DNA of 64,000 nucleotides, from contig OZ220464.1 of the NCBI GenBank assembly GCA_965115825.1, positions 1,221,306-1,285,305 on the forward strand. The letters run 5' to 3'. The DNA is from Dehalococcoidia bacterium. Its GTDB lineage: Bacteria; Chloroflexota; Dehalococcoidia; Lucifugimonadales; UBA3495. Each line of letters starts with the position of its first letter. Positions within the stretch are counted from its first letter, which is position 1. Positions 1 to 64,000 of the stretch are shown here, in pieces. Below the pieces are notes generated by a model. The model was not told the origin of the DNA and searched no databases. It saw only the letters and a program-made list of their open reading frames with translations. The position numbers were made by a program, and so were the translations under genes.

Positions 1-1
1 A

Positions 2-27
2 AGCGCCCGGCAAATACCGGGCGCTTT
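2..27 (-). terminator. GC-rich hairpin just downstream of the restriction-endonuclease ORF; possible intrinsic terminator
   Basis: AGCGCCCGG (2-10) pairs perfectly with CCGGGCGCT (17-25) around a 6-nt loop. It begins 8 nt after the stop codon at 34-36. Any minus-strand U-tract would lie outside the window; on the + strand it is followed by TTTGGG. Confidence 0.4.
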
Positions 28-33
28 GGGTGT

Positions 34-708
34 TCAGGGCAAGGCGGCGTTGAGTTCGGTAGCCAAGGCGTTGACGCGACCGGCTTGTGTGACGTTGAAG
101 ATTCCGGTGATGTCATCGCTGCGGTAGCCTACTAGGTCAGGCGGGACGGCGTTGGAGACAATGAAGAACGGGCGAGTACGGTTGTTACGGCGGTAATTTG
201 CGGCGTTGGCCTGCGCTTTTTTCCACGTGTCAGAACGCTCCAATCCAGGGCGGGCCAGAGCAGTAGCCGTTTGGTCGGGGTTTTGGACTTGGCGGGGCGA
301 GCCTTTGGTTTCAATGGCAATGGCGCTGGTGATTTCGATGTCGTGGGTGCGAGTATTCCCAGGAGTGGAGACAGCCGGCAGCTCGAATCTGGTGATTAGC
401 AAGTGGCGAACGGCGCTCTCGAAGGCGCTACCGACCACCGATGCGCGGCTTTGGAAAGTTGCAATTTCGAACACTTTAGCCGCTTCGCACATGGGGCATC
501 GCTGTGGCGCGTTGCCGAACTGCGCGGTGGCAGCGCCGTTGGCTATGCAGGCAAGACAGGCCCAAGCGGGGTAGCAGCCCATCTCATCTATGGCATCTTG
601 AAAGGAGGCGTCAAAGTAATGGCGCAACCTGTCGTTGGTCAGCGTTCGCTCACCAATGAACCGGCGATAGTTGGCAGCGGCGATGGCATCATAGCGAGCA
701 GGCGGCAT
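34..708 (-). CDS. putative type II restriction endonuclease (PD-(D/E)XK-like, with Cys-pair zinc-ribbon-like element)
   Basis: 224-aa ORF whose start overlaps the 3' end of the methylase ORF by 20 nt on the same strand. Two Cys pairs (CLAC, CPMC) are followed by an HDIEI...IETKG motif. The call rests on the motif plus R-M context; I do not recognise the family. Confidence 0.55.
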   Translation of the reverse strand: MPPARYDAIAAANYRRFIGERTLTNDRLRHYFDASFQDAIDEMGCYPAWACLACIANGAATAQFGNAPQRCPMCEAAKVFEIATFQSRASVVGSAFESAVRHLLITRFELPAVSTPGNTRTHDIEITSAIAIETKGSPRQVQNPDQTATALARPGLERSDTWKKAQANAANYRRNNRTRPFFIVSNAVPPDLVGYRSDDITGIFNVTQAGRVNALATELNAALP

Positions 709-1450
709 TGCGCACCTCCGCTATGACGCGGCCGGTTTGGTCGGTTCGGGTGAAGAGAGTGGGGGTTGACGACAGGCGGCGGTGGGCTAACTCACGGTAT
801 TCCCGGGAGGTTTCGTAGCCGACAAATCGGCGTCCGGCTTGGAGGGCAGCGATGGCGGTGGTACCGCTGCCCATGAAAGGGTCCAGCACTACCTCGCCGG
901 CGTAGGTGTAGAGCTCGATGCAGCGACGGGGGAGCTCCACCGGGAAGGGGGCAGGGTGTCCGATGCGGCGCGCCGATTCGGTGGGAAACTGCCAGACGCT
1001 GCGGGTCCAATCTAGGAAATCCTGGCGGGCAATGGTGGACTCGCGGCCAGCGACTTTGGGGCGACGGTAGGTGTCTTTGCAGAGCACCAGGATGTACTCA
1101 TGCACGTCGCGCAGGGTGGGATTGGCAGCGGATTGCCAGCTGCCCCAGGCGGTGGACGAGGCGGCGCTGGCAGCTTTATTCCATATGATTTCGCCGCGCA
1201 TCAGGAAGCCAATGCGGAGCAAGTCTTCGATAACGTAGCGGTGCAGCGGGAGGTAGGGGCGGCGGCCCAGGTTGGCGATATTGAAGCAGACCCGTCCGCC
1301 AGGCACCAGGACGCGGTGGACTTCGCGCATTACCCGGCGCAGGAAAGCCCGGTACTGCGGCAAGGTGAGGTCGTCGTCGTATTCTTTCCCCACGTTGTAG
1401 GGAGGCGACGTAACCATCAGGTGAACACTGCAATCGGGCAGCTCGGCCAT
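689..1450 (-). CDS. beta-class DNA amino-methyltransferase (N4-cytosine or N6-adenine)
   Basis: 253-aa ORF. TSPPYN (motif IV) lies near the N-terminus and DPFMGSGTT (motif I) near the C-terminus, which is the beta-class motif order. The ATG at 1450 may not be the true start, because the frame stays open about 100 codons upstream without a start codon. Confidence 0.85.
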   Translation of the reverse strand: MAELPDCSVHLMVTSPPYNVGKEYDDDLTLPQYRAFLRRVMREVHRVLVPGGRVCFNIANLGRRPYLPLHRYVIEDLLRIGFLMRGEIIWNKAASAASSTAWGSWQSAANPTLRDVHEYILVLCKDTYRRPKVAGRESTIARQDFLDWTRSVWQFPTESARRIGHPAPFPVELPRRCIELYTYAGEVVLDPFMGSGTTAIAALQAGRRFVGYETSREYRELAHRRLSSTPTLFTRTDQTGRVIAEVRNAACSL

Positions 1451-1627
1451 TCGCCGGGCGGACGAACGGGGAATGATGGCGTTGGCAACGCCGGGCGGGA
1501 GCCGATTTTCTACATAGGGAACATCCTGCTCCGACGGCTGACCGCCGTAGAGGCGGCCGGCGTAGAAGCGCGACGAGTTGTGCCCATGTCGGCCGGGTGA
1601 GCCGAAGGCGCCGGTGTGGGTTTTAGA

Positions 1628-1656
1628 CCCTGCTTCGCTTCGCGCGTGGGGGGAGG
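1628..1656. repeat. 29-nt perfect direct repeat, copy 1
   Basis: CCCTGCTTCGCTTCGCGCGTGGGGGGAGG; an identical copy lies 61 nt downstream. Confidence 0.9.
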
Positions 1657-1688
1657 TCGCGCCGTCCGCGCTGCGCCAGGTCGGGCTC

Positions 1689-1717
1689 CCCTGCTTCGCT
1701 TCGCGCGTGGGGGGAGG
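1689..1717. repeat. 29-nt perfect direct repeat, copy 2
   Basis: Identical to 1628-1656. Both copies lie in the start-less open frame upstream of the methylase ATG. Confidence 0.9.
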
Positions 1718-1768
1718 GGGAATTCTGAAGCCAAAACGCGCGGCATTATCGCGCTGTACTTACGAGAG

Positions 1769-1794
1769 AGGCGATTTCGCTACTCGGATTCCAG
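1769..1794. repeat. 26-bp inverted repeat, left copy
   Basis: AGGCGATTTCGCTACTCGGATTCCAG; its exact reverse complement occurs at 3230-3255. Confidence 0.95.
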
Positions 1795-1977
1795 TGGGCC
1801 TTTATGTGGAAACGGCCGCTTCGGCTCCGGGTTGCGTAATTCGGCGTCTGGCTCAAAACGGCGTTGTTGATTGCGCCGTTTTTCTGTGATATACATATCC
1901 CGGACACGGGGAACGATTCGGCGTTTCCCGGTTTATTTTGTCGTTCCGGTAGCAAACCGGATGGGAAGGAGTTAGAG

Positions 1978-2766
1978 ATGATCGATTTTTTGAAGACGGT
2001 TCGTTGGTCGGCGCCGGTGGCGGCGCTGGTTGCCGCTATGCTGGCGGTCGGCGTGAGCATGGGGGGCGGGACGGTTGCGGCGCAAGAGTCCGAGGTGAAA
2101 CCGGGCAGCCCGCCGACGGAAGCGCCGGTGATATACCGGAGCCACACCATCCCCACCGGCCTGGTTATCTTCTGGAAGCCTAAGGCCGGAGCCGCTATCG
2201 GCGACGTTGTCGACGGGGTAACGGGCTACCAGTTCGATATGCGCGTCATCGGTCAGAGCAATTGGTTGGGGGATGAGAAGCATCGCCTTAAGCATTTGGT
2301 CCGGGTATATGCCCACCACTATGCGAACCATGACGGGCCTTACGAATATCGCGTCAGGGCTTTCAACAGCCACGGCGACGGGCCTTGGTCCGAGGTTTAC
2401 CGGCGTCCGAGCGAGGGGAGTGTTGCGCCGGCGCCGGTGGCGCCGGCAGACGGCGTCCGTAAGGGGCGTGGCGTGAGTCGCCTGAAGGTGGTTCCTGTCG
2501 GGGAAGGTACGGCTACCGTGTCTTGGAAAGAGCCAAAGGGAGCTGCTGGCCCTTGCGTTCCAGGCGCAACCCCCCAGTACCGTTACCGGTACTGGAGTGG
2601 CAGTATGCCCAGGGGAGCCGAGGCATCGGATACCCCTCGGAACTCGGTTACGCTGAGCGGGTTGGATCCGGGCGTTGAGTACACCGTGGTGGTGCGGAGT
2701 TATTCTCCCACCTGCGATTCCTGGTCGAAGCCCCGCAAGGTGTCCTGGGTCCAGTCCGGGGGTTAG
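1978..2766 (+). CDS. secreted or membrane-anchored protein with two fibronectin type III-like domains
   Basis: Frame of track ORF 1864-2766. The chosen ATG at 1978 has GGAAGGAG 6 nt upstream. N-terminal hydrophobic signal (WSAPVAALVAAMLAVGV). Two FN3-like modules end in YEYRVRAFNSHGDGPWS and GVEYTVVVRSYS. Confidence 0.7.
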   Translation: MIDFLKTVRWSAPVAALVAAMLAVGVSMGGGTVAAQESEVKPGSPPTEAPVIYRSHTIPTGLVIFWKPKAGAAIGDVVDGVTGYQFDMRVIGQSNWLGDEKHRLKHLVRVYAHHYANHDGPYEYRVRAFNSHGDGPWSEVYRRPSEGSVAPAPVAPADGVRKGRGVSRLKVVPVGEGTATVSWKEPKGAAGPCVPGATPQYRYRYWSGSMPRGAEASDTPRNSVTLSGLDPGVEYTVVVRSYSPTCDSWSKPRKVSWVQSGG

Positions 2767-2798
2767 GTTCGTGGCAACCTGAGGGTTGCTTTGCCGAG

Positions 2799-2838
2799 AG
2801 GAGCTCCAGCAATTACGCCGGGGCTCCTGCTTTATTTC
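2799..2838 (+). terminator. rho-independent terminator candidate after the FN3 gene
   Basis: AGGAGCTCC (2799-2807) pairs with GGGGCTCCT (2820-2828): a 9-bp stem with one G-U pair and a 12-nt loop, followed by GCTTTATTTC. Confidence 0.55.
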
Positions 2839-3229
2839 GGGGAGGCGCAGGCTATTGATATTTCCCCCTTTCCACGGCTCTTTGGCAGGTTGCTTTTTCG
2901 CTCCAGGGGCGGTATTTCTCGTTGCGGAACGATGTTCCACAACGAGGATGGAAACTCATTTTCCTGATGGAGTTTATCGGGAGTTGGGACGGTTGTCGGG
3001 CTGCGCGGTTTTCGTGCTGTGGGCCCTGCGGATGGCCTGTTTGAGTTCCATGATGGGACCTACGAAGGACGTTCCGGCATGGTCGTAGGTCCAGATGTCC
3101 CGGTGGTAGCGCTTGATGCTGCCGCTGGGTCGGTTGTCGATCGTTACGGCGGCTTCGTTGCGTTCGGTTCGGAGGTATGATATTCGGGGCGGCAGCGGCA
3201 ATTTTGTCTCCTTTTCTCCTACTGGCTCG

Positions 3230-3255
3230 CTGGAATCCGAGTAGCGAAATCGCCT
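3230..3255. repeat. 26-bp inverted repeat, right copy
   Basis: CTGGAATCCGAGTAGCGAAATCGCCT is the exact reverse complement of 1769-1794. Confidence 0.95.
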
Positions 3256-3378
3256 ATTACGAGATGGCAACCCCTCCCGATGGAAGCGATTTGTGGTATC
3301 TTGTGGGGCGTTGCGCCGGCGTGAAGGGCGAGTATTGGCGCCGGCTTTACTTTGCGATTGTTTTGAGGTGGTTCCCTG

Positions 3379-4173
3379 ATGGCTTCCTACACTGAGCGGA
3401 TGGTTTCCGTTCGCAACGGTATGTTCAACGTGCAGGTGGCGGAGGGCGGCTCGGGGGAGCCGTTGCTTTACCTGCATGGGGCGGGCGGTTATGTTGGCTG
3501 GCCGGACTATTTGGAGCGGCTGGCACAGGACTATCACGTTTACGCTCCAGCGCATCCGGGGGTTGGAAAGTCCACGGGGTTGAATCATCTGGACGACCTT
3601 TGGGACTTGGCACAGTTTTTTGAGGAGTTGCTGGACGCTTTGGGAATTGAAAGATGCCATCTCATCGGGCATTCTTACGGGGGGTTCTGCGCCGCTGAGC
3701 TGGCCGCCCACCGGCCTGAGCGGATTGCGCGGCTGGCGCTGGTGAACTCGCTGGGGCTGTGGCTGGAGGAGAAGCCGGTGGCGGACTTTTTTATTCTGAC
3801 GCCGGACGAGAGGCGGGAGATGATGTGGCATGACCCGGAGAGTGAAGGGGCGCACGCTTACGTGGCGCAACCGACCGACCCGGAAGCGCGGTTGGAATAT
3901 ACTCTTGACCGAATTCAGACGCTGCAATCGGTGGCAAAGTTCACCTGGCCGATACCGGAGCGGGGCCTGGCCAAGCGCGCCCACCGCATAACGATGCCGA
4001 CGTTGATAGTCTGGGGCGCCTCCGACCGGGTGATTCCGCCGGAATACGGCGAAGCGTTCCGGGAGCTGCTGCCCAACGCTACGCTGACGGTGATACCGGA
4101 GTGCGGCCATATTCCGCAGCTGGAACGGCCTGAGGCTTTCTTTGAAAGCGTACTCGGCTTTCTGCACGACTGA
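3379..4173 (+). CDS. alpha/beta hydrolase (meta-cleavage-product hydrolase-like)
   Basis: 264 aa with HGAGG oxyanion region, GHSYGG nucleophile elbow and C-terminal CGHIPQLE His motif. Confidence 0.85.
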   Translation: MASYTERMVSVRNGMFNVQVAEGGSGEPLLYLHGAGGYVGWPDYLERLAQDYHVYAPAHPGVGKSTGLNHLDDLWDLAQFFEELLDALGIERCHLIGHSYGGFCAAELAAHRPERIARLALVNSLGLWLEEKPVADFFILTPDERREMMWHDPESEGAHAYVAQPTDPEARLEYTLDRIQTLQSVAKFTWPIPERGLAKRAHRITMPTLIVWGASDRVIPPEYGEAFRELLPNATLTVIPECGHIPQLERPEAFFESVLGFLHD

Positions 4174-4259
4174 TGAACCCAATCCGGGCTATGCGACGGG
4201 GATGACCGGCTGCGGGCGACAATAGCGCGTCAATAACCGACGAAGAGGAGAAAGGAACG

Positions 4260-4781
4260 ATGGCTACTCTCAACACCAACCTGCTGGACTCTTTCAACCG
4301 GCACATCAACGCCGAGTTTTACTCGTCCTACCTGTACCTGTCCATGTCAACCTATTGCGAGTCGGTGGACTTGCCGGGGTTCGCTCACTGGATGCGCATT
4401 CAGAGTCAGGAAGAGTACACGCACGCGACGAAGTTGATTGACTACGTAGAAGACCGGGACGCGCGGGTAACCCTGCTGCCGATTGAGCAGCCGCCGATTG
4501 AGTTTGACTCGGTGGAGGATGTGATGCGGCAGACGCTGGCCCACGAGCAGCACGTTACGAGCCTCATCAATGAACTTTACGAGGCGGCGACCGGCGCCGG
4601 GGACTATGCAACGCAGATTATGTTGCAGTGGTTCATCACCGAGCAGATTGAGGAGGAGAAGACGGCGCGGGACGTCATCGCGGCGCTGGAGATGGTGTCG
4701 GGGCGGAGCGACGCTTTGCTGCTGCTGGACCGGGACATGGGAGCCCGGCCGGCCGCTTCTCCGATTGCAACTACCGCCTAG
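4260..4781 (+). CDS. ftn: ferritin (non-haem Ftn type)
   Basis: 173 aa. Carries the INAEFYSSYLYLSM...QSQEEYTHATKLIDY ferroxidase-centre pattern, with GAGGAG upstream of the ATG. Confidence 0.9.
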   Translation: MATLNTNLLDSFNRHINAEFYSSYLYLSMSTYCESVDLPGFAHWMRIQSQEEYTHATKLIDYVEDRDARVTLLPIEQPPIEFDSVEDVMRQTLAHEQHVTSLINELYEAATGAGDYATQIMLQWFITEQIEEEKTARDVIAALEMVSGRSDALLLLDRDMGARPAASPIATTA

Positions 4782-4820
4782 GCCATTGCCCGGACCATTC
4801 GCCACACCGGAGGCAGTTTC

Positions 4821-5321
4821 GTGACGCTTAATGAATTCATCACCGACGCCCTGGAGAAGGAAGCGGGGTTCTTGGCGGAAGCGCTGGACGGGCTGACGCC
4901 TGACGAAGCGGCGTGGCAGCCGGCGTCCGGCGCCAACTCCATAGGCTGGATACTCTGGCACATGACGCGGGTGGAGGATATGTGGATTCAGTTCTTCGCC
5001 CAGTTTCAACCGGAGCTGTGGGAGAGCGAGGGCTGGCACGAGAAGTTTGGTCTGCCGACCCGTGACAACGGCTTCGGACATACTGATGAGCAGGTGAATA
5101 ACTTTCCCCGGCTGGATTTGGCGGAGTTTCTGGAATACCGGGCCGCGGTGCGGGAAAGCACGCTGGCCTATCTGAACACGCTGACGCCGGATGATATGGC
5201 GACTGTGCCGCGGGAGCGACGTCCAGAGATGTCGCTGGGGGCTATGTTCCGGCAGATAATCGGGGAGATGTACCAACACGTGGGGCATATCGCCTACTTG
5301 CGGGGATTGCAGAGGAAGTGA
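4821..5321 (+). CDS. DinB-family (DinB_2) metal-dependent protein
   Basis: 166 aa with a GTG start 7 nt after GGAGG. Spaced His residues (WILWHMTRVEDMW, GEMYQHVGHIAYL) are typical of the DinB four-helix bundle. Confidence 0.75.
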   Translation: MTLNEFITDALEKEAGFLAEALDGLTPDEAAWQPASGANSIGWILWHMTRVEDMWIQFFAQFQPELWESEGWHEKFGLPTRDNGFGHTDEQVNNFPRLDLAEFLEYRAAVRESTLAYLNTLTPDDMATVPRERRPEMSLGAMFRQIIGEMYQHVGHIAYLRGLQRK

Positions 5322-5398
5322 CGACGGTCGTCGGGTCGAAATGCGCCGGCGCGTCTTGAAAATCCCATAGAAGCCCTGGCATAACGCAGGTGGTTGCA

Positions 5399-6541
5399 AT
5401 GTCGGCAGGAGGGCCAATCGCCGGAGCTGCGCCTATATCGGATAGCGGGCGCATTACGGCTCTTGACCTGATTCGCGGAGCGGCGGCGCTGGGCATCCTG
5501 CTGATGAATGCGGTGTCTTTCGCCTTTGGAGATGCGCCTTACTTCAATCTGAACGCCGGCGGCTCAGAGACACCGCTGGACTGGGCGGTTGGGGTCTTCG
5601 GGGAAATTTTCGTTGACCAGAAGTTTATGGGGATGTTCTCCCTGCTCTTCGGAGCAGGGATGCTCATTTTCATAGACCGGGCCGCCGAACGGGGCGCGCG
5701 CGGCGCGTGGCTCAGCTTGTGGCGCAGCGTGCTGCTGTTCGGCATCGGGCTGGCCCATTTCCAGCTGTGGCAAGGCGACGTGCTGATGATTTACGCCCTC
5801 GCCGGCTTCATGCTGCTGGCGGCGCGCAAGCTGCCGGCGCGGGCGCTGATGGCGATTGGCGTCGGCATCTTTCTGCTGTCGGTCGGCGGCGACCTATACG
5901 GCCAGCAGCTGGTGAACTCGGGGGCCCCGCTGGGCGGTATCTGGTCAACTACGGAAGCGGAGCATGACGCCGTGCAGATGCTCTCCTGGGGAGCTTACAT
6001 TGTCCGAGGCATTGGGATGGTTCTGCTGGGCGCCGGGCTGTACCGGGCCGGCTTTATGAGGGGCGATAAGTCGGCGAGTACGTACCGGATGACGGCGCTT
6101 ATCGGGTTGGGAGTGGGTTTGTCGCTGGCGACGACGGGGGTTGTAATTACCTGGCTGGGGGACTACTCACGGGAGGTCGCCCTGATTGGGCAGGTTCCCA
6201 ACAATTTCGGCACCATACCGGCGACGTTGGGTTATGTCGCTCTGCTCTTCATGTGGAACGCAGGGGCGGACAGTTGGCTCAAGCGACGGCTGCGCGCGGT
6301 AGGCCGGATGGCGCTGACCAACTATCTGGCCCAGTCCGTCCTCGGCGTACTGACGCTGACGGTACTGCTGGGGGATTGGCCTTTAACCCGCAGCGCCGCG
6401 CTGGTTTTTGTGCTGGCGGTTTGGGGGCTGCAATTGTGGTGGTCGCAGGCGTGGCTGAATCGCTTCCGCTTCGGGCCGGCGGAGTGGGCCTGGCGGGTTG
6501 CGACGTACCGCCGAGGGCAGCCGCTGCTGGGCAGGGAGTAG
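5399..6541 (+). CDS. DUF418 (YeiB-like) integral membrane protein
   Basis: Carries LDLIRGAAALGILLMN at the N-terminus, many TM segments, GRMALTNYLAQS and C-terminal FGPAEWAWR. The start is either ATG 5399 or GTG 5390. Confidence 0.8.
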   Translation: MSAGGPIAGAAPISDSGRITALDLIRGAAALGILLMNAVSFAFGDAPYFNLNAGGSETPLDWAVGVFGEIFVDQKFMGMFSLLFGAGMLIFIDRAAERGARGAWLSLWRSVLLFGIGLAHFQLWQGDVLMIYALAGFMLLAARKLPARALMAIGVGIFLLSVGGDLYGQQLVNSGAPLGGIWSTTEAEHDAVQMLSWGAYIVRGIGMVLLGAGLYRAGFMRGDKSASTYRMTALIGLGVGLSLATTGVVITWLGDYSREVALIGQVPNNFGTIPATLGYVALLFMWNAGADSWLKRRLRAVGRMALTNYLAQSVLGVLTLTVLLGDWPLTRSAALVFVLAVWGLQLWWSQAWLNRFRFGPAEWAWRVATYRRGQPLLGRE

Positions 6542-6547
6542 CGGCTG

Positions 6548-7009
6548 CTATTGCAACCGGCGCAGTCCCTCTTCCAGGGCTACCCAGGGCAGCAGGGCGC
6601 ACTTGATGCGCACCGGGTACCGGCGGACTACTTCCAGCGCTTGCAGCTCGCCAAGCTCGGCGAGGGCTACCGGGGGGAGAGGTTTGCCCTGCATGAGGTC
6701 GCGGAAGAGCTGGGAGAGGTCGGCGGCTTCGTCCAAAGCGCGCCCTTGCACGGCGTCGGCGAGGAGGGAGGCCGACGCCTGTACGATGCTGCAACCTTCG
6801 GCAACGGCACTGACGCCGGCGATTACGGCGCGGCTGCCCGGCGCGCCATCAAGTTTGAGTTGGAGGTTGGCGCGGTCGCCGCAGAAGGGGTTGAACTCTT
6901 CGGCTTCGGCGTCGGGATGCTCCAGGCGGGCCCGGCACTGGGGGTTGCGGTAGTGCTCCATGATGACGTCGCCGTAGAGGGCGTCGGGGCTGTCGGGGGG
7001 TTGGGGCAT
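6548..7009 (-). CDS. SufU/IscU-like Fe-S scaffold, second paralog
   Basis: 153 aa with three conserved Cys contexts (NPFCGD, AEGCSIV, RIKCALLPW). It is the last gene of the suf cluster. Confidence 0.8.
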   Translation of the reverse strand: MPQPPDSPDALYGDVIMEHYRNPQCRARLEHPDAEAEEFNPFCGDRANLQLKLDGAPGSRAVIAGVSAVAEGCSIVQASASLLADAVQGRALDEAADLSQLFRDLMQGKPLPPVALAELGELQALEVVRRYPVRIKCALLPWVALEEGLRRLQ

Positions 7010-7230
7010 GGCGCTTAGGGTGTGGGGATGGGATTGGCGCCGGGGTTACGGCTGTCTGAGTTGGGCATGGCGCGCAGGATATTGGCTCCGGATTCCGGGG
7101 AAAGCCGGAATGACGAACCGGCGAACCTTGTAATGACAAACTGATGTGATCCCTGAAATGACAGGCTGACGCAGAGCTTTACGATGGGGAACTGATGCGG
7201 CGGTCTAGATGATGGGACTGATGGAGGAGC

Positions 7231-7680
7231 TTATTCGGTGGTGGCGACGGATTCGCCATCCAGGGCGGCTTTCAGGGTGTGCCAAGGCAGGATGGCGCAC
7301 TTGATGCGGGTGGGGTAGGCGATGACGCCGGCGAGGATTTCCAGGTCGCCGAGGAGGTCGTAGTCCAGCTGTGCGTCGGGTTGGGTAAGCATACGGTGAA
7401 ACTCTTCGAACATGGCTATGGTTCGGTCGGGGTCGGCACCTTTCACGGCCTGGGTCAGGAGGGAGGCCGAAGCGCGGCTGATGGCGCAGCCGTGTCCTTG
7501 AAAGGCGATGTCGTCCACCGTTTCGTCGCCGATACGCAGCTGGAGGGAGATCTGGTCGCCGCAGAGGGGGTTGAAGCCGTCGGCCTGGTGAGTTGCATCG
7601 CGCAGGGTGCGGAAGTTGCGGGGGCGGCGGTTGTGCTCCAGGAGGATTTCCTGGTAGAGGTCGCTCAGGTCGGAAGCCAT
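7231..7680 (-). CDS. sufU: SufU Fe-S cluster assembly sulfur-transfer/scaffold protein
   Basis: 149 aa with NPLCGD, GHGCAIS and RIKCAILPW. Its ATG overlaps the sufS stop (TGATG). Confidence 0.9.
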   Translation of the reverse strand: MASDLSDLYQEILLEHNRRPRNFRTLRDATHQADGFNPLCGDQISLQLRIGDETVDDIAFQGHGCAISRASASLLTQAVKGADPDRTIAMFEEFHRMLTQPDAQLDYDLLGDLEILAGVIAYPTRIKCAILPWHTLKAALDGESVATTE

Positions 7681-8966
7681 CAGCCGAACACCTCAATAAC
7701 CCGGTCGATGGCCAGGGCCAAGGCGTCAATGTCGTCGGTAGTGTTGTAGAAGGACAGGGAGGCGCGGACGGTGGCGGGGACGCCGTAGCGGGCCATGACC
7801 GGCTGGGCGCAATGGTGGCCGGTGCGCACAGCGATGCCCTCGGCGTCCAGGATCGTGCCGATGTCGTGGGGATGGGCCAGTTCCATGTGGAAGGACAGGA
7901 TGCCGCCCTTGTCCTGGGCGACGCCGATGAGCCGGACGCCGGAGATGCCGCGGAGTTTATCAGTTCCGTAGCGGAGCAGGGCCTGTTCGTAGGCGGAGAT
8001 GCGGGCCATGCCGATGCTTTCCAGGTAGTTGACGGCTGCGCCGAGGCCGATGGCGCCGGCAATGTCGGGGGTGCCGGCCTCGAACTTGTGGGGCAGGGTG
8101 TTGTAGATGGTTTCCTCAAAGGTTACGGAGCGGATCATTTCGCCGCCCGACTGGTAGGGAGGCATATCGTTGAGCAGGTCGGCACGGCCCCAGAGGGCGC
8201 CGATGCCGGTAGGGCCGTAGAGTTTATGCCCGGAGAAAGTGAGGAAGTCCACGCCCAACGCCTGGACATCCACCGGCATATGGGGAACGGACTGGGCGGC
8301 GTCGACCAGGACGGGGACGCCGCGGGCGTGGGCCAGTTGGGCCATGTCGGCGATGGGGTTCACGGTGCCCAAGGCGTTGGACTGATGGACTATGGAGACG
8401 AGCCGGGTGCGGTCGTTGAGCATACTTTCGTACTGGTCGAGGAGCAGCTCGCCGTCGTCGTTGAAGGGGACGACGCGGAGTTGAATGCCGATTTCCTGGC
8501 CGAGGATCTGCCAGGGGACGATGTTGGAGTGATGTTCCATGCCGGTGATGATGACCTCGTCGCCGGCTTTGAAGTACTTGCGGCCGTAGCTGTGGGCCAC
8601 CAGGTTCAGGCCTTCGGTGGCGCCGCGGACGTAGATGATTTCGTTGACGTCGGGGGCGTTGATGAAGCGACGGACTGCTTCGCGGCCGGCTTCGTAGTCG
8701 TCGGTGGCGCGCTGGCTAAGGGTGTGGACGCCGCGGTGGACGTTGGCGTTGTTATGGAGGTAGTAGTTGCTGATGGCGTCGATGACAGCGCGGGGTTTCT
8801 GGGTGGTGGCGGCGTTGTCCAGATAGACCAGCGGCTTGCCGTTGACCTGCTGATGGAGGATTGGAAAGTCCTGGCGGATGCGGTACGGGTCCAGGGAAGC
8901 CAGGCCGCCGGGTTGAGTCGCGGCGGCGCGGTCGGGGGCGTCGGTTGTGTTGATGGCGGTGGTCAC
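7680..8966 (-). CDS. sufS: cysteine desulfurase SufS
   Basis: C-terminal 428 aa of track ORF 7680-9473. Carries YLDNAATTQKP, the FSGHKLYGPTG PLP-Lys region and RTGHHCAQP. The GTG start at 8966 overlaps the sufD stop (TAGTG); the upstream part of the track ORF is out-of-frame overlap with sufD. Confidence 0.9.
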   Translation of the reverse strand: MTTAINTTDAPDRAAATQPGGLASLDPYRIRQDFPILHQQVNGKPLVYLDNAATTQKPRAVIDAISNYYLHNNANVHRGVHTLSQRATDDYEAGREAVRRFINAPDVNEIIYVRGATEGLNLVAHSYGRKYFKAGDEVIITGMEHHSNIVPWQILGQEIGIQLRVVPFNDDGELLLDQYESMLNDRTRLVSIVHQSNALGTVNPIADMAQLAHARGVPVLVDAAQSVPHMPVDVQALGVDFLTFSGHKLYGPTGIGALWGRADLLNDMPPYQSGGEMIRSVTFEETIYNTLPHKFEAGTPDIAGAIGLGAAVNYLESIGMARISAYEQALLRYGTDKLRGISGVRLIGVAQDKGGILSFHMELAHPHDIGTILDAEGIAVRTGHHCAQPVMARYGVPATVRASLSFYNTTDDIDALALAIDRVIEVFG

Positions 8967-10348
8967 TAGCGGCCTCCGGGGGACGGGGATCCGAGGGAGA
9001 GCGAAAGGTCGGCGTCGGGGATGGCGTTGCGGAACTGGGCGTCGAGGTATTGGCGCAACGGCTCCAGGGCTACGGTATCGATGATTTCGCTGGCAAAGGC
9101 GTGAATGAGGATGCGGCTGGCGGTGGGGAGGTCGAGGCCCCGGCTGCGCATATAGAAAACGGTATCGGCGTCGATGTGGCCGGCGGTGGCGCCGTGGCCG
9201 CACTTGACGTCGTCGGCGTAGATAAGCAGGCTGGGCTTGCTGTCCACTTCGGCGTATTCCGAGAGCAGGAGGTTTTTGTCGGTCTGCTGGGAGTCGGTTT
9301 TCTGGGCGTCCTTGCGGACAATTACGTTGCCGCCGAAGACGGCGCGGGAGTGTCCGTCCAGTATGCCCTTGTAGAACATACGGCTGACGCCGTAGGGTTC
9401 GGCGTGGTCGATGTTGATGTAGTTGTCGATGTGCTGGCTGCCGCCGGTGAGGTACAGGCCGTTGAGAGTGCACTGGGCGCCGGTTCCGGCCAGTTTGACG
9501 CCGAAGTCGTTGCGTCCGAGGGCGGCGCCCCGGGCGATGGATGCGGACGAAAATGTGGAGTCCTTGCGCTGTGCAACCCGGCTGACGCCCACGTGGTAGG
9601 CGTCCATGCCCTCGAAGAGGAGGCGGTAGTGTTCTACGCTGGCGCCATCGGAGAGGGCGGCTTCGGTTACGGCGTTGGTCAAGTAGCGGGCGTCGTCGGG
9701 GCCGGCGAAGGTTTCAATCACGGTGAGGCGGGAGTGGGGCGCTGCGTTAATCAGAGTGTGGGGGTAGGAAACCCGGGGCTGCCGGCGGCCGGTGGCGAGA
9801 TAGATGATGTTGACCACGCCGGCGTCGGCGTCGGGCGGGACGGAGATGCTCACGCCGTGGTGGATGAAGGCGGCGCTGAGGGCGACAAAACCGTCATGCT
9901 CCGGCGCGGCCAGGCTGCCCAGGAGGGCGTCGACGCCGGCCGGGTCGGCGGCGAGGGCGTCGGGCAGCGGGGCGATGGTCAAGCCGGCGGCGTCCAGCGC
10001 AATGTCGTCGGACAGGGCCGGCGCAAACACGCCGTCCACCATCACCAGGGTGCGCCAGTCGCTATGACGGGGAGCGGCGGCGGACACGTCGGCCAGGGTC
10101 AAGCCGGCGTCTGCGGGGCGCAGGGTCGGCTCGAAGGCAAAGGGGGTTCGGGCGATGGGAGCGGCGTTAGTGTATTTCCAGGGTTCGTTGCCGCGGCGGG
10201 CGGTGGGCAGTCCGAGCCGGGTGAAAGCAGTCCAGCCGCGCTTGCGCAAGCGGCGCAGGGTATCCGGTACGTCGGCCGGCTGCGCGGCGTAAGCGGCGGC
10301 GTAGTGGGGGTAAGCGTCGGCGGGGGATGTGGGCGCGGTGATGGTCAT
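8966..10348 (-). CDS. sufD: Fe-S cluster assembly protein SufD
   Basis: 460 aa. The C-terminal beta-helix region (KCGHGATAGHIDADTVFYMRSRG) matches SufB/D, and the gene sits between sufC and sufS. Confidence 0.9.
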   Translation of the reverse strand: MTITAPTSPADAYPHYAAAYAAQPADVPDTLRRLRKRGWTAFTRLGLPTARRGNEPWKYTNAAPIARTPFAFEPTLRPADAGLTLADVSAAAPRHSDWRTLVMVDGVFAPALSDDIALDAAGLTIAPLPDALAADPAGVDALLGSLAAPEHDGFVALSAAFIHHGVSISVPPDADAGVVNIIYLATGRRQPRVSYPHTLINAAPHSRLTVIETFAGPDDARYLTNAVTEAALSDGASVEHYRLLFEGMDAYHVGVSRVAQRKDSTFSSASIARGAALGRNDFGVKLAGTGAQCTLNGLYLTGGSQHIDNYINIDHAEPYGVSRMFYKGILDGHSRAVFGGNVIVRKDAQKTDSQQTDKNLLLSEYAEVDSKPSLLIYADDVKCGHGATAGHIDADTVFYMRSRGLDLPTASRILIHAFASEIIDTVALEPLRQYLDAQFRNAIPDADLSLSLGSPSPGGR

Positions 10349-10465
10349 TCGGTACGCTCGGTGGGGTGAGTGGGGTGGGGAGGTTAGTCGGAGTGGTCAT
10401 TGATTTTGGCACGCGCTGCGTTCCTGCTGTGGAACAGTTTTCGTACACCCGGCAGCGCGTTGGGT

Positions 10466-11272
10466 CTATTCCGCTGCGCCTACTTCTTCCCGCAGCCAGT
10501 CGTAGCCCTGGGCTTCCAGCTGTTCGGCGAGTTCGGGGCCGCCGCTACGGACGATGCGGCCATCCAGCAGCACGTGTACCCGGTCGGGGGTGATGTAGTT
10601 GAGGATGCGCTGGTAGTGAGTTACCACCACGGCGGCGTTGTCGGGCCGGCGCAGGCGGTTGACGCCGTCGGCGACGATGCGCAGGGCGTCGATGTCGAGG
10701 CCGGAGTCGGTTTCATCCAGGAGGGAGAGGGTGGGTTCGAGGAGGGCCATTTGGAGGACTTCGTTGCGTTTTTTCTCGCCGCCGGAGAAGCCTTCGTTGA
10801 CGGAGCGACGCACCAGTTCGGGGTCGATTTCGACTTCGGCGACTTTGGCGCGGAGCAGGCGGTCGAACTCGCGGGCGCCCATTTCCTCTTCGCCTTGGTG
10901 GGTGCGGCGGGCGTCCACGGCGGCCTTGAGGAATTGCCAGGCGCGGACGCCGGGCAGCTCTACGGGGTATTGGAAGGCGAGGAATACGCCTTCGCGGGCG
11001 CGGTCTTCGGGTTCCATGTCCAGCAAGTCCATGCCCCGGTACAGGGCCTGGCCGTTGGTGACGGCGTATTCGGGCCGGCCGGCGAGGGTATTGGCAAGGG
11101 TGCTTTTGCCGGAGCCGTTGGGGCCCATGATGGCGTGGACTTCGCCGGGATGGACAGTGAGGTTCACGCCGCGCAGGATTTCCTGCTCGTCGATGGATAC
11201 GTGGAGGTCGCGCACTTGGAGAATGGGCGCGGCGTTGTGGTTATCAGGGGCGGTCATGGCGGTTTGGGACAT
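10466..11272 (-). CDS. sufC: Fe-S cluster assembly ATPase SufC
   Basis: 268 aa with Walker A GPNGSGKST, signature FSGGEKKR, Walker B LLDETDSGLD. Confidence 0.95.
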   Translation of the reverse strand: MSQTAMTAPDNHNAAPILQVRDLHVSIDEQEILRGVNLTVHPGEVHAIMGPNGSGKSTLANTLAGRPEYAVTNGQALYRGMDLLDMEPEDRAREGVFLAFQYPVELPGVRAWQFLKAAVDARRTHQGEEEMGAREFDRLLRAKVAEVEIDPELVRRSVNEGFSGGEKKRNEVLQMALLEPTLSLLDETDSGLDIDALRIVADGVNRLRRPDNAAVVVTHYQRILNYITPDRVHVLLDGRIVRSGGPELAEQLEAQGYDWLREEVGAAE

Positions 11273-11349
11273 CCTTGTAGTGGGGGAGGCCGGGTTATGA
11301 CTTGCGCGGGGATGGCGAAACGGATGGCTGGGAATGAGGGGAGATATGG

Positions 11350-12822
11350 TTAGCCGACGGTGCCTTCGAGGCTGACTTTGAGGAGTTGGGAGGCTTCCAT
11401 GGCGAACTCGAAGGGGAGTTCTTGGAAGATGCCGCGGCAGAAACCGTTGATAATCATGAAGTGGGCGTCTTCGACGCCGATGCCTCGCTGCTGCAAGTAA
11501 AAGAGCTGGTCATCGGAGACTTTGGAGGTGGTGGCTTCGTGTTCCATCTGCGCGGTGGGGTTTTTGACCTCGATGTAGGGGACGGTGTGGGCGCCGCACT
11601 TATCGCCGACGAGGAGGGAATCGCACTGGGTGAAGTTTTTGGCGCCGTGAGCAGAGGGGTTGATTTTCACGAGACCGCGGTAGGTTTGCTGGCCCTGTCC
11701 GGCGGAGATGCCTTTGGCGACGATGGTGCTGCGGGTGTTTTTGCCGAGGTGGATCATTTTGGTGCCGGTGTCGGCCTGCTGCCAGTTGTTGACCAGGGCG
11801 ACGGAGTAGAACTCGCCGACGGAGTTGTCGCCTTGCAGGATGACGCTGGGGTATTTCCAGGTGATGGCGGAGCCGGTTTCGACCTGGGTCCAGGAGATTT
11901 TGGAGTCGGGGCCGGCGCACTTGCCGCGTTTGGTGACGAAGTTGTACACGCCGCCCTGCCCGTCTTTGTCGCCGGGATACCAATTCTGCAAGGTGCTGTA
12001 CTTGATTTCAGCGCCCTGGAGGGCGACCAGTTCGACTACGGCGGCGTGGAGCTGGGTGGATTTGCGCATGGGAGCGGTGCAGCCTTCCAAGTAGCTGACA
12101 TAGGCGCCTTCGTCGGCGACGATGAGGGTGCGCTCGAACTGGCCGCTGTCAGCCTGGTTGATGCGGAAGTAGGTCATCAGCTCGATGGGGCAGCGGACGC
12201 CGGGAGGGATGTAGGCGAAGGAGCCGTCGGAGAAGACGGCGGAGTTCAGGGTGGCATAGAAGTTGTCGGCATAGGGGACTACCGAGCCGAGGTATTTCCG
12301 CACCAGGTCGGGGTGGTTCTGGATGGCCTCGCTCATGGAGCAAAAGATGACGCCGGCTTTTTCCAGCTGCTCCTGATAGGTGGTGGCGACGGAAACGCTG
12401 TCGAGGACGGCGTCCACGGCGACGCCGGCCAGGCGGGCCTGTTCTGCGAGGGGGATGCCGAGCTTGTTGAAGGCTGCGATGACTTCCGGGTCAACGTCGT
12501 CCAGGCTTTTGGGGCCGTCGTCGGCCGATTTGGGAGCGGCGTAGTAGTGGATATCCTGGTAGTCGATGGGGGGGTAGTCGACGTTGGCCCAAGTGGGGGC
12601 GGCGTAGTCCTGGCGCTGCCAGAAGCGGTAGGCCTTCAAGCGCCAGTCGAGCATCCATTCGGGCTCGTTTTTTTTGGCCGAAATCAGCCGTACCACGTCC
12701 TCGTTGAGGCCCTTGGGGAAGGCTTCCTCTTCGATATCGATGGTAAAGCCCCACTTGTAGTCGGAGTTCAACTCCTCGGCGGTGGTATCGCGGGAGATAA
12801 CGCGCTGGGCCTGAGTGGTCAT
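11350..12822 (-). CDS. sufB: Fe-S cluster assembly protein SufB
   Basis: 490 aa with typical SufB blocks (YYAAPK, ITWKYPS, CDSLL...[22 protein letters not shown]). GAGGAGGA lies upstream of the ATG. Confidence 0.95.
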
Positions 12823-12906
12823 TGGACGGACATCCTCCTCACCGGGAAAGTCAGCGGCGGGGCCGGTGATAAAATAGGCAATTCCCGACCGTTAAGGTCA
12901 ACAATT

Positions 12907-12935
12907 ATCCTAGCCCAGCGAGGGGGATCTGTCAA
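12907..12935 (-). promoter_or_regulatory. candidate sigma70-type promoter of the suf operon
   Basis: The minus strand reads TTGACA (12935-12930), a 17-nt spacer, then TAGGAT (12912-12907), about 85 nt upstream of the sufB ATG. Confidence 0.35.
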
Positions 12936-13499
12936 CGGGAAGGAGAGAGGCGACCGAGGCCGCTCGGTTATGACGCGGCGGTGGGCGGGTCGGCTCCCTT
13001 GAGGCGGTTGGCGCCTTTGGGAGGCGCGCGGTCGGTAGGGTTGGGGTTGGCGGTGTTCATGGTGGTTGTTTGCCTCCTTTTGGTCGGTCGGTGGATTTTT
13101 GGTGGAGTTCGTGGGGGTTCAGGATGTCGGCGCTACGGTCTGAGAGCGTGGCTTGCTATTTACGTCCTAGTCTTGCGCGTGCTGACGGCTGCTTGGGCAG
13201 CGCTCGTCCTCGCGCAGCGGTGGTGACGCCCGCCGTGCTGGGTGCGCCAGCCGGGTAATGTGACCGACCTCCGGCGCACTACAGTGGTGCAATGGATCCG
13301 ACGTGCCGCACAGTACGGATGCGGCGGGTTAGACCGTGTTATCCTGAACCCCGTTGAACTCTTGTTTTAGCCTCCTGGCTGGATTTTGGTGTCGGGCGGT
13401 GTCCTGGCCGGGGACGGTATCCGGACGGTTCTCGAGGGGCCGTTGGATTAGCCTGACGGGGATAGTATAGCGCACGGAAGTACGTAGTACAAGCGGTTT

Positions 13500-13541
13500 T
13501 TGTCAGAATCAGGATTTACTGGATTTTGGGATTTTCAGGAT
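13500..13541 (+). repeat. 42-nt GGATTT-periodic element, copy 1
   Basis: TTGTCAGAATCAGGATTTACTGGATTTTGGGATTTTCAGGAT. Confidence 0.9.
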
Positions 13542-13593
13542 GGGGTTGTGGGTGTGCGGCGCCGGAGAGGAGATGGGGGTTGGCGGTGGGGGA

Positions 13594-13635
13594 TTGTCAG
13601 AATCAGGATTTACCGGATTTTGGGATTTTCAGGAT
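13594..13635 (+). repeat. 42-nt GGATTT-periodic element, copy 2
   Basis: TTGTCAGAATCAGGATTTACCGGATTTTGGGATTTTCAGGAT. Confidence 0.9.
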
Positions 13636-13849
13636 TGTGGTGGGTTGTGGCGTTGGAGTGGGGGATGGTAGGGCTGTGGTTAATGGGCGGGGGACGGGAT
13701 GGCGGTGGGTTATACTGTTGGGGTTGGGATTTCCGGCGGATGGGCGGACTACGGATGGCGGGATGCGGATGGCTTGTTGGGATGGAGGGTTTCTGTGGAG
13801 TGGTATGGTGGCTTACGGGTGCGATGGCTTACATGTTGGAGGGTTTTTG

Positions 13850-14632
13850 ATGGCTTACAGCGGGTTGGATTTGACGGGTCGGAAGGCGCTGGTTACGGGC
13901 GCGGCGCGGGGGATTGGCGCGACGCTGGCGGTGGGTTTGGCACAGGCGGGGGCAGACGTGGCAGTGTGCGATTTGGCGTCTGATGAGTCGTGGGAGGGTC
14001 TGGCGGGGACGGTTTGGCGCATCAGGAATGAGGGTCGGATGGGGCTGGCGGTTGACCTGGATGTGGGGGAGGTGTCGGAGATTCGTCCGACGCTGCGACG
14101 GGTGTGGGAGGAGCTGGGCGGGCTGGATATTCTGGTGAATAACGCGGGCATCCGGCGGAGGGCGGCGGCGCTGGAGGTTACGGAGGAGGATTGGGATGCG
14201 GTGATGGATACGAATCTGAAGGGGGCGTTCTTCTGCGCGCAGGCGGCGGCGCGGCTGATGATTCCGCAGGGGTATGGGCGCATCATCAATGTGGCGTCGC
14301 AGCTGGCGCTAGTGGGCGCGACGGAGCGGGCGGCGTACTGCGCGAGCAAGGGCGGGCTGCTGAATTTGACGCGGGTTTTGGCGTTGGAATGGGCGCGGTA
14401 TGGCATTACGGTGAATGCTATCGGGCCGGGGCCGACGGCGACGCCGGGGACGCTGGAGGCGGAGACGCGAGGGGCTGCGGAGGTGGAGGCGGAGCTGCGG
14501 GTGAAGATGCCGCTGGGTCGCCGGATGGAGGCCGAGGAGCTGGTCGGGTCGGCGATATATCTGGCGAGCGGGTCGGCGGGGGCGACGACGGGGCAGATGC
14601 TGGTGGTGGATGGAGGATGGACGGCGATGTAA
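13850..14632 (+). CDS. SDR-family oxidoreductase
   Basis: C-terminal 260 aa of track ORF 13526-14632. The ATG at 13850 follows GGAGGG. Carries TGAARGIG, NNAG and the YCASK catalytic motif. The upstream part of the track ORF is a translation of the G-rich repeat region. Confidence 0.85.
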   Translation: MAYSGLDLTGRKALVTGAARGIGATLAVGLAQAGADVAVCDLASDESWEGLAGTVWRIRNEGRMGLAVDLDVGEVSEIRPTLRRVWEELGGLDILVNNAGIRRRAAALEVTEEDWDAVMDTNLKGAFFCAQAAARLMIPQGYGRIINVASQLALVGATERAAYCASKGGLLNLTRVLALEWARYGITVNAIGPGPTATPGTLEAETRGAAEVEAELRVKMPLGRRMEAEELVGSAIYLASGSAGATTGQMLVVDGGWTAM

Positions 14633-14635
14633 GGG

Positions 14636-14677
14636 TTGTCAGAAGCAGGATTTGCCGGATTTGGGGATTTTCGGGAT
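14636..14677 (+). repeat. 42-nt GGATTT-periodic element, copy 3
   Basis: TTGTCAGAAGCAGGATTTGCCGGATTTGGGGATTTTCGGGAT; starts 3 nt after the SDR stop codon. Confidence 0.9.
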
Positions 14678-14742
14678 GGGGGTTATGGCGCGGGGGTGGG
14701 TTGCGGTGTGGGCGGTGGAGTTGGTGGGTTAGGGGGTGGGGG

Positions 14743-14784
14743 TTGTCAGAAGCAGGATTTACCGGATTTGGGGATTTTCAGGAT
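14743..14784 (+). repeat. 42-nt GGATTT-periodic element, copy 4
   Basis: TTGTCAGAAGCAGGATTTACCGGATTTGGGGATTTTCAGGAT. Confidence 0.9.
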
Positions 14785-14897
14785 GGGGGTTGCGGGTTTT
14801 GGCGGGGGCGGCTGGGTGGGGTTTGGGGCGGCGGGCGGGAGTGGCTGATTTGTGTGATGTCTTATCACGGGCGCGGCGGCTGTGTGGGTTTTGGGTG

Positions 14898-14906
14898 TGA
14901 TAGAAT
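14898..14906 (+). promoter_or_regulatory. extended -10-like element upstream of the LRR locus
   Basis: TGATAGAAT (TGn + TAGAAT). Confidence 0.25.
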
Positions 14907-15092
14907 CGCGGCGGCCGGGCTCGGGGGCAGCAAAGTTAGGGCATTGCTTGGTGATTAGGCAAAGTTAGGCGTTGCTTCGTGATTAGGCACTGGATTACAT
15001 ACGATGAGCGTGATGGCCGGGGTGGCGGCGCTGGTCGGGGTAGTGGTGGTGATGGCCGGGGTTGAGGCCGGCTGCGGGGCGTTTCCGGGTGG

Positions 15093-16775
15093 TTGAGGAT
15101 TCTGCTGGTTGGGCTGCTTTTGCTGCTGTTGGCGGGGCTGGCAGCGTTTCTCCTGGCCGGGATAGGAGAGGAAAATGATGGGGAGGCTATGGCATCGGCT
15201 ACGCTGACGGTGGCGGATGTTGCGACGGCTACGGCCGGCGTGACGGAGACGCCGGGGGCTGTCGCGGTGTCTGACGGGTCGCAGACGCCGGGGGCATCTG
15301 GCGGGGCCGGAGGGTCGCAGACGCCGGTTGTTCCCGCATTGCCTTATCCGCCGGAAGCGTCGGGCACTCCGGCCGGGTCTGACCCGATGCTGACGCAGGG
15401 TACTCCGGCTGGGTCTGACCCGCCGGCGCCAGGTGTTCCTACGTTGCCGGCTACGCCGCAGATGCCGGGCATTACGATGGAGGTTGCGGGGGCTACGGCT
15501 ACGCCTACGTCTTCCACTCCGGCGAGCGCTGTTGGGGTGACGGCTGCGCCTACGGACGGGCCAACGCTGGGGAATACTGCGACGAGCGTGGCGCCGTTGC
15601 CGGTTATTGGGATAAGCGGGGCTAGCGCGACGCCTACTCCGACGGGTACAGGCATGCCTACGGCGACGCTGACGGGAACTCCGGCGGGGGTGTCAGCAGG
15701 GACGCCTACGGCTACCGCTACTGTATCGCCTACTCCGACGGCTAGCCCTACGCCTACTCCGACAAGGGTTATAGCGGGGACGCCGGCAGGCACTCCTACG
15801 CCGACAAGCACGCCGACGGCTACGGCTAGCGCTACTGCTTCACCTACGCCGACAGCTACGGGGACTCCGGTGGGGACGCCAGCAGATACGCCTACGCCGA
15901 CAGCTACGCCTACTGTGTCACCTACTCCTACCCGCACGGCCACCGTTACTGCTTCGCCTACTCCTACCCGCACGGCCATCGTTACTGCTTCGCCTACTCC
16001 TACTCGGACGGCTACACCTACCTCTTCGCCTACTCCGATTCGCCTACTCCGACAATCTCCGGCTGCGCCGATGACCGGCTCGTGCTGGTAGAGGTCTGGC
16101 TCGACACCAAGGGGTCACTATGGAGCGAAAGAAGAAAAGAGCATTGGCTGAGCGACAGGCCGTTGGACGATTGGAGAGGCGTTGAGGCTGACGAGGACGA
16201 TTGCGTCCTCGAGTTGTCCCTCCCGAATTGGGGGCTGGCGGGTAAAATACCGGCGAACTTGGGACGGCTCAGCAAGTTGGAAGTGCTAATCATGACCAAC
16301 AACTCACGTTTAGGAGGCGAGATACCGGAGGAGTTGGGTGCCCTGAGCAATTTGGAAGTGTTGAGGCTGTGGAATAACGATTTGGGAGGCGAGATACCGG
16401 CGAGTCTGGGGAGGCTCAGTAATTTGAAAGAGTTAAGCCTCCTGTCGATATGGATTGGAAGGTGGGATACCGGAGGCGCTGAGGAATCTCCGCAAGTTGG
16501 AAACGCTAAATCTCGGCGAGAATCTGCTATCGGGAGAGATACCGACGTGGCTGGGGGAACTCACGAACTTGCGGGTTTTGCGTCTCGACAACGGGAGGGG
16601 CGCCAATGATAACCAATTCAGCGGCCCGATACCGCCGGAGCTGGGCAATCTGGTGAAGTTGACCAACTGGAGGATCGCAGGCAATACGGGGTTGGGAGGG
16701 TGCATACCGGCTACCTGGGGGAGGACAGGGTATAATGACTTTGATGAGGCGGGGCTGGAGTACTGTACGGACTAG
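15093..16775 (+). pseudogene. membrane-anchored Thr/Pro-rich, plant-type leucine-rich-repeat protein, interrupted by two frameshifts
   Basis: Three track ORFs (15093-16091, 16082-16609, 16455-16775; frames 0, 2, 0) read as one protein: a TM segment, about 250 aa of TP-rich linker, an LRR N-cap ([18 protein letters not shown]...WRGVEADEDDCVLELSLPNWGLAGKIP), then LxxLxLxxNxLxGxIP repeats. The frame breaks lie near 16037 (within a TCGCCTACTCCGA duplication) and near 16454. Confidence 0.6.
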
Positions 16776-16782
16776 CGGCGGG

Positions 16783-16824
16783 TTGTCAGAATCAGGATTT
16801 ACCGGATTTTAGGATTTTCAGGAT
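16783..16824 (+). repeat. 42-nt GGATTT-periodic element, copy 5
   Basis: TTGTCAGAATCAGGATTTACCGGATTTTAGGATTTTCAGGAT; starts 7 nt after the LRR stop codon. Confidence 0.9.
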
Positions 16825-16864
16825 TGGGATGGTGGCGGATGGGGGTGGGATGGGGTAGGTGGGG

Positions 16865-16906
16865 TTGTCAGAATCAGGATTTACGGGATTTGGGGATTTT
16901 CAGGAT
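16865..16906 (+). repeat. 42-nt GGATTT-periodic element, copy 6
   Basis: TTGTCAGAATCAGGATTTACGGGATTTGGGGATTTTCAGGAT. Confidence 0.9.
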
Positions 16907-17257
16907 TGGGTTGTGCTTGTGCTTGTGAGGGTGGGGTGTGGCTCTGGAGGGGGATGTGGGTTGCGGGCTCTGGGGGTATGGCGATGGGGGTGGTGTGGAT
17001 GGCTGGGGGTGGTCTGAGTGGCTGGGGGTTGTCTGAATTGGGATTTGGGGGGTTGGGTGTCTGGGGGTTGGGAAACCGGAGGGGGACGGGGTTTGAGTGG
17101 GAAAGGGGTGATACGGGGCTTAGGATCGTGCAAAAATAGACAACTTCCGCGACGGGTAGGAATCAAGTGACGAATTCCGCCGCCTATGGTTGCGCCACGT
17201 AAATCGTGTAGACTGTCGCCAAAGAACAGCTTTCAATCGAAATCAAAAGGAGAAACC

Positions 17258-17581
17258 ATGGGTAAAAAATCACGGCGCCCCGGACGACGCAACCGTCACG
17301 TCAGAAGCGGAGCGTTCGGGAACAACGCGAATGCCGGCAAGGGGGCGGGAACAACTCCGCCGGTCAGACTGTCCCCAACCGGAGAGCCATGCCCAAACGG
17401 GCACACGGAGCAGGCGCAAGCGTGGATGCTCCACAGAACACCGCCAACGCGATGTGAAAGATGCGGCGAAACACCTACGTTCGGAGGGTACGCAATGAGC
17501 GCCAGCTTCGCTCCGGAAGCCAACTACGGACTACCGGAACACTCGACCAGGCAGTGGGTTGAGGAACATTACCGAACCTGA
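17258..17581 (+). CDS. hypothetical small basic protein
   Basis: The internal ATG of track ORF 17186-17581 is preceded by AAAGGAGA. N-terminus is MGKKSRRPGRRNRH. No family recognised. AT-richer than the flanks and adjacent to the transposase remnant. Confidence 0.35.
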   Translation: MGKKSRRPGRRNRHVRSGAFGNNANAGKGAGTTPPVRLSPTGEPCPNGHTEQAQAWMLHRTPPTRCERCGETPTFGGYAMSASFAPEANYGLPEHSTRQWVEEHYRT

Positions 17582-17744
17582 CGAATTTGGCGCCGTGCCG
17601 ATACCGGCCAGCTACCGGGACAGCCTATTTACCCATGCCACCTACGAGCCGGATTGCGACCACTTCAGGGAAGACTGTAATTGCGCAACAGACGTCTCCG
17701 TAATGTGGACGCTGGCAGAGTACAGCGGATAGGCACAAAGCCGA

Positions 17745-18290
17745 CTACGCTACCCGCAGCATCCCGTTTAGAGCAGCCTTCGGTCCACGCCGTGTCATCC
17801 GCGCCAGCGCCATGGCGACGAACATAACCACCGCCAACAGGAAATGCAGGCTTACCCTTGCCTCGCCCCGGCAGGTGTGGTTCTCAACCCACCCGCTTTC
17901 AAACCACCAACTGAAGAACCGCTCTACTGCCCAGCGCTTCGGATAAATACGATTCCAGTCTGGCGATGCACGGCTGATGCGCCCGCCCAAAGTGTAGGGA
18001 TCATCGTCAAAGGACTCCCATACCTCATCGTCACAAACCGAGTACCCTTTGAACGGCTCCCGCCGGCGATGGCAGCCGCCTGCGGGGCAACGGAACCCAT
18101 GTAACCCAGCCGACAAATCGGTGCCTATGAACTTCATTGCCTTTCCGCCCAGGCAAACCGGCTCGCCATTCAGAGTATGGATGTTTGACTTGGAACGATT
18201 GCGCCGGGCGATGCGTGGTATGACTGGCGCCGCGCCCAAATCGTGGATTGCTTTAACGTTCTCCCGACCATCGTAGCCTTTATCAGCCAA
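17745..18290 (-). mobile_element. IS4/IS5-type DDE transposase, C-terminal fragment (IS remnant)
   Basis: LADKGYD (second D region) and KRWAVERFFSWW (E region) are present. The N-terminal catalytic region is absent, and there is no room for it before the STAS gene. Local GC is lower than the flanks. Confidence 0.7.
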
Positions 18291-18379
18291 GAAGGTCGCG
18301 GGTGCAAACCAATCGTAGCTTACGGGGCTGGGTGGTACTGTACAGGAGGGGAGATTCGCCGTACAATAGCGGCCACCGT

Positions 18380-18453
18380 GGCGAGCTAGCGACGCTGGGC
18401 GCGTAAAAACAGGCAGGCGAGCTAGCGACGCTGCGCGAGTAAAACAACAGGCA
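18380..18453 (+). repeat. tandem 36/38-nt direct repeat in the STAS gene leader
   Basis: GGCGAGCTAGCGACGCTGGGCGCGTAAAAACAGGCA (18380-18415) is followed by GGCGAGCTAGCGACGCTGCGCGAGTAAAACAACAGGCA (18416-18453). It lies downstream of a TACAAT at 18362-18367 and ends 12 nt before the ATG. Confidence 0.85.
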
Positions 18454-18465
18454 GAGGATACAGTT

Positions 18466-18804
18466 ATGTCAATTGAAGTGAGCAGGGATAACGGGGCTCT
18501 GGTTATCCAGACGGAGGAGCGGGTGGACAGCGCGAATGCGCAAGCGTTTTATCAGGAGCTGGAGTCTGCCATTGGATCGGATGACCGGGCGGTGGTGGTG
18601 GATATGGAGCGGCTGACGTATATCAGCAGCGCGGGGCTGCGGGTGATATTGCAGACGGCCCGGAAGTTACAGCAGCAACAGGCGAAGTTTGCCATTTGCT
18701 CGCTGACCGGGACGGTGCGGGAGGTGTTTGAAATCAGCGGGTTTGACCGGGTGATTGAGATTCATGCGACACAGGAGGACGCGGTTGCGGCTGTGAACGG
18801 GTAG
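18466..18804 (+). CDS. STAS-domain anti-sigma-factor antagonist (RsbV/SpoIIAA-like)
   Basis: 112 aa with LTYISSAGLRVIL carrying the phosphorylatable Ser context. Confidence 0.9.
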   Translation: MSIEVSRDNGALVIQTEERVDSANAQAFYQELESAIGSDDRAVVVDMERLTYISSAGLRVILQTARKLQQQQAKFAICSLTGTVREVFEISGFDRVIEIHATQEDAVAAVNG

Positions 18805-19503
18805 CGGCGACAGGCGTCGTTGGAATGCCGACGTTGCGGGTTGCGCACCGGCGGAATAGTTGGCCGCTTGCACCTCAACGGTACACGATGTCCGATGCTG
18901 TGCTGCGTAGCAATTACCAGGCAAGGTGCGTCAAGCCGATGATTGCCACGCCGTTTTGCAAATGCCTCATAGTATGCGAAAGTTGCGTACGATGGGGCAG
19001 TTGGACAGCGTGGGATAAATGAGTAGGAGGCAATCATGGCTGACGCAGCAGTAGGATACCGGATACTGGTAGTTCACGATGAGCCGGACTGAGGCGTTTG
19101 AAATCGGCGGGTTTGACCGGGTGATTGAGATTCATTGAGACACAGGAGGACGCGGTTGCGGCTGTGAACGGGTAGCGGCGACAGGCGTCGTTGGAATGCC
19201 GACGTTGCGGGTTGCGCACCGGCGGAATAGTTGGCCGCTTGCAAAACGCTCTTTTCGCCGCTTGCACCTCAACGGTACACGATGTCCGATGCGCTGCTGT
19301 GTAGCAATAATCGGCTTGACGCGCCTTGCCCGATGATTGTCACGCTGTTTTGCAAGCGCCTCTATAGTGTGGGAAAGTTGCACATCGTGGGAAAGTTGCG
19401 TACCATTGGGACAGTGGCACAACGCGGGATAAATGAGTAGGAGGCAATGATGGCTGACGCAGCAGTAGGATACCGGATACTGGTAGTTGACGATGAGCCG
19501 GAC
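18721..19503 (+). repeat. diverged tandem segmental duplication (units about 18721-19089 and 19090-19503)
   Basis: The STAS 3' end, the intergenic region and the first 18 codons of the response regulator occur twice. Unit 1 ends in a truncated start, MADAAVGYRILVVHDEPD-stop (19036-19092). Unit 2 begins with a STAS 3' remnant carrying a premature TGA. Confidence 0.85.
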
Positions 19504-20610
19504 GTTGAGCCGCTGGTGCTGCAAAGGATGCGGCGGAGCATACGGTCGGGTCAGTATCAGTTCGTGTTTGCGCAAAACGGGGTGGAGGCGTTGCAGAAGC
19601 TGGAGCAGGACACGGGCATTGACATGGTGCTGTCGGACATCAATATGCCGCAGATGGACGGGCTGTCGCTGTTGGAGCGGATTCCGGAAGTGGCGCCGGA
19701 TACGCGGTCGGTAATCATATCGGCGTATGGGGACATGAAGAACATAAGGGCGGCGATGAATCGGGGAGCGTTTGACTTTGTGACGAAGCCGCTGGATTTT
19801 GAGGACTTGCGGGTGACGATTGACCGGACGCTGAAGAATTTGTCGGCCTGGCGGGAGGCGGAGTCTTCGCGGATGAGGCTGGCGGCGATTGAGAATGAGC
19901 TGGACGTGGCGAGCAAGATGCAGCAGAGTATCTTGCCGACGGGGTTTCCGACAGCGGAGCAGTACGAGGTTTTCGGGAGCATGACGCCGGCGCGGGAGGT
20001 TGGAGGGGATTTCTATGACATTTTGCAGTTGGAGAATGGGAAAATTGGGCTGGCGATTGCAGACGTTTCGGGGAAAGGGGTGCCGGCGGCGCTGTTTATG
20101 ATGGCCAGCCGAACGCTGCTGAAGGGTTCTGCTATCGGGCTGAATGACCCGGGGAGGGCGCTGAAAGAGGTGAATGACCTGCTGTATGAAGACAACGAAG
20201 CGATGATGTTCGTGACGGTGTTTTACGCGGTGTATGATCCGGAGACGCGGGAGCTGACGTATGCCAACGGCGGGCACAATATGCCGATAGTGGTTCACGC
20301 GGACGGGAGCAGCACGGTAACGCCGGGCACGAACGGGGTGGCGCTGGGCATAATGCCGAATGGGGAGTACGAACAGCACACGATTACCTGCGCGTCGGGG
20401 GACACGGTGGTTTTGTACACGGACGGGGTGACGGAGGCGATTAACGCGGAGGAGGAGGAGTTTGGGATGGAACGGCTGCGGGGGATATTCGCGGCGGCGC
20501 CTGGGGATTGTCGGAGCGCGGTGGGAGCGATTTTTGAGGCGGTGGCGGAGTTTGCGGGGGATGCGCCGCAGTTTGACGACATAACCTGTCTAGCGCTGCG
20601 GGTGAAGTGA
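19447..20610 (+). CDS. response regulator receiver fused to PP2C/SpoIIE phosphatase (RsbU-like)
   Basis: 387 aa with receiver motifs (VVDDEPD, DINMPQMDG, TKP), then GGDFYD and DVSGKG phosphatase motifs. Confidence 0.9.
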   Translation: MMADAAVGYRILVVDDEPDVEPLVLQRMRRSIRSGQYQFVFAQNGVEALQKLEQDTGIDMVLSDINMPQMDGLSLLERIPEVAPDTRSVIISAYGDMKNIRAAMNRGAFDFVTKPLDFEDLRVTIDRTLKNLSAWREAESSRMRLAAIENELDVASKMQQSILPTGFPTAEQYEVFGSMTPAREVGGDFYDILQLENGKIGLAIADVSGKGVPAALFMMASRTLLKGSAIGLNDPGRALKEVNDLLYEDNEAMMFVTVFYAVYDPETRELTYANGGHNMPIVVHADGSSTVTPGTNGVALGIMPNGEYEQHTITCASGDTVVLYTDGVTEAINAEEEEFGMERLRGIFAAAPGDCRSAVGAIFEAVAEFAGDAPQFDDITCLALRVK

Positions 20611-20619
20611 GGCACTGCC

Positions 20620-21030
20620 ATGGGTCATTCGGTGTCCTTGAAGATTGCGCCGGAGACGGGGCAGTTGGAGCGTATCGCGGCGGCGGTGGAGGATTTTGCG
20701 GAGCGCGACAACTGGCCGGCGGATTTGACTTTTAAGGTGAATCTGGCTTTGGATGAGCTGAGCGTGAATGTGGTGAATTATGGAGGGGATGCCAGCGAGA
20801 TTGAGGTTTCGCTGGCGTCGGACGGGGAGAAGGTGCGGGTGGAGATTGTGGATGACGGACAGCCTTTTGACCCGCTGAACGAGGCGCCGGAACCGGATAT
20901 TGACGCCCCACTGGAGGAGCGGGCGATTGGAGGTCTGGGGATTCACCTGGTGCGGGAGATGATGGATGAGCTGCATTACAGCCGGGAGGGGGGTAAGAAC
21001 CGGCTGGCGATGGTAAAGCGTAAGGGCTGA
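20620..21030 (+). CDS. anti-sigma regulatory Ser kinase (RsbW/SpoIIAB-like, HATPase)
   Basis: 136 aa with ELSVNVVNYG (N-box) and GGLGIHLVREMMDEL (G-box). Confidence 0.85.
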   Translation: MGHSVSLKIAPETGQLERIAAAVEDFAERDNWPADLTFKVNLALDELSVNVVNYGGDASEIEVSLASDGEKVRVEIVDDGQPFDPLNEAPEPDIDAPLEERAIGGLGIHLVREMMDELHYSREGGKNRLAMVKRKG

Positions 21031-22328
21031 TGGGGAGCGCGCTGGGATTGTCAGCGGATTGGCTGCCCCGGCTTGCCGCAGTCATCGCGTTGGCGATGGT
21101 TCTGGGCGCGGTGGGGTGTCGGCCGGCGGCGCCGAGCGACGGGGATCCGGCCGGGGTTGAGCCGGCGGCGACGCAGGATGTTCGCCGGGCGGAAGGGGAC
21201 ACGACGGGGGTGTTTTCCGACCGGGTGGTGTTTGGGCAATCGGCGGCGTTCAGCGGCCCAGCGAGCCGGTTGGGGAAGGGTATGAATCTGGGGATTTCGG
21301 TGGCTTTCGCGGAGGCTAATCGCGACGGCGGGGTTGAAGGGAGGAAGTTGGAGTTACTCAAGCTTGACGACACGTATGAGCCGGAGCTTGCCATTGCCAA
21401 CACAATTCAGTTGATTGAGGAGGAGGAGGTTTTTGCGTTAATTGGAGCGGTGGGGACGCCGACGTCGCGTTCAGCGACGCCGTTGGCGGCGGCGGCGGGG
21501 GTTCCGTATATTGCGCCGTTCACGGGGGCGGAGTTTTTGCGGGATGCGCAGCGGCTGCCGAACGTTATCAATATGCGCGCTTCGTACAATCAGGAAACGG
21601 AGGAGATGGTGGAACGGCTGGTTAACGACCTGGGGGTGGAGCGCATTGCGATAATGTATCAGGAGGATTCTTTTGGCCGGGCGGGTTTGAACGGGGCGCT
21701 GAAGGCACTGGTGGAGAAGCGGGGGATGGAACCGGCGGCGGTTGGGTTGTATCCGCGCAACACTACGGCGGTGAAGACGGCGCTACTGGATTTGCAGAGG
21801 GGAGACCCGGAGGCGGTGATTCTGGTGGGGGCGTACCGTCCGCTGGCGGAGTTTATTGCGTGGGCGCGATACGTTGGGGAGGACTGGGAGTTTATTAATA
21901 TTTCTTTCGTGGGGAGCATTGCGCTGGCGGAGGAGCTGGAGCGGCTGGATGAGAGGAAGGGGGAAGGGGTTTTTGTGACGCAGGTAGTACCGTTTCCGTA
22001 TGACGATGGGACGCCAGTGGTGGCGGAGTATCGGGAGGCGCTGGCGCGGTATGATCCGAAGGCGGAGCCGGGGTTTGTATCGTTGGAGGGTTATCTGGCG
22101 GGACGGCTGGCCATCGCGGGGTTGGAAAGGTGCGGGCAGTATTTGGATAGGGAGTGTTTTCTGGAGGGACTGCACGACACGGATGCGATTGACCTGGGCG
22201 GGTTCAGGCTGCAGTATGGGGAGGATGACAACCAGGGTTCGGACACGGTATTTTTGACGATGATTGGTGAGGATGGGGAGTATGTTGCCATAGACCGGCT
22301 TGACGAAGGCCGAAGGACGGGGAGATGA
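21030..22328 (+). CDS. periplasmic solute-binding lipoprotein (LivK/Peripla_BP_6-like)
   Basis: 432 aa with signal plus lipobox-like LGAVGC and type I PBP blocks (FGQSAAFSGPA, IGAVGTP). The start overlaps the upstream stop (TGATG). Confidence 0.8.
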   Translation: MGSALGLSADWLPRLAAVIALAMVLGAVGCRPAAPSDGDPAGVEPAATQDVRRAEGDTTGVFSDRVVFGQSAAFSGPASRLGKGMNLGISVAFAEANRDGGVEGRKLELLKLDDTYEPELAIANTIQLIEEEEVFALIGAVGTPTSRSATPLAAAAGVPYIAPFTGAEFLRDAQRLPNVINMRASYNQETEEMVERLVNDLGVERIAIMYQEDSFGRAGLNGALKALVEKRGMEPAAVGLYPRNTTAVKTALLDLQRGDPEAVILVGAYRPLAEFIAWARYVGEDWEFINISFVGSIALAEELERLDERKGEGVFVTQVVPFPYDDGTPVVAEYREALARYDPKAEPGFVSLEGYLAGRLAIAGLERCGQYLDRECFLEGLHDTDAIDLGGFRLQYGEDDNQGSDTVFLTMIGEDGEYVAIDRLDEGRRTGR

Positions 22329-24652
22329 CGGAGCGATTGAAGCGGCTGCTGGAATACCGATACCGGATTTCGGCCCAGCTGTATATGGCGCTGGGAGGCG
22401 GGGTTGCGCTGACGTTTGCGGCGAGTCTGGTGGGGTGGATTTCGTTCAATCAGGTGGACGAGGCGCAGACCCGGATGAATGAGCAGAGCGTGCCAGAGTT
22501 GGCGGCGGCTTTTTACGTAGCGCAGTATAACCAGGAGCTGGTAGCGGCGGCGGACGCGCTGACAGCGGCAACGACGTCGGAGGAAGTGGAGCAGCTGGGG
22601 GATGAGATTACGGATACCCACCAACGGTTTCAGAAGCAGTTGGCAGTTTTGGAAAGCAAGGGGGGAGAGGCGGCGCGGTTTGAGCGGATTCATACGTACT
22701 CTAACGCTTTGATCGACAATATTGCCGGCTTGAACAGCGGGATGCGGCAGAGCTGGGAGCTGGCGAGACAGGAGGAGGAGCTGCAAAAGAAGTTGGATGA
22801 GCTGACGCTGGATCTGGACAGCGTGATAGTGCCGGAGATAGACCGGCAGTTTTTTTACATTCAGACGGGATATACGGAACTGGGGAAGCCGCAATTGCCG
22901 CGCGCACGGCACATATCGGAGGGTGAACAGGCTAAGTACCGTTATCTGACGGAGTTACAGTCCAACTCCAAGATAGCGACGCAGCTGCTGGCGGGGGCGG
23001 CTATCGTATCGGACAGTTCTTTGATAGAGCCGTCGCGGGAGAGGTTTGAGTCGTCGGCGAACAATATCAGGAACAACCTGGAGCATCTGGAAGGGACGGC
23101 GCTGTATAGCAGCCTGGAGCCGCACTTTGAGCAGCTGTTGGAGTTGGGTCTGGGCGATGAGGAGGGGTTTGACCTGTTTGACCTGAGGGGGAAGCAGCTG
23201 GAGCTGGAAGGGCGCGAACAGCTGCTGCTGGCAAACAACCAGAGCATAGCGGCGCTGCTGGTGGACGAGGTGGACGCACTGGTTGGGGCAGCGGAAGGGG
23301 AAGCGCAGGATGCGGCGGATGCTTCGACGCAGGCGATTCTGGCGGGTCGCACGCTGCTGCTGGTCATCAGCTTGGGGAGCATTGGAGGGGGGCTGCTGAT
23401 TTCGTGGCTGTTTGTGGGGAGGGTGCTGGTGCGTCGGCTGGGGCTGATAGTGGGGTGGATGCGAAGCCTGGCGGCGGGGGATCTGGATACTAGGGTAGAG
23501 ATTGGGGGGCGCGATGAGGTGGCGGAGATGGCGTCGGCGCTGGAGGTGTTCCGGCACAATGCGCAGGAGGCGATACGGCTGAATCTGGTGGAGGAGCTGG
23601 CCAAGGAGCTGGAGGGGAAGAACGCGGAGCTGGAAGGCATCAATGCGCGGCTGGACAGCCAGAACAATGAGCTGGACAGCAAGAATGAGGAGCTGGAGAG
23701 CATAAACACGGAGCTGGACGGGAAGAATCATGAGCTGGAAGAGGCGATGAGCAATCTTGCGGCGGCGCAGGACCGTATCGTGGCGCAGGAGAAGCTGGCT
23801 TCACTGGGGGAGTTGACGGCCGGCGTGGCGCATGAAATCAGGAATCCGTTGAACTTTGTGAAGAATTTTTCCGAGTCTTCCGAAGAGCTTTTGGAGGAGA
23901 TGCGGGAAGCGCTGGATGAGAATGAAGACGGCAAGCTGGATGAGGAGCAGCTGGGGCTCATCAAGGATATTTTTGACGACCTGAATGAGAATATGGAGCG
24001 CATCCGCACGCATGGGGAGCGGGCGAATCGGATTGTGCAGGATATGCTGCTGATGGGGCGGGAGTCGGTGAGTCATCAGATGACGAACATCAACAACCTG
24101 CTGGACGAACACGCGCGGCTGGCGTATCACAGCGCGCGGGCGCTGGATTCGGAGTTTCAGTTGGACTTGCAGTACAACTTTGAGGAGGTGGAGGAGATCA
24201 ACGTAAATCCGAGGGACATCGGGCGGGTGTTTCTGAACATTGTGAGCAACGCTTGCTACGCTACGGATGAAAAGCGGCGGAGCCTGCTGGAAGCGGATCC
24301 GAACAGCGGCTATATGCCGACGCTGACCCTTTCCAGCAAACGACTGGACGATGGGCAGGTTGAGGTTCGCATCCGCGACAACGGGAGTGGTATGCCTGAG
24401 GATATTATTGACAAGATATTCAATCCGTTTTTCACTACCAAGCCTACCGGGCAGGGAACCGGCCTGGGCCTTTCAATCTGCAACGATATTATCCGTGAGC
24501 ATGGCGGCACGATTGAAGTGAAGTCAGAGCCGGGAGAGTACACTGAAATGGCAATCCGCCTGCCGCCGGAGCTGCCCGGAGGGCCGCATCCGGGGGGACT
24601 GCCGGACGACGATGTGGATGAAGACGATGGCGATGGGAGGGAACGGGTTTAG
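22325..24652 (+). CDS. sensor histidine kinase (two TM segments, HAMP, long coiled coil, HisKA-HATPase)
   Basis: 775 aa with H-box AHEIRNPLN and G-boxes DNGSGMP and GTGLGLSI. ATGA overlap with the upstream gene. Confidence 0.9.
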   Translation: MTERLKRLLEYRYRISAQLYMALGGGVALTFAASLVGWISFNQVDEAQTRMNEQSVPELAAAFYVAQYNQELVAAADALTAATTSEEVEQLGDEITDTHQRFQKQLAVLESKGGEAARFERIHTYSNALIDNIAGLNSGMRQSWELARQEEELQKKLDELTLDLDSVIVPEIDRQFFYIQTGYTELGKPQLPRARHISEGEQAKYRYLTELQSNSKIATQLLAGAAIVSDSSLIEPSRERFESSANNIRNNLEHLEGTALYSSLEPHFEQLLELGLGDEEGFDLFDLRGKQLELEGREQLLLANNQSIAALLVDEVDALVGAAEGEAQDAADASTQAILAGRTLLLVISLGSIGGGLLISWLFVGRVLVRRLGLIVGWMRSLAAGDLDTRVEIGGRDEVAEMASALEVFRHNAQEAIRLNLVEELAKELEGKNAELEGINARLDSQNNELDSKNEELESINTELDGKNHELEEAMSNLAAAQDRIVAQEKLASLGELTAGVAHEIRNPLNFVKNFSESSEELLEEMREALDENEDGKLDEEQLGLIKDIFDDLNENMERIRTHGERANRIVQDMLLMGRESVSHQMTNINNLLDEHARLAYHSARALDSEFQLDLQYNFEEVEEINVNPRDIGRVFLNIVSNACYATDEKRRSLLEADPNSGYMPTLTLSSKRLDDGQVEVRIRDNGSGMPEDIIDKIFNPFFTTKPTGQGTGLGLSICNDIIREHGGTIEVKSEPGEYTEMAIRLPPELPGGPHPGGLPDDDVDEDDGDGRERV

Positions 24653-24660
24653 TCGTGGAA

Positions 24661-25335
24661 ATGCGGATTGAGCAGGTACTGGCGGGGTCGCCCTATGAAG
24701 GCGAGGCAGGGGAGGGCCTGGCGTTGCGCACGAACCGGGGGGATATTCGGGCGATACTGCACGCCGCGCCGGAATCTACGCGGGCAGTGGTATGGGTCTG
24801 CGGAGCGCGGGGTGGGTTCGGAGGGCCGGCGTCGGGGATGTACGCTGAACTGGCGGAGGAGTTTGTGGGGCAGGGCATTACCTCGCTGCGGCTGGACTAC
24901 CGGGAGGCGAACAACATTCAGGAGTGTGCGCTTGACCTGCTGGCGGGGGTAAATTTTCTGCGGGCAAGGGGCTACGGGCCGGCGGTAGTGGTGGGACATT
25001 CTTTCGGGGGCGCGGTAGTCATCGCGGGCGGGGCTTGCAGCGACCACGTTGCGGGGGTGGTTTCGCTGTCGCCGCAGACTTACGGAGCGCAGGGGGCGGG
25101 AATGCTCTCGCCGACGCCGCTGCTGGTGGCGCACGGCAAGGCGGACACGCGGCTGCCATTCTCCTGCGCGGTGGCGATATATGACTGGGCGAAGGAACCG
25201 CGGGAGCTGGTCTTGTATGAAGGGGCGGAGCATCGGCTGGATGAATGTCGCGGCGAGCTGATGGACTTTCTGCGGGAATGGATACCGAAGCGGCTGGGCG
25301 ACGGAAGGCTTGATGCGGATGGAAACTCTGAATGA
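24661..25335 (+). CDS. alpha/beta hydrolase (dienelactone-hydrolase-like)
   Basis: Carries the GHSFGG nucleophile elbow and a late HGKADTRLP/EHRL motif. The start is either ATG 24661 or GTG 24655. Confidence 0.75.
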   Translation: MRIEQVLAGSPYEGEAGEGLALRTNRGDIRAILHAAPESTRAVVWVCGARGGFGGPASGMYAELAEEFVGQGITSLRLDYREANNIQECALDLLAGVNFLRARGYGPAVVVGHSFGGAVVIAGGACSDHVAGVVSLSPQTYGAQGAGMLSPTPLLVAHGKADTRLPFSCAVAIYDWAKEPRELVLYEGAEHRLDECRGELMDFLREWIPKRLGDGRLDADGNSE

Positions 25336-25342
25336 CGGGGCG

Positions 25343-25682
25343 ATGGCTCCGGTGAACTTTACCGACCGCATTGGATACGACGCCGGGGCCACCCGTCCGG
25401 AGGAGGCGCTGGCCGGCGAGCATAGATTGCGGCGTCGGAGAGGATTGAGGGCTTCATAGAGGCCTCGGGGTCGGGCGCATTGGCGAGGTACGGCTGGCGG
25501 ACAACAATGGGTATGTGGAGGTTCATCTGCCGCCGGGCCAGGGCAACATAGACCTTGCGGGTGGGTTCCGCCGGCCGGAGTCGGCGGGGTATGACGGCTA
25601 TTACACGATGGCGTTCGGTTCGCCGGGGGACGAGCTGGCGCGCGGGGGCTGTTTCGGGGGTACGGCGTCCCGGGGTATCTAG
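25343..25682 (+). pseudogene. decayed remnant of a xylose-isomerase-like TIM-barrel (sugar phosphate isomerase/epimerase) gene
   Basis: A short N-terminal frame (MAPVNFTDRIGYDAGATRPEEALAGEH, then stop) is followed by a start-less frame 25449-25682 reading RIGEVRLADNNGYVEVHLPPGQGNIDLAGGF...GYDGYYTMAF. That resembles the C-terminal H-x-D/GxG-x-ID block of the family. The central part of the gene is missing. Confidence 0.35.
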
Positions 25683-26605
25683 GGTTGGCCGCCAATGTGG
25701 GGTTTCAGGATGGCGTAAATCACGTCGTTGATAGGGGTAGGAACGCCGGCGGACTGCCCGGCGCGGACTACTGCGCCGTTGAGGGCTTCGAGTTCCAGGG
25801 GGCGGCCGGCCATGAGGTCGGAGTGCATGGACGCTCGCATGGCGCCTTTGGCCTGGTCCATGTAGTCAAAGGTGTGGGGGACTATATCGGGCGCGAGGCG
25901 TACATCTGAGGCGCGGGCGACGGTGGCGATTTCTTCCAGGCAGGCTTGGACGATTTTGCGCCATTCGGGTTGGGGCAGCAAATCGCGCAGGAAGGATCGA
26001 GCGAGGGAGGTTACGCCGGCCATGGTGGCGATGAAAATGAATTTGGTCCAGAGGGCGGCTGCGATGTCGTCGGCGGCGTCGGCAGCTACCTGGGCTTTCC
26101 GGAAGGCGGCGCAAATATCGGCGGCGCGGGCGGCGTGTTCGGGCGGGCTGTTTGGCAGGGGGCCGGCAACAATGCGGACGACGCGGCCGGCCTGCTGCAC
26201 TACGCCGGGCTCCGGACGGTTGGCCTCGATGTAGGCTGCGCCGGGCAGCATGATGGCGTGGGGGAATCGGGCGATGACGGGGAGATAGGAGTCGATGCCG
26301 TTCTGGAGGCTCAACACGGCGGTATTGGCGCCGATGAGGGGAGCCATGGCAGGCACGGCGTCAACGTTATGGTAAGTTTTGGTGGTGAGGAGGGCCAGGT
26401 CAACCGGGCCGACGTCGGACGGGCGGTCGGTGGCGGAGCAGGAGACGGTGAAGCGCCCGGCTTCGGTTTGCATCCGGAGGCCGTGGCGGCGGATGGCGGC
26501 GAGGTTATCGCCGCGGGCGATGAGGGTAACGTGGTGGCCGGCGCGGGCCAGCATACCGCCGAAGTAGCCGCCCATGCTACCGGCGCCCATAACTGCAACT
26601 TTCAT
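25679..26605 (-). CDS. panE: 2-dehydropantoate 2-reductase
   Basis: 308 aa with MKVAVMGAGSMGGYFGG Rossmann start and ApbA/PanE-like C-terminal domain. Confidence 0.8.
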   Translation of the reverse strand: MKVAVMGAGSMGGYFGGMLARAGHHVTLIARGDNLAAIRRHGLRMQTEAGRFTVSCSATDRPSDVGPVDLALLTTKTYHNVDAVPAMAPLIGANTAVLSLQNGIDSYLPVIARFPHAIMLPGAAYIEANRPEPGVVQQAGRVVRIVAGPLPNSPPEHAARAADICAAFRKAQVAADAADDIAAALWTKFIFIATMAGVTSLARSFLRDLLPQPEWRKIVQACLEEIATVARASDVRLAPDIVPHTFDYMDQAKGAMRASMHSDLMAGRPLELEALNGAVVRAGQSAGVPTPINDVIYAILKPHIGGQP

Positions 26606-26716
26606 CGGTTAGATCCTGTGGTGGGTTTCCGCTGGCGCGGGGATGTCGGCTTTCGCCGGAATGACGGGAGGGATAGGGGATAGCGGTGGCGGCGTGAGGG
26701 TGATGGCGCGAGGCGT

Positions 26717-27592
26717 CTATAAGGCGGCGGCGAGTTCTTGAATCAAGGCGGCGGCGGCGGCTTTGGTGTCGTCGCGGCGCAGGGCGTACTCGAGGGAGGC
26801 GCGCAGGAGTCCCATGGGGCTGCCGCCGTCGTAGCGCGTACCGAGGAATTCGCAGGCGTACAGGGGGGTATCGCGCATGAGGAGGGCGAGTCCGTCGGTG
26901 AGCTGGATTTCGCCGCCGGCGCCGGGAGGGGTGCGCTCCAGGCAATCAAAGAGGGCGGGCGGGAGCAGATAGCGGCCTACGATGGAGAGGTTGGAGGGGG
27001 CGGTTCCCGGCGGCGGCTTTTCGACGAGCCGACGCACTCGATGGCCGCCGCCGCCCAAGGGTTCAGCGTCGACGATGCCGTAGTTATGGGCCAGCTCCCA
27101 GGGGACGCGCTCCACGGCTATGGCGGCGGCGCCGTCTTGGGCGTCGGCCATGCCGGCCATCATCTGGGAAAGGACGCCGGGAGTGTGGGCGATAATGTCG
27201 TCGGGGAGGATGACAGCGAAGGGGTCGCTGCCGACAGCGTGGCGGGCGGTAAGCACGGCGTGGCCGAGGCCGAGGGGTTGTTCCTGGATCACGAAGGAGA
27301 CGTTGGCGAGGCGCGCGCCGGAACGCGCTTTTTCCAGCAGCGTGGCGTCGTCGGCAAGCCGGGCTTCCAAGTACGGGCGGGGTTGGAAATAGTCGGCGAT
27401 GCTCTCTTTGCCGGGGGAGGTGATGATGATGACGTCGGTGATGCCGGCCTCGGCAGCTTCGGCGACCACGTATTGCAGCATGGGCCGGTCGAGGATGGGG
27501 AGCAGCTCTTTGGGGACGGAGCGGGTCACCGGGAGGAAGCGGGTGCCCAATCCGGCGGCGGGGATTACTGCTTTGCGGATTGGCGTAGGCAT
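26717..27592 (-). CDS. galU: UTP--glucose-1-phosphate uridylyltransferase
   Basis: Internal ATG at 27592 gives MPTPIRKAVIPAAGLGTRFLPVTRSVPKELLPI, followed by VEKP and IQLTD motifs. Confidence 0.9.
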   Translation of the reverse strand: MPTPIRKAVIPAAGLGTRFLPVTRSVPKELLPILDRPMLQYVVAEAAEAGITDVIIITSPGKESIADYFQPRPYLEARLADDATLLEKARSGARLANVSFVIQEQPLGLGHAVLTARHAVGSDPFAVILPDDIIAHTPGVLSQMMAGMADAQDGAAAIAVERVPWELAHNYGIVDAEPLGGGGHRVRRLVEKPPPGTAPSNLSIVGRYLLPPALFDCLERTPPGAGGEIQLTDGLALLMRDTPLYACEFLGTRYDGGSPMGLLRASLEYALRRDDTKAAAAALIQELAAAL

Positions 27593-27706
27593 GGCAGGGA
27601 TGATAGCACGCAGGCAGTGGGGGATGCTGGCGAGGCGGCGGGGGTTCAGGTGTCCACCTGGGGCAGTAGGCAAAGTGTTACGGGCGCAGAGTATGCAGTT
27701 ATGGGT

Positions 27707-28621
27707 TCAGCTATCCAGCTGGGGCAGTACGTCCTGCACCAAGAGGTCCATGGAGTCGAGCAGGTTTTGGAGGCTGCCGCTGCCATTGAAGTTGAACTGG
27801 AACTCGTCCAGGCCGGCTTCGTGGCGATAGCGTTTCAGGTCGGATGCCACCTGGGCGACGCTGCCCTGCCCGGTGGGACGCTGGCCGCTCCGGTGCGCGC
27901 TGCCGGTGATGTGGCTGAAGTTGACGCGGAAGCTCATGCGGGTGCGGGGCGGTTCGGCGCGTCCAATTTCGGCGCAGTACTGCCGGAGATGGGCCTGATT
28001 GTCCAGCAGGTCGGCGAGCGGGGTTGGCGTGGGCTGCCACACTGTGGCGAAGCGGGCGGCGCGACGCAAGGAGGGTTGGCCGGAGCCGCCAATCCACAGG
28101 GGCGGATGGGGCTGCTGGACGGGCTTGGGGTTGACGTGCATATTGTCAAAAGAGAAGAACCGGCCGTGGAAGGCAGTGGGGCCAGGCCGCCAACAAGCCT
28201 GCCAGAGGCGGAGGTATTCGTCGGTGCGGGCGCCGCGCTGGCGATAGGGTACGCCGAGGGCGTCGTATTCCGGTTGGCTCCAGCCGGCGCCGACGCCGGC
28301 GATGGCGCGTCCGCCCGACATTTGGTCGAGGGTGGCTATCATTTTGGCGGTTACGATGGGGTTGCGATAGGGCATGATGAGAACCGAGGTTCCCAGGGCG
28401 ATCTGTGAAGTGAGGGCGGCGACGTAGGAAAGAACCATGAGCGGGTCGTACACGTTGCGCCAAGGGAGACTGCGGGGGCTGTCGTCGACGATTACATGGT
28501 CGTTGACGAAGAGGGCGTCGCCGCCGAGGGCCTCGGCTTTGAGGGCGGTTTCGGTAATGGCGCGCGGCGTGGCGGGGAAGCCGAGGTAATCGGCGTTGGG
28601 AAGACGGAAGGAGTATTGCAC
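27707..28621 (-). CDS. LLM-class (luciferase-like, probably F420-dependent) oxidoreductase
   Basis: 304 aa with the typical LLM TIM-barrel pattern (FVNDHV, GTSVLIMPYRNP, LDQMSGGR). Confidence 0.8.
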   Translation of the reverse strand: MQYSFRLPNADYLGFPATPRAITETALKAEALGGDALFVNDHVIVDDSPRSLPWRNVYDPLMVLSYVAALTSQIALGTSVLIMPYRNPIVTAKMIATLDQMSGGRAIAGVGAGWSQPEYDALGVPYRQRGARTDEYLRLWQACWRPGPTAFHGRFFSFDNMHVNPKPVQQPHPPLWIGGSGQPSLRRAARFATVWQPTPTPLADLLDNQAHLRQYCAEIGRAEPPRTRMSFRVNFSHITGSAHRSGQRPTGQGSVAQVASDLKRYRHEAGLDEFQFNFNGSGSLQNLLDSMDLLVQDVLPQLDS

Positions 28622-28761
28622 GATACCACCTCTGCCGGCGGAAGTCGGGGCCGTGAACGTCGGGCGTGGGCAAGGTTAGGGGCAGGCGGCAGCAATGTCA
28701 ACATCTGCTACACTGGGCGCGGAGCGTGGGCTTCTCGGAGCATTGTTCGGCGAGGGTTATT

Positions 28762-29454
28762 TTGCGGCTGCCAGCGCTGGTTGAGGGACGGTTTATCAAA
28801 CGGCTGAATCGGTTTGCCGCGCTGGTGGACGTTGACCGACGGGAGTATTTGGCGCACGTGCCGAACTCGGGGCGGATGGGGGAGCTGCTGGTTCCGGGCT
28901 GCCGGGCGCTGCTGGCGCCCGTGCCGGCGGGAGCGGCGCGCAAGACGGCCTATGACCTGGCTCTGGTGGACATTGGCGGCGGCGCGCTATGCTCCGTTGA
29001 CGCCCGCCTGCCGAACAAGCTGATGGCGGAGGCGATGGCCGAGGGTAGGCTGCCGCCATTCGCCGCCTATCCCGAGGCGCATCCGGAGCAGGCGTTCGGC
29101 GAGAGCCGGCTGGATTTTCTGCTGACCGGGCCGGAGGGTTCCTGCTACGTGGAAACTAAGTCGGTTACGCTGGTGGAGGACGGCGTGGGGCTGTTTCCCG
29201 ACGCGCCGACGCTGCGCGGGGTGAAGCATCTGCACAGCCTGATGGAGGCGGTGGAGGCCGGGCATCGGGCAGCGGTGGTTTTTGTGATACAGCGCGGCGA
29301 CGTCGGGGCTTTTACGCCTCACTATGCGGCTGACCCACTGCTGGGGGCGACGCTGCGACGGGCGGCGGAGGCCGGCGTGTCGGTTTATGCGTATCGGTGC
29401 GCGGTTGATGAGGGGAGCGTGAGTCTGGGCGATATGGTTGGGGTGCGGTGGTGA
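28762..29454 (+). CDS. sfsA: sugar fermentation stimulation protein SfsA (nuclease-like DNA-binding)
   Basis: Carries GRFIKRLNRFAALV near the N-terminus and a YVETKSV...GVKHL core. The start is uncertain: I chose TTG 28762, while the track ORF begins at 28666. Confidence 0.75.
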   Translation: MRLPALVEGRFIKRLNRFAALVDVDRREYLAHVPNSGRMGELLVPGCRALLAPVPAGAARKTAYDLALVDIGGGALCSVDARLPNKLMAEAMAEGRLPPFAAYPEAHPEQAFGESRLDFLLTGPEGSCYVETKSVTLVEDGVGLFPDAPTLRGVKHLHSLMEAVEAGHRAAVVFVIQRGDVGAFTPHYAADPLLGATLRRAAEAGVSVYAYRCAVDEGSVSLGDMVGVRW

Positions 29455-29475
29455 CCGGGCTGGCATATGGACATC

Positions 29476-29484
29476 TGTTATAAT
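29476..29484 (+). promoter_or_regulatory. extended -10 promoter element upstream of the MTase-HNH cluster
   Basis: TGTTATAAT, 93 nt before the ATG at 29577. Confidence 0.35.
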
Positions 29485-29576
29485 CCGGTGGGGAACGTCC
29501 GATTTGCAGGGCAGCGCGATACAATCAGCCCCGGCCGTCGGGCCGGATACTTGGTAGCGGGAGACTAGACTGCATT

Positions 29577-30947
29577 ATGGCCGAGCGCAACTTTGAAAAT
29601 CGGACGCTGTACCACGGGGAGAACCTGGATTTCCTGCGCGGTATGAACAGCGAAACCGTGAACCTGATTGCTACCGACCCGCCGTTCAACAAGAACCGGG
29701 ATTTTCACGCCACGCCGGACAGCCTGGCCACCGGCGCCGCCTTCCATGACCGCTGGCGCTGGGATGAGGACATTCACGATGAATGGATGATTGCCATACA
29801 GCGCGATGAGCCGGAGGTCTGGCAGGTCATTACTACCGCCAAGACGGTGTGGGGCGACGATATGGGCGCGTTCCTATGCTATTTGGCTGTACGGCTGTTG
29901 GAGATGCACCGTATCCTGACCGACGATGGCAGCCTGTACCTGCACATAGACCACACGGCCCACGCCTGGGCGAAATGTTTGCTGGACGCCATCTTTGGCC
30001 GGCGCAACTTCCGCAACGAAATCGTCTGGTGCTACACAGGTCCCGGGTCTCCAGGAATGCGTCAGTTCAACCGCAAGCACGATACTTTGCTATGGTATGC
30101 GAAAAGCGACAAGTGGACGTTCAACGGGGACAACGTGCGTATCCCGCATAGAAAATTAAACACAAACCGCGCTGGTCGTGTTATTGCAGATGCTATGACC
30201 CCAGAATTGAGAGAAAAGTACTTGGAGCGTGGGAAAATCCCAGAAACTTGGTGGCCGGACTTTACTCCGCCTGGCAGATTAAAGAGAGAGCGCACGGGCT
30301 ACCCTACCCAAAAGCCACTTGCTCTCTACGAGCGCATCATTAAGGCCAGCAGCAACTCCAGCGATATGGTGCTGGATCCATTTTGCGGCTGCGCCACTAC
30401 GCCAATCGCCGCCGAGCGTCTGGGTCGGCAGTGGGTGGGTATGGACATTTGGGACGGCGCGATAGGCCAAGTACTGGCCCGGTTGGAGAACGAAGGGCTG
30501 TTGCAGTCGGGGCGCCGGCGGCGGGGGCAGCAGCGGTTGGCAACCGCCGATGTCCACTATGAAACTACCCCACCCAAACGCACTGACGACGGCGAACCCG
30601 CCACCCTCGCATTGCGGACGCCCACCGGCCGAGCGCGCTATCCTGCGCCCCGGACGCATCACGGGCGATTGCTGGCCGACATTGGGCCGTTCTGCCAGGG
30701 TTGCGGCGCGGACTACGGCTTTGACACGCGGGTGCTGGAAGTTGACCACATCAACCCGCGTTCCCAGGGTGGCACGGACGCCTACGAAAACCTGACGCTG
30801 CTATGCCCGCCGTGCAACAAGGGGAAGCGCGACCGCTACACGCTGATAGGTTTGCAGCAGGAAAACCGGAAAGACGGGCATATGAAGAACGAAAACAACT
30901 TGCGGATGGGTCGGGCGCGCGGGCGCACTACCCGGCGGCGGCGATAG
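29577..30947 (+). CDS. beta-class DNA amino-methyltransferase fused to a C-terminal HNH endonuclease domain
   Basis: 456 aa. DPPFN (motif IV) then DPFCGCATT (motif I). The C-terminus reads CQGCG...EVDHINPRSQGG...NLTLLCPPCNKGKRD, an intact HNH with two CxxC pairs. Confidence 0.85.
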   Translation: MAERNFENRTLYHGENLDFLRGMNSETVNLIATDPPFNKNRDFHATPDSLATGAAFHDRWRWDEDIHDEWMIAIQRDEPEVWQVITTAKTVWGDDMGAFLCYLAVRLLEMHRILTDDGSLYLHIDHTAHAWAKCLLDAIFGRRNFRNEIVWCYTGPGSPGMRQFNRKHDTLLWYAKSDKWTFNGDNVRIPHRKLNTNRAGRVIADAMTPELREKYLERGKIPETWWPDFTPPGRLKRERTGYPTQKPLALYERIIKASSNSSDMVLDPFCGCATTPIAAERLGRQWVGMDIWDGAIGQVLARLENEGLLQSGRRRRGQQRLATADVHYETTPPKRTDDGEPATLALRTPTGRARYPAPRTHHGRLLADIGPFCQGCGADYGFDTRVLEVDHINPRSQGGTDAYENLTLLCPPCNKGKRDRYTLIGLQQENRKDGHMKNENNLRMGRARGRTTRRRR

Positions 30948-30962
30948 AGTGGGAGGTGCAAG

Positions 30963-31583
30963 ATGAATTTGACGCTCGACGACGTTGTGAATGCGGAACA
31001 CTGGGCAACGGCTATGTATCAGCCGGAGGAAGGCGAGATACGAAATACATGCATAGCTTTTTTGGAAGGTTGCGGCGTACAAGATGCGGCGACGGCAGTG
31101 ATAACGCCGTTCGAGAGCCCGTGGGCTTGGGTGGCAACACAACAAGGAAACAAGAGGTTCTTGACTGCGTTCGAGATGCAGTCAATGGGAATGCCGGAGC
31201 CGACGGTAACGGTGTGGGACTATCTGGGGCTGGTGGAAGGTGTCTCGCTGATAGAGCCTTTGAACGAATGTTCTTTGTGGACGAGCATACACGTCAACCT
31301 ATTGGAAATAAAGGGCGCGTTCTGCCACGGCTGTGGGACAGATTACCGTTTTGACGAACGGGTGCTGGAAGTTGAGCCAATCAAACCGCGTTCACAAGTT
31401 GGCCCAGATGACTTCTACGAAAGCCTGGAGGTACTCTATGAAGCACTGACGCTACTGTGTCCGCCGTGCAACAGGGTAAAGCGACACCGCGACATCTCGC
31501 TGGCAGAGTTGCAAGAAGCAAACCGGGCTGACGTAGCTTCGCTGAGGGGCAATGGCTATGCCCCAACAGGACGGTGGCAATGA
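30963..31583 (+). CDS. hypothetical protein with a degenerate (DH to EP) HNH-like zinc module, paralogous to the C-terminus of the upstream fusion
   Basis: 206 aa with GGGAGG 7 nt upstream. CHGCG...EVEPIKPRSQVG...ALTLLCPPCNRVKRHRD. A 17-nt stretch is identical to the upstream gene (31359-31375 vs 30729-30745). Confidence 0.6.
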   Translation: MNLTLDDVVNAEHWATAMYQPEEGEIRNTCIAFLEGCGVQDAATAVITPFESPWAWVATQQGNKRFLTAFEMQSMGMPEPTVTVWDYLGLVEGVSLIEPLNECSLWTSIHVNLLEIKGAFCHGCGTDYRFDERVLEVEPIKPRSQVGPDDFYESLEVLYEALTLLCPPCNRVKRHRDISLAELQEANRADVASLRGNGYAPTGRWQ

Positions 31584-32287
31584 TCGGGAGCGGCAACCTG
31601 CTGATGGAGATATACCGGCGTTTGCTGGCGGCTTATGGGCCGCAGGGGTGGTGGCCGGGGGATGGGCGCTTTGAGATGATTGCCGGGGCTATTTTGACGC
31701 AGGCGGCGGCGTGGCGCAACGTGGAGCTGGCGCTGGCGAATCTGCGGGCGGCAGGCATCGGCGACTGGGCGGCGGTGCATAGCATTGATGTTGACGCCCT
31801 GGGGGAATTGGTGCGTCCATCGGGGTATTACAACGCCAAGGCGCGGAAGCTGAAGGCCTTTGCGGCTCACGTGTGCGATAAGTACGGCGGCTGTCCGGAT
31901 GCGATGTTTGCCGGGGAAACGGGGGAGCTCCGGCGGGAGCTGCTGTCAATTTACGGCATCGGGCCGGAGACGGCGGACGATATTCTGGTGTACGCCATTC
32001 TGGTGTACGCCGCCGGGAAGGCTTCCTTCGTGATTGACGCCTATACCATCCGCATTATGACGCGGGTGGGGCTGACGCCGGCGGGTCGGATGGATTACGC
32101 CGGCTGGCAGGATATGTTCCACGCGGGGCTGCCGGCGGATGTGTCGGTGTACAACGAGTACCACGCGCTGCTGGATCGGCATCACAAGGAGGCCTGCGCG
32201 AAAAACGCGCCGCGCTGCAACGCCTGCTGTCTCCGGGATCTATGCGGACCGGGCGGGCGCGAACCGAGGGAGAATCGGGGGTTTTGA
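31580..32287 (+). CDS. EndoIII-related HhH-GPD DNA glycosylase-family protein with 4Fe-4S motif (COG2231-like)
   Basis: The ATG overlaps the upstream stop (ATGA). Carries YGPQGWWPG, ILTQAAAWRNV, IYGIGPETADDIL, FVIDAYTIRI and the C-terminal CAKNAPRCNACCLRDLC. Confidence 0.85.
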   Translation: MIGSGNLLMEIYRRLLAAYGPQGWWPGDGRFEMIAGAILTQAAAWRNVELALANLRAAGIGDWAAVHSIDVDALGELVRPSGYYNAKARKLKAFAAHVCDKYGGCPDAMFAGETGELRRELLSIYGIGPETADDILVYAILVYAAGKASFVIDAYTIRIMTRVGLTPAGRMDYAGWQDMFHAGLPADVSVYNEYHALLDRHHKEACAKNAPRCNACCLRDLCGPGGREPRENRGF

Positions 32288-32288
32288 C

Positions 32289-32891
32289 ATGACAACGCTC
32301 AAAGCGAAAAGCGGCATCCGCCTGTCCGTGGCCGAGTTTCTGGAGCTGGAGGACACGGACGACCGGCGCAAGATGGAACTGGATGACGGAGCGCTCTATG
32401 TCATGCCCAAACCTGGAATAGGCCATAATTTTGCTCAGTTACAGTTTGCGCGCTATCTTGCGGATTATCGGGACTACGCCGGCGGGCCGTCAATTCAGGC
32501 GCATACCGATGTGATAGTGGCGCTGTCGGTGGAGGCCGGTCGGCTGTACGCTCCCGATGTGAGCGTAATTCTGCCGGGCAGCGCCGGCGTGGTGGGCGAC
32601 CGTATGGTGGAGGAGGCGCCGGACATTGTGATTGAGATTTTGTCGTCGGACCGCAGCCGGGACCTGGTGCGTAAGCGGCAGGCGTATGCCGAGGCCGGCG
32701 TTCCGCACTACTGGATCTGCGACCTTCGGGGGGACACGGTTACGCTGCTGGATCTGCAAGGCGGGGCTTATGTGGAGCTTGCCAATCTGACCGCAGATGA
32801 CACGCTGGCTACGCCGCTGCTGCCCGGCTTCGCTATGCCTCTGGCCGATTTGTTCCGGCACCGGCACCGTCCGCCTTACGCCGGGGAGTGA
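32289..32891 (+). CDS. Uma2-family (DUF820) PD-(D/E)XK-like endonuclease
   Basis: The ATG lies 1 nt after the upstream stop. Carries PDVSVIL...PDIVIEILS...YAEAGVPHYWICD. Confidence 0.85.
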   Translation: MTTLKAKSGIRLSVAEFLELEDTDDRRKMELDDGALYVMPKPGIGHNFAQLQFARYLADYRDYAGGPSIQAHTDVIVALSVEAGRLYAPDVSVILPGSAGVVGDRMVEEAPDIVIEILSSDRSRDLVRKRQAYAEAGVPHYWICDLRGDTVTLLDLQGGAYVELANLTADDTLATPLLPGFAMPLADLFRHRHRPPYAGE

Positions 32892-32983
32892 GTTGGAGCA
32901 GGGCGCCAGCAGCGTCGGGGCGGTTAATGCGCGGCGTTGGTGTTATGATGGCGGCATTGCAATTGAACCGGAGGTTTTTGGTT

Positions 32984-33361
32984 ATGCAGGCAGTGAGGAT
33001 TTACACGGGAGAGGATGGGGAGTCTCACATTGAGGAGCTGGAGCTGCCCTTTGAGCAGGTTGGGCACGCGATGCGCACGGCGATGCAGCCGGCTACCGGA
33101 GTGCAGTTCAGCCGCCTGAAGCCGAGCCAGCTGGTGGACTTTCATACTGCGCCGCGTCGCCAGTACGTTATCACGCTGCAAGGGCAGGTGGAGATTGGCC
33201 TGGGCGACGGGAGCCGGCGCATTTTCAACGTGGGGGACATTGAGCTGTGCGAAGACCTGACGGGGCGCGGGCATACCACCCGCAGCGTCGGGGACGTTGA
33301 CCGGGTGAGCGTAGCCATTCCGCTGGCCGACCAGACGCCCGGCGGCGGGCTGGGAGTGTAG
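32984..33361 (+). CDS. cupin-domain protein
   Basis: Internal ATG preceded by GGAGG. About 125 aa with a beta-barrel pattern (FHTAPRRQYVITLQGQVEIGLGDG). Confidence 0.6.
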   Translation: MQAVRIYTGEDGESHIEELELPFEQVGHAMRTAMQPATGVQFSRLKPSQLVDFHTAPRRQYVITLQGQVEIGLGDGSRRIFNVGDIELCEDLTGRGHTTRSVGDVDRVSVAIPLADQTPGGGLGV

Positions 33362-33373
33362 AAGGAGGAAATC

Positions 33374-34195
33374 ATGCCTGTTGCCGCGCTTGCCGACAAC
33401 CTGGAAATGTACTACGACGATGACGACTTTACCGATCCGTGGCGCGACCCGGCGACGGTGGAGACGGTGGTTCTGCATCACGGGAACGCGAAGAACGCGC
33501 GGCTGTGGTATGCCTGGCCGCCGCTGCTGGCGCGGCAGTATCGGGTGATTCGCGTGGATGCGCGCGGGTTCGGACGCTCTACCGTGCCGGCGCCGGGTAT
33601 CTATGACTGGTCGCTGGAGGGTTTTGCCGGCGACCTGCGCAATCTGCTGGACTACTTGGGAGTGGACAAGGTTCACCTGATTGGCGAAACCATCGGCGGC
33701 ACCATTGCGCTGCAATTCGCTTATCAGTATCCGGAGCGGCTGCACACCGTAACGACCTGCACCTCACCGTACAACTTTACCGGCGTGGCAACCTATCAGG
33801 AGTACTATCGGCTGGTGGCGGAGGAGGGCGTGGAAGGATGGGCTCGGGCTACGGGCGGACGGCGGGTCAGCGCCGACGCGGCGCCGGAGCATCATGAGTG
33901 GTACATCCGGCAGATGGGGCAGACGGCCCGGCACGTGGTACTGGAAACGCTGGCGTATCTAGGAACGCAGAACCTGACCGACAAGCTACCGTCCATCCGG
34001 ACGCCGGCGCTGGCGATGGTGGGGGAGCTGAGCGAGGGAGACATACCGGAGCGGGCGCAGGGTCAGGCGGACCTGATGCCGAACTGTACGCTGGCGCGTA
34101 TCCCCGGCGCCGGGGGCTATGTTCAGCACTCGGCGCCGGAGCAATGCGTGTTGGCGTGGCAGGAATTCGTGGGGGCGGCGCATCAGGCCGGCTAG
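33374..34195 (+). CDS. alpha/beta-hydrolase-fold protein with atypical GETIG elbow
   Basis: 273 aa with HHGNAKNARLW and VDARGFGRS. The nucleophile elbow reads LIGETIGG (Thr where Ser is expected). Confidence 0.8.
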   Translation: MPVAALADNLEMYYDDDDFTDPWRDPATVETVVLHHGNAKNARLWYAWPPLLARQYRVIRVDARGFGRSTVPAPGIYDWSLEGFAGDLRNLLDYLGVDKVHLIGETIGGTIALQFAYQYPERLHTVTTCTSPYNFTGVATYQEYYRLVAEEGVEGWARATGGRRVSADAAPEHHEWYIRQMGQTARHVVLETLAYLGTQNLTDKLPSIRTPALAMVGELSEGDIPERAQGQADLMPNCTLARIPGAGGYVQHSAPEQCVLAWQEFVGAAHQAG

Positions 34196-34221
34196 AAGGG
34201 GCCTGGCCGGAAAGGGCGCGG

Positions 34222-34998
34222 CTAGAACAGCGACTTGGATTGCCCGCCGTCCACGTTGATGCACGCGCCAGTGATGAGGTTGGCGCGGTCGGAGGCGAGG
34301 AAGGCGACCGTCTCGCCGATGGGTTCGGGCCAGCCGAACTTGCCCATGGGGAGGTTGCGGTCGATGAAGTCGGCTACCACTTCGGGGGTGTTGTTCTGCT
34401 GGAAACGGTCCCAGCTGCTGCCGGGGAAGTCGATGCTGCCGGGAGCTACGCAGTTGACCAGCACGCCGGACTGGGCCAGCTGGAGGGCCAGGTGCTTGGA
34501 GAAGGCAATCATTCCCGCTTTGCCGGTCATGTAGTCCACCGAGCCGCCGTGCTCGCGGCCATAGATTGAGGCGATGTTGATGATGCGGCCCCAGCCCTGG
34601 GCCTGCATATGGGGCAGGGCCAGCTTGGTCATTCGCACTGCTGAAATGAGGTTGACTTCCAAGCCTTCGAGGAACAGTTCCATGGGGGTTTCGTCGAAGA
34701 GGACTGAGCCGCGCCGTCCGCCTACGTTGTTGACCAGAATGTCGGGGGAGCCGAGGGCGTCGGCGGTTTCTTTGAGGAAGCGGGCGGCGTCGGCGTCTTT
34801 GGTGACGTCGGCCTGGCTGCCGTGGGCATTGATGTTAAGGGCGGCAAGTTCGGCGACGGTGCGGTTGACCTGGTCGCCGTCGCGTCCGCAGATGGCAACG
34901 GCGCAACCTTCGCGGCCCAAGGCCAGGGCGCACTGACGGCCGAGGCCGCGGCTGCCGCCGGTAATCATCGCTACCTTTCCGTTAAGGCTCAAGTCCAT
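34222..34998 (-). CDS. SDR-family oxidoreductase (FabG-like)
   Basis: 258 aa with TGGSRGLG, NNVG and YMTGK motifs. Confidence 0.9.
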   Translation of the reverse strand: MDLSLNGKVAMITGGSRGLGRQCALALGREGCAVAICGRDGDQVNRTVAELAALNINAHGSQADVTKDADAARFLKETADALGSPDILVNNVGGRRGSVLFDETPMELFLEGLEVNLISAVRMTKLALPHMQAQGWGRIINIASIYGREHGGSVDYMTGKAGMIAFSKHLALQLAQSGVLVNCVAPGSIDFPGSSWDRFQQNNTPEVVADFIDRNLPMGKFGWPEPIGETVAFLASDRANLITGACINVDGGQSKSLF

Positions 34999-35149
34999 GG
35001 AGATGCCTCCGCAGTTATTTTTGGGATGGAGAGATTATAGCGGTTTCATTCCGTAAAGGGGCGTGGAAAGAGGGAGCGGGTGACGCTGAGCGATTGAAAC
35101 GGCGGCGGCGGACAGGCTATTATGCTGCGAACCGAGAGGATTTAGAGCA

Positions 35150-38059
35150 ATGCCCCGACCAAGACGCAACCGTGAATCGCGGCCCGGCAGTGGAAGCAGG
35201 GAGGTAGTCCGGGAGGAAGCGGTGAACGCTTTTCTGGCGCAGCAGCTGCGGGACCATGGCATCAACGCGCGGGCGGAACGGCGCAACCACAGCGCGACTC
35301 CGGATGTCCGCGTCACCTTGAAATCCGGCGATACCGTGCTGCTGGAGTGCAAGTGGGACGATTCGGTGAGCCAGCTGGAGAGTCAGCTTGACGCCCGCTT
35401 GCAGCAATTTCCCGATGCGCTGGGCGTTATCGGAGTGCTTTATCCCATTGCGTTGAAGTACCTGGAAGACACCCGCGAAGGGTTGGAGTATGCGGGCGAC
35501 CTGGAGTGGTGGGTGCACGGCTCGAATGGCAAGCGCGTTGAGGAACCGGACTCGCGTTTTGGCTCTACGGCTGACATTGCGGACCATCTGCGGCTGCTGC
35601 CGTTGGAGCTTGAGGGGGCGGATCGGGTTGCCGCGGCGGCCGCCGTTATTGAGTACGCCGTGGAGCAATCGGCAGCGAAGCTCAGCGGCTATGCCCGGCT
35701 GGCCCGGCTGGTGAGAGAAGCCGTCGCCGAGACTGACCGGGAAAACGACCGGGCCAAAGCGCTGCGCATCGGCTGCCTGGTGATATTCAACGCCCTGGCC
35801 TTCCACTTGCGCCTGGCGTCCACCAACGATTTGGTGCCCACCGTTGGCGAAACGTGGCGGGACGGGGGAGTGTTCGGGCTGTTGAAAGTCTGGAACGACA
35901 TCTGCGAAACCATTGACTACGTGCCGGTGTTTGAGCTGGCTAAAAGGATGCTGACCATCCTGAGTTACGCCGACCGACCGCGCCTCTGGCATGGCCCGGT
36001 GATGGAACCGCTGCTTAAGGCGGTTGAGGATACCAGCCACCTAGAGGGGCATGACCTGTCCGGCCGGCTATTCCATACGCTGCTGAGCGACGCCAAGTTC
36101 ACCGGCGCGTACTACACATCCATACCGGCGGCGGCGCTGCTGGCCCGGCTGGTGTTCCATAACTGGCCGGCGGGAGTTGACTGGGGAGACCATGAATTTC
36201 CCGCGTCTCTCAACGTGGCGGATATTGCCTGCGGCACCGGCACTTTGCTGATGGCGGTGGCCGCCGAGGCGGAACGGCGGCACACCGAGGCCGGCGGGCA
36301 GGATGTCGCAGCGCTGCACAAGGCGATGGTGGAGCAGGCCATTCACGGATACGACGTGCAGATTTCCGCCGTGCATTTTGCCGCCACCAGCCTGGCGATG
36401 CTGAACCCCGACATTCAGTTTGACCGGATGAACCTATACGTGATGCGGCTGGGAGCAGACGGCGACGACGTTTCGCTGGGTTCGCTGGACTTTCTGGGCG
36501 AAACCCAGGCGGCAGTGCAATTTTCGCTGTCGCCGTCCATGAGCGGCGTTGACGACCGCGCCATACGAGATCCCGTCCGAGTGTACGGCAGCGGCGGTAA
36601 GGGGGCGCAGGATGGGGAAATCGCTACGCTGCCTGAGCTTGACCTGGCAATTATGAATCCGCCCTTTACCCGTTCCGTGGGGGGCAATTTGCTCTTTGGC
36701 AGCCTGCCCGCCGCCGAGCGGCGCAAGTTGCAGAATGAGCTTGCCCGCCGCCTTAAGTCGCGGCAGGCGACGGGAACCGCCGGGCTGGGCGCAGCGTTTG
36801 TGGCGGCGGCCTCTCCCAAGCTGCGCCCGGGAGAGGGACGGCTGGCGCTGGTGCTGCCGGCCACAGTCTGCACCGGGCCCTCCTGGCAACAGACCCGTTC
36901 CCTCATTGAGCGGGATTTCAATCTTGACATGGTAATCGTCTCGCACGACCCGCTGCGCTGGAACTTTTCGGACAGCACCGACCTGTCGGAGGCGCTGCTG
37001 ATTGCCACCCGTCGCCGCCTCGGCAATGGCGGCAACAACGGCAGCGACGGCGTCGCCGCCAGGGGCGATGCCGCTGAACACCGCACCGTTTTCGTGAGCC
37101 TGTGGCAAAACCCCACCGGGCCGCTGGACGCTCACCGCACGGCCCAGGCCATCGCCGACACCACGCCGGCCAACCTGGAATCCACCGGCGCCGGCCTGGT
37201 AGAGGTTGACGGGCGGCACGTTGGCGAATTGGTGGCGATTCCGGAATCCAGGCTGATTGGCAGCAAGTGGGCGGGCGTCCAGTTTGCCCGGGCCGACTTG
37301 ACGCGCTGCGCGCTGCGGCTGCTGGGGGACGGAGAGGTATGGGTTCCGGGAGAGTCAGAGATTGGGAAGATTCCGATTTGCCCGTTGGGTGAACTTGGGG
37401 AAATCGGCCCTGATGTGCGGGATGTTAGAGATGGATTTGATACAACGGATGCGATAACCGCGTATCCGATGGTTGCCAACCATGAAACTGAACGCAGGAC
37501 TCGCTTGTTAGTTGAGCCTGATAAGTACCTGGCTCCTTTGGTTGAGCCTCGTCCCGGCCGCAAGTTGAAGGCACTGGAGCAACTATGGCCGAAGGCGGGG
37601 CGACTTCTGGTAGCGGAGCGGCTCCGGTTAAATACAGCCAGAGTAGCGGCCACTTGCACTAAGGTACCGGTGTTATCAAACGTTTGGTGGCCGATAAAGA
37701 CGGCAGACCATGCTATGGACAAGGCAATTGCGGTGTGGCTCAACAGCAGCGTCGGGCTGCTGGCGCTGCTGGCAACACGCAATACAACCGTCGGGGCTTG
37801 GGTTCGCTTCAAAAAGGCGGATTTGGTAGGGATGCCCGTACTGGACGCGAGGGCGCTGTCGTCGCCGCAACTGCGGGCACTGTCGGATCTGTTTGACGCT
37901 GTTGCCGAGGAGGGATTTGAACGTTTGCCGGCAATGGCGAACTGCCCGACTCGGCGGAAGTTGGATGATGGACTGTCGGAAATCCTGGGGCTGCCTGACC
38001 TGGACGGGCTGCGGCGGCTGTTGGCGTCGGAGCCGGTGGTAAGCAACCGGCGGCTGTAA
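35150..38059 (+). CDS. single-chain type IIG/IIL-like restriction-modification enzyme (N-terminal PD-ExK nuclease, gamma-class N6-adenine methyltransferase, C-terminal target-recognition region)
   Basis: 969 aa. PDVRV...LLECKWD at about aa 50-70 (GAGTGCAAG at 35345-35353). Motif I DIACGTGTLL (about 36218-36241). Motif IV MNPPF (about 36653-36667). The C-terminal LNSSVGLLAL... region is typical of TRD ends. Confidence 0.7.
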   Translation: MPRPRRNRESRPGSGSREVVREEAVNAFLAQQLRDHGINARAERRNHSATPDVRVTLKSGDTVLLECKWDDSVSQLESQLDARLQQFPDALGVIGVLYPIALKYLEDTREGLEYAGDLEWWVHGSNGKRVEEPDSRFGSTADIADHLRLLPLELEGADRVAAAAAVIEYAVEQSAAKLSGYARLARLVREAVAETDRENDRAKALRIGCLVIFNALAFHLRLASTNDLVPTVGETWRDGGVFGLLKVWNDICETIDYVPVFELAKRMLTILSYADRPRLWHGPVMEPLLKAVEDTSHLEGHDLSGRLFHTLLSDAKFTGAYYTSIPAAALLARLVFHNWPAGVDWGDHEFPASLNVADIACGTGTLLMAVAAEAERRHTEAGGQDVAALHKAMVEQAIHGYDVQISAVHFAATSLAMLNPDIQFDRMNLYVMRLGADGDDVSLGSLDFLGETQAAVQFSLSPSMSGVDDRAIRDPVRVYGSGGKGAQDGEIATLPELDLAIMNPPFTRSVGGNLLFGSLPAAERRKLQNELARRLKSRQATGTAGLGAAFVAAASPKLRPGEGRLALVLPATVCTGPSWQQTRSLIERDFNLDMVIVSHDPLRWNFSDSTDLSEALLIATRRRLGNGGNNGSDGVAARGDAAEHRTVFVSLWQNPTGPLDAHRTAQAIADTTPANLESTGAGLVEVDGRHVGELVAIPESRLIGSKWAGVQFARADLTRCALRLLGDGEVWVPGESEIGKIPICPLGELGEIGPDVRDVRDGFDTTDAITAYPMVANHETERRTRLLVEPDKYLAPLVEPRPGRKLKALEQLWPKAGRLLVAERLRLNTARVAATCTKVPVLSNVWWPIKTADHAMDKAIAVWLNSSVGLLALLATRNTTVGAWVRFKKADLVGMPVLDARALSSPQLRALSDLFDAVAEEGFERLPAMANCPTRRKLDDGLSEILGLPDLDGLRRLLASEPVVSNRRL

Positions 38060-38118
38060 GGGATGCGGCAGCCGTGGGGAGGCGGGGCTGGTTGGTGGTG
38101 TGAGTGGGGGATGACGTT

Positions 38119-38127
38119 TGCTATAAT
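38119..38127 (+). promoter_or_regulatory. extended -10 promoter element
   Basis: TGCTATAAT, 40 nt before the ATG at 38168. Confidence 0.4.
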
Positions 38128-38167
38128 CAACTACGGTTTTCATCCGGTTTTTTCAATGGAGGGTCTA

Positions 38168-38443
38168 ATGACTACTGTAGAAAACGCGGCCGGCATTCCG
38201 GTTCGTGTTGTCCCACACGGTACGCTGCTCGCGGAGGCCGAGCGCAAAATGCGCGAATACGAAGTCCGGTTCGAAATGTCCAGCGAAAAGATGGCAACGT
38301 TGCTTGAATCGGACGCGATCGATGCCACTGCCGAGGTTCTGCGATGGTATTCAGCCTATCAAGGCGCCAAATTGCTCCACGCCAAGACCCCCACGACTGG
38401 AACTCTTGGGACCACTACCAAACCATCCACGAAAACCGACTGA
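38168..38443 (+). CDS. hypothetical small protein (antitoxin-like?)
   Basis: Internal ATG of track ORF 38063-38443, preceded by GGAGGG. 91 aa. The helical YEVRFEMSSEKMATLLESD...W pattern is reminiscent of small antitoxin-type proteins, but this is weak recollection only. Confidence 0.4.
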   Translation: MTTVENAAGIPVRVVPHGTLLAEAERKMREYEVRFEMSSEKMATLLESDAIDATAEVLRWYSAYQGAKLLHAKTPTTGTLGTTTKPSTKTD

Positions 38444-38811
38444 GCCAGCATCCCTTCGTTATCAGCGACACCCTTGCTTTCACACGCGAAGGCGAGGGTG
38501 TAATTTGGCAAAGCGGTATGGTTCAGTGCCGCAAAAACGTGATGCTGGAAGTGGAGAAGTGGTTTGAGGCCCGCTACTTCGGCAGCACGTTTCGCGTCCG
38601 ATGCCACACCTACACCTACATCGGCTGGCTGCCCGGCGAGCATCTGCTGCTCAAATACCACAATCTGCACAGCGACCCGGATGATTACATCCAACGCGTG
38701 TATGACCCGATGACCGGGGAACAGGTTTTGTATGAATCTCTTCGGCGCTACCAGTTCCCAACGTTTCCCCAAGTGCTGGACGAGCTGGCGGATCTGGCCC
38801 GAGGGGTGTAG
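38440..38811 (+). CDS. hypothetical protein, possibly TumE/DUF6516-like toxin family
   Basis: Frame of track ORF 38344-38811. The start is uncertain: CTG 38440 overlaps the upstream stop (CTGA), with ATG 38344 or ATG 38518 as alternatives. The YTYIGW...LLLKYHNLHSDPD...FPTFPQVLDEL pattern loosely recalls DUF6516. Confidence 0.35.
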   Translation: MSQHPFVISDTLAFTREGEGVIWQSGMVQCRKNVMLEVEKWFEARYFGSTFRVRCHTYTYIGWLPGEHLLLKYHNLHSDPDDYIQRVYDPMTGEQVLYESLRRYQFPTFPQVLDELADLARGV

Positions 38812-38931
38812 ATTGCTGCCATCCTTGCGCTTGCCTGGGCGCACGGCAGTCGCCGGTGAGTTGTTTCATGGGGCGGGCTTTTCTGTATTGGGCCAGGGCG
38901 GCCGGCCCGAGGTCAATGGGCTGCGTCTCCG

Positions 38932-38940
38932 TGCTATAAT
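38932..38940 (+). promoter_or_regulatory. extended -10 promoter element
   Basis: TGCTATAAT, 45 nt before the ATG at 38985. Confidence 0.4.
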
Positions 38941-38984
38941 GCGCGTTAATTTCCTTCGTGAAGCGTAAAGGGAGCATTGACGGG

Positions 38985-40154
38985 ATGATTAAGCGGTTTT
39001 CGGTTCTGTACGTGGGGCAGATTGACCTGGATAACGTGGGGGCGGACGGTACGCCGCCGGACCAGCGTCGCTACAGCAACGAGCAGCTGGCGCAGGCTTA
39101 CCAGCACGCCCAGGCGCTGGCGCAGCATATGGATGAGCGCGGCTTCTACTGTATGTGGATGGCGGAGCATCACTTTCAGCACGAAGGTTATGAGTGCATC
39201 CCCAACCTTATTCTCATGGGGGTTCATCTGGCCGGCCAGACCAGGAACCTGAAGTTCGGCCAGGCTTTCAACATCATTCCCATGTGGCACCCGCTGCGCA
39301 TCGCTGAGGACTTTGCAATGGCGGACATCCTGACCGGGGGGCGGATGATTTTCGGGGTGGGACGAGGGTATCACTCCCGGGAGGTGGAAACGTTCGGCTC
39401 GCCGGTGATTGACAATGACGCCAACCGGGAGCTGTTCCTGGAGCAGATGGAGGTTATCCTGAAGGCTTTCAATGAGGATTCTTGGAGTCATCAGGGAAAG
39501 CACTACACGATTCCGCCGGCCGTGCCGTATCGTGGCTATGACCTCAAAGAAATCACGATGGTGCCCCGGCCCGTGAACCGACCGGTGGAAATCTGGCAGC
39601 CCATCGCCAGCGGGCGCACGTTGAACTACATCGCCGAGCGGGGCATCAAGGCGATGGTGGCGCTTACCGGGGAGCTGTACGCGGAGCAGATGATTACGCA
39701 GTACCGCGACGCGGCGGCGGCGGCGGGCCGCAATCTTCCTTTGGGCGGCGACATGGCTCTGGGGTTTGGGTTTTACATCGCCGACAGCCGGGAGGAGGCC
39801 GTGGCGCGGGTGCGTCCGTTCCACGATGAACGCTATAAGTGGTTCGCGCCCTTTGGATTCGTGCGCTATACCGATGAGGAGGGCCGGCCGTGGGGGACTC
39901 CGGGCGCTCCTACGCGCGTGCCGCGCATTGAGGACGGCGTTGACCAGAAAGCGTGGTTCTGCGGGAATCCCGCGGACTTCATCGCTTTTCTGCGCGGAAT
40001 TGAGGAGAAGTATCCCGGCCTGGAGGACATCGTGCTGCAATGGCCCGAGGGTATGCCGTGGAGCGAGTTTAAGGAGCAGCTGTCGATCTTCGCGTCCGAG
40101 GTAATGCCCGCATTCACCGGACGGGAGGCGTCGCTGGCGGCGGCGGACGATTAG
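38985..40154 (+). CDS. LLM-class flavin-dependent oxidoreductase
   Basis: MIKRFSVLYVG...WMAEHHF...GVGRGYH are typical luciferase-like monooxygenase blocks. AAGGGAG lies upstream of the ATG. Confidence 0.85.
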   Translation: MIKRFSVLYVGQIDLDNVGADGTPPDQRRYSNEQLAQAYQHAQALAQHMDERGFYCMWMAEHHFQHEGYECIPNLILMGVHLAGQTRNLKFGQAFNIIPMWHPLRIAEDFAMADILTGGRMIFGVGRGYHSREVETFGSPVIDNDANRELFLEQMEVILKAFNEDSWSHQGKHYTIPPAVPYRGYDLKEITMVPRPVNRPVEIWQPIASGRTLNYIAERGIKAMVALTGELYAEQMITQYRDAAAAAGRNLPLGGDMALGFGFYIADSREEAVARVRPFHDERYKWFAPFGFVRYTDEEGRPWGTPGAPTRVPRIEDGVDQKAWFCGNPADFIAFLRGIEEKYPGLEDIVLQWPEGMPWSEFKEQLSIFASEVMPAFTGREASLAAADD

Positions 40155-40191
40155 ATCAGGGCCGTTAGCGCACGTAAAAGGGAGCCGTCGC

Positions 40192-41514
40192 TTGGCCAAC
40201 CCTGAGCACGTAGCCGTTGCCAGGGGGAGGAGCTTTGCCATTGCCCGCTGGCGGGCCCGCTCGTTTCAGACGCGGGCGCATCTTGACCTGTCGGGGGCAT
40301 ACCTCAGCGGCGCGCGGATGCCCGGCGTTGACCTGTCCCATGACGACCTGACGGAGATTGACCTGACTTCCGCCGACCTGCGGCACGGGAATTTCAACGG
40401 CGCCCGGATGCGGCAGGCTCATCTGTCGCGCTGCAACCTGAACCGCGCCAGCTTTGAGGAAGCCCAAGCGTCGGGGGCTTTCTTCACCCGCTCCGACCTG
40501 CGCGGCGGCAATTTCTGCAACGCCGACCTGCGCGGGGCCGACCTGTCTAACTGCGACCTGGCCTTCGCCGCGATGGCGGGCGCGAACCTGGCGGGCGCCG
40601 ACCTGACCGAGGCCGACCTGACGATGGCGGACCTTACCGATGCGAACCTCAGCGGGGCCCGGCTCAACGCGGCCTGTCTTGACATCGCCAACCTCAGCCG
40701 CTGCGACCTGCGCCGGGCTTCGCTGGTGCGCACCCGCCTGGACTGCGCTTTGCTGCAAGACGGGGTGGTGGACATGACGCTGTTCGCCGACTGCGACCTG
40801 GGCGCGGCGCTGGGGCTGGAAACCGTGCGTCATCAAGGCCCCAGCATCGTGGGCGCGGACACGCTGGCGCGCTCCGGCGGGGGCGTTTCCAAGGTATTCC
40901 TGCAATCGGCGGGAGTGCCGCCCGACTTCATCGAATTTGTTGGCCGGGAGTTTGCGGCGCGAGGGTTTGCTGTCGAGAATGGGCGCGCGGAGCAGGCTAG
41001 CGCGCCAACGCCCCATCGGCGGATTTTGCTCATTGGCGCGGCGGCGGACGGCGCGGTGGTGGCCTGGCTGGAGCGTGAGATGCGTCGGCGCGGCGCGCAG
41101 TGTTGGAGTCTGCTGGCCGATGACGAGGAGGCGATTTACAACGCGCAGGTTTTCCCGCCGATGAGCCGTTTTCGCAACTATGACCGGGTGGCGCTGCTGT
41201 GCTCGTATGCTGCGCTGGAAAGCCCGGCGTGTTGGCGTTTGTACCGGGAGATTATGCAGCGTCAGTCGGACTCGGCGGCGCGACGGGTTCACGTGGCGGC
41301 GGTAACGCTGGACGACTGCCTGGAAAACGACACGGAGGAGCTGTACGGGATGCTCCGCGACGGGCCCGGGGCGCGGCTGCGCCTCCGCAAAGACGGCAAG
41401 GGCGGTTATCGTCGGGACGTTCCGGGCGTACTGGCAGTCCTGACGTCCGATTGGCGGGCGGCCTCACCGTCGGACAACTGGCCGGACGCGCCGGAATCAG
41501 TGGGGATGCCGTGA
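40192..41514 (+). CDS. pentapeptide-repeat protein with C-terminal TIR-like domain
   Basis: 440 aa with a TTG start after AAGGGAG. About 35 tandem A(D/N)LxG-type pentapeptides fill residues 30-215. The C-terminal region reads ILLIGAAADGAVVAWLEREMRRRGAQCW...DRVALLCSYAALESPACWRLYREI, a TIR-like beta-alpha pattern (tentative). Confidence 0.7.
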   Translation: MANPEHVAVARGRSFAIARWRARSFQTRAHLDLSGAYLSGARMPGVDLSHDDLTEIDLTSADLRHGNFNGARMRQAHLSRCNLNRASFEEAQASGAFFTRSDLRGGNFCNADLRGADLSNCDLAFAAMAGANLAGADLTEADLTMADLTDANLSGARLNAACLDIANLSRCDLRRASLVRTRLDCALLQDGVVDMTLFADCDLGAALGLETVRHQGPSIVGADTLARSGGGVSKVFLQSAGVPPDFIEFVGREFAARGFAVENGRAEQASAPTPHRRILLIGAAADGAVVAWLEREMRRRGAQCWSLLADDEEAIYNAQVFPPMSRFRNYDRVALLCSYAALESPACWRLYREIMQRQSDSAARRVHVAAVTLDDCLENDTEELYGMLRDGPGARLRLRKDGKGGYRRDVPGVLAVLTSDWRAASPSDNWPDAPESVGMP

Positions 41515-41898
41515 AAAATCCCAGCCGTGCGGCGCGTATTCGATGGCAACGTCGCTGCCCAGCATCAAACAGGCTTCGCCCCACTGCACTCCGTTGGCAG
41601 TGTCCCAATCGCCGGATGCGTCCGCCGGCTTGAGGCGAATACCGTCCTCGCCGCCGTAAATCAGCATAACGACGCCCTCGCCGGAATCTTCGGATAATGC
41701 GGCCATGGCGGGGCAGGGCGCGCCGTTCTCCCAGCCGGTAACGTCGCACCAGACATCGTTGCCCATTGGGTCGGGCGCAAGGATGCGCAACGCCGGGCGA
41801 GGGTCGGTGAGCAGGTCAAAAACCCGGTTGAGATCCATCGGGCTGTTCCCGCTGGCGACGACGGCAACTTCATAAAGCACGGGGCAATCTCGCAACAT
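41497..41898 (-). CDS. hypothetical protein
   Basis: Internal ATG (MLRDCPVLYEV...) of track ORF 41497-41922. No family recognised. Its 3' end overlaps the convergent pentapeptide gene by 18 nt. Confidence 0.45.
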   Translation of the reverse strand: MLRDCPVLYEVAVVASGNSPMDLNRVFDLLTDPRPALRILAPDPMGNDVWCDVTGWENGAPCPAMAALSEDSGEGVVMLIYGGEDGIRLKPADASGDWDTANGVQWGEACLMLGSDVAIEYAPHGWDFSRHPH

Positions 41899-41952
41899 TC
41901 GTATTACCCCACAATATACCACGAGCCACTACCGATGCTCCGGGGCTGGCGA

Positions 41953-41961
41953 TGCTACAAT
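41953..41961 (+). promoter_or_regulatory. extended -10 promoter element
   Basis: TGCTACAAT, 90 nt before the ATG at 42051. Confidence 0.35.
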
Positions 41962-42050
41962 GGCTGCGCCGGTTTCGGGTTCCGGCACGCTGAGGCGCAG
42001 CCGGAACCCTTGTCGGAATAATGTGGTTTGGAACCAAAGGACGCTGCTTT

Positions 42051-44711
42051 ATGACCGCCATTGCATTCGAGAAACACACGCTGCCTAACGGGTTGGACGT
42101 CATCCTGCATCAGGATCGTTCAATTCCGGTGGCGGCCGTCAACGTCTGGTATCACGTGGGTTCCAAGGATGAGGAGGTAGGGCGCACGGGGTTTGCGCAT
42201 TTGTTTGAGCACATTATGTTTCGGGGCACCAGGCACCACAAGGCGAGTCATTTTGAGCCTTTGCAGAGGATTGGAGCAACGCTGAACGGCTCCACCACCG
42301 GCGACCGCACCAACTATTGGGAGGACGTGCCGTCCAACTATCTGGAGCTGGCGCTGTGGCTGGAGGCCGACCGCATGGGCTTCCTGCTGGACGCCCTGGA
42401 TCAGGAGGGGTTCGACACGGAGCGCGACGTGGTGAAGAACGAAAGGCGTCAGAGCTACGAAAACCGGCCCTACGGAATGGCGCAGTGGCACATCCAGCAG
42501 GCGCTGTTTCCGCTGCCCCATCCCTACCACTGGATGACCATCGGCTCGCAGGAAGATCTGGATGCCGCCAGCCTGGACGACGTGAAGGACTTTTTCCGCC
42601 GCTACTATTCGCCGTCCAACGCCAGCCTGGCCATCGCGGGGGACATTGAAGTTGACGCGGCGTTGGCTCTTGCGGAACGATATTTCGCCGACCTGCCGCC
42701 CGGCCCGGCGGCCCGGCGCATCGGGCGGGCCGATTCGCCTTTGGCCGGCCGGGTTGACCTGGAGATGACCGACCGGGTTACGCTGCCGCGTCTTTATTCG
42801 GTATGGCTGGCTCCGGCCAACCTGTCGGGGGATGACGCTGCCGGGGACATCCTGCGGGCCATTCTGTCCGATGGGCAGAGCAGCCGGATGTATCGCGCGC
42901 TGGTGTATGAGAAGCAGATTGCGCAATCGGCATCGGTGAGTTACTACGCCGCCGAAATCGCCGGCCAGTTTCGCATGGAGCTGACGCCGGCGGAGGGTCG
43001 CACGCTGGAGGAGGTGGAGGAGGCCGCGGAGGAAGTACTGTCCAGCATCATCGCCGAGCCGCCCACGGATGAGGAGTTTGAGCGGGCCATTAACCGCATT
43101 GAGATGCAGCATTATCGGATGCTGTCACGCGTGGGCGGGTTCGGCGGGCGCGCCGACGCCCTCAACTATTTCAACGTCTTTACCGGGGAGCCCGACGGCT
43201 TGAATAGAGCTATGGACGACTACCGCAGCGTTACGCGGGAAGACGTGCTGCGCGTGCACCGGCAAATTATGGACGGCGGGCAGGTTCGGATGCGGGTGTA
43301 CCCTGAACGCTCTTTGAGCGCCGCCACAACGGGCGTTGACCGCAGCAAGCAGCCGGCCGGCGGGCCGACGCCGGCCTTCACGCCGCCGGTTCCGCAGCGG
43401 CGCCGCCTGAACAACGGCATGGAGGTGATTGTCGCCAACAAGCCGGGGCTGCCGCTGGTGTCCTTTGCCATTATGGCTCACGCGGGGGCCACCGGCGACC
43501 CAACCGAGCTGCCCGGGCTGGCGTCCTTCACGGCGGCGATGATGGATGAAGGCACGTCCGCCCGCAGCAGTCAGGAAATCGCCGCCGCTTTCGAGCATAT
43601 CGGGGCGAGGCTGTCCATAACAGCGCGCAAGGAACTGACCCTGCTGACGTCGGAGACGCTCAACCGGCACTGGCAGCACGCGCTGGGTTTGAGCGCCGAC
43701 GTGGCCCGCAACGCCAACTTCCCGGAGCACGAGCTGGAACGGGTGCGCCGGGAACGGCTGACCGACCTGCGCCGGGCCAGGGACGATGCCGGTTTTCTCG
43801 CCGACTCCAACTTTGGCGCGCTGGTGTTCGGGCCGGGTTCTCCCTACGCTCATTCCAACCTGGGCAGCGAGGCTGCCGTGGCCGCGGCCCAGCGTTCCAA
43901 CCTGGCCGCGCAGCATCGTAGGGACTGGCGGCCTGACCGTCTGTGTCTGCTGGTGGCCGGCGACGTGGCCCTGGATGAAGCGATGGCCGCCGCCGAAGCG
44001 TATTTCGGCGACTGGGCGGCGCCGGCGGAACCGGCGGCCGGCATCAGCCCCGGCGATGGGTCGGACACCGGCGACGGCCCTCGCATCTACCTGATTGACA
44101 AGCCGGGGGCGGCGCAGTCAGTCATTCGCGCCGGTATGTCGCTGACGGAACGCAGCCATCCCGACTTTATGGCTCTGTCGGCGCTGAACTATGCTTTCGG
44201 CGGACAGTTTTCGGCGCGGCTGAATCAAAACCTGCGGCAGGACAAGGGCTATTCGTATGGGTACAACTCCGGCATATCCTGGTACAACGCGCCGTCGCTG
44301 CTGTCGGCCGGAGGCAGCGTGCAAACGGCAGTGACCAGGGAGGCGGTCAGTGAGACACTGCGGGAGTTTGCCGACATCAGCGGCCAACGGTCTTTGACCG
44401 CCGAGGAACTGGAGGACGCGCGGAACGGGCTGCGGCTGGGCTACCCGGCCGGCTTTGAGCGTCCGGCGCAGCTGCTGGGGCAACTGGTGACCTTGGCGCA
44501 GTTCGGCCTGCCCGACGACTACTTCTGCGCTTTCGAAGAACGACTGTCCGGCGTAACTCTGGATGATACGCACCGCGTCGGCGCGCAATACCTGTCGCCA
44601 TCGCGCCTGGCCGTGCTGGTAGCAGGCGACCGGGAGCAGGTGGAAGAGCCGCTGCGGGAGCTGGGGTACGGGCTTACGTTGCTGGATGCGGAAGGGATGA
44701 CAATTTGCTAA
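42051..44711 (+). CDS. M16-family (pitrilysin/insulinase-like) zinc peptidase, double-length
   Basis: HLFEH (HxxEH) zinc motif near the N-terminus. Two M16 active/inactive domain pairs in about 886 aa. Confidence 0.9.
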   Translation: MTAIAFEKHTLPNGLDVILHQDRSIPVAAVNVWYHVGSKDEEVGRTGFAHLFEHIMFRGTRHHKASHFEPLQRIGATLNGSTTGDRTNYWEDVPSNYLELALWLEADRMGFLLDALDQEGFDTERDVVKNERRQSYENRPYGMAQWHIQQALFPLPHPYHWMTIGSQEDLDAASLDDVKDFFRRYYSPSNASLAIAGDIEVDAALALAERYFADLPPGPAARRIGRADSPLAGRVDLEMTDRVTLPRLYSVWLAPANLSGDDAAGDILRAILSDGQSSRMYRALVYEKQIAQSASVSYYAAEIAGQFRMELTPAEGRTLEEVEEAAEEVLSSIIAEPPTDEEFERAINRIEMQHYRMLSRVGGFGGRADALNYFNVFTGEPDGLNRAMDDYRSVTREDVLRVHRQIMDGGQVRMRVYPERSLSAATTGVDRSKQPAGGPTPAFTPPVPQRRRLNNGMEVIVANKPGLPLVSFAIMAHAGATGDPTELPGLASFTAAMMDEGTSARSSQEIAAAFEHIGARLSITARKELTLLTSETLNRHWQHALGLSADVARNANFPEHELERVRRERLTDLRRARDDAGFLADSNFGALVFGPGSPYAHSNLGSEAAVAAAQRSNLAAQHRRDWRPDRLCLLVAGDVALDEAMAAAEAYFGDWAAPAEPAAGISPGDGSDTGDGPRIYLIDKPGAAQSVIRAGMSLTERSHPDFMALSALNYAFGGQFSARLNQNLRQDKGYSYGYNSGISWYNAPSLLSAGGSVQTAVTREAVSETLREFADISGQRSLTAEELEDARNGLRLGYPAGFERPAQLLGQLVTLAQFGLPDDYFCAFEERLSGVTLDDTHRVGAQYLSPSRLAVLVAGDREQVEEPLRELGYGLTLLDAEGMTIC

Positions 44712-44748
44712 AATCTCCACAAGCGCCACGACAGCATTGGAGCCACAA

Positions 44749-47187
44749 ATGGATACAAAAACGTTGTGCAGCAAGCTACTCTATGCCGACAGCGAAGAGG
44801 TAGTAGTGAAAACCTTGCAGGAAGCCGGCTACTGGGATGCCCCAATTGCTTGGCGTCCTTACGGCGATTTGGAGAATAACTACGGCACCATAGGCAACCA
44901 ACAGAGCGAGGCAGTGGCCGCACTGGTTGAAAAGGCCGTTAATGCGATTGACGCGCGCCTAATGAACAAATGCTTGATTGAGGGAGAAGATCCGGAATCG
45001 CCGCAAGCGCCTCAATCCATACGGGAGGCAGTGCATCGCTATTTTGGGGACGGGGGTAGGTTCGACCCCGACCGCAGTGGCCGCTTGTCCAGTTGGTCCA
45101 ACGGCAAGCTGAACTCGGAAGGCGACTTTATAACGATAACCGCCACTGGTGCCCGTCCCGAAAGGCGCGGCCGCCGCCGCAACACTCACCCGTCACTAAC
45201 TATTGCCGACTACGGCGAGGGACAGACGCCGGATAACTTCCCTAACACCTTCCTATCGTTGCATCGCAACAATAAGATACGAACCCGGTTTGTGCAAGGC
45301 AAATTCAATATGGGAGCAACTGGAGCTCTGCCATATTGCAGTGAGAGGTACAATTTTCAGTTGATTATCTCGCGGCGTAACCCGGCATTAATAAACAACC
45401 ATTCGTCGGCCAGGGGCCGGGAATGGGGCTTCACCATCGTGCGACGCATTGAGCCGTCCAACGATTCTCGCAGCTCGGTATTCCAATATTTGGCACCAGT
45501 GTGCTCTAACGATTCAGAATACGGGGAAGTACTATCGTTTCCCGCCGAAAGGTTCCCCGTTTTTCCCGACCGACAAGGCTCATACAATCGGTACTCAGAA
45601 TATGGTTCACTGGTCAAATTGTACGAATACCGTTGGCAAGGAACCAGCTCCAGCATCATCATGCCAAGCGACGGAAGTGGATTAATTCGTCGCATAGAAA
45701 TCGCTCTCGCCGAGCCGGCTTTGCCAATTAAACTGTACGAATGCCGGGGATACAGCTCCAACGAGAATTACCGCATTGCCCGCGGCATACTTACCGATCT
45801 CGAACGGAACCCTGGTGATTTGGAAAAGGACTTTCCCCAAAGCGCCGACCTCGGCATCCGCAGCCACCAAGTGCAGGTTCGCGTTTTTGCCTTCAAACCG
45901 GGCGCATACCAGAGCCACCGCACCGCTCGCCATGGTGTTCTGTTTCTCTATAATGGGCAATTGCATGCCGCTTACCCGACACGTTTTTTCAGTCGCCAAA
46001 GTGTCCGCAAGAGCTATCTTGCCAACGACTTGCTGGTGACGGTCGATTGCAGCAGCATTGGGCGTCGTGATTTTGAAGAGTTGTTCATGAATAGCCGCGA
46101 TCGTTTGCGGGCGGATTCTCAGCTATCCACTGACATAGAAAGAAAGCTTGAGGAATTTCTACTTGACAGCGAAACCCTGCGCCTCCTGGAAAAGCAACGC
46201 CGTGACGCTGCTATTGCCAGCAAGTACGACGATGATAGTCTCCGCGAGGATTTGTTGAAAGAAATTCTCGCCAATAATCCGGAAATATCAAAGTACTTGC
46301 TGGAAGGTACAACAGTTGTGCGAACTGGACGTGGGCCTCGCCCCGATCAGAACGGAGAGTTTGTAGGCAAGCAGTTTCCAACCTACTTCAAACCGAAGCG
46401 ACTGGAGTGGGGAGTCGGCGTAGGTCGAACTGTCGCGCTGGAGTTTGAAACTGATGCTGAAAATAACTACTTCGACCGCAGTATCTCCCCCGGTAGTTGG
46501 TCAATCGTGGACGACAGCGGCAATGCTTGGACTAATTACTGGGATCGTACAGGTCCAACTAACGGCACTGCTCGCTTTCGTTGGGACACGGGTGTTTTGC
46601 CGCCTTCGCTCATAAAACCGGGCGATAGATTCAATTTTACTGTTGCAGTTGCTGACGAATCTCGCATCGACCAACTAGAAAGTGCGGTCAGAGTTAGCAT
46701 CATTGAACCCATGACCGGTGGCGGCGGCGGTCCTCACAAAAACCGAGGTGGCGCTGAAAGCGTCACGTCGCCTAATATCTACGAAGTGTACGAACACGAA
46801 TGGGAATCTCATTCATTGGGGCCATTCTCTGAGAAAACGGCTGTCCGTATCGCCGTCGATTCGTCGAATATAGACACTGGAGAATCTTGGGATTTTTATG
46901 TCAATGCGGATAACGAGTATATCCATCATCATAGCCGACGAAAAAACCAGCCCCTTGATGCGACACGTAGGACTTTCTCCACTGCGGTAGTCTTCCTGGC
47001 ACTAGCAGTAATTCGAGGCGAATTAGAAGCTAATACCAGCAATGCAGGCAGTAACGATCAAGCGGCCGAGTCTCCCATCGAGGACATTCCGCTCATTGTT
47101 GACCGCATCACGCGATACATAGCTCCGGTTCTTTTACCAGTGATTGATTCTATCGGATCAGATAATAGCGGTGATCCCTCCAGCTAA
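44749..47187 (+). CDS. GHKL-superfamily (MORC/HATPase_c_3-like) ATPase, large uncharacterised C-terminal region
   Basis: 812 aa from ATG 44749 (GGAG 8 nt upstream). Bergerat-fold motifs appear in order: EKAVNAIDA (N-box), IADYGEGQ (G1), GKFNMGATG (G2). The gene is markedly AT-richer than both neighbours. Confidence 0.7.
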
Positions 47188-47927
47188 TCACTAATGCAGT
47201 GTTCAAGCGCGCTCCGCTGCGCGGCGAATAGTTGCTCGGTTCCCGGCGCGGCTAGCGCTATTGCTTCGGCCACCTGTTGGCGTGGAAACGGGGCGCCCTC
47301 GGCGGTGGCCTGGATTTCCACCAGGCGGCCGGTGTCCGTCAGCACGATGTTGAAGTCGGCGACGGCGGCGGAGTCCTCGGCATAGTTCAAGTCCAGCAGC
47401 AGGTTGCCGTCCAGCAGGCCGACGCTGACGGCGGCTACGGCACAGCGCAGGGGAACGCGCTCCAGCTTGCCGTCAGCTACCAGCCCCTGCAACGCCTGAC
47501 GGAGGGCCACGTATGCGCCGGTGATGGCGGCGGCGCGCGTCCCGCCATCGGCTCGCAGCACGTCGCAGTCCAGGTAAATGGCGCGCTCGCCCAGGGCCGG
47601 CAGGTCGGTGGCGGCGCGGAGTGAACGCCCGATGAGTCGCTGGATTTCCTGGGAACGGCTGGCGATGCGCCCGGCGTCCCGGTCTCTGGGGCGGCGGGAT
47701 GACGTGGCCCGGGGCAGCATATCGTACTCGGCGGTGACCCAGCCCGTCCCGCGTCCGCGCATCCAGCGGGGCGTCTGTTCTTCCACCGAGGCCGCGCAAA
47801 GCACTGCGGTATCGCCCATCTCAATCATCGCTGAACCTTCCGCATGGGGCTGGCAGCCGGGCGTGATGCGTACCGGGCGCAGTTGGTTGGCCCGGCGTCC
47901 GTCGGGGCGCAGGAATTCGTCGGTCAT
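47184..47927 (-). CDS. rph: ribonuclease PH
   Basis: 247 aa with [23 protein letters not shown] and [12 protein letters not shown] blocks. Confidence 0.95.
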
Positions 47928-48098
47928 ATCGTAGCCATCCTTTCGTAGTTATCTTTATCGTAGCCATCCTCGCTGGCGTCGCATACAGTGTAACCTACGT
48001 TTGACACCGCCGCCGGCCCGCCGGATAATGCCGACATCCCGGACGGGGAGCGCTTGGCGTTGGATGAGCCTTGTCGTCGCCGGCCGCGACCGATTGCT

Positions 48099-49532
48099 AT
48101 GGCCAGTCTGAACCCACAACCTTACCTCCCGGCGCCCGCCGGCGACATCGGCCTGCTCACCGATTTTTACGAGCTGACCATGGCGCAGTCCTACTTTGCC
48201 GAGGGCATGGATGGCGAAGCGACGTTCAGCCTCTACGTGCGGGAATACCCGCCCCAACGGGGTTACCTGGTGGCCGCCGGCATTGACGACGCTCTGGACT
48301 GTTTGGCTGCCCTGTCATTTAACGACGCCAGCGTGGACTATCTGCGCTCGACGGGCGCGTTCGCTGATGACTTTCTGGACTATCTTCGTGGTTTTCGCTT
48401 CGCCGGCAGCGTGCGCGCCATGGCCGAGGGCAGTCTGTTTTTCACCGACGAGCCCGTGCTGGAAGTTACCGGCCCCATTATTGCGGCGCAGCTGGCCGAG
48501 ACCATCGTCATCAATCAGATTCAGTACCAAACCTTGCTGGCCACCAAGTCGGCTCGCTGCGTAACGGCGGCGGAGGGCCGGCCGCTTGCCGATTTTGCGT
48601 CCCGGCGCACCCACGGCTCCGAGGCGGCTCTGCGGATGGCGCGGGCCTCTTTCATCGCCGGGTTCAGCGCCACCAGCAACGTGCTGGCCGCCCGACGCTA
48701 CGGCATACCGCCCACGGGAACAATGGCCCATTCCTACATCACGAGCTTTGCCGACGAAGCGGCCGCCTTTCGCGCTTACGCCCGCCGGTTCCCAGACCGC
48801 AGCATCCTGCTGCTGGACACCTACGATACCGTCAACGCAGCCCACATCGCGGCGCAGGTCGGCAAAGAGATGGCGGACGACGGCCATCGCCTCACCGGCG
48901 TGCGACTGGACTCCGGCGACTTTGACGCGCTGAGCCGGCAGGTGCGCCGCATCCTGGACGATGCCGGGCTGGACTATGTGCGCATCGTCGCCAGCGGCGG
49001 CCTGGACGAGTATGAGCTGGAGCGGCTGGCGCAATCCGGCGCGCCCATTGATATGTTCGGCGTGGGGACGCGGGTAGGGGTGTCTGCCGATGCGCCCTGG
49101 TGCGACATGGTCTATAAGATGGTGTGCTGCGACGGGCGGCCGGTAATGAAGCTCAGCGCAGGCAAGGCGTCTCTGCCCGGCGGCAAGCAGGTGTTCCGCC
49201 AATGCGACACCGACAGCAGGATGGCCGGCGACGTCATCTCGCTGGAGGATGAGATCCTAGAGCATGGCGAGCCTCTGCTGGCGTTGGCCATGTCCGACGG
49301 GCGGCGGACGAATCCGCCGAGTCCCATAGACGATGCCCGGCAGCGCGTCGCTGATGGACTGGCCGCGCTGCCCGCTCAGTACAAAAAGCTGCGGGAGCCG
49401 GCGCGCTATCCGGTATCTCTGAGCCACGGAGCGGCGCGGCTGGAACGGCAGACCCGCCGCGCCATATCCGCCGTACCATTCCCGTACCCTCCCACGCACC
49501 ATTACGGGGAACATAATCCCGAAGGAGCATAG
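48099..49532 (+). CDS. pncB: nicotinate phosphoribosyltransferase
   Basis: LLTDFYELTMAQSYF at the N-terminus and GTMAHSYI in the catalytic region. ATG 48099 chosen within track ORF 48054-49532. Confidence 0.9.
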   Translation: MASLNPQPYLPAPAGDIGLLTDFYELTMAQSYFAEGMDGEATFSLYVREYPPQRGYLVAAGIDDALDCLAALSFNDASVDYLRSTGAFADDFLDYLRGFRFAGSVRAMAEGSLFFTDEPVLEVTGPIIAAQLAETIVINQIQYQTLLATKSARCVTAAEGRPLADFASRRTHGSEAALRMARASFIAGFSATSNVLAARRYGIPPTGTMAHSYITSFADEAAAFRAYARRFPDRSILLLDTYDTVNAAHIAAQVGKEMADDGHRLTGVRLDSGDFDALSRQVRRILDDAGLDYVRIVASGGLDEYELERLAQSGAPIDMFGVGTRVGVSADAPWCDMVYKMVCCDGRPVMKLSAGKASLPGGKQVFRQCDTDSRMAGDVISLEDEILEHGEPLLALAMSDGRRTNPPSPIDDARQRVADGLAALPAQYKKLREPARYPVSLSHGAARLERQTRRAISAVPFPYPPTHHYGEHNPEGA

Positions 49533-49537
49533 TACTA

Positions 49538-51415
49538 ATGAAAATAGCTGTCTGCGTCAAATATGTTCCCGTGGTTTCCCGAATACAGTTCGACTATGAA
49601 AACAAGGTTATCCGGCGGGAAGGCGTACCTTCGGAAATCAACCCCTTTGACCTGCTGGGCATCAATATGGCGGTGGACTTGAAAGACGGCGACGCCGACA
49701 GCGTGGTGGCCCTGTCCATGGGGCCGCCCAACGCTGCCGAGGGACTGACGCAGTGCCGCGCTCTGGGCGCAGACCGGGCCATATTGCTCTCCGACCGGGC
49801 GCTGGCCGGCAGCGATACCCTCGCTACGGCGCAAGCGCTCTCTCTGGCGTTGCAGCGGGAAGCCCCCGACCTCATCGTGTGCGGACGCAACAGCAGCGAC
49901 GCCGAAACCGGGCAGGTGGGGCCGGAAATTGCCGAGCTGATGGGCCTGCCGCACGTCAGCAATGTCCGCAAGCTGGAAGTCAACCGCGCGGCCAACCGCA
50001 TCACGGTGGAGCGGGTAACCGACGAAGGCTACCAGGTGCTGGAATGTCCCTTGCCGGCTGTGGTCTGCGTAACCGAGGGAGCCGGGCAGGAGCGTTACCC
50101 GGGCCGGGATGAGATGACCGCCGCCCAGGAGAAAGCCGTTGAACAACTCACCTGCGCCGACTTGACCGACGATCTGTCTCTCTTCGGCCTGGCGGGTTCT
50201 CCCACCTGGGTTGAAGACATCCGGCTGGTGGAGCCTGACCGTCTGGGCCTGGTAATCCGCGACGAAACGCCGGAAGAGGCCGCCCGACAGATTGCCGAGC
50301 GCCTCGGCGAACGCCTGACCGCGCTGGCCGCCAATGCCGGGCGGAATGTCGGCGACGCGGAACTTCCTAGCTACGCCGGCGGAGACCGGCCCATCTGGGT
50401 GGTGGTCGAGCTGGCCTCTGATGCTGACGGAACCCTGGGCGTGCGGCAGGTTACGCTGGAAATGCTGGGCAAAGCCCGCTCCCTCACGCCCATAACTGAG
50501 AGCGAGGTCGTGGCTGTCGTCATCAGCGACGCCCTGAGCGATGATGCCGGCAAGGCCGCCATCATGCGCCAACTCGCCGCCGCCGGCGCAGACCGAGCGC
50601 TGACGCTGGACAGCAGCGGGTTGGGGCCGATTTGCGGGCGGGGCGTCGCCAACAGCCTGGCCGACGCCATCGCCGCCAATCCGCCCTACGCTGCGCTTTT
50701 CGCCGCCACCGCCGACGGGCGAGACCTGGCAGCCCGCATCGCCGCCCGCCTGCGTCTCGGGCTTACCGGCGACGCCATTGACCTGGAAATCAACGACGCG
50801 GGCCAGCTGGTGCAGCTCAAGCCGGCTCTGGGAGGTAACGTTGTCGCGCCCATCTTGTCTAAAACGCTGCCTAATCTGGCAACGCTGCGCCCCGGCGTAC
50901 TGACGGCGCCCACGTCCAAAGCCGGCGCTAAAACGATACGGATAGATGCCATCCTTCCAGCAGCTGCATCAGGCGTCGACGCAACGCTAGTCGGAGAACA
51001 TTTCTCCGCAGAGCGCGGCGCGCTGGAGCTGACATCAGCGGAGGTAGTGGTCGGCCTTGGCATGGGGGTTGGCGAGGATGGCATAGCGACGGCGCAGCGG
51101 CTGGCGTCCGGCATTGGCGCGTCCATCTGCACTACACGCAACGTGGTTCATTCGGGGTGGCTGCCCCATCACGTTCAGGTGGGCATCAGCGGGCGGACGA
51201 TTGCGCCGCAGGTGTATCTGGCGGTAGGCATTCGGGGCGCATTCAACCACACCGTAGGCATCCAGAAAGCCGGCGTGATTCTGGCCATCAACCGCAACCA
51301 CCGGGCAGCCATATTCCGCGCCGCCGACTACGGCATCGTGGGCGACTGGCGCGAATATCTGCCGGCGGTAGTGGAGGCTATCAAGCCGGTTTTGGCCGAG
51401 CATGGGCTGGGGTGA
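49538..51415 (+). CDS. fused electron-transfer flavoprotein, EtfB-like N-terminal half and EtfA-like C-terminal half
   Basis: 625 aa. The N-terminal half has MKIAVCVKYVP...SDRALAGSDTLATAQAL...GRNSSDAETGQVGPEIAELMGLPHV (beta subunit). The C-terminal half has VVGLGMGV...YLAVGIRGAFNHTVGIQKAGVILAINRN...DYGIVGD (alpha subunit FAD domain). Confidence 0.85.
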   Translation: MKIAVCVKYVPVVSRIQFDYENKVIRREGVPSEINPFDLLGINMAVDLKDGDADSVVALSMGPPNAAEGLTQCRALGADRAILLSDRALAGSDTLATAQALSLALQREAPDLIVCGRNSSDAETGQVGPEIAELMGLPHVSNVRKLEVNRAANRITVERVTDEGYQVLECPLPAVVCVTEGAGQERYPGRDEMTAAQEKAVEQLTCADLTDDLSLFGLAGSPTWVEDIRLVEPDRLGLVIRDETPEEAARQIAERLGERLTALAANAGRNVGDAELPSYAGGDRPIWVVVELASDADGTLGVRQVTLEMLGKARSLTPITESEVVAVVISDALSDDAGKAAIMRQLAAAGADRALTLDSSGLGPICGRGVANSLADAIAANPPYAALFAATADGRDLAARIAARLRLGLTGDAIDLEINDAGQLVQLKPALGGNVVAPILSKTLPNLATLRPGVLTAPTSKAGAKTIRIDAILPAAASGVDATLVGEHFSAERGALELTSAEVVVGLGMGVGEDGIATAQRLASGIGASICTTRNVVHSGWLPHHVQVGISGRTIAPQVYLAVGIRGAFNHTVGIQKAGVILAINRNHRAAIFRAADYGIVGDWREYLPAVVEAIKPVLAEHGLG

Positions 51416-51417
51416 GG

Positions 51418-51447
51418 TTGCGTAGACGCCTGTAAAGACGCTACAAT
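51418..51447 (+). promoter_or_regulatory. candidate sigma70-type promoter of the helicase gene
   Basis: TTGCGT (51418-51423), an 18-nt spacer, then TACAAT (51442-51447), 44 nt before the ATG. Confidence 0.3.
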
Positions 51448-51490
51448 GGCGAGAAGATGAGCAGCAATACGAAAAGGGAGGAAAACGGCG

Positions 51491-53752
51491 ATGATAGACA
51501 TAGGCAACATTACAATGAAGCTAACTGAACGCGATGCACTGCGTGATGGCGATACGATAAAACACGACGTAGTTGAACGCATCCAACCTAAGTACGCCGA
51601 GGCTTGGCCGCCACAACTGGATTCTCACGTAAGAGACGCTCTGGTATCAGCAGGTATACCCAGACCCTATCGGCATCAGGCTGATGCCATCGCTCGGTCA
51701 TTGGACGGTGTGGATGTCACTATGGAATCTCCCACCGCTAGTGGTAAAACGCTCGCGTTCACCGCTCCGATGCTGCACTCATTGGTGCGTAACGAGGGCA
51801 CTCATGCGCTGATGATTTACCCGATGAAAGCATTGGCCTTCGATCAAAGAGAGCAAATCCGGCAAATCTGTGAACCGCTGTCTGTAGAATCTTGGCCGTA
51901 TGATGGCGATACTCCGGACGACATCAAGAGAATGTTGAGGGACAACCCACCTCATATTTTACTGACCAACCCCGAATACCTGAATATGTCCTTTTTGGCT
52001 TGGGCTGACCTTTGGGAGAATTTCCTGCGCAATCTGCGGTATGTGGTCATTGACGAAATGCACGAGTACCGCGGGTTTTTCGGCGGCAATATGGCACTGC
52101 TGTTGCGTCGGTTCTTTTTACACCTGAACCGAATAGGAGCTACGCCTCGCATTTTCTTGTCAACTGCTACCTGCGCGAATCCAGCGGAACACGCTAAGAA
52201 TCTCACGGGCCGAGACGTAGAGGTAATCTCTGCCCGAGACGTCCTGCGTCCCAAACGGCATTTCATGTTCGTGAAGCCGGACATTCCCGACTTTCGCTAC
52301 CGGGATATTCTGCAACTGCGAGTGGAACAGGCTGCGCTGACCATGCTTTCCGAAGGACTACAGACGCTGATATTCTGCCCTTCCAAGCGATTCCTGGAAG
52401 ATGCTTTCCGTAACTGTCAACGTAAAGCGACAGAACTCGACTTGGAGCGGGAGCATATTTCAGCTTTCCACGCCGACCTGAATAACGACCAGAGACAAGA
52501 TATACAAAAGAAAATCAAGGAGAACGACGTCCGAGTGATATTTACTACCAACGCATTAGAACTCGGCCTCGACATCGGCGGGCTGGACGGCGTGATATTG
52601 GCCGGATTCCCCGCTAGTATCATGTCCGCATGGCAACAAATTGGTCGTGCCGGGCGAGGGTGGGACAAGGACGCCTTCGTCTTGTTCTATTCTATGAACG
52701 ACCCGATTGACCTCTTCTTTGTTGGCAATCTGGACGCTTTCCTGTACAAGCCATTTGACGAACTGGTCATCGATCCGTCCAATGAAGAGCTAATTGACAA
52801 CCATTTGGCTCCCCTTGCTGCCGAAACGGGAGGAGAAGTTAATCCATCCGAAGAGACGATACTGGGTACTGCGTTTTACCAAGCAGCACGAAAAGATGCT
52901 GGCAAAGTGCCTCGCGGCTACCGGCCTCATCACCGGCTTAATATGCGCGGCGGTATTGGCAAGTCATTCAAGCTAAAGCACGGCAACGAGGAAATAGGGC
53001 AAATTTCGGCCCTACGGCGTTTTCGAGAAGCCTACATTGGTGCAATTTTCACTTTCTTCGGCCACCGATACCGCGTGCATTCCCTCGAAGAAGACGCTGT
53101 TGTACTAGCCGAGGCCGAACCAAACCTGCGGACTGATGCCGGATTCTACACGGTCATGACTCGAAGAGAGATTTTCCAAGGTTATGGCTACGGTGAAGGT
53201 GAAGTCGGAGTGTATTACGGGGCATCCGACGTGATAATGAACTTCACCGGCTATAAGCTAGTCGATGAAAACACCAACGAAGAAAGAGGATCAGGTGGAA
53301 ACCCCGACGCGCAATCGCAGAACAATCTCCATACTTTCTGGCTCAGCGTCCCAAGGAGTGAAGAGGCCATAGCAGGGATCGGCGCCCTTGAGCATATGCT
53401 TCGAGTAGGCGCGATGTTCGTAATCCCCGCCGACCGCTTTGACACCAGCACGTACTCGAAGCCAAATGATGAGCCAACCGCTTGTTATTACGAGAATTAC
53501 TCCGGCGGTATAGGCGTCGCCAAGAAGCTGTTTGATGTGTGGCAAACCGCCCTAGCGAAAGGGATCGAAATTGCCGAGAATTGCGATTGCCGATTGGGAT
53601 GCCAGAACTGCATCGAGCCGGCGAAATCATACAACATCAGCAATTCCGATATTGACAAGGTACATGGCATTAAACTTGCGAAGGAGATCCTGGACATTGT
53701 GAAGACCAATCCTAGCACGAAATTCCGCAACGGACGAATGGTTGCAATATGA
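51491..53752 (+). CDS. DExH-box helicase with C-terminal DUF1998/MrfA-type zinc domain (YprA/MrfA-like)
   Basis: 753 aa with motif I ESPTASGKT, motif II VIDEMHEY, motif VI QQIGRAGRG, and C-terminal CDCRLGCQNC. AAGGGAGG lies upstream. The gene is AT-rich. Confidence 0.85.
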   Translation: MIDIGNITMKLTERDALRDGDTIKHDVVERIQPKYAEAWPPQLDSHVRDALVSAGIPRPYRHQADAIARSLDGVDVTMESPTASGKTLAFTAPMLHSLVRNEGTHALMIYPMKALAFDQREQIRQICEPLSVESWPYDGDTPDDIKRMLRDNPPHILLTNPEYLNMSFLAWADLWENFLRNLRYVVIDEMHEYRGFFGGNMALLLRRFFLHLNRIGATPRIFLSTATCANPAEHAKNLTGRDVEVISARDVLRPKRHFMFVKPDIPDFRYRDILQLRVEQAALTMLSEGLQTLIFCPSKRFLEDAFRNCQRKATELDLEREHISAFHADLNNDQRQDIQKKIKENDVRVIFTTNALELGLDIGGLDGVILAGFPASIMSAWQQIGRAGRGWDKDAFVLFYSMNDPIDLFFVGNLDAFLYKPFDELVIDPSNEELIDNHLAPLAAETGGEVNPSEETILGTAFYQAARKDAGKVPRGYRPHHRLNMRGGIGKSFKLKHGNEEIGQISALRRFREAYIGAIFTFFGHRYRVHSLEEDAVVLAEAEPNLRTDAGFYTVMTRREIFQGYGYGEGEVGVYYGASDVIMNFTGYKLVDENTNEERGSGGNPDAQSQNNLHTFWLSVPRSEEAIAGIGALEHMLRVGAMFVIPADRFDTSTYSKPNDEPTACYYENYSGGIGVAKKLFDVWQTALAKGIEIAENCDCRLGCQNCIEPAKSYNISNSDIDKVHGIKLAKEILDIVKTNPSTKFRNGRMVAI

Positions 53753-53768
53753 TGCATAGGTGGAATAT

Positions 53769-54560
53769 CTAGGCGTTCTCTCGCAGCCGGCGCAGTTCTT
53801 CCCGCAGCCGTTCGTTTTCCATCTCGACGGCTAGTCGGGCTACTTCGGCGGCGTCTCGCTGCCGCTCGGCTATTGCCGCCTGTTCCTCGGCGGCCCGGCG
53901 GGCGTGCCATACTTCGCGCCAGCCTTCATCGTAGGCGCCGCCGGCCGGGTCGTACAGCAGAGGCCAGCCGTCATCCCAACACAGGCTCAACCCCAGCACA
54001 GGGCTGTATCCTTTCAGTATGCCGTCAGGCTCCGTTGTCAATTCCACCGGCCGGTACACGCCGTTGGTCAGCAGCTCCCCGGCCAGCGGCGCGCCGTGGT
54101 TCGCGCCCCCGGTAGGGTCAAATCGCCAGTACTCCGCTATGCCTATGGCGGCGTAAATCTGCGGCTTGCGGTTGACATCCACCGCCGCAGTGCTTGCCGA
54201 AGCCACTTCCAGCGCAAAGTCCGGCGGTTTGCCTACTTCCCAGGGCAGGTACAGCTTGCGCGGACGGATGGCCGCTGCATCCACTCCGAAAGCCAGGTAA
54301 ATATCCGGCGACACCCGCACGTTCAAGTTGCTTGGGTCGTAGCAGATGTAGGTCTCATTGTCCAGAAACACGTCAGGACGCTGATTGAAGTCCGTGAAGC
54401 GGGCCCGGAAAATGCCGAGCAGTTCCGCTATTTCCAGGTTTTGGTCCATAGCGTCCTCGGTGCGGCGCTTCTCGTCGGGGTTGAACTCCAGGCTGGCGTA
54501 GTCGATTTCGCCTTGCCGACGATAGGGCAGCATCTTGAACGCGGGTTTGGCAGTAGTCAT
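53769..54560 (-). CDS. Uma2-family endonuclease with C-terminal coiled-coil tail, tandem copy 1
   Basis: Internal ATG 54560 (GGAGG upstream) gives MTTAKPAFKML... Carries SPDIYLAF...PPDFALEVAS...IAEYWRFDP. The tail is RAAEEQAAIAERQRDAAEVARLAVEMENERLREELRRLR. Confidence 0.85.
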   Translation of the reverse strand: MTTAKPAFKMLPYRRQGEIDYASLEFNPDEKRRTEDAMDQNLEIAELLGIFRARFTDFNQRPDVFLDNETYICYDPSNLNVRVSPDIYLAFGVDAAAIRPRKLYLPWEVGKPPDFALEVASASTAAVDVNRKPQIYAAIGIAEYWRFDPTGGANHGAPLAGELLTNGVYRPVELTTEPDGILKGYSPVLGLSLCWDDGWPLLYDPAGGAYDEGWREVWHARRAAEEQAAIAERQRDAAEVARLAVEMENERLREELRRLRENA

Positions 54561-54628
54561 TTCGGGCCTCCGGATAAGCGGCGCGATACGCTGTAATCGC
54601 CTGTCTCCGTAAGAGACCTGATGGCGGG

Positions 54629-55420
54629 TTATTCCCCGGCCCGCAGCCGGCGTAGTTCTTCCCGCAACCGTTCGTTTTCCATCTCGACGGCGAGGCGGGC
54701 TACTTCGGCGGCGTCTCGCTGCCGCTCGGCTATTGCCGCCTGTTCCTCGGCGGCCCGGCGGGCGTGCCACACTTCGCGCCAGCCTTCATCGTAGGCGCCG
54801 GCGGCCGGGTCGTACAGGCGCGGCCAGCCGTCATCCCAACAGATGCTTACCTGCAAAACCGGGCTGTATGCTTTCAGGATACCGTCGGGTTCGCGCGTCA
54901 GCGGCAGGGAGCGATAGGCGCCGCCTACAAGCTGTCCGCCCCATAACTCCTGCCCGTAGTATCGTCCGCCGCTGGGGTCGAAGAGCCAGAACTCGGGGAC
55001 GCCGATGGCTGCGTAGATAAGGGGCTTCCGGTCGGCGTCCACCCTGGCAGTGCTTTGGGATGCGATTTCCATGGCGAAGTCCGGCGGTTTGCCCACCTCC
55101 CAGGGTAGGTATATCCGCCGCGGACGTATGGCCGTTGCGTCCACACCAAAGGCCAGGTACACATCGGGAGCGATGCGGATGTTCAGGTTGTCCGGGTCAT
55201 AGCAGATGAACGAGTCGTCATCAAGGAACACGTCGGGCCGGGTGTCGAATTCGGTGAATCGGGCGGCCAGCAGGCCGGTAATTTCCCGTATTTCGCGGTT
55301 CTGTTCCATTCGGTCCGGCGGCTTCTCCGTAATATCAGGGGCAAACTCCAGGCTGGCGTAGTCGATTTCGCCTTGCCGACGATAGGGCAGCATCTTGAAC
55401 GCGGGTTTGGCGGTAGTCAT
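54629..55420 (-). CDS. Uma2-family endonuclease with C-terminal coiled-coil tail, tandem copy 2
   Basis: Internal ATG 55420, same N-terminus and tail as copy 1. Carries APDVYLAF...PPDFAMEIAS...VPEFWLFDP. Confidence 0.85.
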   Translation of the reverse strand: MTTAKPAFKMLPYRRQGEIDYASLEFAPDITEKPPDRMEQNREIREITGLLAARFTEFDTRPDVFLDDDSFICYDPDNLNIRIAPDVYLAFGVDATAIRPRRIYLPWEVGKPPDFAMEIASQSTARVDADRKPLIYAAIGVPEFWLFDPSGGRYYGQELWGGQLVGGAYRSLPLTREPDGILKAYSPVLQVSICWDDGWPRLYDPAAGAYDEGWREVWHARRAAEEQAAIAERQRDAAEVARLAVEMENERLREELRRLRAGE

Positions 55421-55554
55421 TTCGGGCCTCCGTACCGTGATTGTATCATCGTCATTCGGAATTTCGGAGTTCGGAATGACACCGGCGGCGCAACCCGCTA
55501 TAATTGCGCAATCTGCCAGGCATGGCACAACCCTTTGCGTGAGGCAGCGTCGCT

Positions 55555-56757
55555 ATGGAGTTTGCATTTACACTGGAACAGGAAGCCCTGCGCTCCGAAG
55601 TTCAGCAGTTCATCGTCGAACACGTAACCCCCGAAATCGTCGCCGAGCTGGAAAGCACCGGCATCCGCCGCCGCGGGCCCAAGACCCGCGAGATGTACCG
55701 GCAAATCGCCCAACGGGGCTGGATTGGCATTTCCTGGCCCAAAGAGTACGGCGGGCAGGGCGGCAGCCGCATCGACCAGTACATTGTTGAAGAGGAGTTC
55801 GCCCGCGCCGGCATCACCGTAGGCGGCGCCGGCTCCGGCGCGCCGGCGATTCTAGCCGCCGGCACCGAGGAGCAGAAGCGCGAGTTTCTGCCCGGCATCA
55901 TCCGCGGTGAAATTTCCTTTGCCTTGGGCTTTACCGAACCTCAGGCCGGCGCCGACCTGGCCGGCTTGCAGTGCCGCGCCGTCCGCGACGGCGACGAGTA
56001 CGTCATCAACGGCCAGAAGATGTACACCACCGCCGCCCACTATGCTACGCACATCTATTTGATGGCGCGAACCGACCCTGAGGCTCCCCGGCACCGGGGC
56101 ATCAGCATCTTTCTAATTCCCATGGACACGCCGGGCATCACCGTGCGGCCTTTGTGGACTATTCAGAATGACCCGCCGGCGCCGCTGGGCACTACTTACG
56201 GCGACAACCGCACCAACGAGACCTTCTTTGAAAACGTGCGGGTTCCCGCCAGCTGTATGCTCGGCGAGGAAAACCAGGGCTGGTACGTGGGAGCCATGGG
56301 TCTGAACCTGGACCGCGTGGGGGCGTCCCGCTACCTTATCTCGATACAGCGCGATGAGGACATTGTGAACTGGGTCAAGGAAAACGACATTGAAGGCTAC
56401 GCCATGCGGGAAGACCCCACCGTCCGCGACCGCCTGGCCGATATGTGGATTGAGGGCCAGGTTTGCCGCCTGATGACCATGCGCAGTATGTCCATTGTTG
56501 AGCAAGACGGAACGTTCACCTATGAAGGTTCCGCCGAGAAGGTCTTTGCCCCGGAGCATGGCGTGCGCACCACCGAGACCATCGCCCAGATGCTTGGCCC
56601 CTACGGGCAGCTGCTCAACGGTTCGGAAGACGCCATTGCGAGCGGCGTGTTCGCCCACAACCTGATGGGCGCATTCCAGAGCGGCATCAACCACGGCAGC
56701 GTCCAGGTGATGCGCGACCAGGTAGCCCGTCGCGGCCTGGGAATGCCGCGGGTTTAG
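55555..56757 (+). CDS. acyl-CoA dehydrogenase
   Basis: 400 aa with typical ACAD blocks (GFTEPQAGADL, YTTAAHYATH, FQSGINHGS-like C-terminus). Confidence 0.9.
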   Translation: MEFAFTLEQEALRSEVQQFIVEHVTPEIVAELESTGIRRRGPKTREMYRQIAQRGWIGISWPKEYGGQGGSRIDQYIVEEEFARAGITVGGAGSGAPAILAAGTEEQKREFLPGIIRGEISFALGFTEPQAGADLAGLQCRAVRDGDEYVINGQKMYTTAAHYATHIYLMARTDPEAPRHRGISIFLIPMDTPGITVRPLWTIQNDPPAPLGTTYGDNRTNETFFENVRVPASCMLGEENQGWYVGAMGLNLDRVGASRYLISIQRDEDIVNWVKENDIEGYAMREDPTVRDRLADMWIEGQVCRLMTMRSMSIVEQDGTFTYEGSAEKVFAPEHGVRTTETIAQMLGPYGQLLNGSEDAIASGVFAHNLMGAFQSGINHGSVQVMRDQVARRGLGMPRV

Positions 56758-56821
56758 TCCGGTCGCAACGCTGCTGCCGCGCTTGCCCTTCACTTCCAAC
56801 GCACATACCTGTTGAGGCACG

Positions 56822-57997
56822 ATGAACGTACTACCCGCAGAAGAAGAACTGATGGTGAAGAACGCCGCCCGGGAATTCCTGGACGTGGAGTCTCCCCCCA
56901 GCCTGGCCCGCGCCATTGAGCAGGACGAGCGCGGCTACTCCGTGGAGCTGTGGGAGAAAATGGCATCTCTGGGATGGTTCGGCATCTCACTGCCCGAAGC
57001 CTACGGCGGCGGCGGGTTGCCCGTCACTTATCTGGGCCTGATACTGGAAGAGTGCGGCCGAGCCATCGCTCCCGTGCCTTTCCACAGTACCGCTACCGCC
57101 GCCCTGGCCATAGCCAACCATGGTTCCGACGGGCAGAAGCAGGCCATACTGCCCCGCGTGGCGCGCGGCGACCTGATTATGACCTGGGCGGCGCAGGAGC
57201 AAGACCCCCGCCTGCGCGCCGACGCCATCCAGTGCCGCGGCGAGGTTGACGGGGACAGCTTGGTCATCAGCGGCGTCAAGCACTTCGTAGATAACTTCTC
57301 CGCCGCCGAGCTGATGGTCATGGCCGTCCGCACCGCCGCCCCCAGCGACCACGGCGACGGCGTAACCCTGGCCATCGTTCCCACCAACGCCGCCGGCATC
57401 ACTGAAACCCGGTTGACCACACTGGCCAAAGACTCCCAGAGCAAGCTCAACCTGGACGGCGTCCGCATCCCTTTGAGCAACGTCATCGGCGAAGTCGGCC
57501 GGGGCTGGACGGCAACGTCTCAAATGCTGGACACCGGCACGGCTTTGCTCTGCGCCCAGATTATCGGCGCCGCCCGCAAGGACGCCGAGATGGCAATTGA
57601 CTACGCGAAGAACCGCGTCGCCTTTGGCCGTCCCATCGCCGGCTTCCAGTCCATCCAGCACCTGTGCGCCGATATGATTGTCTGGGTGGACGGCGCGCAG
57701 TTGCTCACTTACGAAGCGCTCTGGAAGCTGGACGCCGGCCTGCCCTACGGCGTGGAAGTATCCCAGGCCAAAGCCTTCACCAACGACAAGTGTCAGGCCA
57801 CGGTGCGGTCGTCGCAGCAGATTCACGGCGGCATCGGTTTTATGATGGAGTTTGACCTCCATCTCTGGTATCGCCGGGTCACTGCCTGGACGATGCGCCT
57901 GGGCACCAGTTTTGAGCACCGGGCTCGCGTTGCCCGCGCTTTGCTGGACCAGCCCGGCAAGGTTCGCCTAGGCATGAACATCGCAGCCCCGGCCTGA
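56822..57997 (+). CDS. acyl-CoA dehydrogenase
   Basis: 391 aa with the ACAD fold pattern (RVAFGRPIAGFQSIQH, IHGGIGF). Confidence 0.9.
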   Translation: MNVLPAEEELMVKNAAREFLDVESPPSLARAIEQDERGYSVELWEKMASLGWFGISLPEAYGGGGLPVTYLGLILEECGRAIAPVPFHSTATAALAIANHGSDGQKQAILPRVARGDLIMTWAAQEQDPRLRADAIQCRGEVDGDSLVISGVKHFVDNFSAAELMVMAVRTAAPSDHGDGVTLAIVPTNAAGITETRLTTLAKDSQSKLNLDGVRIPLSNVIGEVGRGWTATSQMLDTGTALLCAQIIGAARKDAEMAIDYAKNRVAFGRPIAGFQSIQHLCADMIVWVDGAQLLTYEALWKLDAGLPYGVEVSQAKAFTNDKCQATVRSSQQIHGGIGFMMEFDLHLWYRRVTAWTMRLGTSFEHRARVARALLDQPGKVRLGMNIAAPA

Positions 57998-58043
57998 CCT
58001 CCGCGCAGCACAGCCGCCAATCAAAGAGAACAGGAGCCTTACA

Positions 58044-58244
58044 ATGCCCGCCTGTCCCGTCTGCAAAACCGAAATCAATGAAAACAGCGCCCGCGCCACC
58101 ACCGGCCAGACTATGCACGGCGCCAACGAGGTTGACCCCAACGCCGGCACCCGCAGCTTCTATAACGGCGAATGGTACTATTTCTGCACCTTACAGTGCC
58201 GCACCAGGTTTCTGACCACCCCCAACACCTACATCGCAAGCTAA
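58044..58244 (+). CDS. YHS/TRASH-domain small metal-binding protein
   Basis: 66 aa with CPVC at the N-terminus and YNGEWYYFCTLQCRTRF. Confidence 0.65.
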   Translation: MPACPVCKTEINENSARATTGQTMHGANEVDPNAGTRSFYNGEWYYFCTLQCRTRFLTTPNTYIAS

Positions 58245-58295
58245 CTTTGGGTCGCGGTTCCCGCGCCGGCGGGAACTCAATTGAGGAGGACGATT

Positions 58296-59381
58296 ATGCA
58301 GCACATCGGCCTGGTAATGGAATGCGACTACCGCGAAGGCCGCACCCAGGATGAAGCTTTTGCGGAAGCCTTCGCTACTGCTCGTCTGGCCGACGAAACC
58401 GGCATCGACGGCGTTTGGCTGGCCGAGCGGCACTTCGCCGCGCCACGCACGCCCACCGATCCCGGCGGAGCCGGCATCCCGTCCGTTTCGTCGGTTCCGC
58501 TGCTGATGGCCGGCATCATCGCCGCCCGCACCGAGCGCGTCCGCGTGGGAACCGGCGTCAGCGTCCTGCCGTTGTCCCATCCCATCCGACTGGCCGAAGA
58601 AGCCGCCACCGTGGACAACATCTCCCAGGGGCGCCTGGACTTCGGCATTGGACGCAGCAGCTTTCCCCGTTCCTACCAGGGCTACGACGTGCCTTATGAC
58701 GAAAGTCGGGAGCTCTTTTCCGAAGCCCTGGAGATCATCCTCAAAGCCTGGAACAACTATCGCTTTGACCATCACGGCCATTATTACAATATGGATGACG
58801 TGGTGGTTACGCCGCGCCCCTACCAGCAGCCGCACCCGCCCATCCGTATCGCCGCCAACTCTATTGACACCTTCGGCATCGTAGGGCAGCTGGGCTTTCC
58901 ACTGGTCACCGGGGTGCGCGGCCAGGGCCTGGCGCAAGTCGCAAACAACCTGAAACTCTACCGCGCCGCCGTCTCCGAAAACGGCCACGACGTGGATGAC
59001 GTGTACGTGCGAATGCCTATCTACGTGGCGGAGTCCATGGCGCAGGTTCGCGCCGACACTGAGGAAAGCACTATGCGCGCCTTCCATCGCACCGCCGATA
59101 CCTACATCAGGACCGTGCAGGCCGAGGGCGAAAACGCATCGGCGGAACGCCGTCAGCGGGCCGAGCAGTTGCTCAACACCACCTACGACGACCTGCTGGT
59201 GGACCGGGTAGCCTACGGCTCGCCACCGGAGGTCGCCCAGCGGCTGACGGAAATCCGCGACGAGCTTGGCCTCACCGGCGTGATAATGGAGCCGAACCTG
59301 GGCGGCACAGTGCCGGCGGAACGGGTTCAGAACTCCATCCGCCTCTACGCCGAAGAGGTAGCGCCGGCGCTACGGGGGTAA
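58296..59381 (+). CDS. LLM-class flavin/F420-dependent oxidoreductase
   Basis: The ATG follows GAGGAGG. Carries GIDGVWLAERHF, GTGVSVLPLSHP and GRLDFGIGR blocks. Confidence 0.85.
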   Translation: MQHIGLVMECDYREGRTQDEAFAEAFATARLADETGIDGVWLAERHFAAPRTPTDPGGAGIPSVSSVPLLMAGIIAARTERVRVGTGVSVLPLSHPIRLAEEAATVDNISQGRLDFGIGRSSFPRSYQGYDVPYDESRELFSEALEIILKAWNNYRFDHHGHYYNMDDVVVTPRPYQQPHPPIRIAANSIDTFGIVGQLGFPLVTGVRGQGLAQVANNLKLYRAAVSENGHDVDDVYVRMPIYVAESMAQVRADTEESTMRAFHRTADTYIRTVQAEGENASAERRQRAEQLLNTTYDDLLVDRVAYGSPPEVAQRLTEIRDELGLTGVIMEPNLGGTVPAERVQNSIRLYAEEVAPALRG

Positions 59382-59434
59382 AGCAACCGAAGGGATAGGA
59401 GATGGGCCTCATCTTCGGGTGGGGCCTTACGCTT

Positions 59435-60088
59435 TCAGGCCGGCCATGGAATGCGGCGCTTTTTGTCGACTACATCCAACAGCTTTTTGCTTGGATTGGC
59501 GGGGGCCATCAGATAAACCTGTACGCCCTTATTCTGTATCTCTTTGATAATGCCGGCAAAGTCGCCGTCCTTGGTCATGAGCACCACGGCCTTTCTTTTA
59601 GCGTCGGATTGGCAATAATCTCTGATAGCCTTCGTGATGTCCACGTCTCGATTCCCGATACCTTCGTCAACGCTCCATTGATTAGACTCGAAGATGTCCA
59701 AGTTCGCTCCTGAGCTGACAAAGGCGCGAAACCGACGCCTCTTTGCATTCGGAAAGCGATCCTCCACTTCCTTGCGCAGTGACTTGTTGAATGCGGCGAA
59801 CTTTATTTTTGACACACCATTGTTTTGGACATCGAAGAAAATAGCCACCTGTTCCCTGGTTGCTTTCTTGAAGAAGTTCACCGAGGCGCCGTTTTCTATT
59901 GCAATGGAGTGAATCGCCGCCAGAGATTCAGCATCGGGTTTGGTCGCTCCCTTCTCCCATCGTGAGAGTGTGTTGGCCGGTACGCCCAGCAGCTCGGCCA
60001 TCTTGGTTTGCTTCATTTTCAGACGAGTCCGCAACACGACAATGCTGCCGAAGTCGAACTCGTAACGTCCAGGCTTGACTGGCGCCAT
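59435..60088 (-). CDS. XRE-type HTH domain fused to a NYN/LabA-like (PIN-related) nuclease domain
   Basis: 217 aa. The HTH reads MKQTKMAELLGVPANTLSRWEKG. The NYN-like part reads VAIFFDVQN...NRDVDITKAIRDY...VVLMTKDGDFAGIIKEIQNKGVQVYLMA. GGAGGGA lies upstream. AT-richer than the flanks. Confidence 0.75.
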   Translation of the reverse strand: MAPVKPGRYEFDFGSIVVLRTRLKMKQTKMAELLGVPANTLSRWEKGATKPDAESLAAIHSIAIENGASVNFFKKATREQVAIFFDVQNNGVSKIKFAAFNKSLRKEVEDRFPNAKRRRFRAFVSSGANLDIFESNQWSVDEGIGNRDVDITKAIRDYCQSDAKRKAVVLMTKDGDFAGIIKEIQNKGVQVYLMAPANPSKKLLDVVDKKRRIPWPA

Positions 60089-60169
60089 GGTTAGCTTCCC
60101 TCCGTCAGGGTGCCTAAATTGCCGTTCAGTCCGATTGCAGACGATGCCCGGTTGCGGCGGGGGTGTGTT

Positions 60170-60307
60170 TTACTTCCTTGGCGGGTTATTGCCCCGGCCT
60201 CCGCCGGAAGGCCTCCCGGTAGTGCTGGGCGCGTTGCCCGGCCGTCCTTTACTCCCTCCTTTTCCTCCACCGCCGCCCCGCTTCGCACGCATTGCTAGTC
60301 TCTCCAT
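60170..60307 (-). CDS. candidate 45-aa Gly/Arg/Lys-rich micro-protein
   Basis: MERLAMRAKRGGGGGKGGSKGRPGNAPSTTGRPSGGGRGNNPPRK. GAAGGAGG lies 7 nt upstream of the ATG. It ends 81 nt before the HTH-NYN start on the same strand. The low-complexity sequence makes coding status uncertain. Confidence 0.3.
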   Translation of the reverse strand: MERLAMRAKRGGGGGKGGSKGRPGNAPSTTGRPSGGGRGNNPPRK

Positions 60308-60391
60308 GGCGTCGCCTCCTTCGTGAGTTTGTGCCGCTTTTTGAGCCGTTGTTACGCCGCAACTGGGCACTGCCTGCAATCGGTAGCGCCC

Positions 60392-60423
60392 AGTTTATCC
60401 CAGTTCTGTTGATTTGTCAACAG
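60392..60423 (-). promoter_or_regulatory. sigma70-type promoter with its -35 box embedded in an 18-bp palindrome (operator candidate)
   Basis: The minus strand reads CTGTTGACAAATCAACAG (60423-60406), a perfect 7-bp inverted repeat with a 4-nt spacer. TTGACA (60420-15), 17-nt spacer, TAAACT (60397-92). It lies about 85 nt upstream of the micro-ORF ATG. Confidence 0.45.
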
Positions 60424-60473
60424 ATGCGCGGATTTCAAAGCCAAGTCACCCGTAGCATCCTCATGACGTTGAC

Positions 60474-60890
60474 TTACAGCCCCATCGCCTCCAATCCCAC
60501 CCGCGACAGGTCTTCGTCGGCTTGGCCGCTGGGATAGCCGCCTACGCCGATGCCGCCCAGGATTACGCCATCCTGCATAATCACCAAGCCGCCCTGGCCG
60601 TGAGTCAGGCGCGGGTCGCCCAGGTCGGCAATGTTGCGGCCCTGCGCGTGGAGGCCGGCGGCGTGCTCGCCGGAGTTGCGGCCCATCACCGCCGAGGTGT
60701 ATGCCTTGCGCAGCGCATGGCGGCGGCTGAATATCCGCAGGTTGTCCATCGTCAGATAGGCCAGCAGCTCCCCGCCGGCGTCGCCGATGGCCATGGCCAC
60801 CGGCGCGTCGGGGGTTTCGTTGGCTTTGGCCAGCATTGCATCAATTGCCGCCGTAACCTGTTCGGTAGTCAGCGTGGGTTTCGTTGCCAT
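60474..60890 (-). CDS. GlcG/HbpS-like haem-binding (DUF336) protein
   Basis: 138 aa with GGLVIMQDGVILGGIGVGGYPSGQADE, typical of the DUF336 C-terminus. Confidence 0.8.
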   Translation of the reverse strand: MATKPTLTTEQVTAAIDAMLAKANETPDAPVAMAIGDAGGELLAYLTMDNLRIFSRRHALRKAYTSAVMGRNSGEHAAGLHAQGRNIADLGDPRLTHGQGGLVIMQDGVILGGIGVGGYPSGQADEDLSRVGLEAMGL

Positions 60891-61271
60891 TGGTCAAACC
60901 TCCTGGAATCGTCGGGCGAAATACCTTCCGATGATACCACGCTGGGCCGGCTCGAGCCGGCAAGCTCGGGCGCAGGCGGGATGACGGCGTCGAGCAGCCG
61001 GATTTCCAAAATCAAAGAATACGAGGGGGCAAAGGTCGGAGAGCACGATTTCGCCGCTGTGGCGGTCATCTCAAACCGCTCGGTCACCGGGTGATTGCAG
61101 AGATTGTGCACAAGGCGCGCAACGGAAACGGCGCTATGGGATTTCTGCTTTCGTACCGCGTCGGCATTAGTCCTGTACGGCGCGTCTCGCAATGTATAAT
61201 TTGTCCCCTATTCAGCCGAAATTACCCCAAGGTATGGCATGATTACATACCGGCGACATAGAGGAGACAAT

Positions 61272-62501
61272 ATGCAACCCCTGTCCGATTTGCGCGTTCT
61301 GGCCGTTACCGTGTTCCTCGCCGGGCCTTTTTTGAGTATGACGCTGGCCCGGCTGGGCGCCGAGGTCATCAAGGTGGAGATACCGGGCCGAGGCGACCCG
61401 GTGCGCGGCAACGGCCCCTTCGCCGGGCCCGACGGCATTCACTCCCGGCAGATTTCCGATAAGCACATCGCCACCCGTTTCCTCAAGCGCAGCCAGGGCG
61501 TCAAGAGCGTTACGCTGAACCTGCGCACTGAAAGGGGCCGGCAGCTGTTCCTGGAAATGGCCGGACAATCCGACATCGTGCTGGAAAACCTCGCCCCCGG
61601 CGCTATGACCCGGCTGGGCCTGGGCTACCATGACGTGGCCGCGGTGAATCCCGGCGTCATCTACGCCAGCATCTCCGGCTACGGACAAACCGGCCCTTAT
61701 TCCCAGCAGCCCGCCCACGACCCGCAAATCCAGGGGATGAGCGGCCTTATGGACATCAACGGCGAACCCGACGGCCCGCCGACGCGCGTCGGTTTCTACA
61801 TCGGCGACCTGGTAACGCCAATGTTCGCCGCCACGGCCATTCTGGCCGCCCTGCGGGAAAAAGAACGCACCGGCCAGGGCGCGCACCTTGACGTTTCCAT
61901 GATGGACACCCTCACGTCGCTTATGCTAATGGAAAACTTGGAAGAGGATATCGCCGCCGGCGTTCCGCTGCGCGCCGGCAACAACAGCCGCAGCGGCCCC
62001 ACCGGCCAATACCAGGCCAGCGACGGCGCAGTCATCATCACCGCGGCCAGCGACGACCAGTGGCGTCGCCTCTGCAACGCCATCGGCGCGCCGGAACTGA
62101 TCGACGACGAGCGATTTGCCCGCTATCAGGTTCGTTCCGAAAACGCCGCCGCCGCCCGCGCCCAAGTCCAAGCGCGCATCGGCGAAATGACGCGCGCCCA
62201 GACGCTGGAATGTCTCTCCGACGGCGATGTGCCCTGCGCGCCCGTACGCACCGTGCCGGAGATACTGGCCGACCCGCATTTCCGCGAGCGCGGCGCACTC
62301 CGACCCATGCGCAGCGCCGCGTTCAATGGCGAAGTGGAGCAACAAGTGACAGCCGGCTTCCCCGTCCTGTTTGACGGCCAGCCTCTGCCCGATGTGCCCG
62401 GCGCGCCGGCCATGGGTCAGCATAACGCGACGACGCTCAGCGTACTGTGCGGCGTGGATGAGGAGGAGCTGGAACGCCTGCGAAACGAGGGCGTGGTGTA
62501 G
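61272..62501 (+). CDS. family III CoA-transferase (CaiB/BaiF-like)
   Basis: The ATG follows GAGGAG. Carries LSDLRVLAVTVFLAGPF...LGAEVIKVE and ENLAPG blocks. Confidence 0.9.
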   Translation: MQPLSDLRVLAVTVFLAGPFLSMTLARLGAEVIKVEIPGRGDPVRGNGPFAGPDGIHSRQISDKHIATRFLKRSQGVKSVTLNLRTERGRQLFLEMAGQSDIVLENLAPGAMTRLGLGYHDVAAVNPGVIYASISGYGQTGPYSQQPAHDPQIQGMSGLMDINGEPDGPPTRVGFYIGDLVTPMFAATAILAALREKERTGQGAHLDVSMMDTLTSLMLMENLEEDIAAGVPLRAGNNSRSGPTGQYQASDGAVIITAASDDQWRRLCNAIGAPELIDDERFARYQVRSENAAAARAQVQARIGEMTRAQTLECLSDGDVPCAPVRTVPEILADPHFRERGALRPMRSAAFNGEVEQQVTAGFPVLFDGQPLPDVPGAPAMGQHNATTLSVLCGVDEEELERLRNEGVV

Positions 62502-62547
62502 ATGTGGCCATGCGATTCGCCGGAACCTCGGCGCATCGCCGGTGTTC

Positions 62548-63276
62548 TTACTCCGTTTCCAACTCCTTCAGCAAAATCTGCGCCCAGTGCACATCGCCCC
62601 GTTCTACCAGGCGCTCGATGCCCGGTCTAATCTGCTGAGCCGCCACTACTGCATGCGTCGGCTGTCCGGTGAACCGGGCCAGATAGCCGGCGTTGCGGGT
62701 GGCGCGGTCAACGTCCCGCCAGCCGCCGGTGTAGGAGGCCTCCACGGCGATGTAGTGGCGAGCGCCGCTGTCGCGATGAGCGGCTTCGATGAGGATGTCG
62801 GCGTTTTCAAAGCTGGCCAATTCGTTTGCCGGTATGCCGTCGGTGTCAGCGTCGTCAATCATATTCAGCACATCGTCAAGGTCCAGAAACCGGTACTCCC
62901 GACAGCCAACCACTCTGGAGATGCGCGCGACAATGCGCAACGCGCCATTGCGGGCGTGGGCCGCTCTGATGTGGGCCAGGTCATTCTGAATACGGGTTTG
63001 GCCCGTTTCCAGGGCAAGTAGCCGCCGATCCGTGTTATCGATGAACTTGGTCAGCGTCGCCTCCAAGGCAGCCGACGACGCCTCCAGCGCGGCCAGCGAA
63101 GTCTCCAGAGCCGACATTCGTCGTTCCGAGTTTTCGGCAAATTCGGCAAACGCCCGCGGCAGATCCAGCAGTTCCTGCGACAGCAGCCGGGTGCGGAGGG
63201 CCTCGTTCCACTCCGGACGCTCGTCCAGGATCCTAACCAGATCCTCTATGGTATTTATTGTGGTCATATCAATCAC
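62548..63276 (-). CDS. hypothetical coiled-coil protein with C-terminal restriction-endonuclease-like (D...E-x-S) fold
   Basis: 242 aa. The N-terminal half is heptad-like (ALETSLAALEASSAALEATL). The C-terminal ADILIEA...HYIAVEASYTGGWRDVDRATRNA resembles a family common in cyanobacteria and Chloroflexota. Confidence 0.55.
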   Translation of the reverse strand: MIDMTTINTIEDLVRILDERPEWNEALRTRLLSQELLDLPRAFAEFAENSERRMSALETSLAALEASSAALEATLTKFIDNTDRRLLALETGQTRIQNDLAHIRAAHARNGALRIVARISRVVGCREYRFLDLDDVLNMIDDADTDGIPANELASFENADILIEAAHRDSGARHYIAVEASYTGGWRDVDRATRNAGYLARFTGQPTHAVVAAQQIRPGIERLVERGDVHWAQILLKELETE

Positions 63277-63376
63277 CCCATTTGTTCAATTATATCACCC
63301 ACCCAAGCCAGGGTGAGACCTTCCCAACGGTGATAACATAGAGCCGCCTTGACCTATTTCAGGAGGAATTTTACCT

Positions 63377-64000
63377 ATGCCCCGCATCACCGCCAAACCT
63401 CTGCGCTCCGTAATGTTCGTTCCCGGCAACAAAGAAGACTGGATGCTTAAAGTCCCCCAGTATAGCGCCGATGCCCTAATCCTTGACTTGGAAGACTCGG
63501 TGCCGGAATATGACAAGGACGGCGCCCGCCCTCTGGTAGCCAGGATGATCGACGAACTGTCTCGGCGCGGGCAGACGCTCTTTGTGCGCGTCAACCGCCT
63601 GGAAACTGGATTGACCGGCTTCGACCTGGAAGCGGTCACCCGCCCGGGGCTATACGGCATCCTGCTGCCCAAGGTGGAATCTCCCGCCGATGTGGTGGAG
63701 GCCGACATCCTGCTGCGCTACTTCGAGCGCAAGGCCGGTATGGAGCTGAACACCGTCTGCATCGACCCCGGCCTGGAAACGGCGGCGGGCATCCGTACCG
63801 CCTACGAAATCGCCATGGCGTCGGACCGAGTGGCCCACATGGGCGGCAGCGGCGGCAAAGGCGGCGACACCGCCCGCAGCGTCGGCTACCGCTGGACGCT
63901 AGATGGCGCGGAAACCCTCTACCTGCGCAGCAAAGTACTCATCGACAGCCGCGCCGCCGGCATCCGGTGGCCCATCAGCGGCGGCTGGTTCGACATCCAC
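63377..64000 (+). CDS. HpcH/HpaI aldolase / citrate-lyase beta (CitE)-like protein, 3'-truncated by the window end
   Basis: AGGAGG lies 10 nt upstream. Carries RSVMFVPGNK...ALILDLEDSV...GILLPKVE. The frame is still open at the window end, so it is absent from the ORF track. Confidence 0.8.
   Translation, partial: MPRITAKPLRSVMFVPGNKEDWMLKVPQYSADALILDLEDSVPEYDKDGARPLVARMIDELSRRGQTLFVRVNRLETGLTGFDLEAVTRPGLYGILLPKVESPADVVEADILLRYFERKAGMELNTVCIDPGLETAAGIRTAYEIAMASDRVAHMGGSGGKGGDTARSVGYRWTLDGAETLYLRSKVLIDSRAAGIRWPISGGWFDIH

What the first reader, a model, noticed from the sequence alone, without database searches (positions are those of the whole stretch)
1760..3264. Perfect 26-bp inverted repeat bounding a 1.5-kb segment that carries a secreted FN3 protein gene
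Seen in sequence:
- AGGCGATTTCGCTACTCGGATTCCAG (1769-1794) recurs as its exact reverse complement at 3230-3255.
- TTACGAGA flanks both copies on the outside in direct orientation (1760-1767 and 3257-3264).
- The enclosed segment holds the signal-peptide FN3 gene (1978-2766) and its terminator hairpin (2799-2838).
- It also holds about 390 nt with no convincing gene. There, a start-less but protein-like minus-strand frame runs 2974-3180.

Established knowledge: perfect 15-30-bp inverted repeats flanking promoters or surface-protein genes are the signature of recombinase-driven invertons. Paired inverted repeats also mark MITE/IS termini.

Inference: this is either an invertible or mobilisable cassette controlling a surface protein, or two copies of a dispersed regulatory repeat. 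No recombinase gene is present in this window.
Basis: partly seen in the sequence, partly recalled or inferred. Interest (0 to 1): 0.55.

Follow-up and report, generated by a model that had tools for sequence, protein, structure and literature searches.

The report
Transposon-like cassette carrying a secreted-protein gene
A 1.5-kb piece of DNA in an uncultivated Chloroflexota (Dehalococcoidia-like) genome has the end repeats and duplicated insertion site of a transposon but carries no transposase, only a fast-evolving secreted protein gene and a tiny gene of unknown function, so it is most likely a hitch-hiking gene cassette rather than an on/off inversion switch.

Summary
The 26-mer at 1769-1794 recurs exactly inverted at 3230-3255, with none expected by chance, and extends to 44 nt at 84%. 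An 8-bp direct repeat, TTACGAGA, sits one base outside each arm.

Terminal inverted repeats plus a target-site duplication, two cargo genes and no transposase fit a mobile insertion cassette (MIC), about 0.55. Its cognate insertion sequence (IS) is unknown.

The supposedly start-less frame is a real 75-aa gene (2974-3201, minus strand) from a small uncharacterised protein family found in mobile or phage-like DNA.

The only relative carrying the locus (L002) has both arms and both flanks identical and in the same orientation. Yet the interior (1834-3101) is about 7% diverged against about 0.6% outside.

The 27-mer is not a generic repeat. Among 185,579 species-representative genomes the 23-nt core scan hit one other, and L001 there holds the exact 27-mer as a solo copy plus a degenerate one. 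Metagenome and viral scans found none. That solo copy lies near a large serine recombinase, which is unexplained and keeps a site-specific-recombination rival alive.

An inverton is disfavoured. Both genes read inward with their own hairpins, two terminator-like hairpins block entry from outside, and no recombinase lies nearby.

Mobility itself is unproven: no empty site, second full copy or matching transposase was found.

The parts
1760..1767 (.). Left copy of the 8-bp direct repeat TTACGAGA (putative target-site duplication)
   Evidence: Read directly. Identical in L002.
1768..1812 (+). Left terminal inverted repeat: tip G, then the perfect 26-mer (1769-1794), then an imperfect extension to 1812
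   Evidence: The 27-mer including the tip G is identical at L001:1927-1953.
1855..1887 (+). Terminator-like hairpin AAAACGGCG...CGCCGUUUUU inside the left end
   Evidence: fold of 1850-1945, z -3.0. It would stop transcription entering from the left flank.
1907..1940 (+). Second hairpin plus U-run in the FN3 leader
   Evidence: Terminator-like site. Folded.
1978..2766 (+). Cargo gene 1: 262-aa secreted protein with two fibronectin type III domains
   Evidence: Pfam fn3 E 1.3e-12. Only one relative among 5.8 billion proteins, at 87% identity. dN/dS 0.59, dS 0.12-0.14 against L002.
2800..2838 (+). Intrinsic-terminator-like hairpin plus UUUAUUU after the FN3 gene
   Evidence: -25.9 kcal/mol, z -2.3.
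2916..2948 (.). Strong quasi-palindromic hairpin between the two convergent genes. Its core (2921-2945) is reverse-complemented in L002
   Evidence: z -4.2 on the plus strand, -5.7 on the minus strand. Flip shown and by the minus-strand match.
2974..3201 (-). Cargo gene 2 (ORF75): 75-aa protein with a TTG start, member of an uncharacterised small-protein family
   Evidence: AlphaFold model with mean pLDDT 83, five strands plus a helix. No Pfam or PHROGs family and no PDB fold match. Frameshifted at about residue 50 in L002.
3207..3211 (-). GGAGA ribosome-binding site 5 nt before the TTG of ORF75
   Evidence: Read directly.
3212..3256 (-). Right terminal inverted repeat: the tip on this strand is T (A3256 on the plus strand), then the perfect 26-mer (3230-3255), then an imperfect extension to 3212
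   Evidence: Identical in L002.
3257..3264 (.). Right copy of the 8-bp direct repeat TTACGAGA
   Evidence: Read directly. Identical in L002.
1834..3101 (.). Divergence island: 87 substitutions and 2 indels against L002 (about 7%), lying wholly inside the arms
   Evidence: Background is about 0.6%.

Best explanation
The segment 1768-3256 (1,489 bp) is a non-autonomous, transposon-derived cassette of the kind called a mobile insertion cassette (MIC).

How it most likely works:
1. Two IS-type terminal inverted repeats enclose passenger genes in place of a transposase gene.
2. A DDE-type transposase supplied in trans by a related, still unidentified insertion sequence bound the two ends.
3. It inserted the cassette into the intergenic region between a restriction-modification methyltransferase gene and an alpha/beta-hydrolase gene.
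4. Repair of the staggered cut duplicated the 8-bp target TTACGAGA.

The cargo is a self-contained secreted 2xFN3 protein gene with its own leader and terminator, plus a convergent 75-aa gene of a family otherwise seen in phage-like and IS-rich DNA.

The cassette now looks fixed at this site in its lineage. Its interior is a hot spot of allelic exchange or older variation, with relaxed or diversifying selection on the secreted protein.

Shown: the repeats, the duplication, the cargo, the absence of a transposase, the rarity of the end sequence, and the interior divergence. Inferred: transposition as the origin, a trans-acting transposase, and recombination as the source of the divergence.
For: - Ends: a perfect 26-bp terminal inverted repeat, extending to 44 bp at 84%, with none expected by chance.
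- Target duplication: an 8-bp direct repeat immediately outside both ends at a symmetric 1-nt offset, chance about 1e-4. Terminal repeats plus direct target repeats are the accepted criterion that an element arrived by transposition. Duplication length is family-specific; the IS6 family, for example, makes 8 bp (PMC7986276, PMC9330008).
- MIC definition: passenger genes flanked by IS-type repeats, no transposase of their own, target duplications as proof of transposition, and solo repeats also occurring (PMC4337579).
- No transposase: neither ORF inside has a transposase or recombinase domain.
- Accessory cargo:
  - FN3 has a single relative among 5.8 billion proteins.
  - ORF75 relatives sit in a phage-like module and in IS630/IS66/IS5-rich islands.
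  - The segment is absent upstream of the orthologous hydrolase in seven loci from related genomes.
- End shared across genomes: the terminal 27-mer, including the tip G, is identical in an otherwise unrelated Dehalococcoidia chromosome, with a second degenerate copy, in a region carrying a recombinase. An end sequence shared without any shared interior is what cassette-type elements and solo repeats look like.
- Insulating hairpin: a terminator-like hairpin lies just inside the left end. By my own knowledge, many insertion sequences carry such hairpins.
- Interior divergence: about 7% against about 0.6% in the flanks, with a different transition:transversion ratio (55:32 against 65:9). The tract ends 40 and 128 nt inside the arms. 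This fits homologous exchange limited to cassette sequence.
Against: - No transposase gene with these ends was found anywhere.
- Copy number is very low.
  - There is only one full copy, in two near-identical genomes.
  - The 23-nt core scan hit a single stretch among 185,579 species-representative genomes.
  - There were none in JGI metagenomes, IMG/VR or plasmids.
- No empty site could be found. The region upstream of the hydrolase is a synteny breakpoint and is unalignable in relatives.
- In L001 the exact end lies about 715 nt from a large serine recombinase gene. The second copy there is in direct, not inverted, orientation.
- The only transposase relic in the window, a DDE_Tnp_1 remnant at 17745-18290, has no matching ends.
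- The interior divergence can also be explained without mobility, by balancing or diversifying selection on a surface protein allele.
Confidence: 0.55

Rival explanations
1. Cassette moved by site-specific recombination. On this view the 26/27-mer is the binding arm of a recombinase site. One candidate is the large serine recombinase family seen beside it in L001. Another is a tyrosine recombinase, with TTACGAGA as the crossover core. The segment would then be an integrated or exchangeable cassette, comparable to integron cassettes or pdif modules.
For: - An exact 27-mer in L001 lies about 715 nt beyond the 3' end of a 610-aa ORF with Resolvase, Recombinase and Zn_ribbon_recom domains.
- A degenerate second copy lies 1.24 kb away in direct orientation, enclosing about two small ORFs. 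That reads like recombinase plus repeated sites.
- No DDE transposase with such ends exists in the data.
- For a tyrosine recombinase, the layout 'core direct repeat, then inverted binding arms' (B-O-C' ... C-O-B') would give the observed direct repeat outside the inverted repeat (my knowledge of att-site architecture).
Against: - Serine recombinases leave only a 2-bp repeated crossover, not 8 bp (established knowledge).
- The host-side flanks next to TTACGAGA show no similarity to the arms, as B and B' half-sites should (read).
- The 26-mer has no significant dyad or hairpin (z -0.3 to -0.9).
- No homologue of the L001 recombinase is in the 64-kb window (tblastn). No recombinase is called in L002's 10 kb to the left.
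- Divergence between the window and L002 does not start at the arm edges, as site-specific cassette swapping would predict.
Confidence: 0.17
2. Inverton. On this view a trans-acting invertase flips 1795-3229 between the two 26-bp repeats to phase-vary expression of the secreted FN3 protein or of ORF75.
For: - The perfect repeat lies within the 10-40-nt range that defines invertons (PMC11892184).
- The cargo is a secreted or surface-type protein.
- Each gene starts close to an arm and reads inward: 183 nt for FN3 and 28 nt for ORF75. An outside promoter could in principle drive one or the other.
- A serine recombinase lies next to the same site in L001.
Against: - The 8-bp direct repeat outside the arms is unexplained by inversion.
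- Two terminator-like hairpins with U-runs lie between the left arm and the FN3 start. FN3 also has its own terminator, so orientation should not matter.
- No recombinase lies within +/-5 kb, where invertases usually sit.
- The orientation is identical in both available genomes.
- The L001 enzyme is a large integrase-type serine recombinase, not a Hin-type invertase.
Confidence: 0.1
3. Duplicated promoter or operator. On this view the 26-mer is a cis-regulatory site placed upstream of both convergent genes, and the flanking 8-mer match is incidental.
For: - In both window copies the motif has the same orientation relative to the downstream gene.
- All four known copies are in or next to intergenic DNA.
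Against: - The direct repeat has a chance of about 1e-4.
- 26/26 identity plus an 18-nt imperfect extension is more than operators need.
- There is no dyad symmetry or hairpin, no sigma-70-like promoter hit and no Rfam family.
- In L001 the motif orientation relative to the nearest gene start is the opposite.
- ORF75 relatives elsewhere lack the motif.
Confidence: 0.06

Closest known systems
Mobile insertion cassettes (MIC231 of Bacillus cereus; TnXax1-derived MICs carrying TALE and effector genes in Xanthomonas)
   Same: - Passenger genes flanked by IS-type terminal inverted repeats.
- No transposase of their own.
- A target-site duplication at the ends.
- Cargo is often a secreted or host-interaction protein.
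- Solo repeats occur elsewhere (PMC4337579).
   Different: - The cognate IS or transposon is unknown.
- The duplication is 8 bp. TnXax1 MICs make 5 bp, and by my recollection IS231 MICs make 10-12 bp.
- Only one full copy is known.
- The host is an uncultivated Chloroflexota lineage.
MITEs (miniature inverted-repeat transposable elements)
   Same: Non-autonomous, with terminal inverted repeats and a target-site duplication, and mobilised in trans.
   Different: MITEs are short (typically under about 300-500 bp) and non-coding. This element is 1,489 bp with two genes.
Invertons and Hin/Gin/Piv-type invertible segments
   Same: A DNA segment bounded by 10-40-bp inverted repeats near a surface-protein gene (PMC11892184).
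   Different: - The flanking direct repeat.
- Complete, insulated transcription units inside the segment.
- No nearby invertase.
- No evidence of a second orientation.
IS families that make 8-bp duplications (IS6 is documented in PMC7986276; IS256, ISL3, IS66 and IS1595 from my own knowledge of ISfinder)
   Same: An 8-bp target duplication and terminal repeats of tens of bp. The overall length of about 1.5 kb is close to IS256 or ISL3.
   Different: - No transposase gene.
- The tips GAGGCG and TAGGCG do not match the IS6 GG...cTGTt...caaa pattern.
- Family assignment was not possible with these tools.
Elements integrated by a large serine recombinase, and integron or pdif-type cassettes
   Same: A short conserved site shared between unrelated genomes, lying next to a large serine recombinase gene in L001, with gene-sized segments between the sites.
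   Different: - An 8-bp rather than a 2-bp repeated core.
- No dyad or hairpin in the site.
- No recombinase at the window locus.

Membership tests
Mobile insertion cassette (MIC) | Terminal inverted repeats at both ends | tested here: met
   26/26 perfect, and 44 nt at 84%.
Mobile insertion cassette (MIC) | Direct target-site duplication flanking the ends | tested here: met
   TTACGAGA at 1760-1767 and 3257-3264, conserved in L002.
Mobile insertion cassette (MIC) | Carries passenger gene(s) and no transposase | tested here: met
   An FN3 gene and ORF75. Neither has a transposase or recombinase domain.
Mobile insertion cassette (MIC) | The repeats are those of a known or co-resident IS whose transposase can act in trans | tested here: inconclusive
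   - No transposase-bearing element with these ends was found in the window, in 13 related loci, in GTDB representatives or in metagenomes.
Mobile insertion cassette (MIC) | Evidence of mobility: further copies, or occupied versus empty sites | tested here: inconclusive
   - The same site is occupied in both genomes that have the locus.
- Relatives lack the element, but the region is unalignable.
- There is one solo end plus one degenerate end in L001.
Inverton | Segment flanked by 10-40-nt inverted repeats | tested here: met
   Definition from PMC11892184.
Inverton | Both orientations exist in a population | not testable with these tools
   No reads are available. The two assemblies have the same orientation, which is weak evidence.
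Inverton | Invertase gene nearby (typically within +/-5 kb) | tested here: not met
   Neighbours are a methyltransferase, a putative restriction enzyme, a hydrolase, ferritin, DinB and DUF418. There is no homologue of the L001 recombinase in 64 kb.
Inverton | Flipping changes the connection between a promoter and a gene | tested here: not met
   Both genes lie fully inside and read inward. Two terminator-like hairpins lie between the left arm and FN3, and FN3 has its own terminator. This is an inference from structure, not an expression test.
MITE | Short (a few hundred bp at most) and non-coding | tested here: not met
   1,489 bp with two ORFs.
Autonomous insertion sequence | Encodes its own transposase | tested here: not met
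Element integrated by a large serine recombinase (attL/attR) | A 2-bp crossover repeat, with quasi-palindromic att half-sites on both the host and the element side | tested here: not met
   The direct repeat is 8 bp. The host-side flanks are unlike the arms. The site has no dyad or hairpin.
Diversity-generating retroelement target (considered for the FN3 variability) | A template repeat near a reverse transcriptase, and adenine-specific substitutions confined to a variable region | tested here: not met
   - No repeat of any FN3 segment appeared among the 20 largest of 58 direct-repeat families listed for the 64-kb window.
- All substitution types occur, and they extend into non-coding DNA on both sides.

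The most novel reading that the evidence does not exclude
The 27-mer may be the recognition site of a so far undescribed cassette system in Dehalococcoidia, driven by a large serine recombinase. Gene-sized cassettes encoding secreted or accessory proteins would be bounded by this site and excised, inverted or exchanged between genomes. The window would hold one such cassette, with no recombinase gene found in the window. L001 would show the recombinase with two sites in direct orientation.
Probability: 0.1. Interest if true: 0.65.

Novelty: new member of a known kind. Interest (0 to 1): 0.3.

Why it matters
If the reading is right, this shows that transposase-less cassettes ferry secreted-protein genes in uncultivated Chloroflexota (Dehalococcoidia-like) genomes, a group whose mobile elements are poorly catalogued. 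It also supplies an exact 27-bp end sequence with which to find the missing transposase, or recombinase, in complete genomes.

The cargo behaves as a local hot spot of variation: about 10 times the background divergence, and dN/dS of 0.6 against 0.1. That pattern is expected for a protein exposed to phages or other cells.

None of this would overturn current views. It is a tidy example rather than a new principle. The unexplained link to a large serine recombinase in a second genome is the only part with real potential to surprise.

Tried and rejected
- Generic REP-like repeat: rejected. There are only two copies in 64 kb. A 23-nt core scan of 185,579 species-representative genomes hit one stretch. 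There were none in JGI metagenomes or IMG/VR.
- Structured RNA or riboswitch: no Rfam family.
- attC-like hairpin or dyad-symmetric site: the 26-mer folds no better than shuffles. The compensatory dyad I saw by eye is not supported.
- DGR-driven hypervariation of FN3: no template repeat, no A-bias, and the changes spill into non-coding DNA.
- The window's DDE_Tnp_1 ORF as partner transposase: it is a C-terminal remnant with no matching ends.
- Empty-site search through seven hydrolase-orthologue loci: homology stops about 40 nt before the hydrolase start, and the left neighbours differ (pyrG, DctM or another gene). No site can be reconstructed.
- Function of ORF75: no Pfam or PHROGs family, no PDB fold match (best E 0.2), and nothing in phage or plasmid records or on viral contigs.
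- Loci encoding ORF75 relatives: no 26-mer-like motif.
- Element DNA against plasmids: no match.
- CRISPR reading of the 29-nt repeat with its 32-nt spacer at 1628-1717: no further copies, no hairpin and no cas genes seen. A deletion between direct repeats explains the L002 difference equally well.
Full report
WHAT IS THERE

The 26-mer AGGCGATTTCGCTACTCGGATTCCAG lies at 1769-1794. Its exact reverse complement lies at 3230-3255. No other match exists in the 64-kb window even with 3 mismatches, and none is expected in shuffles.

The arms continue imperfectly to 44 nt at 84% identity (1769-1812 and 3212-3255). This pair heads the list of inverted repeats (I1) in the whole-window scan, and only one other pair is as long. 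In the 18 nt beyond the core, 11 positions match, read.

One base outside each arm lies TTACGAGA, at 1760-1767 and 3257-3264, in direct orientation. The intervening bases are G1768 and A3256. An 8/8 direct match at a symmetric offset has a chance of roughly 1e-4 after allowing a few offsets. The unit from tip to tip is 1768-3256, or 1,489 bp.

CONTENT OF THE SEGMENT

1. Leader. There are two terminator-like hairpins, each followed by a U-run, at 1855-1887 and 1907-1940.
2. FN3 gene, 1978-2766 (+). It encodes 262 aa with two fn3 matches. The N-terminus reads as a Sec signal peptide by inspection.
3. FN3 terminator. A hairpin plus UUUAUUU lies at about 2800-2838.
4. Central hairpin. A very stable quasi-palindrome lies at 2916-2948 (z -4.2 on the plus strand, -5.7 on the minus strand).
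5. ORF75, 2974-3201 (-).
It has an in-frame TTG at 3201, 5 nt after a GGAGA.
   - The 75-aa product was called as a gene in the source genome.
   - An exhaustive HMMER search found about ten small proteins of 65-76 aa at 38-50% identity over nearly the full length.
   - These share an invariant core, G-x-P-x-G ... WTYDH-x-G-x-S-x-VG.
   - It folds confidently (mean pLDDT 83) as five strands plus a C-terminal helix.
   - It matches no Pfam or PHROGs family and no solved fold.
   - Its relatives lie in a phage-like replication module (L010) and in islands crowded with IS630, IS66 and IS5 transposase genes (L011-L013).

Neither cargo protein has a transposase or recombinase domain.

SURROUNDINGS

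To the left is a restriction-modification pair: a 224-aa ORF and an N6_N4 methyltransferase at 689-1450 (-). To the right are an alpha/beta hydrolase (3379-4173), ferritin, DinB, DUF418 and the Suf/NifU genes.

No homologue of the L001 recombinase is in the window. A DDE_Tnp_1 remnant exists at 17745-18290, but it has no ends resembling the 26-mer.

COMPARATIVE EVIDENCE

Relative with the same locus (L002).
- The FN3 protein has exactly one relative among 5.8 billion proteins, at 87% identity.
- Its locus, L002, is syntenic with the window. Over the shared 12.7 kb it is about 99% identical.
- Both arms and both TTACGAGA copies are identical in L002, and in the same orientation.
- Background divergence is about 0.6%. 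In eight flanking genes dS is about 0.01-0.05 and dN/dS about 0.1. Transitions to transversions are 65:9.
- Between 1834 and 3101 there are 87 substitutions, about 7%, with transitions to transversions 55:32.
- FN3 has dS 0.12-0.14, dN 0.07 and dN/dS 0.59.
- The divergent tract stops 40 nt inside the left arm and 128 nt inside the right arm. It is mosaic, with 141-nt and 81-nt stretches carrying no change.
- Six of the clustered differences come from one event. The 25-nt core of the central hairpin is reverse-complemented in L002.
- In L002, ORF75 is frameshifted at about residue 50 and the methyltransferase is split. These may be real decay or indel errors in the assembly.

More distant relatives (L003-L009).
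- These are seven loci from related genomes whose hydrolase is 79-87% identical.
- They keep the right-hand synteny but lack FN3, ORF75 and the R-M genes.
- Their left neighbours differ, and nothing aligns further than about 40 nt before the hydrolase start.
- The segment is therefore lineage-specific, but no empty site can be reconstructed.

The end sequence elsewhere (L001).
- A 23-nt core was scanned against one genome for each of 185,579 species. It hit a single stretch, in a Dehalococcoidia MAG chromosome (L001).
- Degenerate scans of JGI metagenomes and IMG/VR gave nothing.
- In L001 the identity covers 27 nt, including the tip G, and nothing else is similar.
- A degenerate copy (7 mismatches in 26) lies 1.24 kb upstream in direct orientation.
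- No inverted partner or matching flank exists within the 8 kb held.
- About 715 nt from the exact copy ends a 610-aa ORF with Resolvase, Recombinase and Zn_ribbon_recom domains, a large serine recombinase.
- L001 could not be extended.

INTERPRETATION

A perfect terminal inverted repeat bracketed by a direct repeat is the hallmark of cut-and-repair insertion by a transposase. Reviews use exactly this pair of features to decide how an element reached its position. They also note that duplication length is family-specific (PMC7986276, PMC9330008).

An element with such ends, passenger genes and no transposase is by definition a mobile insertion cassette. Solo repeats are also known for this class (PMC4337579). 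This is the best-supported reading, at about 0.55.

Four further observations fit it:
- both cargo genes are orphan or accessory;
- a terminator-like hairpin sits just inside the left end;
- ORF75 occupies the position that a transposase start would have, 28 nt inside an arm;
- the interior divergence has tract ends confined to cassette sequence, which fits homologous exchange with another copy or allele of the cassette. Balancing or diversifying selection on a secreted protein explains that equally well without mobility.

RIVALS

- Inverton (about 0.1).
  - It fails to explain the direct repeat.
  - It would have no obvious regulatory effect. Both genes are complete, read inward and are insulated.
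  - There is no nearby invertase.
  - It cannot be excluded without reads.
- Site-specific-recombination cassette (about 0.17). The L001 recombinase keeps it alive.
  - Serine recombinases duplicate only 2 bp.
  - The host flanks do not resemble the arms.
  - The site has no dyad or hairpin.
  - Divergence does not begin at the arm edges.
- Purely regulatory repeat (about 0.06). It is contradicted by the duplication and by the absence of promoter, dyad or RNA-family signals.

LIMITS

- Mobility is inferred, not shown.
- There is no second full copy, no empty site and no cognate transposase.
- The IS family cannot be named. From my own knowledge of ISfinder, 8-bp duplications occur in IS6, IS256, ISL3, IS66 and IS1595. 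The tips here do not match the IS6 pattern quoted.
- I did not annotate every ORF of the window.
- The taxonomic placement (Chloroflexota, probably Dehalococcoidia) rests on source names of hydrolase homologues and on the L001 record title.

VERDICT

Interest is modest at 0.3. Two points remain unexplained: the interior divergence island, and the same 27-mer beside a large serine recombinase in another genome.

Noticed in passing
window 1628-1717 (L002 9712-9740): A perfect 29-nt direct repeat, CCCTGCTTCGCTTCGCGCGTGGGGGGAGG, occurs twice around a unique 32-nt spacer, just left of the cassette. L002 has a single repeat, so the difference is exactly one repeat-plus-spacer unit of 61 nt. The geometry is CRISPR-like. 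There are no other copies, no hairpin and no cas genes, and a deletion between direct repeats explains it equally well.
   Followed up: partly
window 2921-2945 (L002 about 10943-10967): The core of a strong quasi-palindromic hairpin is reverse-complemented between the window and L002. This is a 25-nt 'hairpin flip', typical of template switching. It accounts for six clustered apparent substitutions.
   Followed up: yes
window 17745-18290 (-): A C-terminal remnant of a DDE_Tnp_1 (IS4/IS5-type) transposase, without recognisable terminal repeats.
   Followed up: partly
window 13500-16957: Six copies of a repeat of about 40 nt, TTGTCAGAATCAGGATTTAC(C/T)GGATTTTGGGATTTTCAGGAT, each followed by G-rich sequence. 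They are scattered between a short-chain dehydrogenase gene and a Thr/Pro-repeat plus LRR protein region.
   Followed up: no
window 53782-55432: A tandem duplication with an 860-nt period (73-95% identity) containing Uma2-family putative endonuclease ORFs. It lies next to a DEAD/Helicase_C/MZB (MrfA-like) helicase gene at 51491-53752.
   Followed up: no
window 18765-19503: A duplicated block of about 400 nt (93-99% identity) with a 45-nt inverted repeat at 18905-18949 and 19301-19345. It lies upstream of and overlaps the start of a response-regulator/SpoIIE phosphatase gene at 19447-20610.
   Followed up: no
window 29577-31583: A DNA methyltransferase-HNH fusion gene (29577-30947) is followed by a decayed second copy of its HNH portion (76-78% identity at 31318-31494), inside a 206-aa ORF with no Pfam hit.
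   Followed up: no
L001 662-688, 1927-1953, 2668-4500: In an unrelated Dehalococcoidia chromosome there is an exact copy and a degenerate copy of the cassette's 27-nt end, in direct orientation 1.24 kb apart. They lie next to a large serine recombinase gene, and no inverted partner exists within 8 kb.
   Followed up: partly
L002 8871-9534 and about 11075-11079: In L002 the R-M methyltransferase is split into two ORFs and ORF75 is frameshifted, while the window copies are intact. This is either gene decay or indel errors in that assembly.
   Followed up: partly
proteins P0124, P0130 (not in the window): The ORF75 core motif (...Y-x-R-x-x-WT-Y/F...) recurs 5-9 times in large, highly repetitive proteins of 627-805 aa from unknown sources.
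   Followed up: no

Follow-up and report, generated by a model that had tools for sequence, protein, structure and literature searches.

The promoter of the antitoxin MqsA (E. coli MqsRA system) contains short-spaced palindromes to which MqsA itself binds, its site being ACCT(N)3AGGT. Helices that bracket a gene are known from rRNAs and from phage early mRNAs, where they form RNase III stems, and 5′-terminal stems serve as transcript stabilisers. In a survey of the PIN superfamily, fusions of NYN with OST-HTH/LOTUS domains are called common, HTH-PIN fusions are discussed as toxin–antitoxin (TA)-like, and the LabA-like NYN group of bacteria is said to have an unknown function and a variable active site (PMC5499597). 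As for fusions of XRE and NYN domains, only general PIN/NYN surveys were found in the literature.

A gene for such a fusion is located on the minus strand of the window, i.e., the whole 64-kb stretch of DNA that was analysed. All four elements listed for this region in an earlier note, made from the sequence, were found in place on this strand. The XRE-HTH::NYN gene (60088–59435; 217 aa) starts 81 nt past a 45-aa ORF, as had been claimed, and its Shine–Dalgarno sequence GGAGGG (60098–60103) contains a GGAGG that is conserved in the alignment. The gene is supported by Pfam matches, 98 homologues, and an AF2 model with a pLDDT of 89.5. The reading favoured here, with slightly better than even confidence, is that the locus represents a bicistronic unit with autoregulation, belonging to the flexible genome of a Dehalococcoidia bacterium (Chloroflexota); in this unit, the XRE-HTH::NYN protein would be a regulator–nuclease module and the microprotein encoded by the 45-aa ORF would be captured cargo.

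The assignment of an XRE HTH and a NYN domain to the 217-aa protein was confirmed, both Pfam matches being over the cut-off: HTH_3 at residues 19–59 (E 7e-9, 36 bits, cut-off 23) and NYN (PF01936) at residues 81–209 (E 1.5e-9, 38.9 bits, cut-off 24.2). According to Pfam, NCBIfam, structural, and profile matches, the HTH (residues ~14–65; 59894–60049) is of the MqsA/P22 c2 type, and its lambda-repressor-like fold has structural matches to P22 c2, ClgR, DdrO, HigA2, and MqsA. The best match of the HTH was noted with MqsA (Pfam MqsA_antitoxin, 8e-5; TIGR03830, 1.7e-7; PDB 3fmy, 6e-6), with scores under the curated cut-offs (23.2 vs. 30 bits in Pfam and 31.1 vs. 61.8 bits for TIGR03830). Only the HTH part was aligned and the CxxCG zinc motif is absent, placing the protein outside the MqsA family (TIGR03830/PF15731). 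In contrast to MqsA, its HTH is N-terminal, it has no zinc-binding domain for toxin binding, and its nuclease is fused in cis, where MqsRA has a separate RelE-like toxin. Seven residues of the recognition helix (N39, T40, S42, R43, W44, E45, and G47) are invariant in 97/97 homologues.

As for the C-terminal part (residues ~80–210; 59459–59851), Foldseek, profile alignment, and residue conservation point to a LabA/MARF1-like NYN domain of the PIN-like type. The predicted model has a PIN-like alpha/beta fold, with the NYN domain of MARF1 (6fdl/5yaa; E 2.4e-6, TM 0.77) and VPA0982 (2qip) as top Foldseek matches. The loss of catalytic Asp residues had been named in the earlier note as a point against the nuclease, and the window protein has all four (D86, D148, D174, and D176), two of which (D86 and D174) are matched by Asp residues of MARF1 in the profile alignment. 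These four residues are kept in the 28 closest homologues and throughout the sub-clade of the window protein, indicating that NYN is probably an active metal-dependent ribonuclease. In the family as a whole, all four are found in 52/97 members, and at least one is lost in the other 45, so catalysis is not universally required. Two residues flanking the catalytic D86, F85 and V87, are unique to the window allele among 97 homologues, so its nuclease might be impaired; the linker of this allele is also the shortest in the family. The likeness to the LabA-like/MARF1-type NYN (PF01936, COG1432) concerns the fold, the Pfam match, and the aligned acidic residues. The differences are the fusion with the XRE HTH, the motif after strand 1 (D-x-Q-N here vs. 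D-I-E-N in MARF1), the tandem pair of NYN domains in some family members, and the confinement of the family to Chloroflexota.

The HTH-NYN family is represented by one copy per genome in approximately 55 Dehalococcoidia species representatives. No full-length relatives of the fusion protein were found in the phage, plasmid, and IMG/VR collections, and in NCBIfam, PADLOC, and PHROGs the HTH portion alone was matched. In PADLOC-DB 2.0, the matches were limited to the HTH (RmrA, control protein, CapH), plus a 45-residue NYN fragment (1.7e-5). Near single-copy occurrence, restriction to one class, the invariant recognition helix, and the lack of relatives on mobile elements count against a mobile TA or defence gene.

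The promoter proposed in the earlier note, with the −35 hexamer TTGACA (60420–60415), a 17-nt spacer, and the −10 hexamer TAAACT (60397–60392), matches the consensus at 10/12 positions, and the position of the −35 hexamer is conserved in relatives. In the scan, two promoter-like sites were found in 2.1 kb, vs. 0.7 ± 0.8 in shuffles, and this was the only one of sigma-70 type to precede both cistrons. From the spacing, transcription is predicted to start at approximately 60384–60387. No intrinsic terminator was detected by a scan of the region.

The sequence CTGTTGACAAATCAACAG (60423–60406), previously taken for a perfect palindrome, is an inverted repeat with an imperfect centre: the arms CTGTTGA and TCAACAG comprise 7 bp (8 bp counting the flanking T/A) and enclose a 4-bp non-palindromic CAAA. 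The same repeat is found in L001 and L047, and nearly the same one in L059–L061. The composite pattern CTGTTGAYAN5ACAG occurs once in the 64-kb window, where 0.03 occurrences are expected by chance. Comparison with relatives resolved the repeat into the right half of one box, the −35 hexamer, and the left half of a second box, both of the form ACAGnnCTGT. Box 1, GCGCATCTGT (60420–60429), abuts the −35 hexamer and is degenerate (three mismatches), being recognised from eight aligned close promoters and from box statistics over 60 loci. Box 2, ACAGAACTGG (60400–60409), found by the box scan at position −321, lies in the promoter spacer and has one mismatch. The boxes of the window are thus partly degenerate, yet the CTGTTGA/TCAACAG dyad is intact.

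At least one ACAGnnCTGT dyad over the −35 box and spacer was found in 39 of the 60 related Dehalococcoidia loci, vs. 4/60 control regions, and paired boxes 18 or 20 nt apart in 14/60 loci, vs. none of the 60 controls. The palindrome is therefore kept upstream of homologues as a dyad motif, and since the inverted repeat is made up of the facing halves of two such boxes, the suggestion of autoregulation gains support. Two short dyads in the protein's own promoter recall MqsA, P22 c2, and the 434 repressor, although the operator ACAGnnCTGT differs from the MqsA site. Because they overlap the contact sites of RNA polymerase, autorepression is expected; most likely, the HTH-NYN protein binds these candidate operators as an autorepressor. 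The possibility of a regulon within the window was considered and rejected: the composite promoter pattern is unique, and no second operator site was found in the 64 kb, ACAGNNCTGT occurring once elsewhere (53998), at the chance level.

The earlier note had regarded the module as horizontally acquired from its base composition. The G+C content of the sample 59761–59820 is exactly as given there (28/60), whereas the flanking genes, put at ~70%, measure ~65% (63.9% for the LLM gene and 66.4% for GlcG/HbpS); the entire HTH-NYN gene has 51.7%, vs. 61.8% for the window. Low GC is common to the family, being seen in 54/60 loci with a mean of 7 points under the flanks, and recent horizontal transfer inferred from GC alone was therefore rejected. 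In relatives, the gene has the same chromosomal position, with flanking genes that are 85–100% identical, which likewise counts against a recent acquisition, as does the lack of relatives in the phage, plasmid, and IMG/VR collections. The part of the claim that holds is that the gene is accessory and fast-evolving. Two close relatives lack it (syntenic loci, L067 and L084); its identity is 52–83%, vs. 85–100% for the flanking genes, and the NYN dN is 0.2–0.5, vs. 0.03–0.09 for the flanks. Comparison with L001, a locus from the same species with virtually identical flanks, gave a mosaic pattern, and none of the loci compared gave a better match than L001 to the patches in which the window allele diverges. 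HepT-like genes adjoin the HTH-NYN gene in L002, L003, L047, and L058, and a transposase gene adjoins it in L001. The HTH-NYN gene is thus an accessory gene in a variable hotspot, and the proximity of such an unusually fast-evolving gene to HepT toxins keeps a conflict or TA-like role plausible, to judge from genomic context. The likeness to fused TA or abortive-infection systems and three-component HTH/PIN systems would lie in the combination of a putative autoregulatory DNA-binding module and a nuclease in one accessory, fast-evolving gene among TA genes. In contrast to these, the HTH-NYN gene has no PADLOC system match, did not turn up in the phage and plasmid collections, and is single-copy in one class.

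The same data bear on an explanation that is unlikely, though to be taken seriously, namely, that the protein is a lineage-specific housekeeping transcription factor with a regulon beyond its own promoter, in which NYN is not a toxin but a non-catalytic sensor, RNA-binding, or oligomerisation module, much as LabA-like proteins serve in regulation. Such a role would agree with the contrast between the invariant recognition helix and the NYN domain, whose mean identity among homologues is only 33%, as well as with the single copy per genome, the incomplete acidic residues in 45/97 members, the published variability of the active site in bacterial LabA-like NYN domains (PMC5499597), and the failure to find phage, plasmid, or viral relatives. 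It is, however, at variance with the presence/absence polymorphism among close relatives, with a divergence far above that of the flanks and the mosaic same-species comparison, and with the persistently low GC. The lack of a second operator site in the 64-kb window and the retention of the four acidic residues throughout the sub-clade also speak against it.

The first cistron of the unit, a micro-ORF of 45 codons (MERLAMRAKRGGGGGKGGSKGRPGNAPSTTGRPSGGGRGNNPPRK; 60170–60307), begins with an ATG 84 nt past the −10 hexamer, in agreement with the ~85 nt claimed. Its strong ribosome-binding site, GAAGGAGG (60322–60315), was likewise confirmed, (A)AGGAGG being conserved in 7/8 loci. Across the eight loci in which the micro-ORF is conserved, variable sites are distributed over the three codon positions as 11/13/36, and the differing codon pairs comprise 423 synonymous vs. 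235 non-synonymous ones. The reading frame is thus kept with a coding pattern, and the purifying selection at the protein level contradicts the view that the ORF is merely a translated leader; a non-coding element or purely regulatory uORF was ruled out by the same codon-position pattern. Judging by these substitutions, the micro-ORF is a real gene. Its conservation upstream of homologues, one of the checks proposed in the earlier note, was found in 8/60 loci and is lacking in the remainder. Five loci (L006, L010, L026, L033, and L034) contain an unrelated second type of small hydrophilic ORF in the same position, so that any small ORF is present upstream of the HTH-NYN gene in 13/60 loci; the HTH-NYN gene is monocistronic in most of the 60. 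A search with the second type (DNRSNQLNPN) retrieved five close relatives only.

The microprotein, which is Gly/Arg/Asn-rich and probably disordered, belongs to a family defined by the C-terminal motif NAPSTTGKPSGGGRGNNPPK, with the consensus NAPSTTG(K/R)PSGGGRGNNPP(K/R). Proteins of 26–80 aa with the C-terminal ~20-aa pattern N-[AG]-P-S-[TK]-T-G-x-P-S-G-x-x-R-G-N-N-x-P were counted as members, and the window ORF, which carries NAPSTTGRPSGGGRGNNPP, has this pattern. A profile search resulted in 739 proteins at E ≤ 10 and 173 cluster representatives at E ≤ 1e-3, distributed over Chloroflexota, Betaproteobacteria, Bacteroidia, and phage contigs. In these other contexts, the genes stand alone or upstream of a gene for a TPR protein, without a NYN partner. 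The 212–233-aa genes that follow the microprotein genes in L147–L149 were considered as diverged HTH-NYN genes and proved to encode TPR-like repeat proteins. Where microprotein genes stand alone in other genomes, no operator boxes were found upstream. Gene callers usually miss this family. No model for it exists in Pfam, NCBIfam, PHROG, or PADLOC, and a literature search with the peptide motif gave a single match, an unrelated peptide list; the family is apparently widespread and undescribed. The microprotein would be captured cargo and not a partner of the nuclease.

In addition to the elements of the earlier note, a 27-bp mRNA helix bracketing the micro-ORF, with compensatory changes, was detected. 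Its 5′ arm (60355–60384) lies a few nt from the predicted transcription start, and its 3′ arm (60130–60159) begins 10 nt past the stop codon of the micro-ORF; the arms form a 29-nt inverted repeat that is 86% complementary. According to RNAalifold and pair counts, the helix has 27 pairs, 94% of the cells are paired, and 10 pairs show compensatory changes. Its score was reached by 0/500 shuffles, slid controls were 27–40% paired, and the helix appears in both the MFE and the centroid folds. G-U pairs make up approximately 17% of the helix cells, consistent with a structure of the sense RNA strand. In total folding energy, the leader is unexceptional (z = −1.27), the Rfam 15 scan of 59000–61300 (E ≤ 1) gave zero matches for the leader or helix, and no bracket helix was found around microprotein genes in other contexts. 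The predicted helix resembles RNase III and stabiliser stems in its length and compensatory substitutions, and in joining the extreme 5′ end to the sequence just past the enclosed cistron. In contrast to these stems, it surrounds the gene of a microprotein within a regulator's leader and has no Rfam match.

The proposed autoregulated unit would operate as follows. Two ACAGnnCTGT dyads overlap a near-consensus sigma-70 promoter, at the −35 box and in the spacer, and the MqsA-like XRE HTH would bind them as a dimer or tetramer, repressing its own transcription. The first cistron of the transcript would give the 45-aa microprotein and the second the XRE-HTH::NYN protein. In an mRNA leader of approximately 300 nt, the first ~30 nt would pair with the ~30 nt just past the first cistron, and the resulting helix around this cistron would probably protect the 5′ end or represent a processing site for a double-strand-specific (RNase III-type) enzyme. 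Such processing would uncouple an abundant microprotein message from the repressor–nuclease message. The role of the protein would most likely be that of a single-polypeptide regulator–nuclease module in genetic conflict, TA-like or abortive-infection-like; no neutralising partner of the nuclease is evident.

A bolder version of this scheme, which is rather improbable, sees in the protein a new single-chain repressor–ribonuclease conflict module, i.e., a fused TA or an abortive-infection sensor. Its trigger-sensing surface would then be made up of the N-terminal arm, the linker, and the first strand of NYN, all hypervariable, and the helix of its own leader would be where processing or cleavage sets the ratio of the nuclease to the co-transcribed microprotein. 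Members of the NAPSTTGKPSGGGRGNNPPK family would act on a specific and conserved target in the cell, the family motif being appended in phages to a ubiquitin-like beta-grasp domain.

It is quite improbable that the 29-nt repeats are merely terminal inverted repeats of a small DNA cassette inserted in the leader, with no functional RNA helix. The cassette is limited to one sub-clade and lies precisely at the junction of a promoter and a gene that adjoin each other in most other loci, and the 86% complementarity exists at the DNA level. However, 10 compensatory pairs and many G-U pairs, which are A-C mismatches on the opposite strand, keep the pairing; no other copy of the repeat or micro-ORF is present in the window, and no such flanking repeats accompany the rest of the microprotein family. 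Moreover, repeats that arose by insertion could still function in the RNA today.

A classical two-gene TA pair, in which the Gly/Arg-rich microprotein neutralises the NYN nuclease as an antitoxin or cofactor, as the earlier note had proposed, is very improbable: its gene does lie upstream of the nuclease gene, presumably co-transcribed from the autoregulated promoter, and five other loci have the second small ORF in this position, but an ORF of either type in 13/60 loci, with the micro-ORF in only eight, does not make the conserved adjacent toxin and antitoxin pair of type II TA systems or a dedicated antitoxin, the family occurs elsewhere (alone, by a TPR protein, in other phyla, or on phage contigs) without NYN, the combination of a highly conserved microprotein and a hypervariable nuclease is the reverse of a co-evolving pair, and TA/defence models matched nothing beyond the HTH.

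Hardly any work exists on the regulators of Dehalococcoidia, an environmentally important class that is largely uncultured. The invariant XRE recognition helix and the ACAGnnCTGT dyads found across the class provide a testable regulator–operator pair, in which a nuclease domain of unknown bacterial function is attached to the HTH. The locus also offers a testable RNA element, the covariation-supported 27-bp leader helix enclosing a cistron, and an unannotated microprotein family with a strikingly conserved 20-residue motif. If the nuclease half is a conflict or immunity effector, a compact one-protein architecture would be added to the catalogue of such systems.

The HTH-NYN gene (217 aa, positions 60088-59435 of the window, minus strand) starts 81 nt past the stop codon of a 45-aa Gly/Arg-rich micro-ORF. 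Both domains assigned to its product in an earlier note, an XRE-type HTH and NYN, scored above the Pfam cut-offs: HTH_3 at residues 19-59 (36 bits, cut-off 23) and NYN at residues 81-209 (38.9 bits, cut-off 24.2). The AlphaFold model built from 33 homologues was confident (mean pLDDT 89.5). According to the structure search, its C-terminal half superposes on the NYN domain of MARF1 (E 2.4e-6, TM 0.77) and on the LabA-like protein VPA0982, and its N-terminal half matches P22 c2, ClgR, DdrO and HigA2. The family profile aligned to the MARF1 NYN and the MqsA HTH at approximately 6e-6 each. Missing catalytic Asp residues had been named as a finding that would speak against a nuclease; all four acidic positions (D86, D148, D174 and D176) are present in the window protein and its 28 closest homologues and, as judged by alignment, the NYN active-site signature of the window protein is intact. 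Residues F85 and V87, on either side of D86, are unique to the window allele among 97 homologues, and the linker between its domains is the shortest, 24 residues below that of the nearest relative.

A protein search found 98 homologues, the named ones all from Chloroflexota. In the scan of GTDB species representatives, 54 of 56 loci belonged to MAGs of Dehalococcoidia or Chloroflexota, as a rule with a single locus in each genome, and the remaining two were weak HTH-only matches in Proteobacteria. No relatives were found in IMG/VR, phage or plasmid collections. Mean identity was 66% for the HTH versus 33% for the NYN domain. Recognition-helix residues N39, T40, S42, R43, W44, E45 and G47 were invariant (97/97 homologues), and 45 of the 97 family members have lost one or more of the four acidic residues. 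Three members, of 397-412 aa, carry two tandem NYN domains after the HTH (L025 3001-4230, L032 3001-4194, L046 3001-4239).

The low GC content had been taken as a sign of horizontal acquisition. The sampled count of 28/60 GC is exact, and the whole gene has 51.7% GC against 61.8% in the window; the flanking genes measure about 64-66%, not the approximately 70% first estimated. Since the GC content of the gene is lower than that of the flanking genes in 54/60 loci (mean difference 7 points), low GC characterises the family and does not point to a recent acquisition here. The order ACAD - YHS - LLM, HTH-NYN, HbpS/GlcG - CoA-transferase also occurs in relatives. The gene between those for the acyl-CoA dehydrogenase and LLM (58044-58244, plus strand) encodes a 66-aa YHS/TRASH-type small protein with 84-100% identity in all syntenic relatives.

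Flanking proteins show 85-100% identity to those of the window, and HTH-NYN 52-83%. Nei-Gojobori estimates for the flanking genes were dS 0.3-1.1 (mostly 0.5-0.8) and dN 0.03-0.09; for the HTH domain, dS 0.8-1.9 and dN 0.07-0.18; for the NYN domain, dS from 1.0 to saturation and dN 0.2-0.5. In locus L001, the LLM, YHS, leader and micro-ORF are identical to those of the window, and the HTH-NYN gene (4001-4726) is set apart by an in-frame indel of 72 nt and two mostly non-synonymous patches (window 59752-59866 and 60029-60088, minus strand). Nucleotide identity is 88% over residues 1-20, 82% over residues 75-112 and 99.4-100% in the rest. No donor allele for the patches was found among the fetched loci. 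Since strands 9-11 and 73-75 both exist in the AF2 model, the patches may be spatially adjacent.

The interval from LLM to HbpS/GlcG (window 59381-60474; syntenic in L001-L003, L047, L058-L061, L067 and L084) is a variable hotspot. It holds HTH-NYN alone, HTH-NYN with a HepT-like gene, HTH-NYN with RDD, unknown and transposase genes, or a hydrolase gene with or without HepT and without HTH-NYN. In the window, L059 and L061, HbpS is the immediate upstream neighbour of HTH-NYN. In L002, L003, L047 and L058 this neighbour is, according to Pfam, a gene for a HepT-like RNase toxin, and L060 carries a similar ORF, a putative HepT-like gene; in L001 it is an RDD protein gene with a transposase, and this type of interval also contains unknown genes. 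L067 and L084, with LLM 91% and 85% identical, keep the same LLM to HbpS synteny and lack HTH-NYN, an alpha/beta hydrolase gene standing in its place, in L084 together with a HepT-like gene. By these comparisons HTH-NYN behaves as an accessory, fast-evolving gene and not as an ordinary core gene. That the protein is a lineage-specific housekeeping regulator whose NYN domain is non-catalytic is rather unlikely: this would fit the invariant recognition helix, the single copy, the spread across the class and the often-lost acidic residues, but not the presence/absence polymorphism or the rapid, mosaic evolution.

Like both ORFs, the promoter elements are on the minus strand, where the earlier note placed them. 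The -35 box TTGACA (60420-60415), a sigma-70 consensus, and the -10 box TAAACT (60397-60392) are separated by a 17-nt spacer and agree with the consensus at 10 of 12 positions. According to the promoter scan, this is the sole such site upstream of both ORFs; the arrangement is bicistronic, and no promoter-like site lies inside it. The 18-mer CTGTTGACAAATCAACAG (60423-60406, minus strand), initially called a perfect palindrome, is an inverted repeat with arms of 7 bp (8 bp with the flanking T/A), but it is interrupted by a CAAA centre and so not fully perfect. The composite promoter pattern is unique in the 64-kb window (chance expectation 0.03).

The promoter layout is common to most family loci: an ACAGnnCTGT dyad (box 1) abuts the -35 element (ACAGAnCTGT/TGACA), and a second such dyad (box 2) follows at a distance of 18 or 20 nt, immediately ahead of the -10 element. 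With boxes counted at no more than one mismatch to ACAGnnCTGT, at least one was found upstream of the gene in 39/60 loci versus 4/60 size-matched control regions; double boxes with correct spacing occurred in 14/60 loci versus 0/60 controls. The inverted repeat of the window consists of the right half of box 1 and the left half of box 2, and the window boxes are partly degenerate (3 mismatches and 1 mismatch), with the inner dyad intact. The conserved dyads lend strong comparative support to the predicted autoregulation of HTH-NYN via its own promoter, which the earlier note had proposed from the palindrome. The HTH would bind the dyads and repress transcription, by analogy with MqsA and other XRE autorepressors.

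In the leader mRNA, the approximately 30 nt after the predicted transcription start (60384-60355, minus strand) and those beginning 10 nt past the micro-ORF stop (60159-60130, minus strand) are 86% complementary over 29 nt at the DNA level. These arms pair in the eight loci with a micro-ORF, for which RNAalifold predicts a helix. By pair counting, the helix has 27 pairs, ten of them changed on both sides, and 94% of cells are paired; the observed pairing or covariation score was reached in 0/500 shuffles, and slid registers were 27-40% paired. Approximately 17% of cells are G-U pairs; read from the other strand, these become A-C mismatches, which places the constraint on the sense RNA. For the window leader, the MFE and the centroid fold both contain the helix, and the overall folding energy is unremarkable (z = -1.27). 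The predicted RNA helix is backed by covariation. No Rfam family matches the leader region, microprotein genes in other contexts have no such helix, and it is apparently undescribed. Reading the repeats as the DNA-level ends of an inserted cassette would suit their origin but is improbable, because the G-U pairs and the compensatory changes speak for a function at the RNA level today. The helix would protect the 5' end or serve as a double-strand-specific processing site uncoupling the two cistrons. Alternatively, it might be the target of the NYN nuclease, in the manner of Regnase-type nucleases, which target the mRNA that encodes them.

The micro-ORF (45 aa, 60307-60170, minus strand) has the strong upstream site noticed earlier, GAAGGAGG, 7 nt before it. 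It occurs in eight loci (window, L001, L002, L047 and L058-L061), and in every one of them it lies 78-81 nt ahead of the HTH-NYN start. Variable sites at codon positions 1, 2 and 3 number 11, 13 and 36 of 46 in these loci, and the differing codon pairs comprise 423 synonymous and 235 non-synonymous ones. Given these third-position and synonymous excesses, codon comparison identifies the micro-ORF as a real protein-coding gene under purifying selection and not merely a translated leader. The protein collection has no entry with its exact sequence, gene callers missed it, and the intergenic gaps of L059 and L061 hold no annotated gene. A 65-aa alternative-frame ORF (60091-60288, minus strand) overlaps the micro-ORF and the spacer, and its frame is open in L002 and L058 as well; it is probably a by-product of G-rich, stop-poor sequence and not a second gene.

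The micro-ORF profile retrieved a large family (26-80 aa; proteins P0099-P0359, loci L062-L066 and L147-L158) in which the C-terminal motif NAPSTTG(K/N/R)PSGGGRGNNPP(K/R) hardly varies and in some members stands in tandem. The profile search gave 739 matches at E<=10, and when 1.84 billion representatives were searched exhaustively, 173 cluster representatives had E<=1e-3. Named members belong to Chloroflexi, Acidovorax, Lautropia and Bacteroidia, and others come from metagenomes. The genes are often missed or over-extended by gene callers. No Pfam, NCBIfam, PHROG or PADLOC model matches the family and the literature searched does not mention it; it is apparently undescribed.

Motif-bearing sequences were also seen in nine IMG/VR contigs, in five of which (L150-L154, ~2250-2630; protein P0278) a ~70-aa domain that ends ...FATGSVKGN carries the motif as its C-terminal tail; L153 holds two copies of this domain. 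Its single-sequence AF2 model, of low confidence (pLDDT 64), has a beta-grasp topology. Foldseek matches were almost all ubiquitin, NEDD8, ThiS, MoaD and SAMP (E 1e-3 to 1e-2), and Pfam gave SAMP2 alone (E 0.15). These results suggest a possible Ubl-microprotein fusion in phage/viral contigs. The bacterial member P0213 (67 aa) has an N-terminal seed-maturation-protein (LEA-like) repeat (SMP, 22.5 bits, cut-off 22), which hints at a hydrophilin or stress-protein connection.

Outside HTH-NYN loci, the microprotein gene is solitary (L062-L066) or precedes a TPR-like repeat protein gene (L147-L149), and in these loci it never adjoins a NYN gene. L147-L149 (~2500-3450) share a conserved trio of a TPP-dependent enzyme, the microprotein and a 212-233-aa TPR-like protein ending ...WAVAAQMLHQSH. 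A different small hydrophilic ORF (50-62 aa, ...NPNN...DNRSNQ(L/M)NPN...SSRQG...) lies between the CTGTTGACA promoter and HTH-NYN in five other loci (L006 2828-2980, L010 2804-2992, L026 777-944, L033 2747-2929, L034 2773-2940). It is a second, apparently independent case of a tiny disordered protein under the HTH-NYN promoter; the search for its homologues found only 5 close ones. Because the microprotein has solitary and other contexts and a different ORF can take the same position, it is best regarded as captured cargo of the autoregulated promoter and not as a dedicated partner. The suggestion of an antitoxin or cofactor is weakened in that the frame, conserved where it occurs, is found in only 8/60 HTH-NYN loci and the microprotein lives independently elsewhere, which makes a classical TA pair very improbable.

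As for known systems, the protein belongs with the NYN and XRE HTH domains. It falls outside the MqsA family, whose cut-offs its scores do not reach and whose zinc domain it lacks, and outside any PADLOC system, and there is no conserved pair of the kind that defines type II TA. A survey of the PIN superfamily lists the function of bacterial LabA-like NYN proteins as unknown and calls OST-HTH a common fusion for NYN (PMC5499597), whereas the fusion here is with an XRE HTH; the XRE-NYN architecture is not described there or in the other literature searched.

We hold with moderate confidence the overall reading that combines an autorepressing HTH, a role for the leader helix, a NYN domain that would be an active RNase, and a conflict-related, TA-like or abortive-infection-like role. 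The architecture is far more certain than the biological role: the unit is probably an autoregulated HTH-nuclease, and two of its components, the leader helix and the family of the microprotein, are apparently undescribed.
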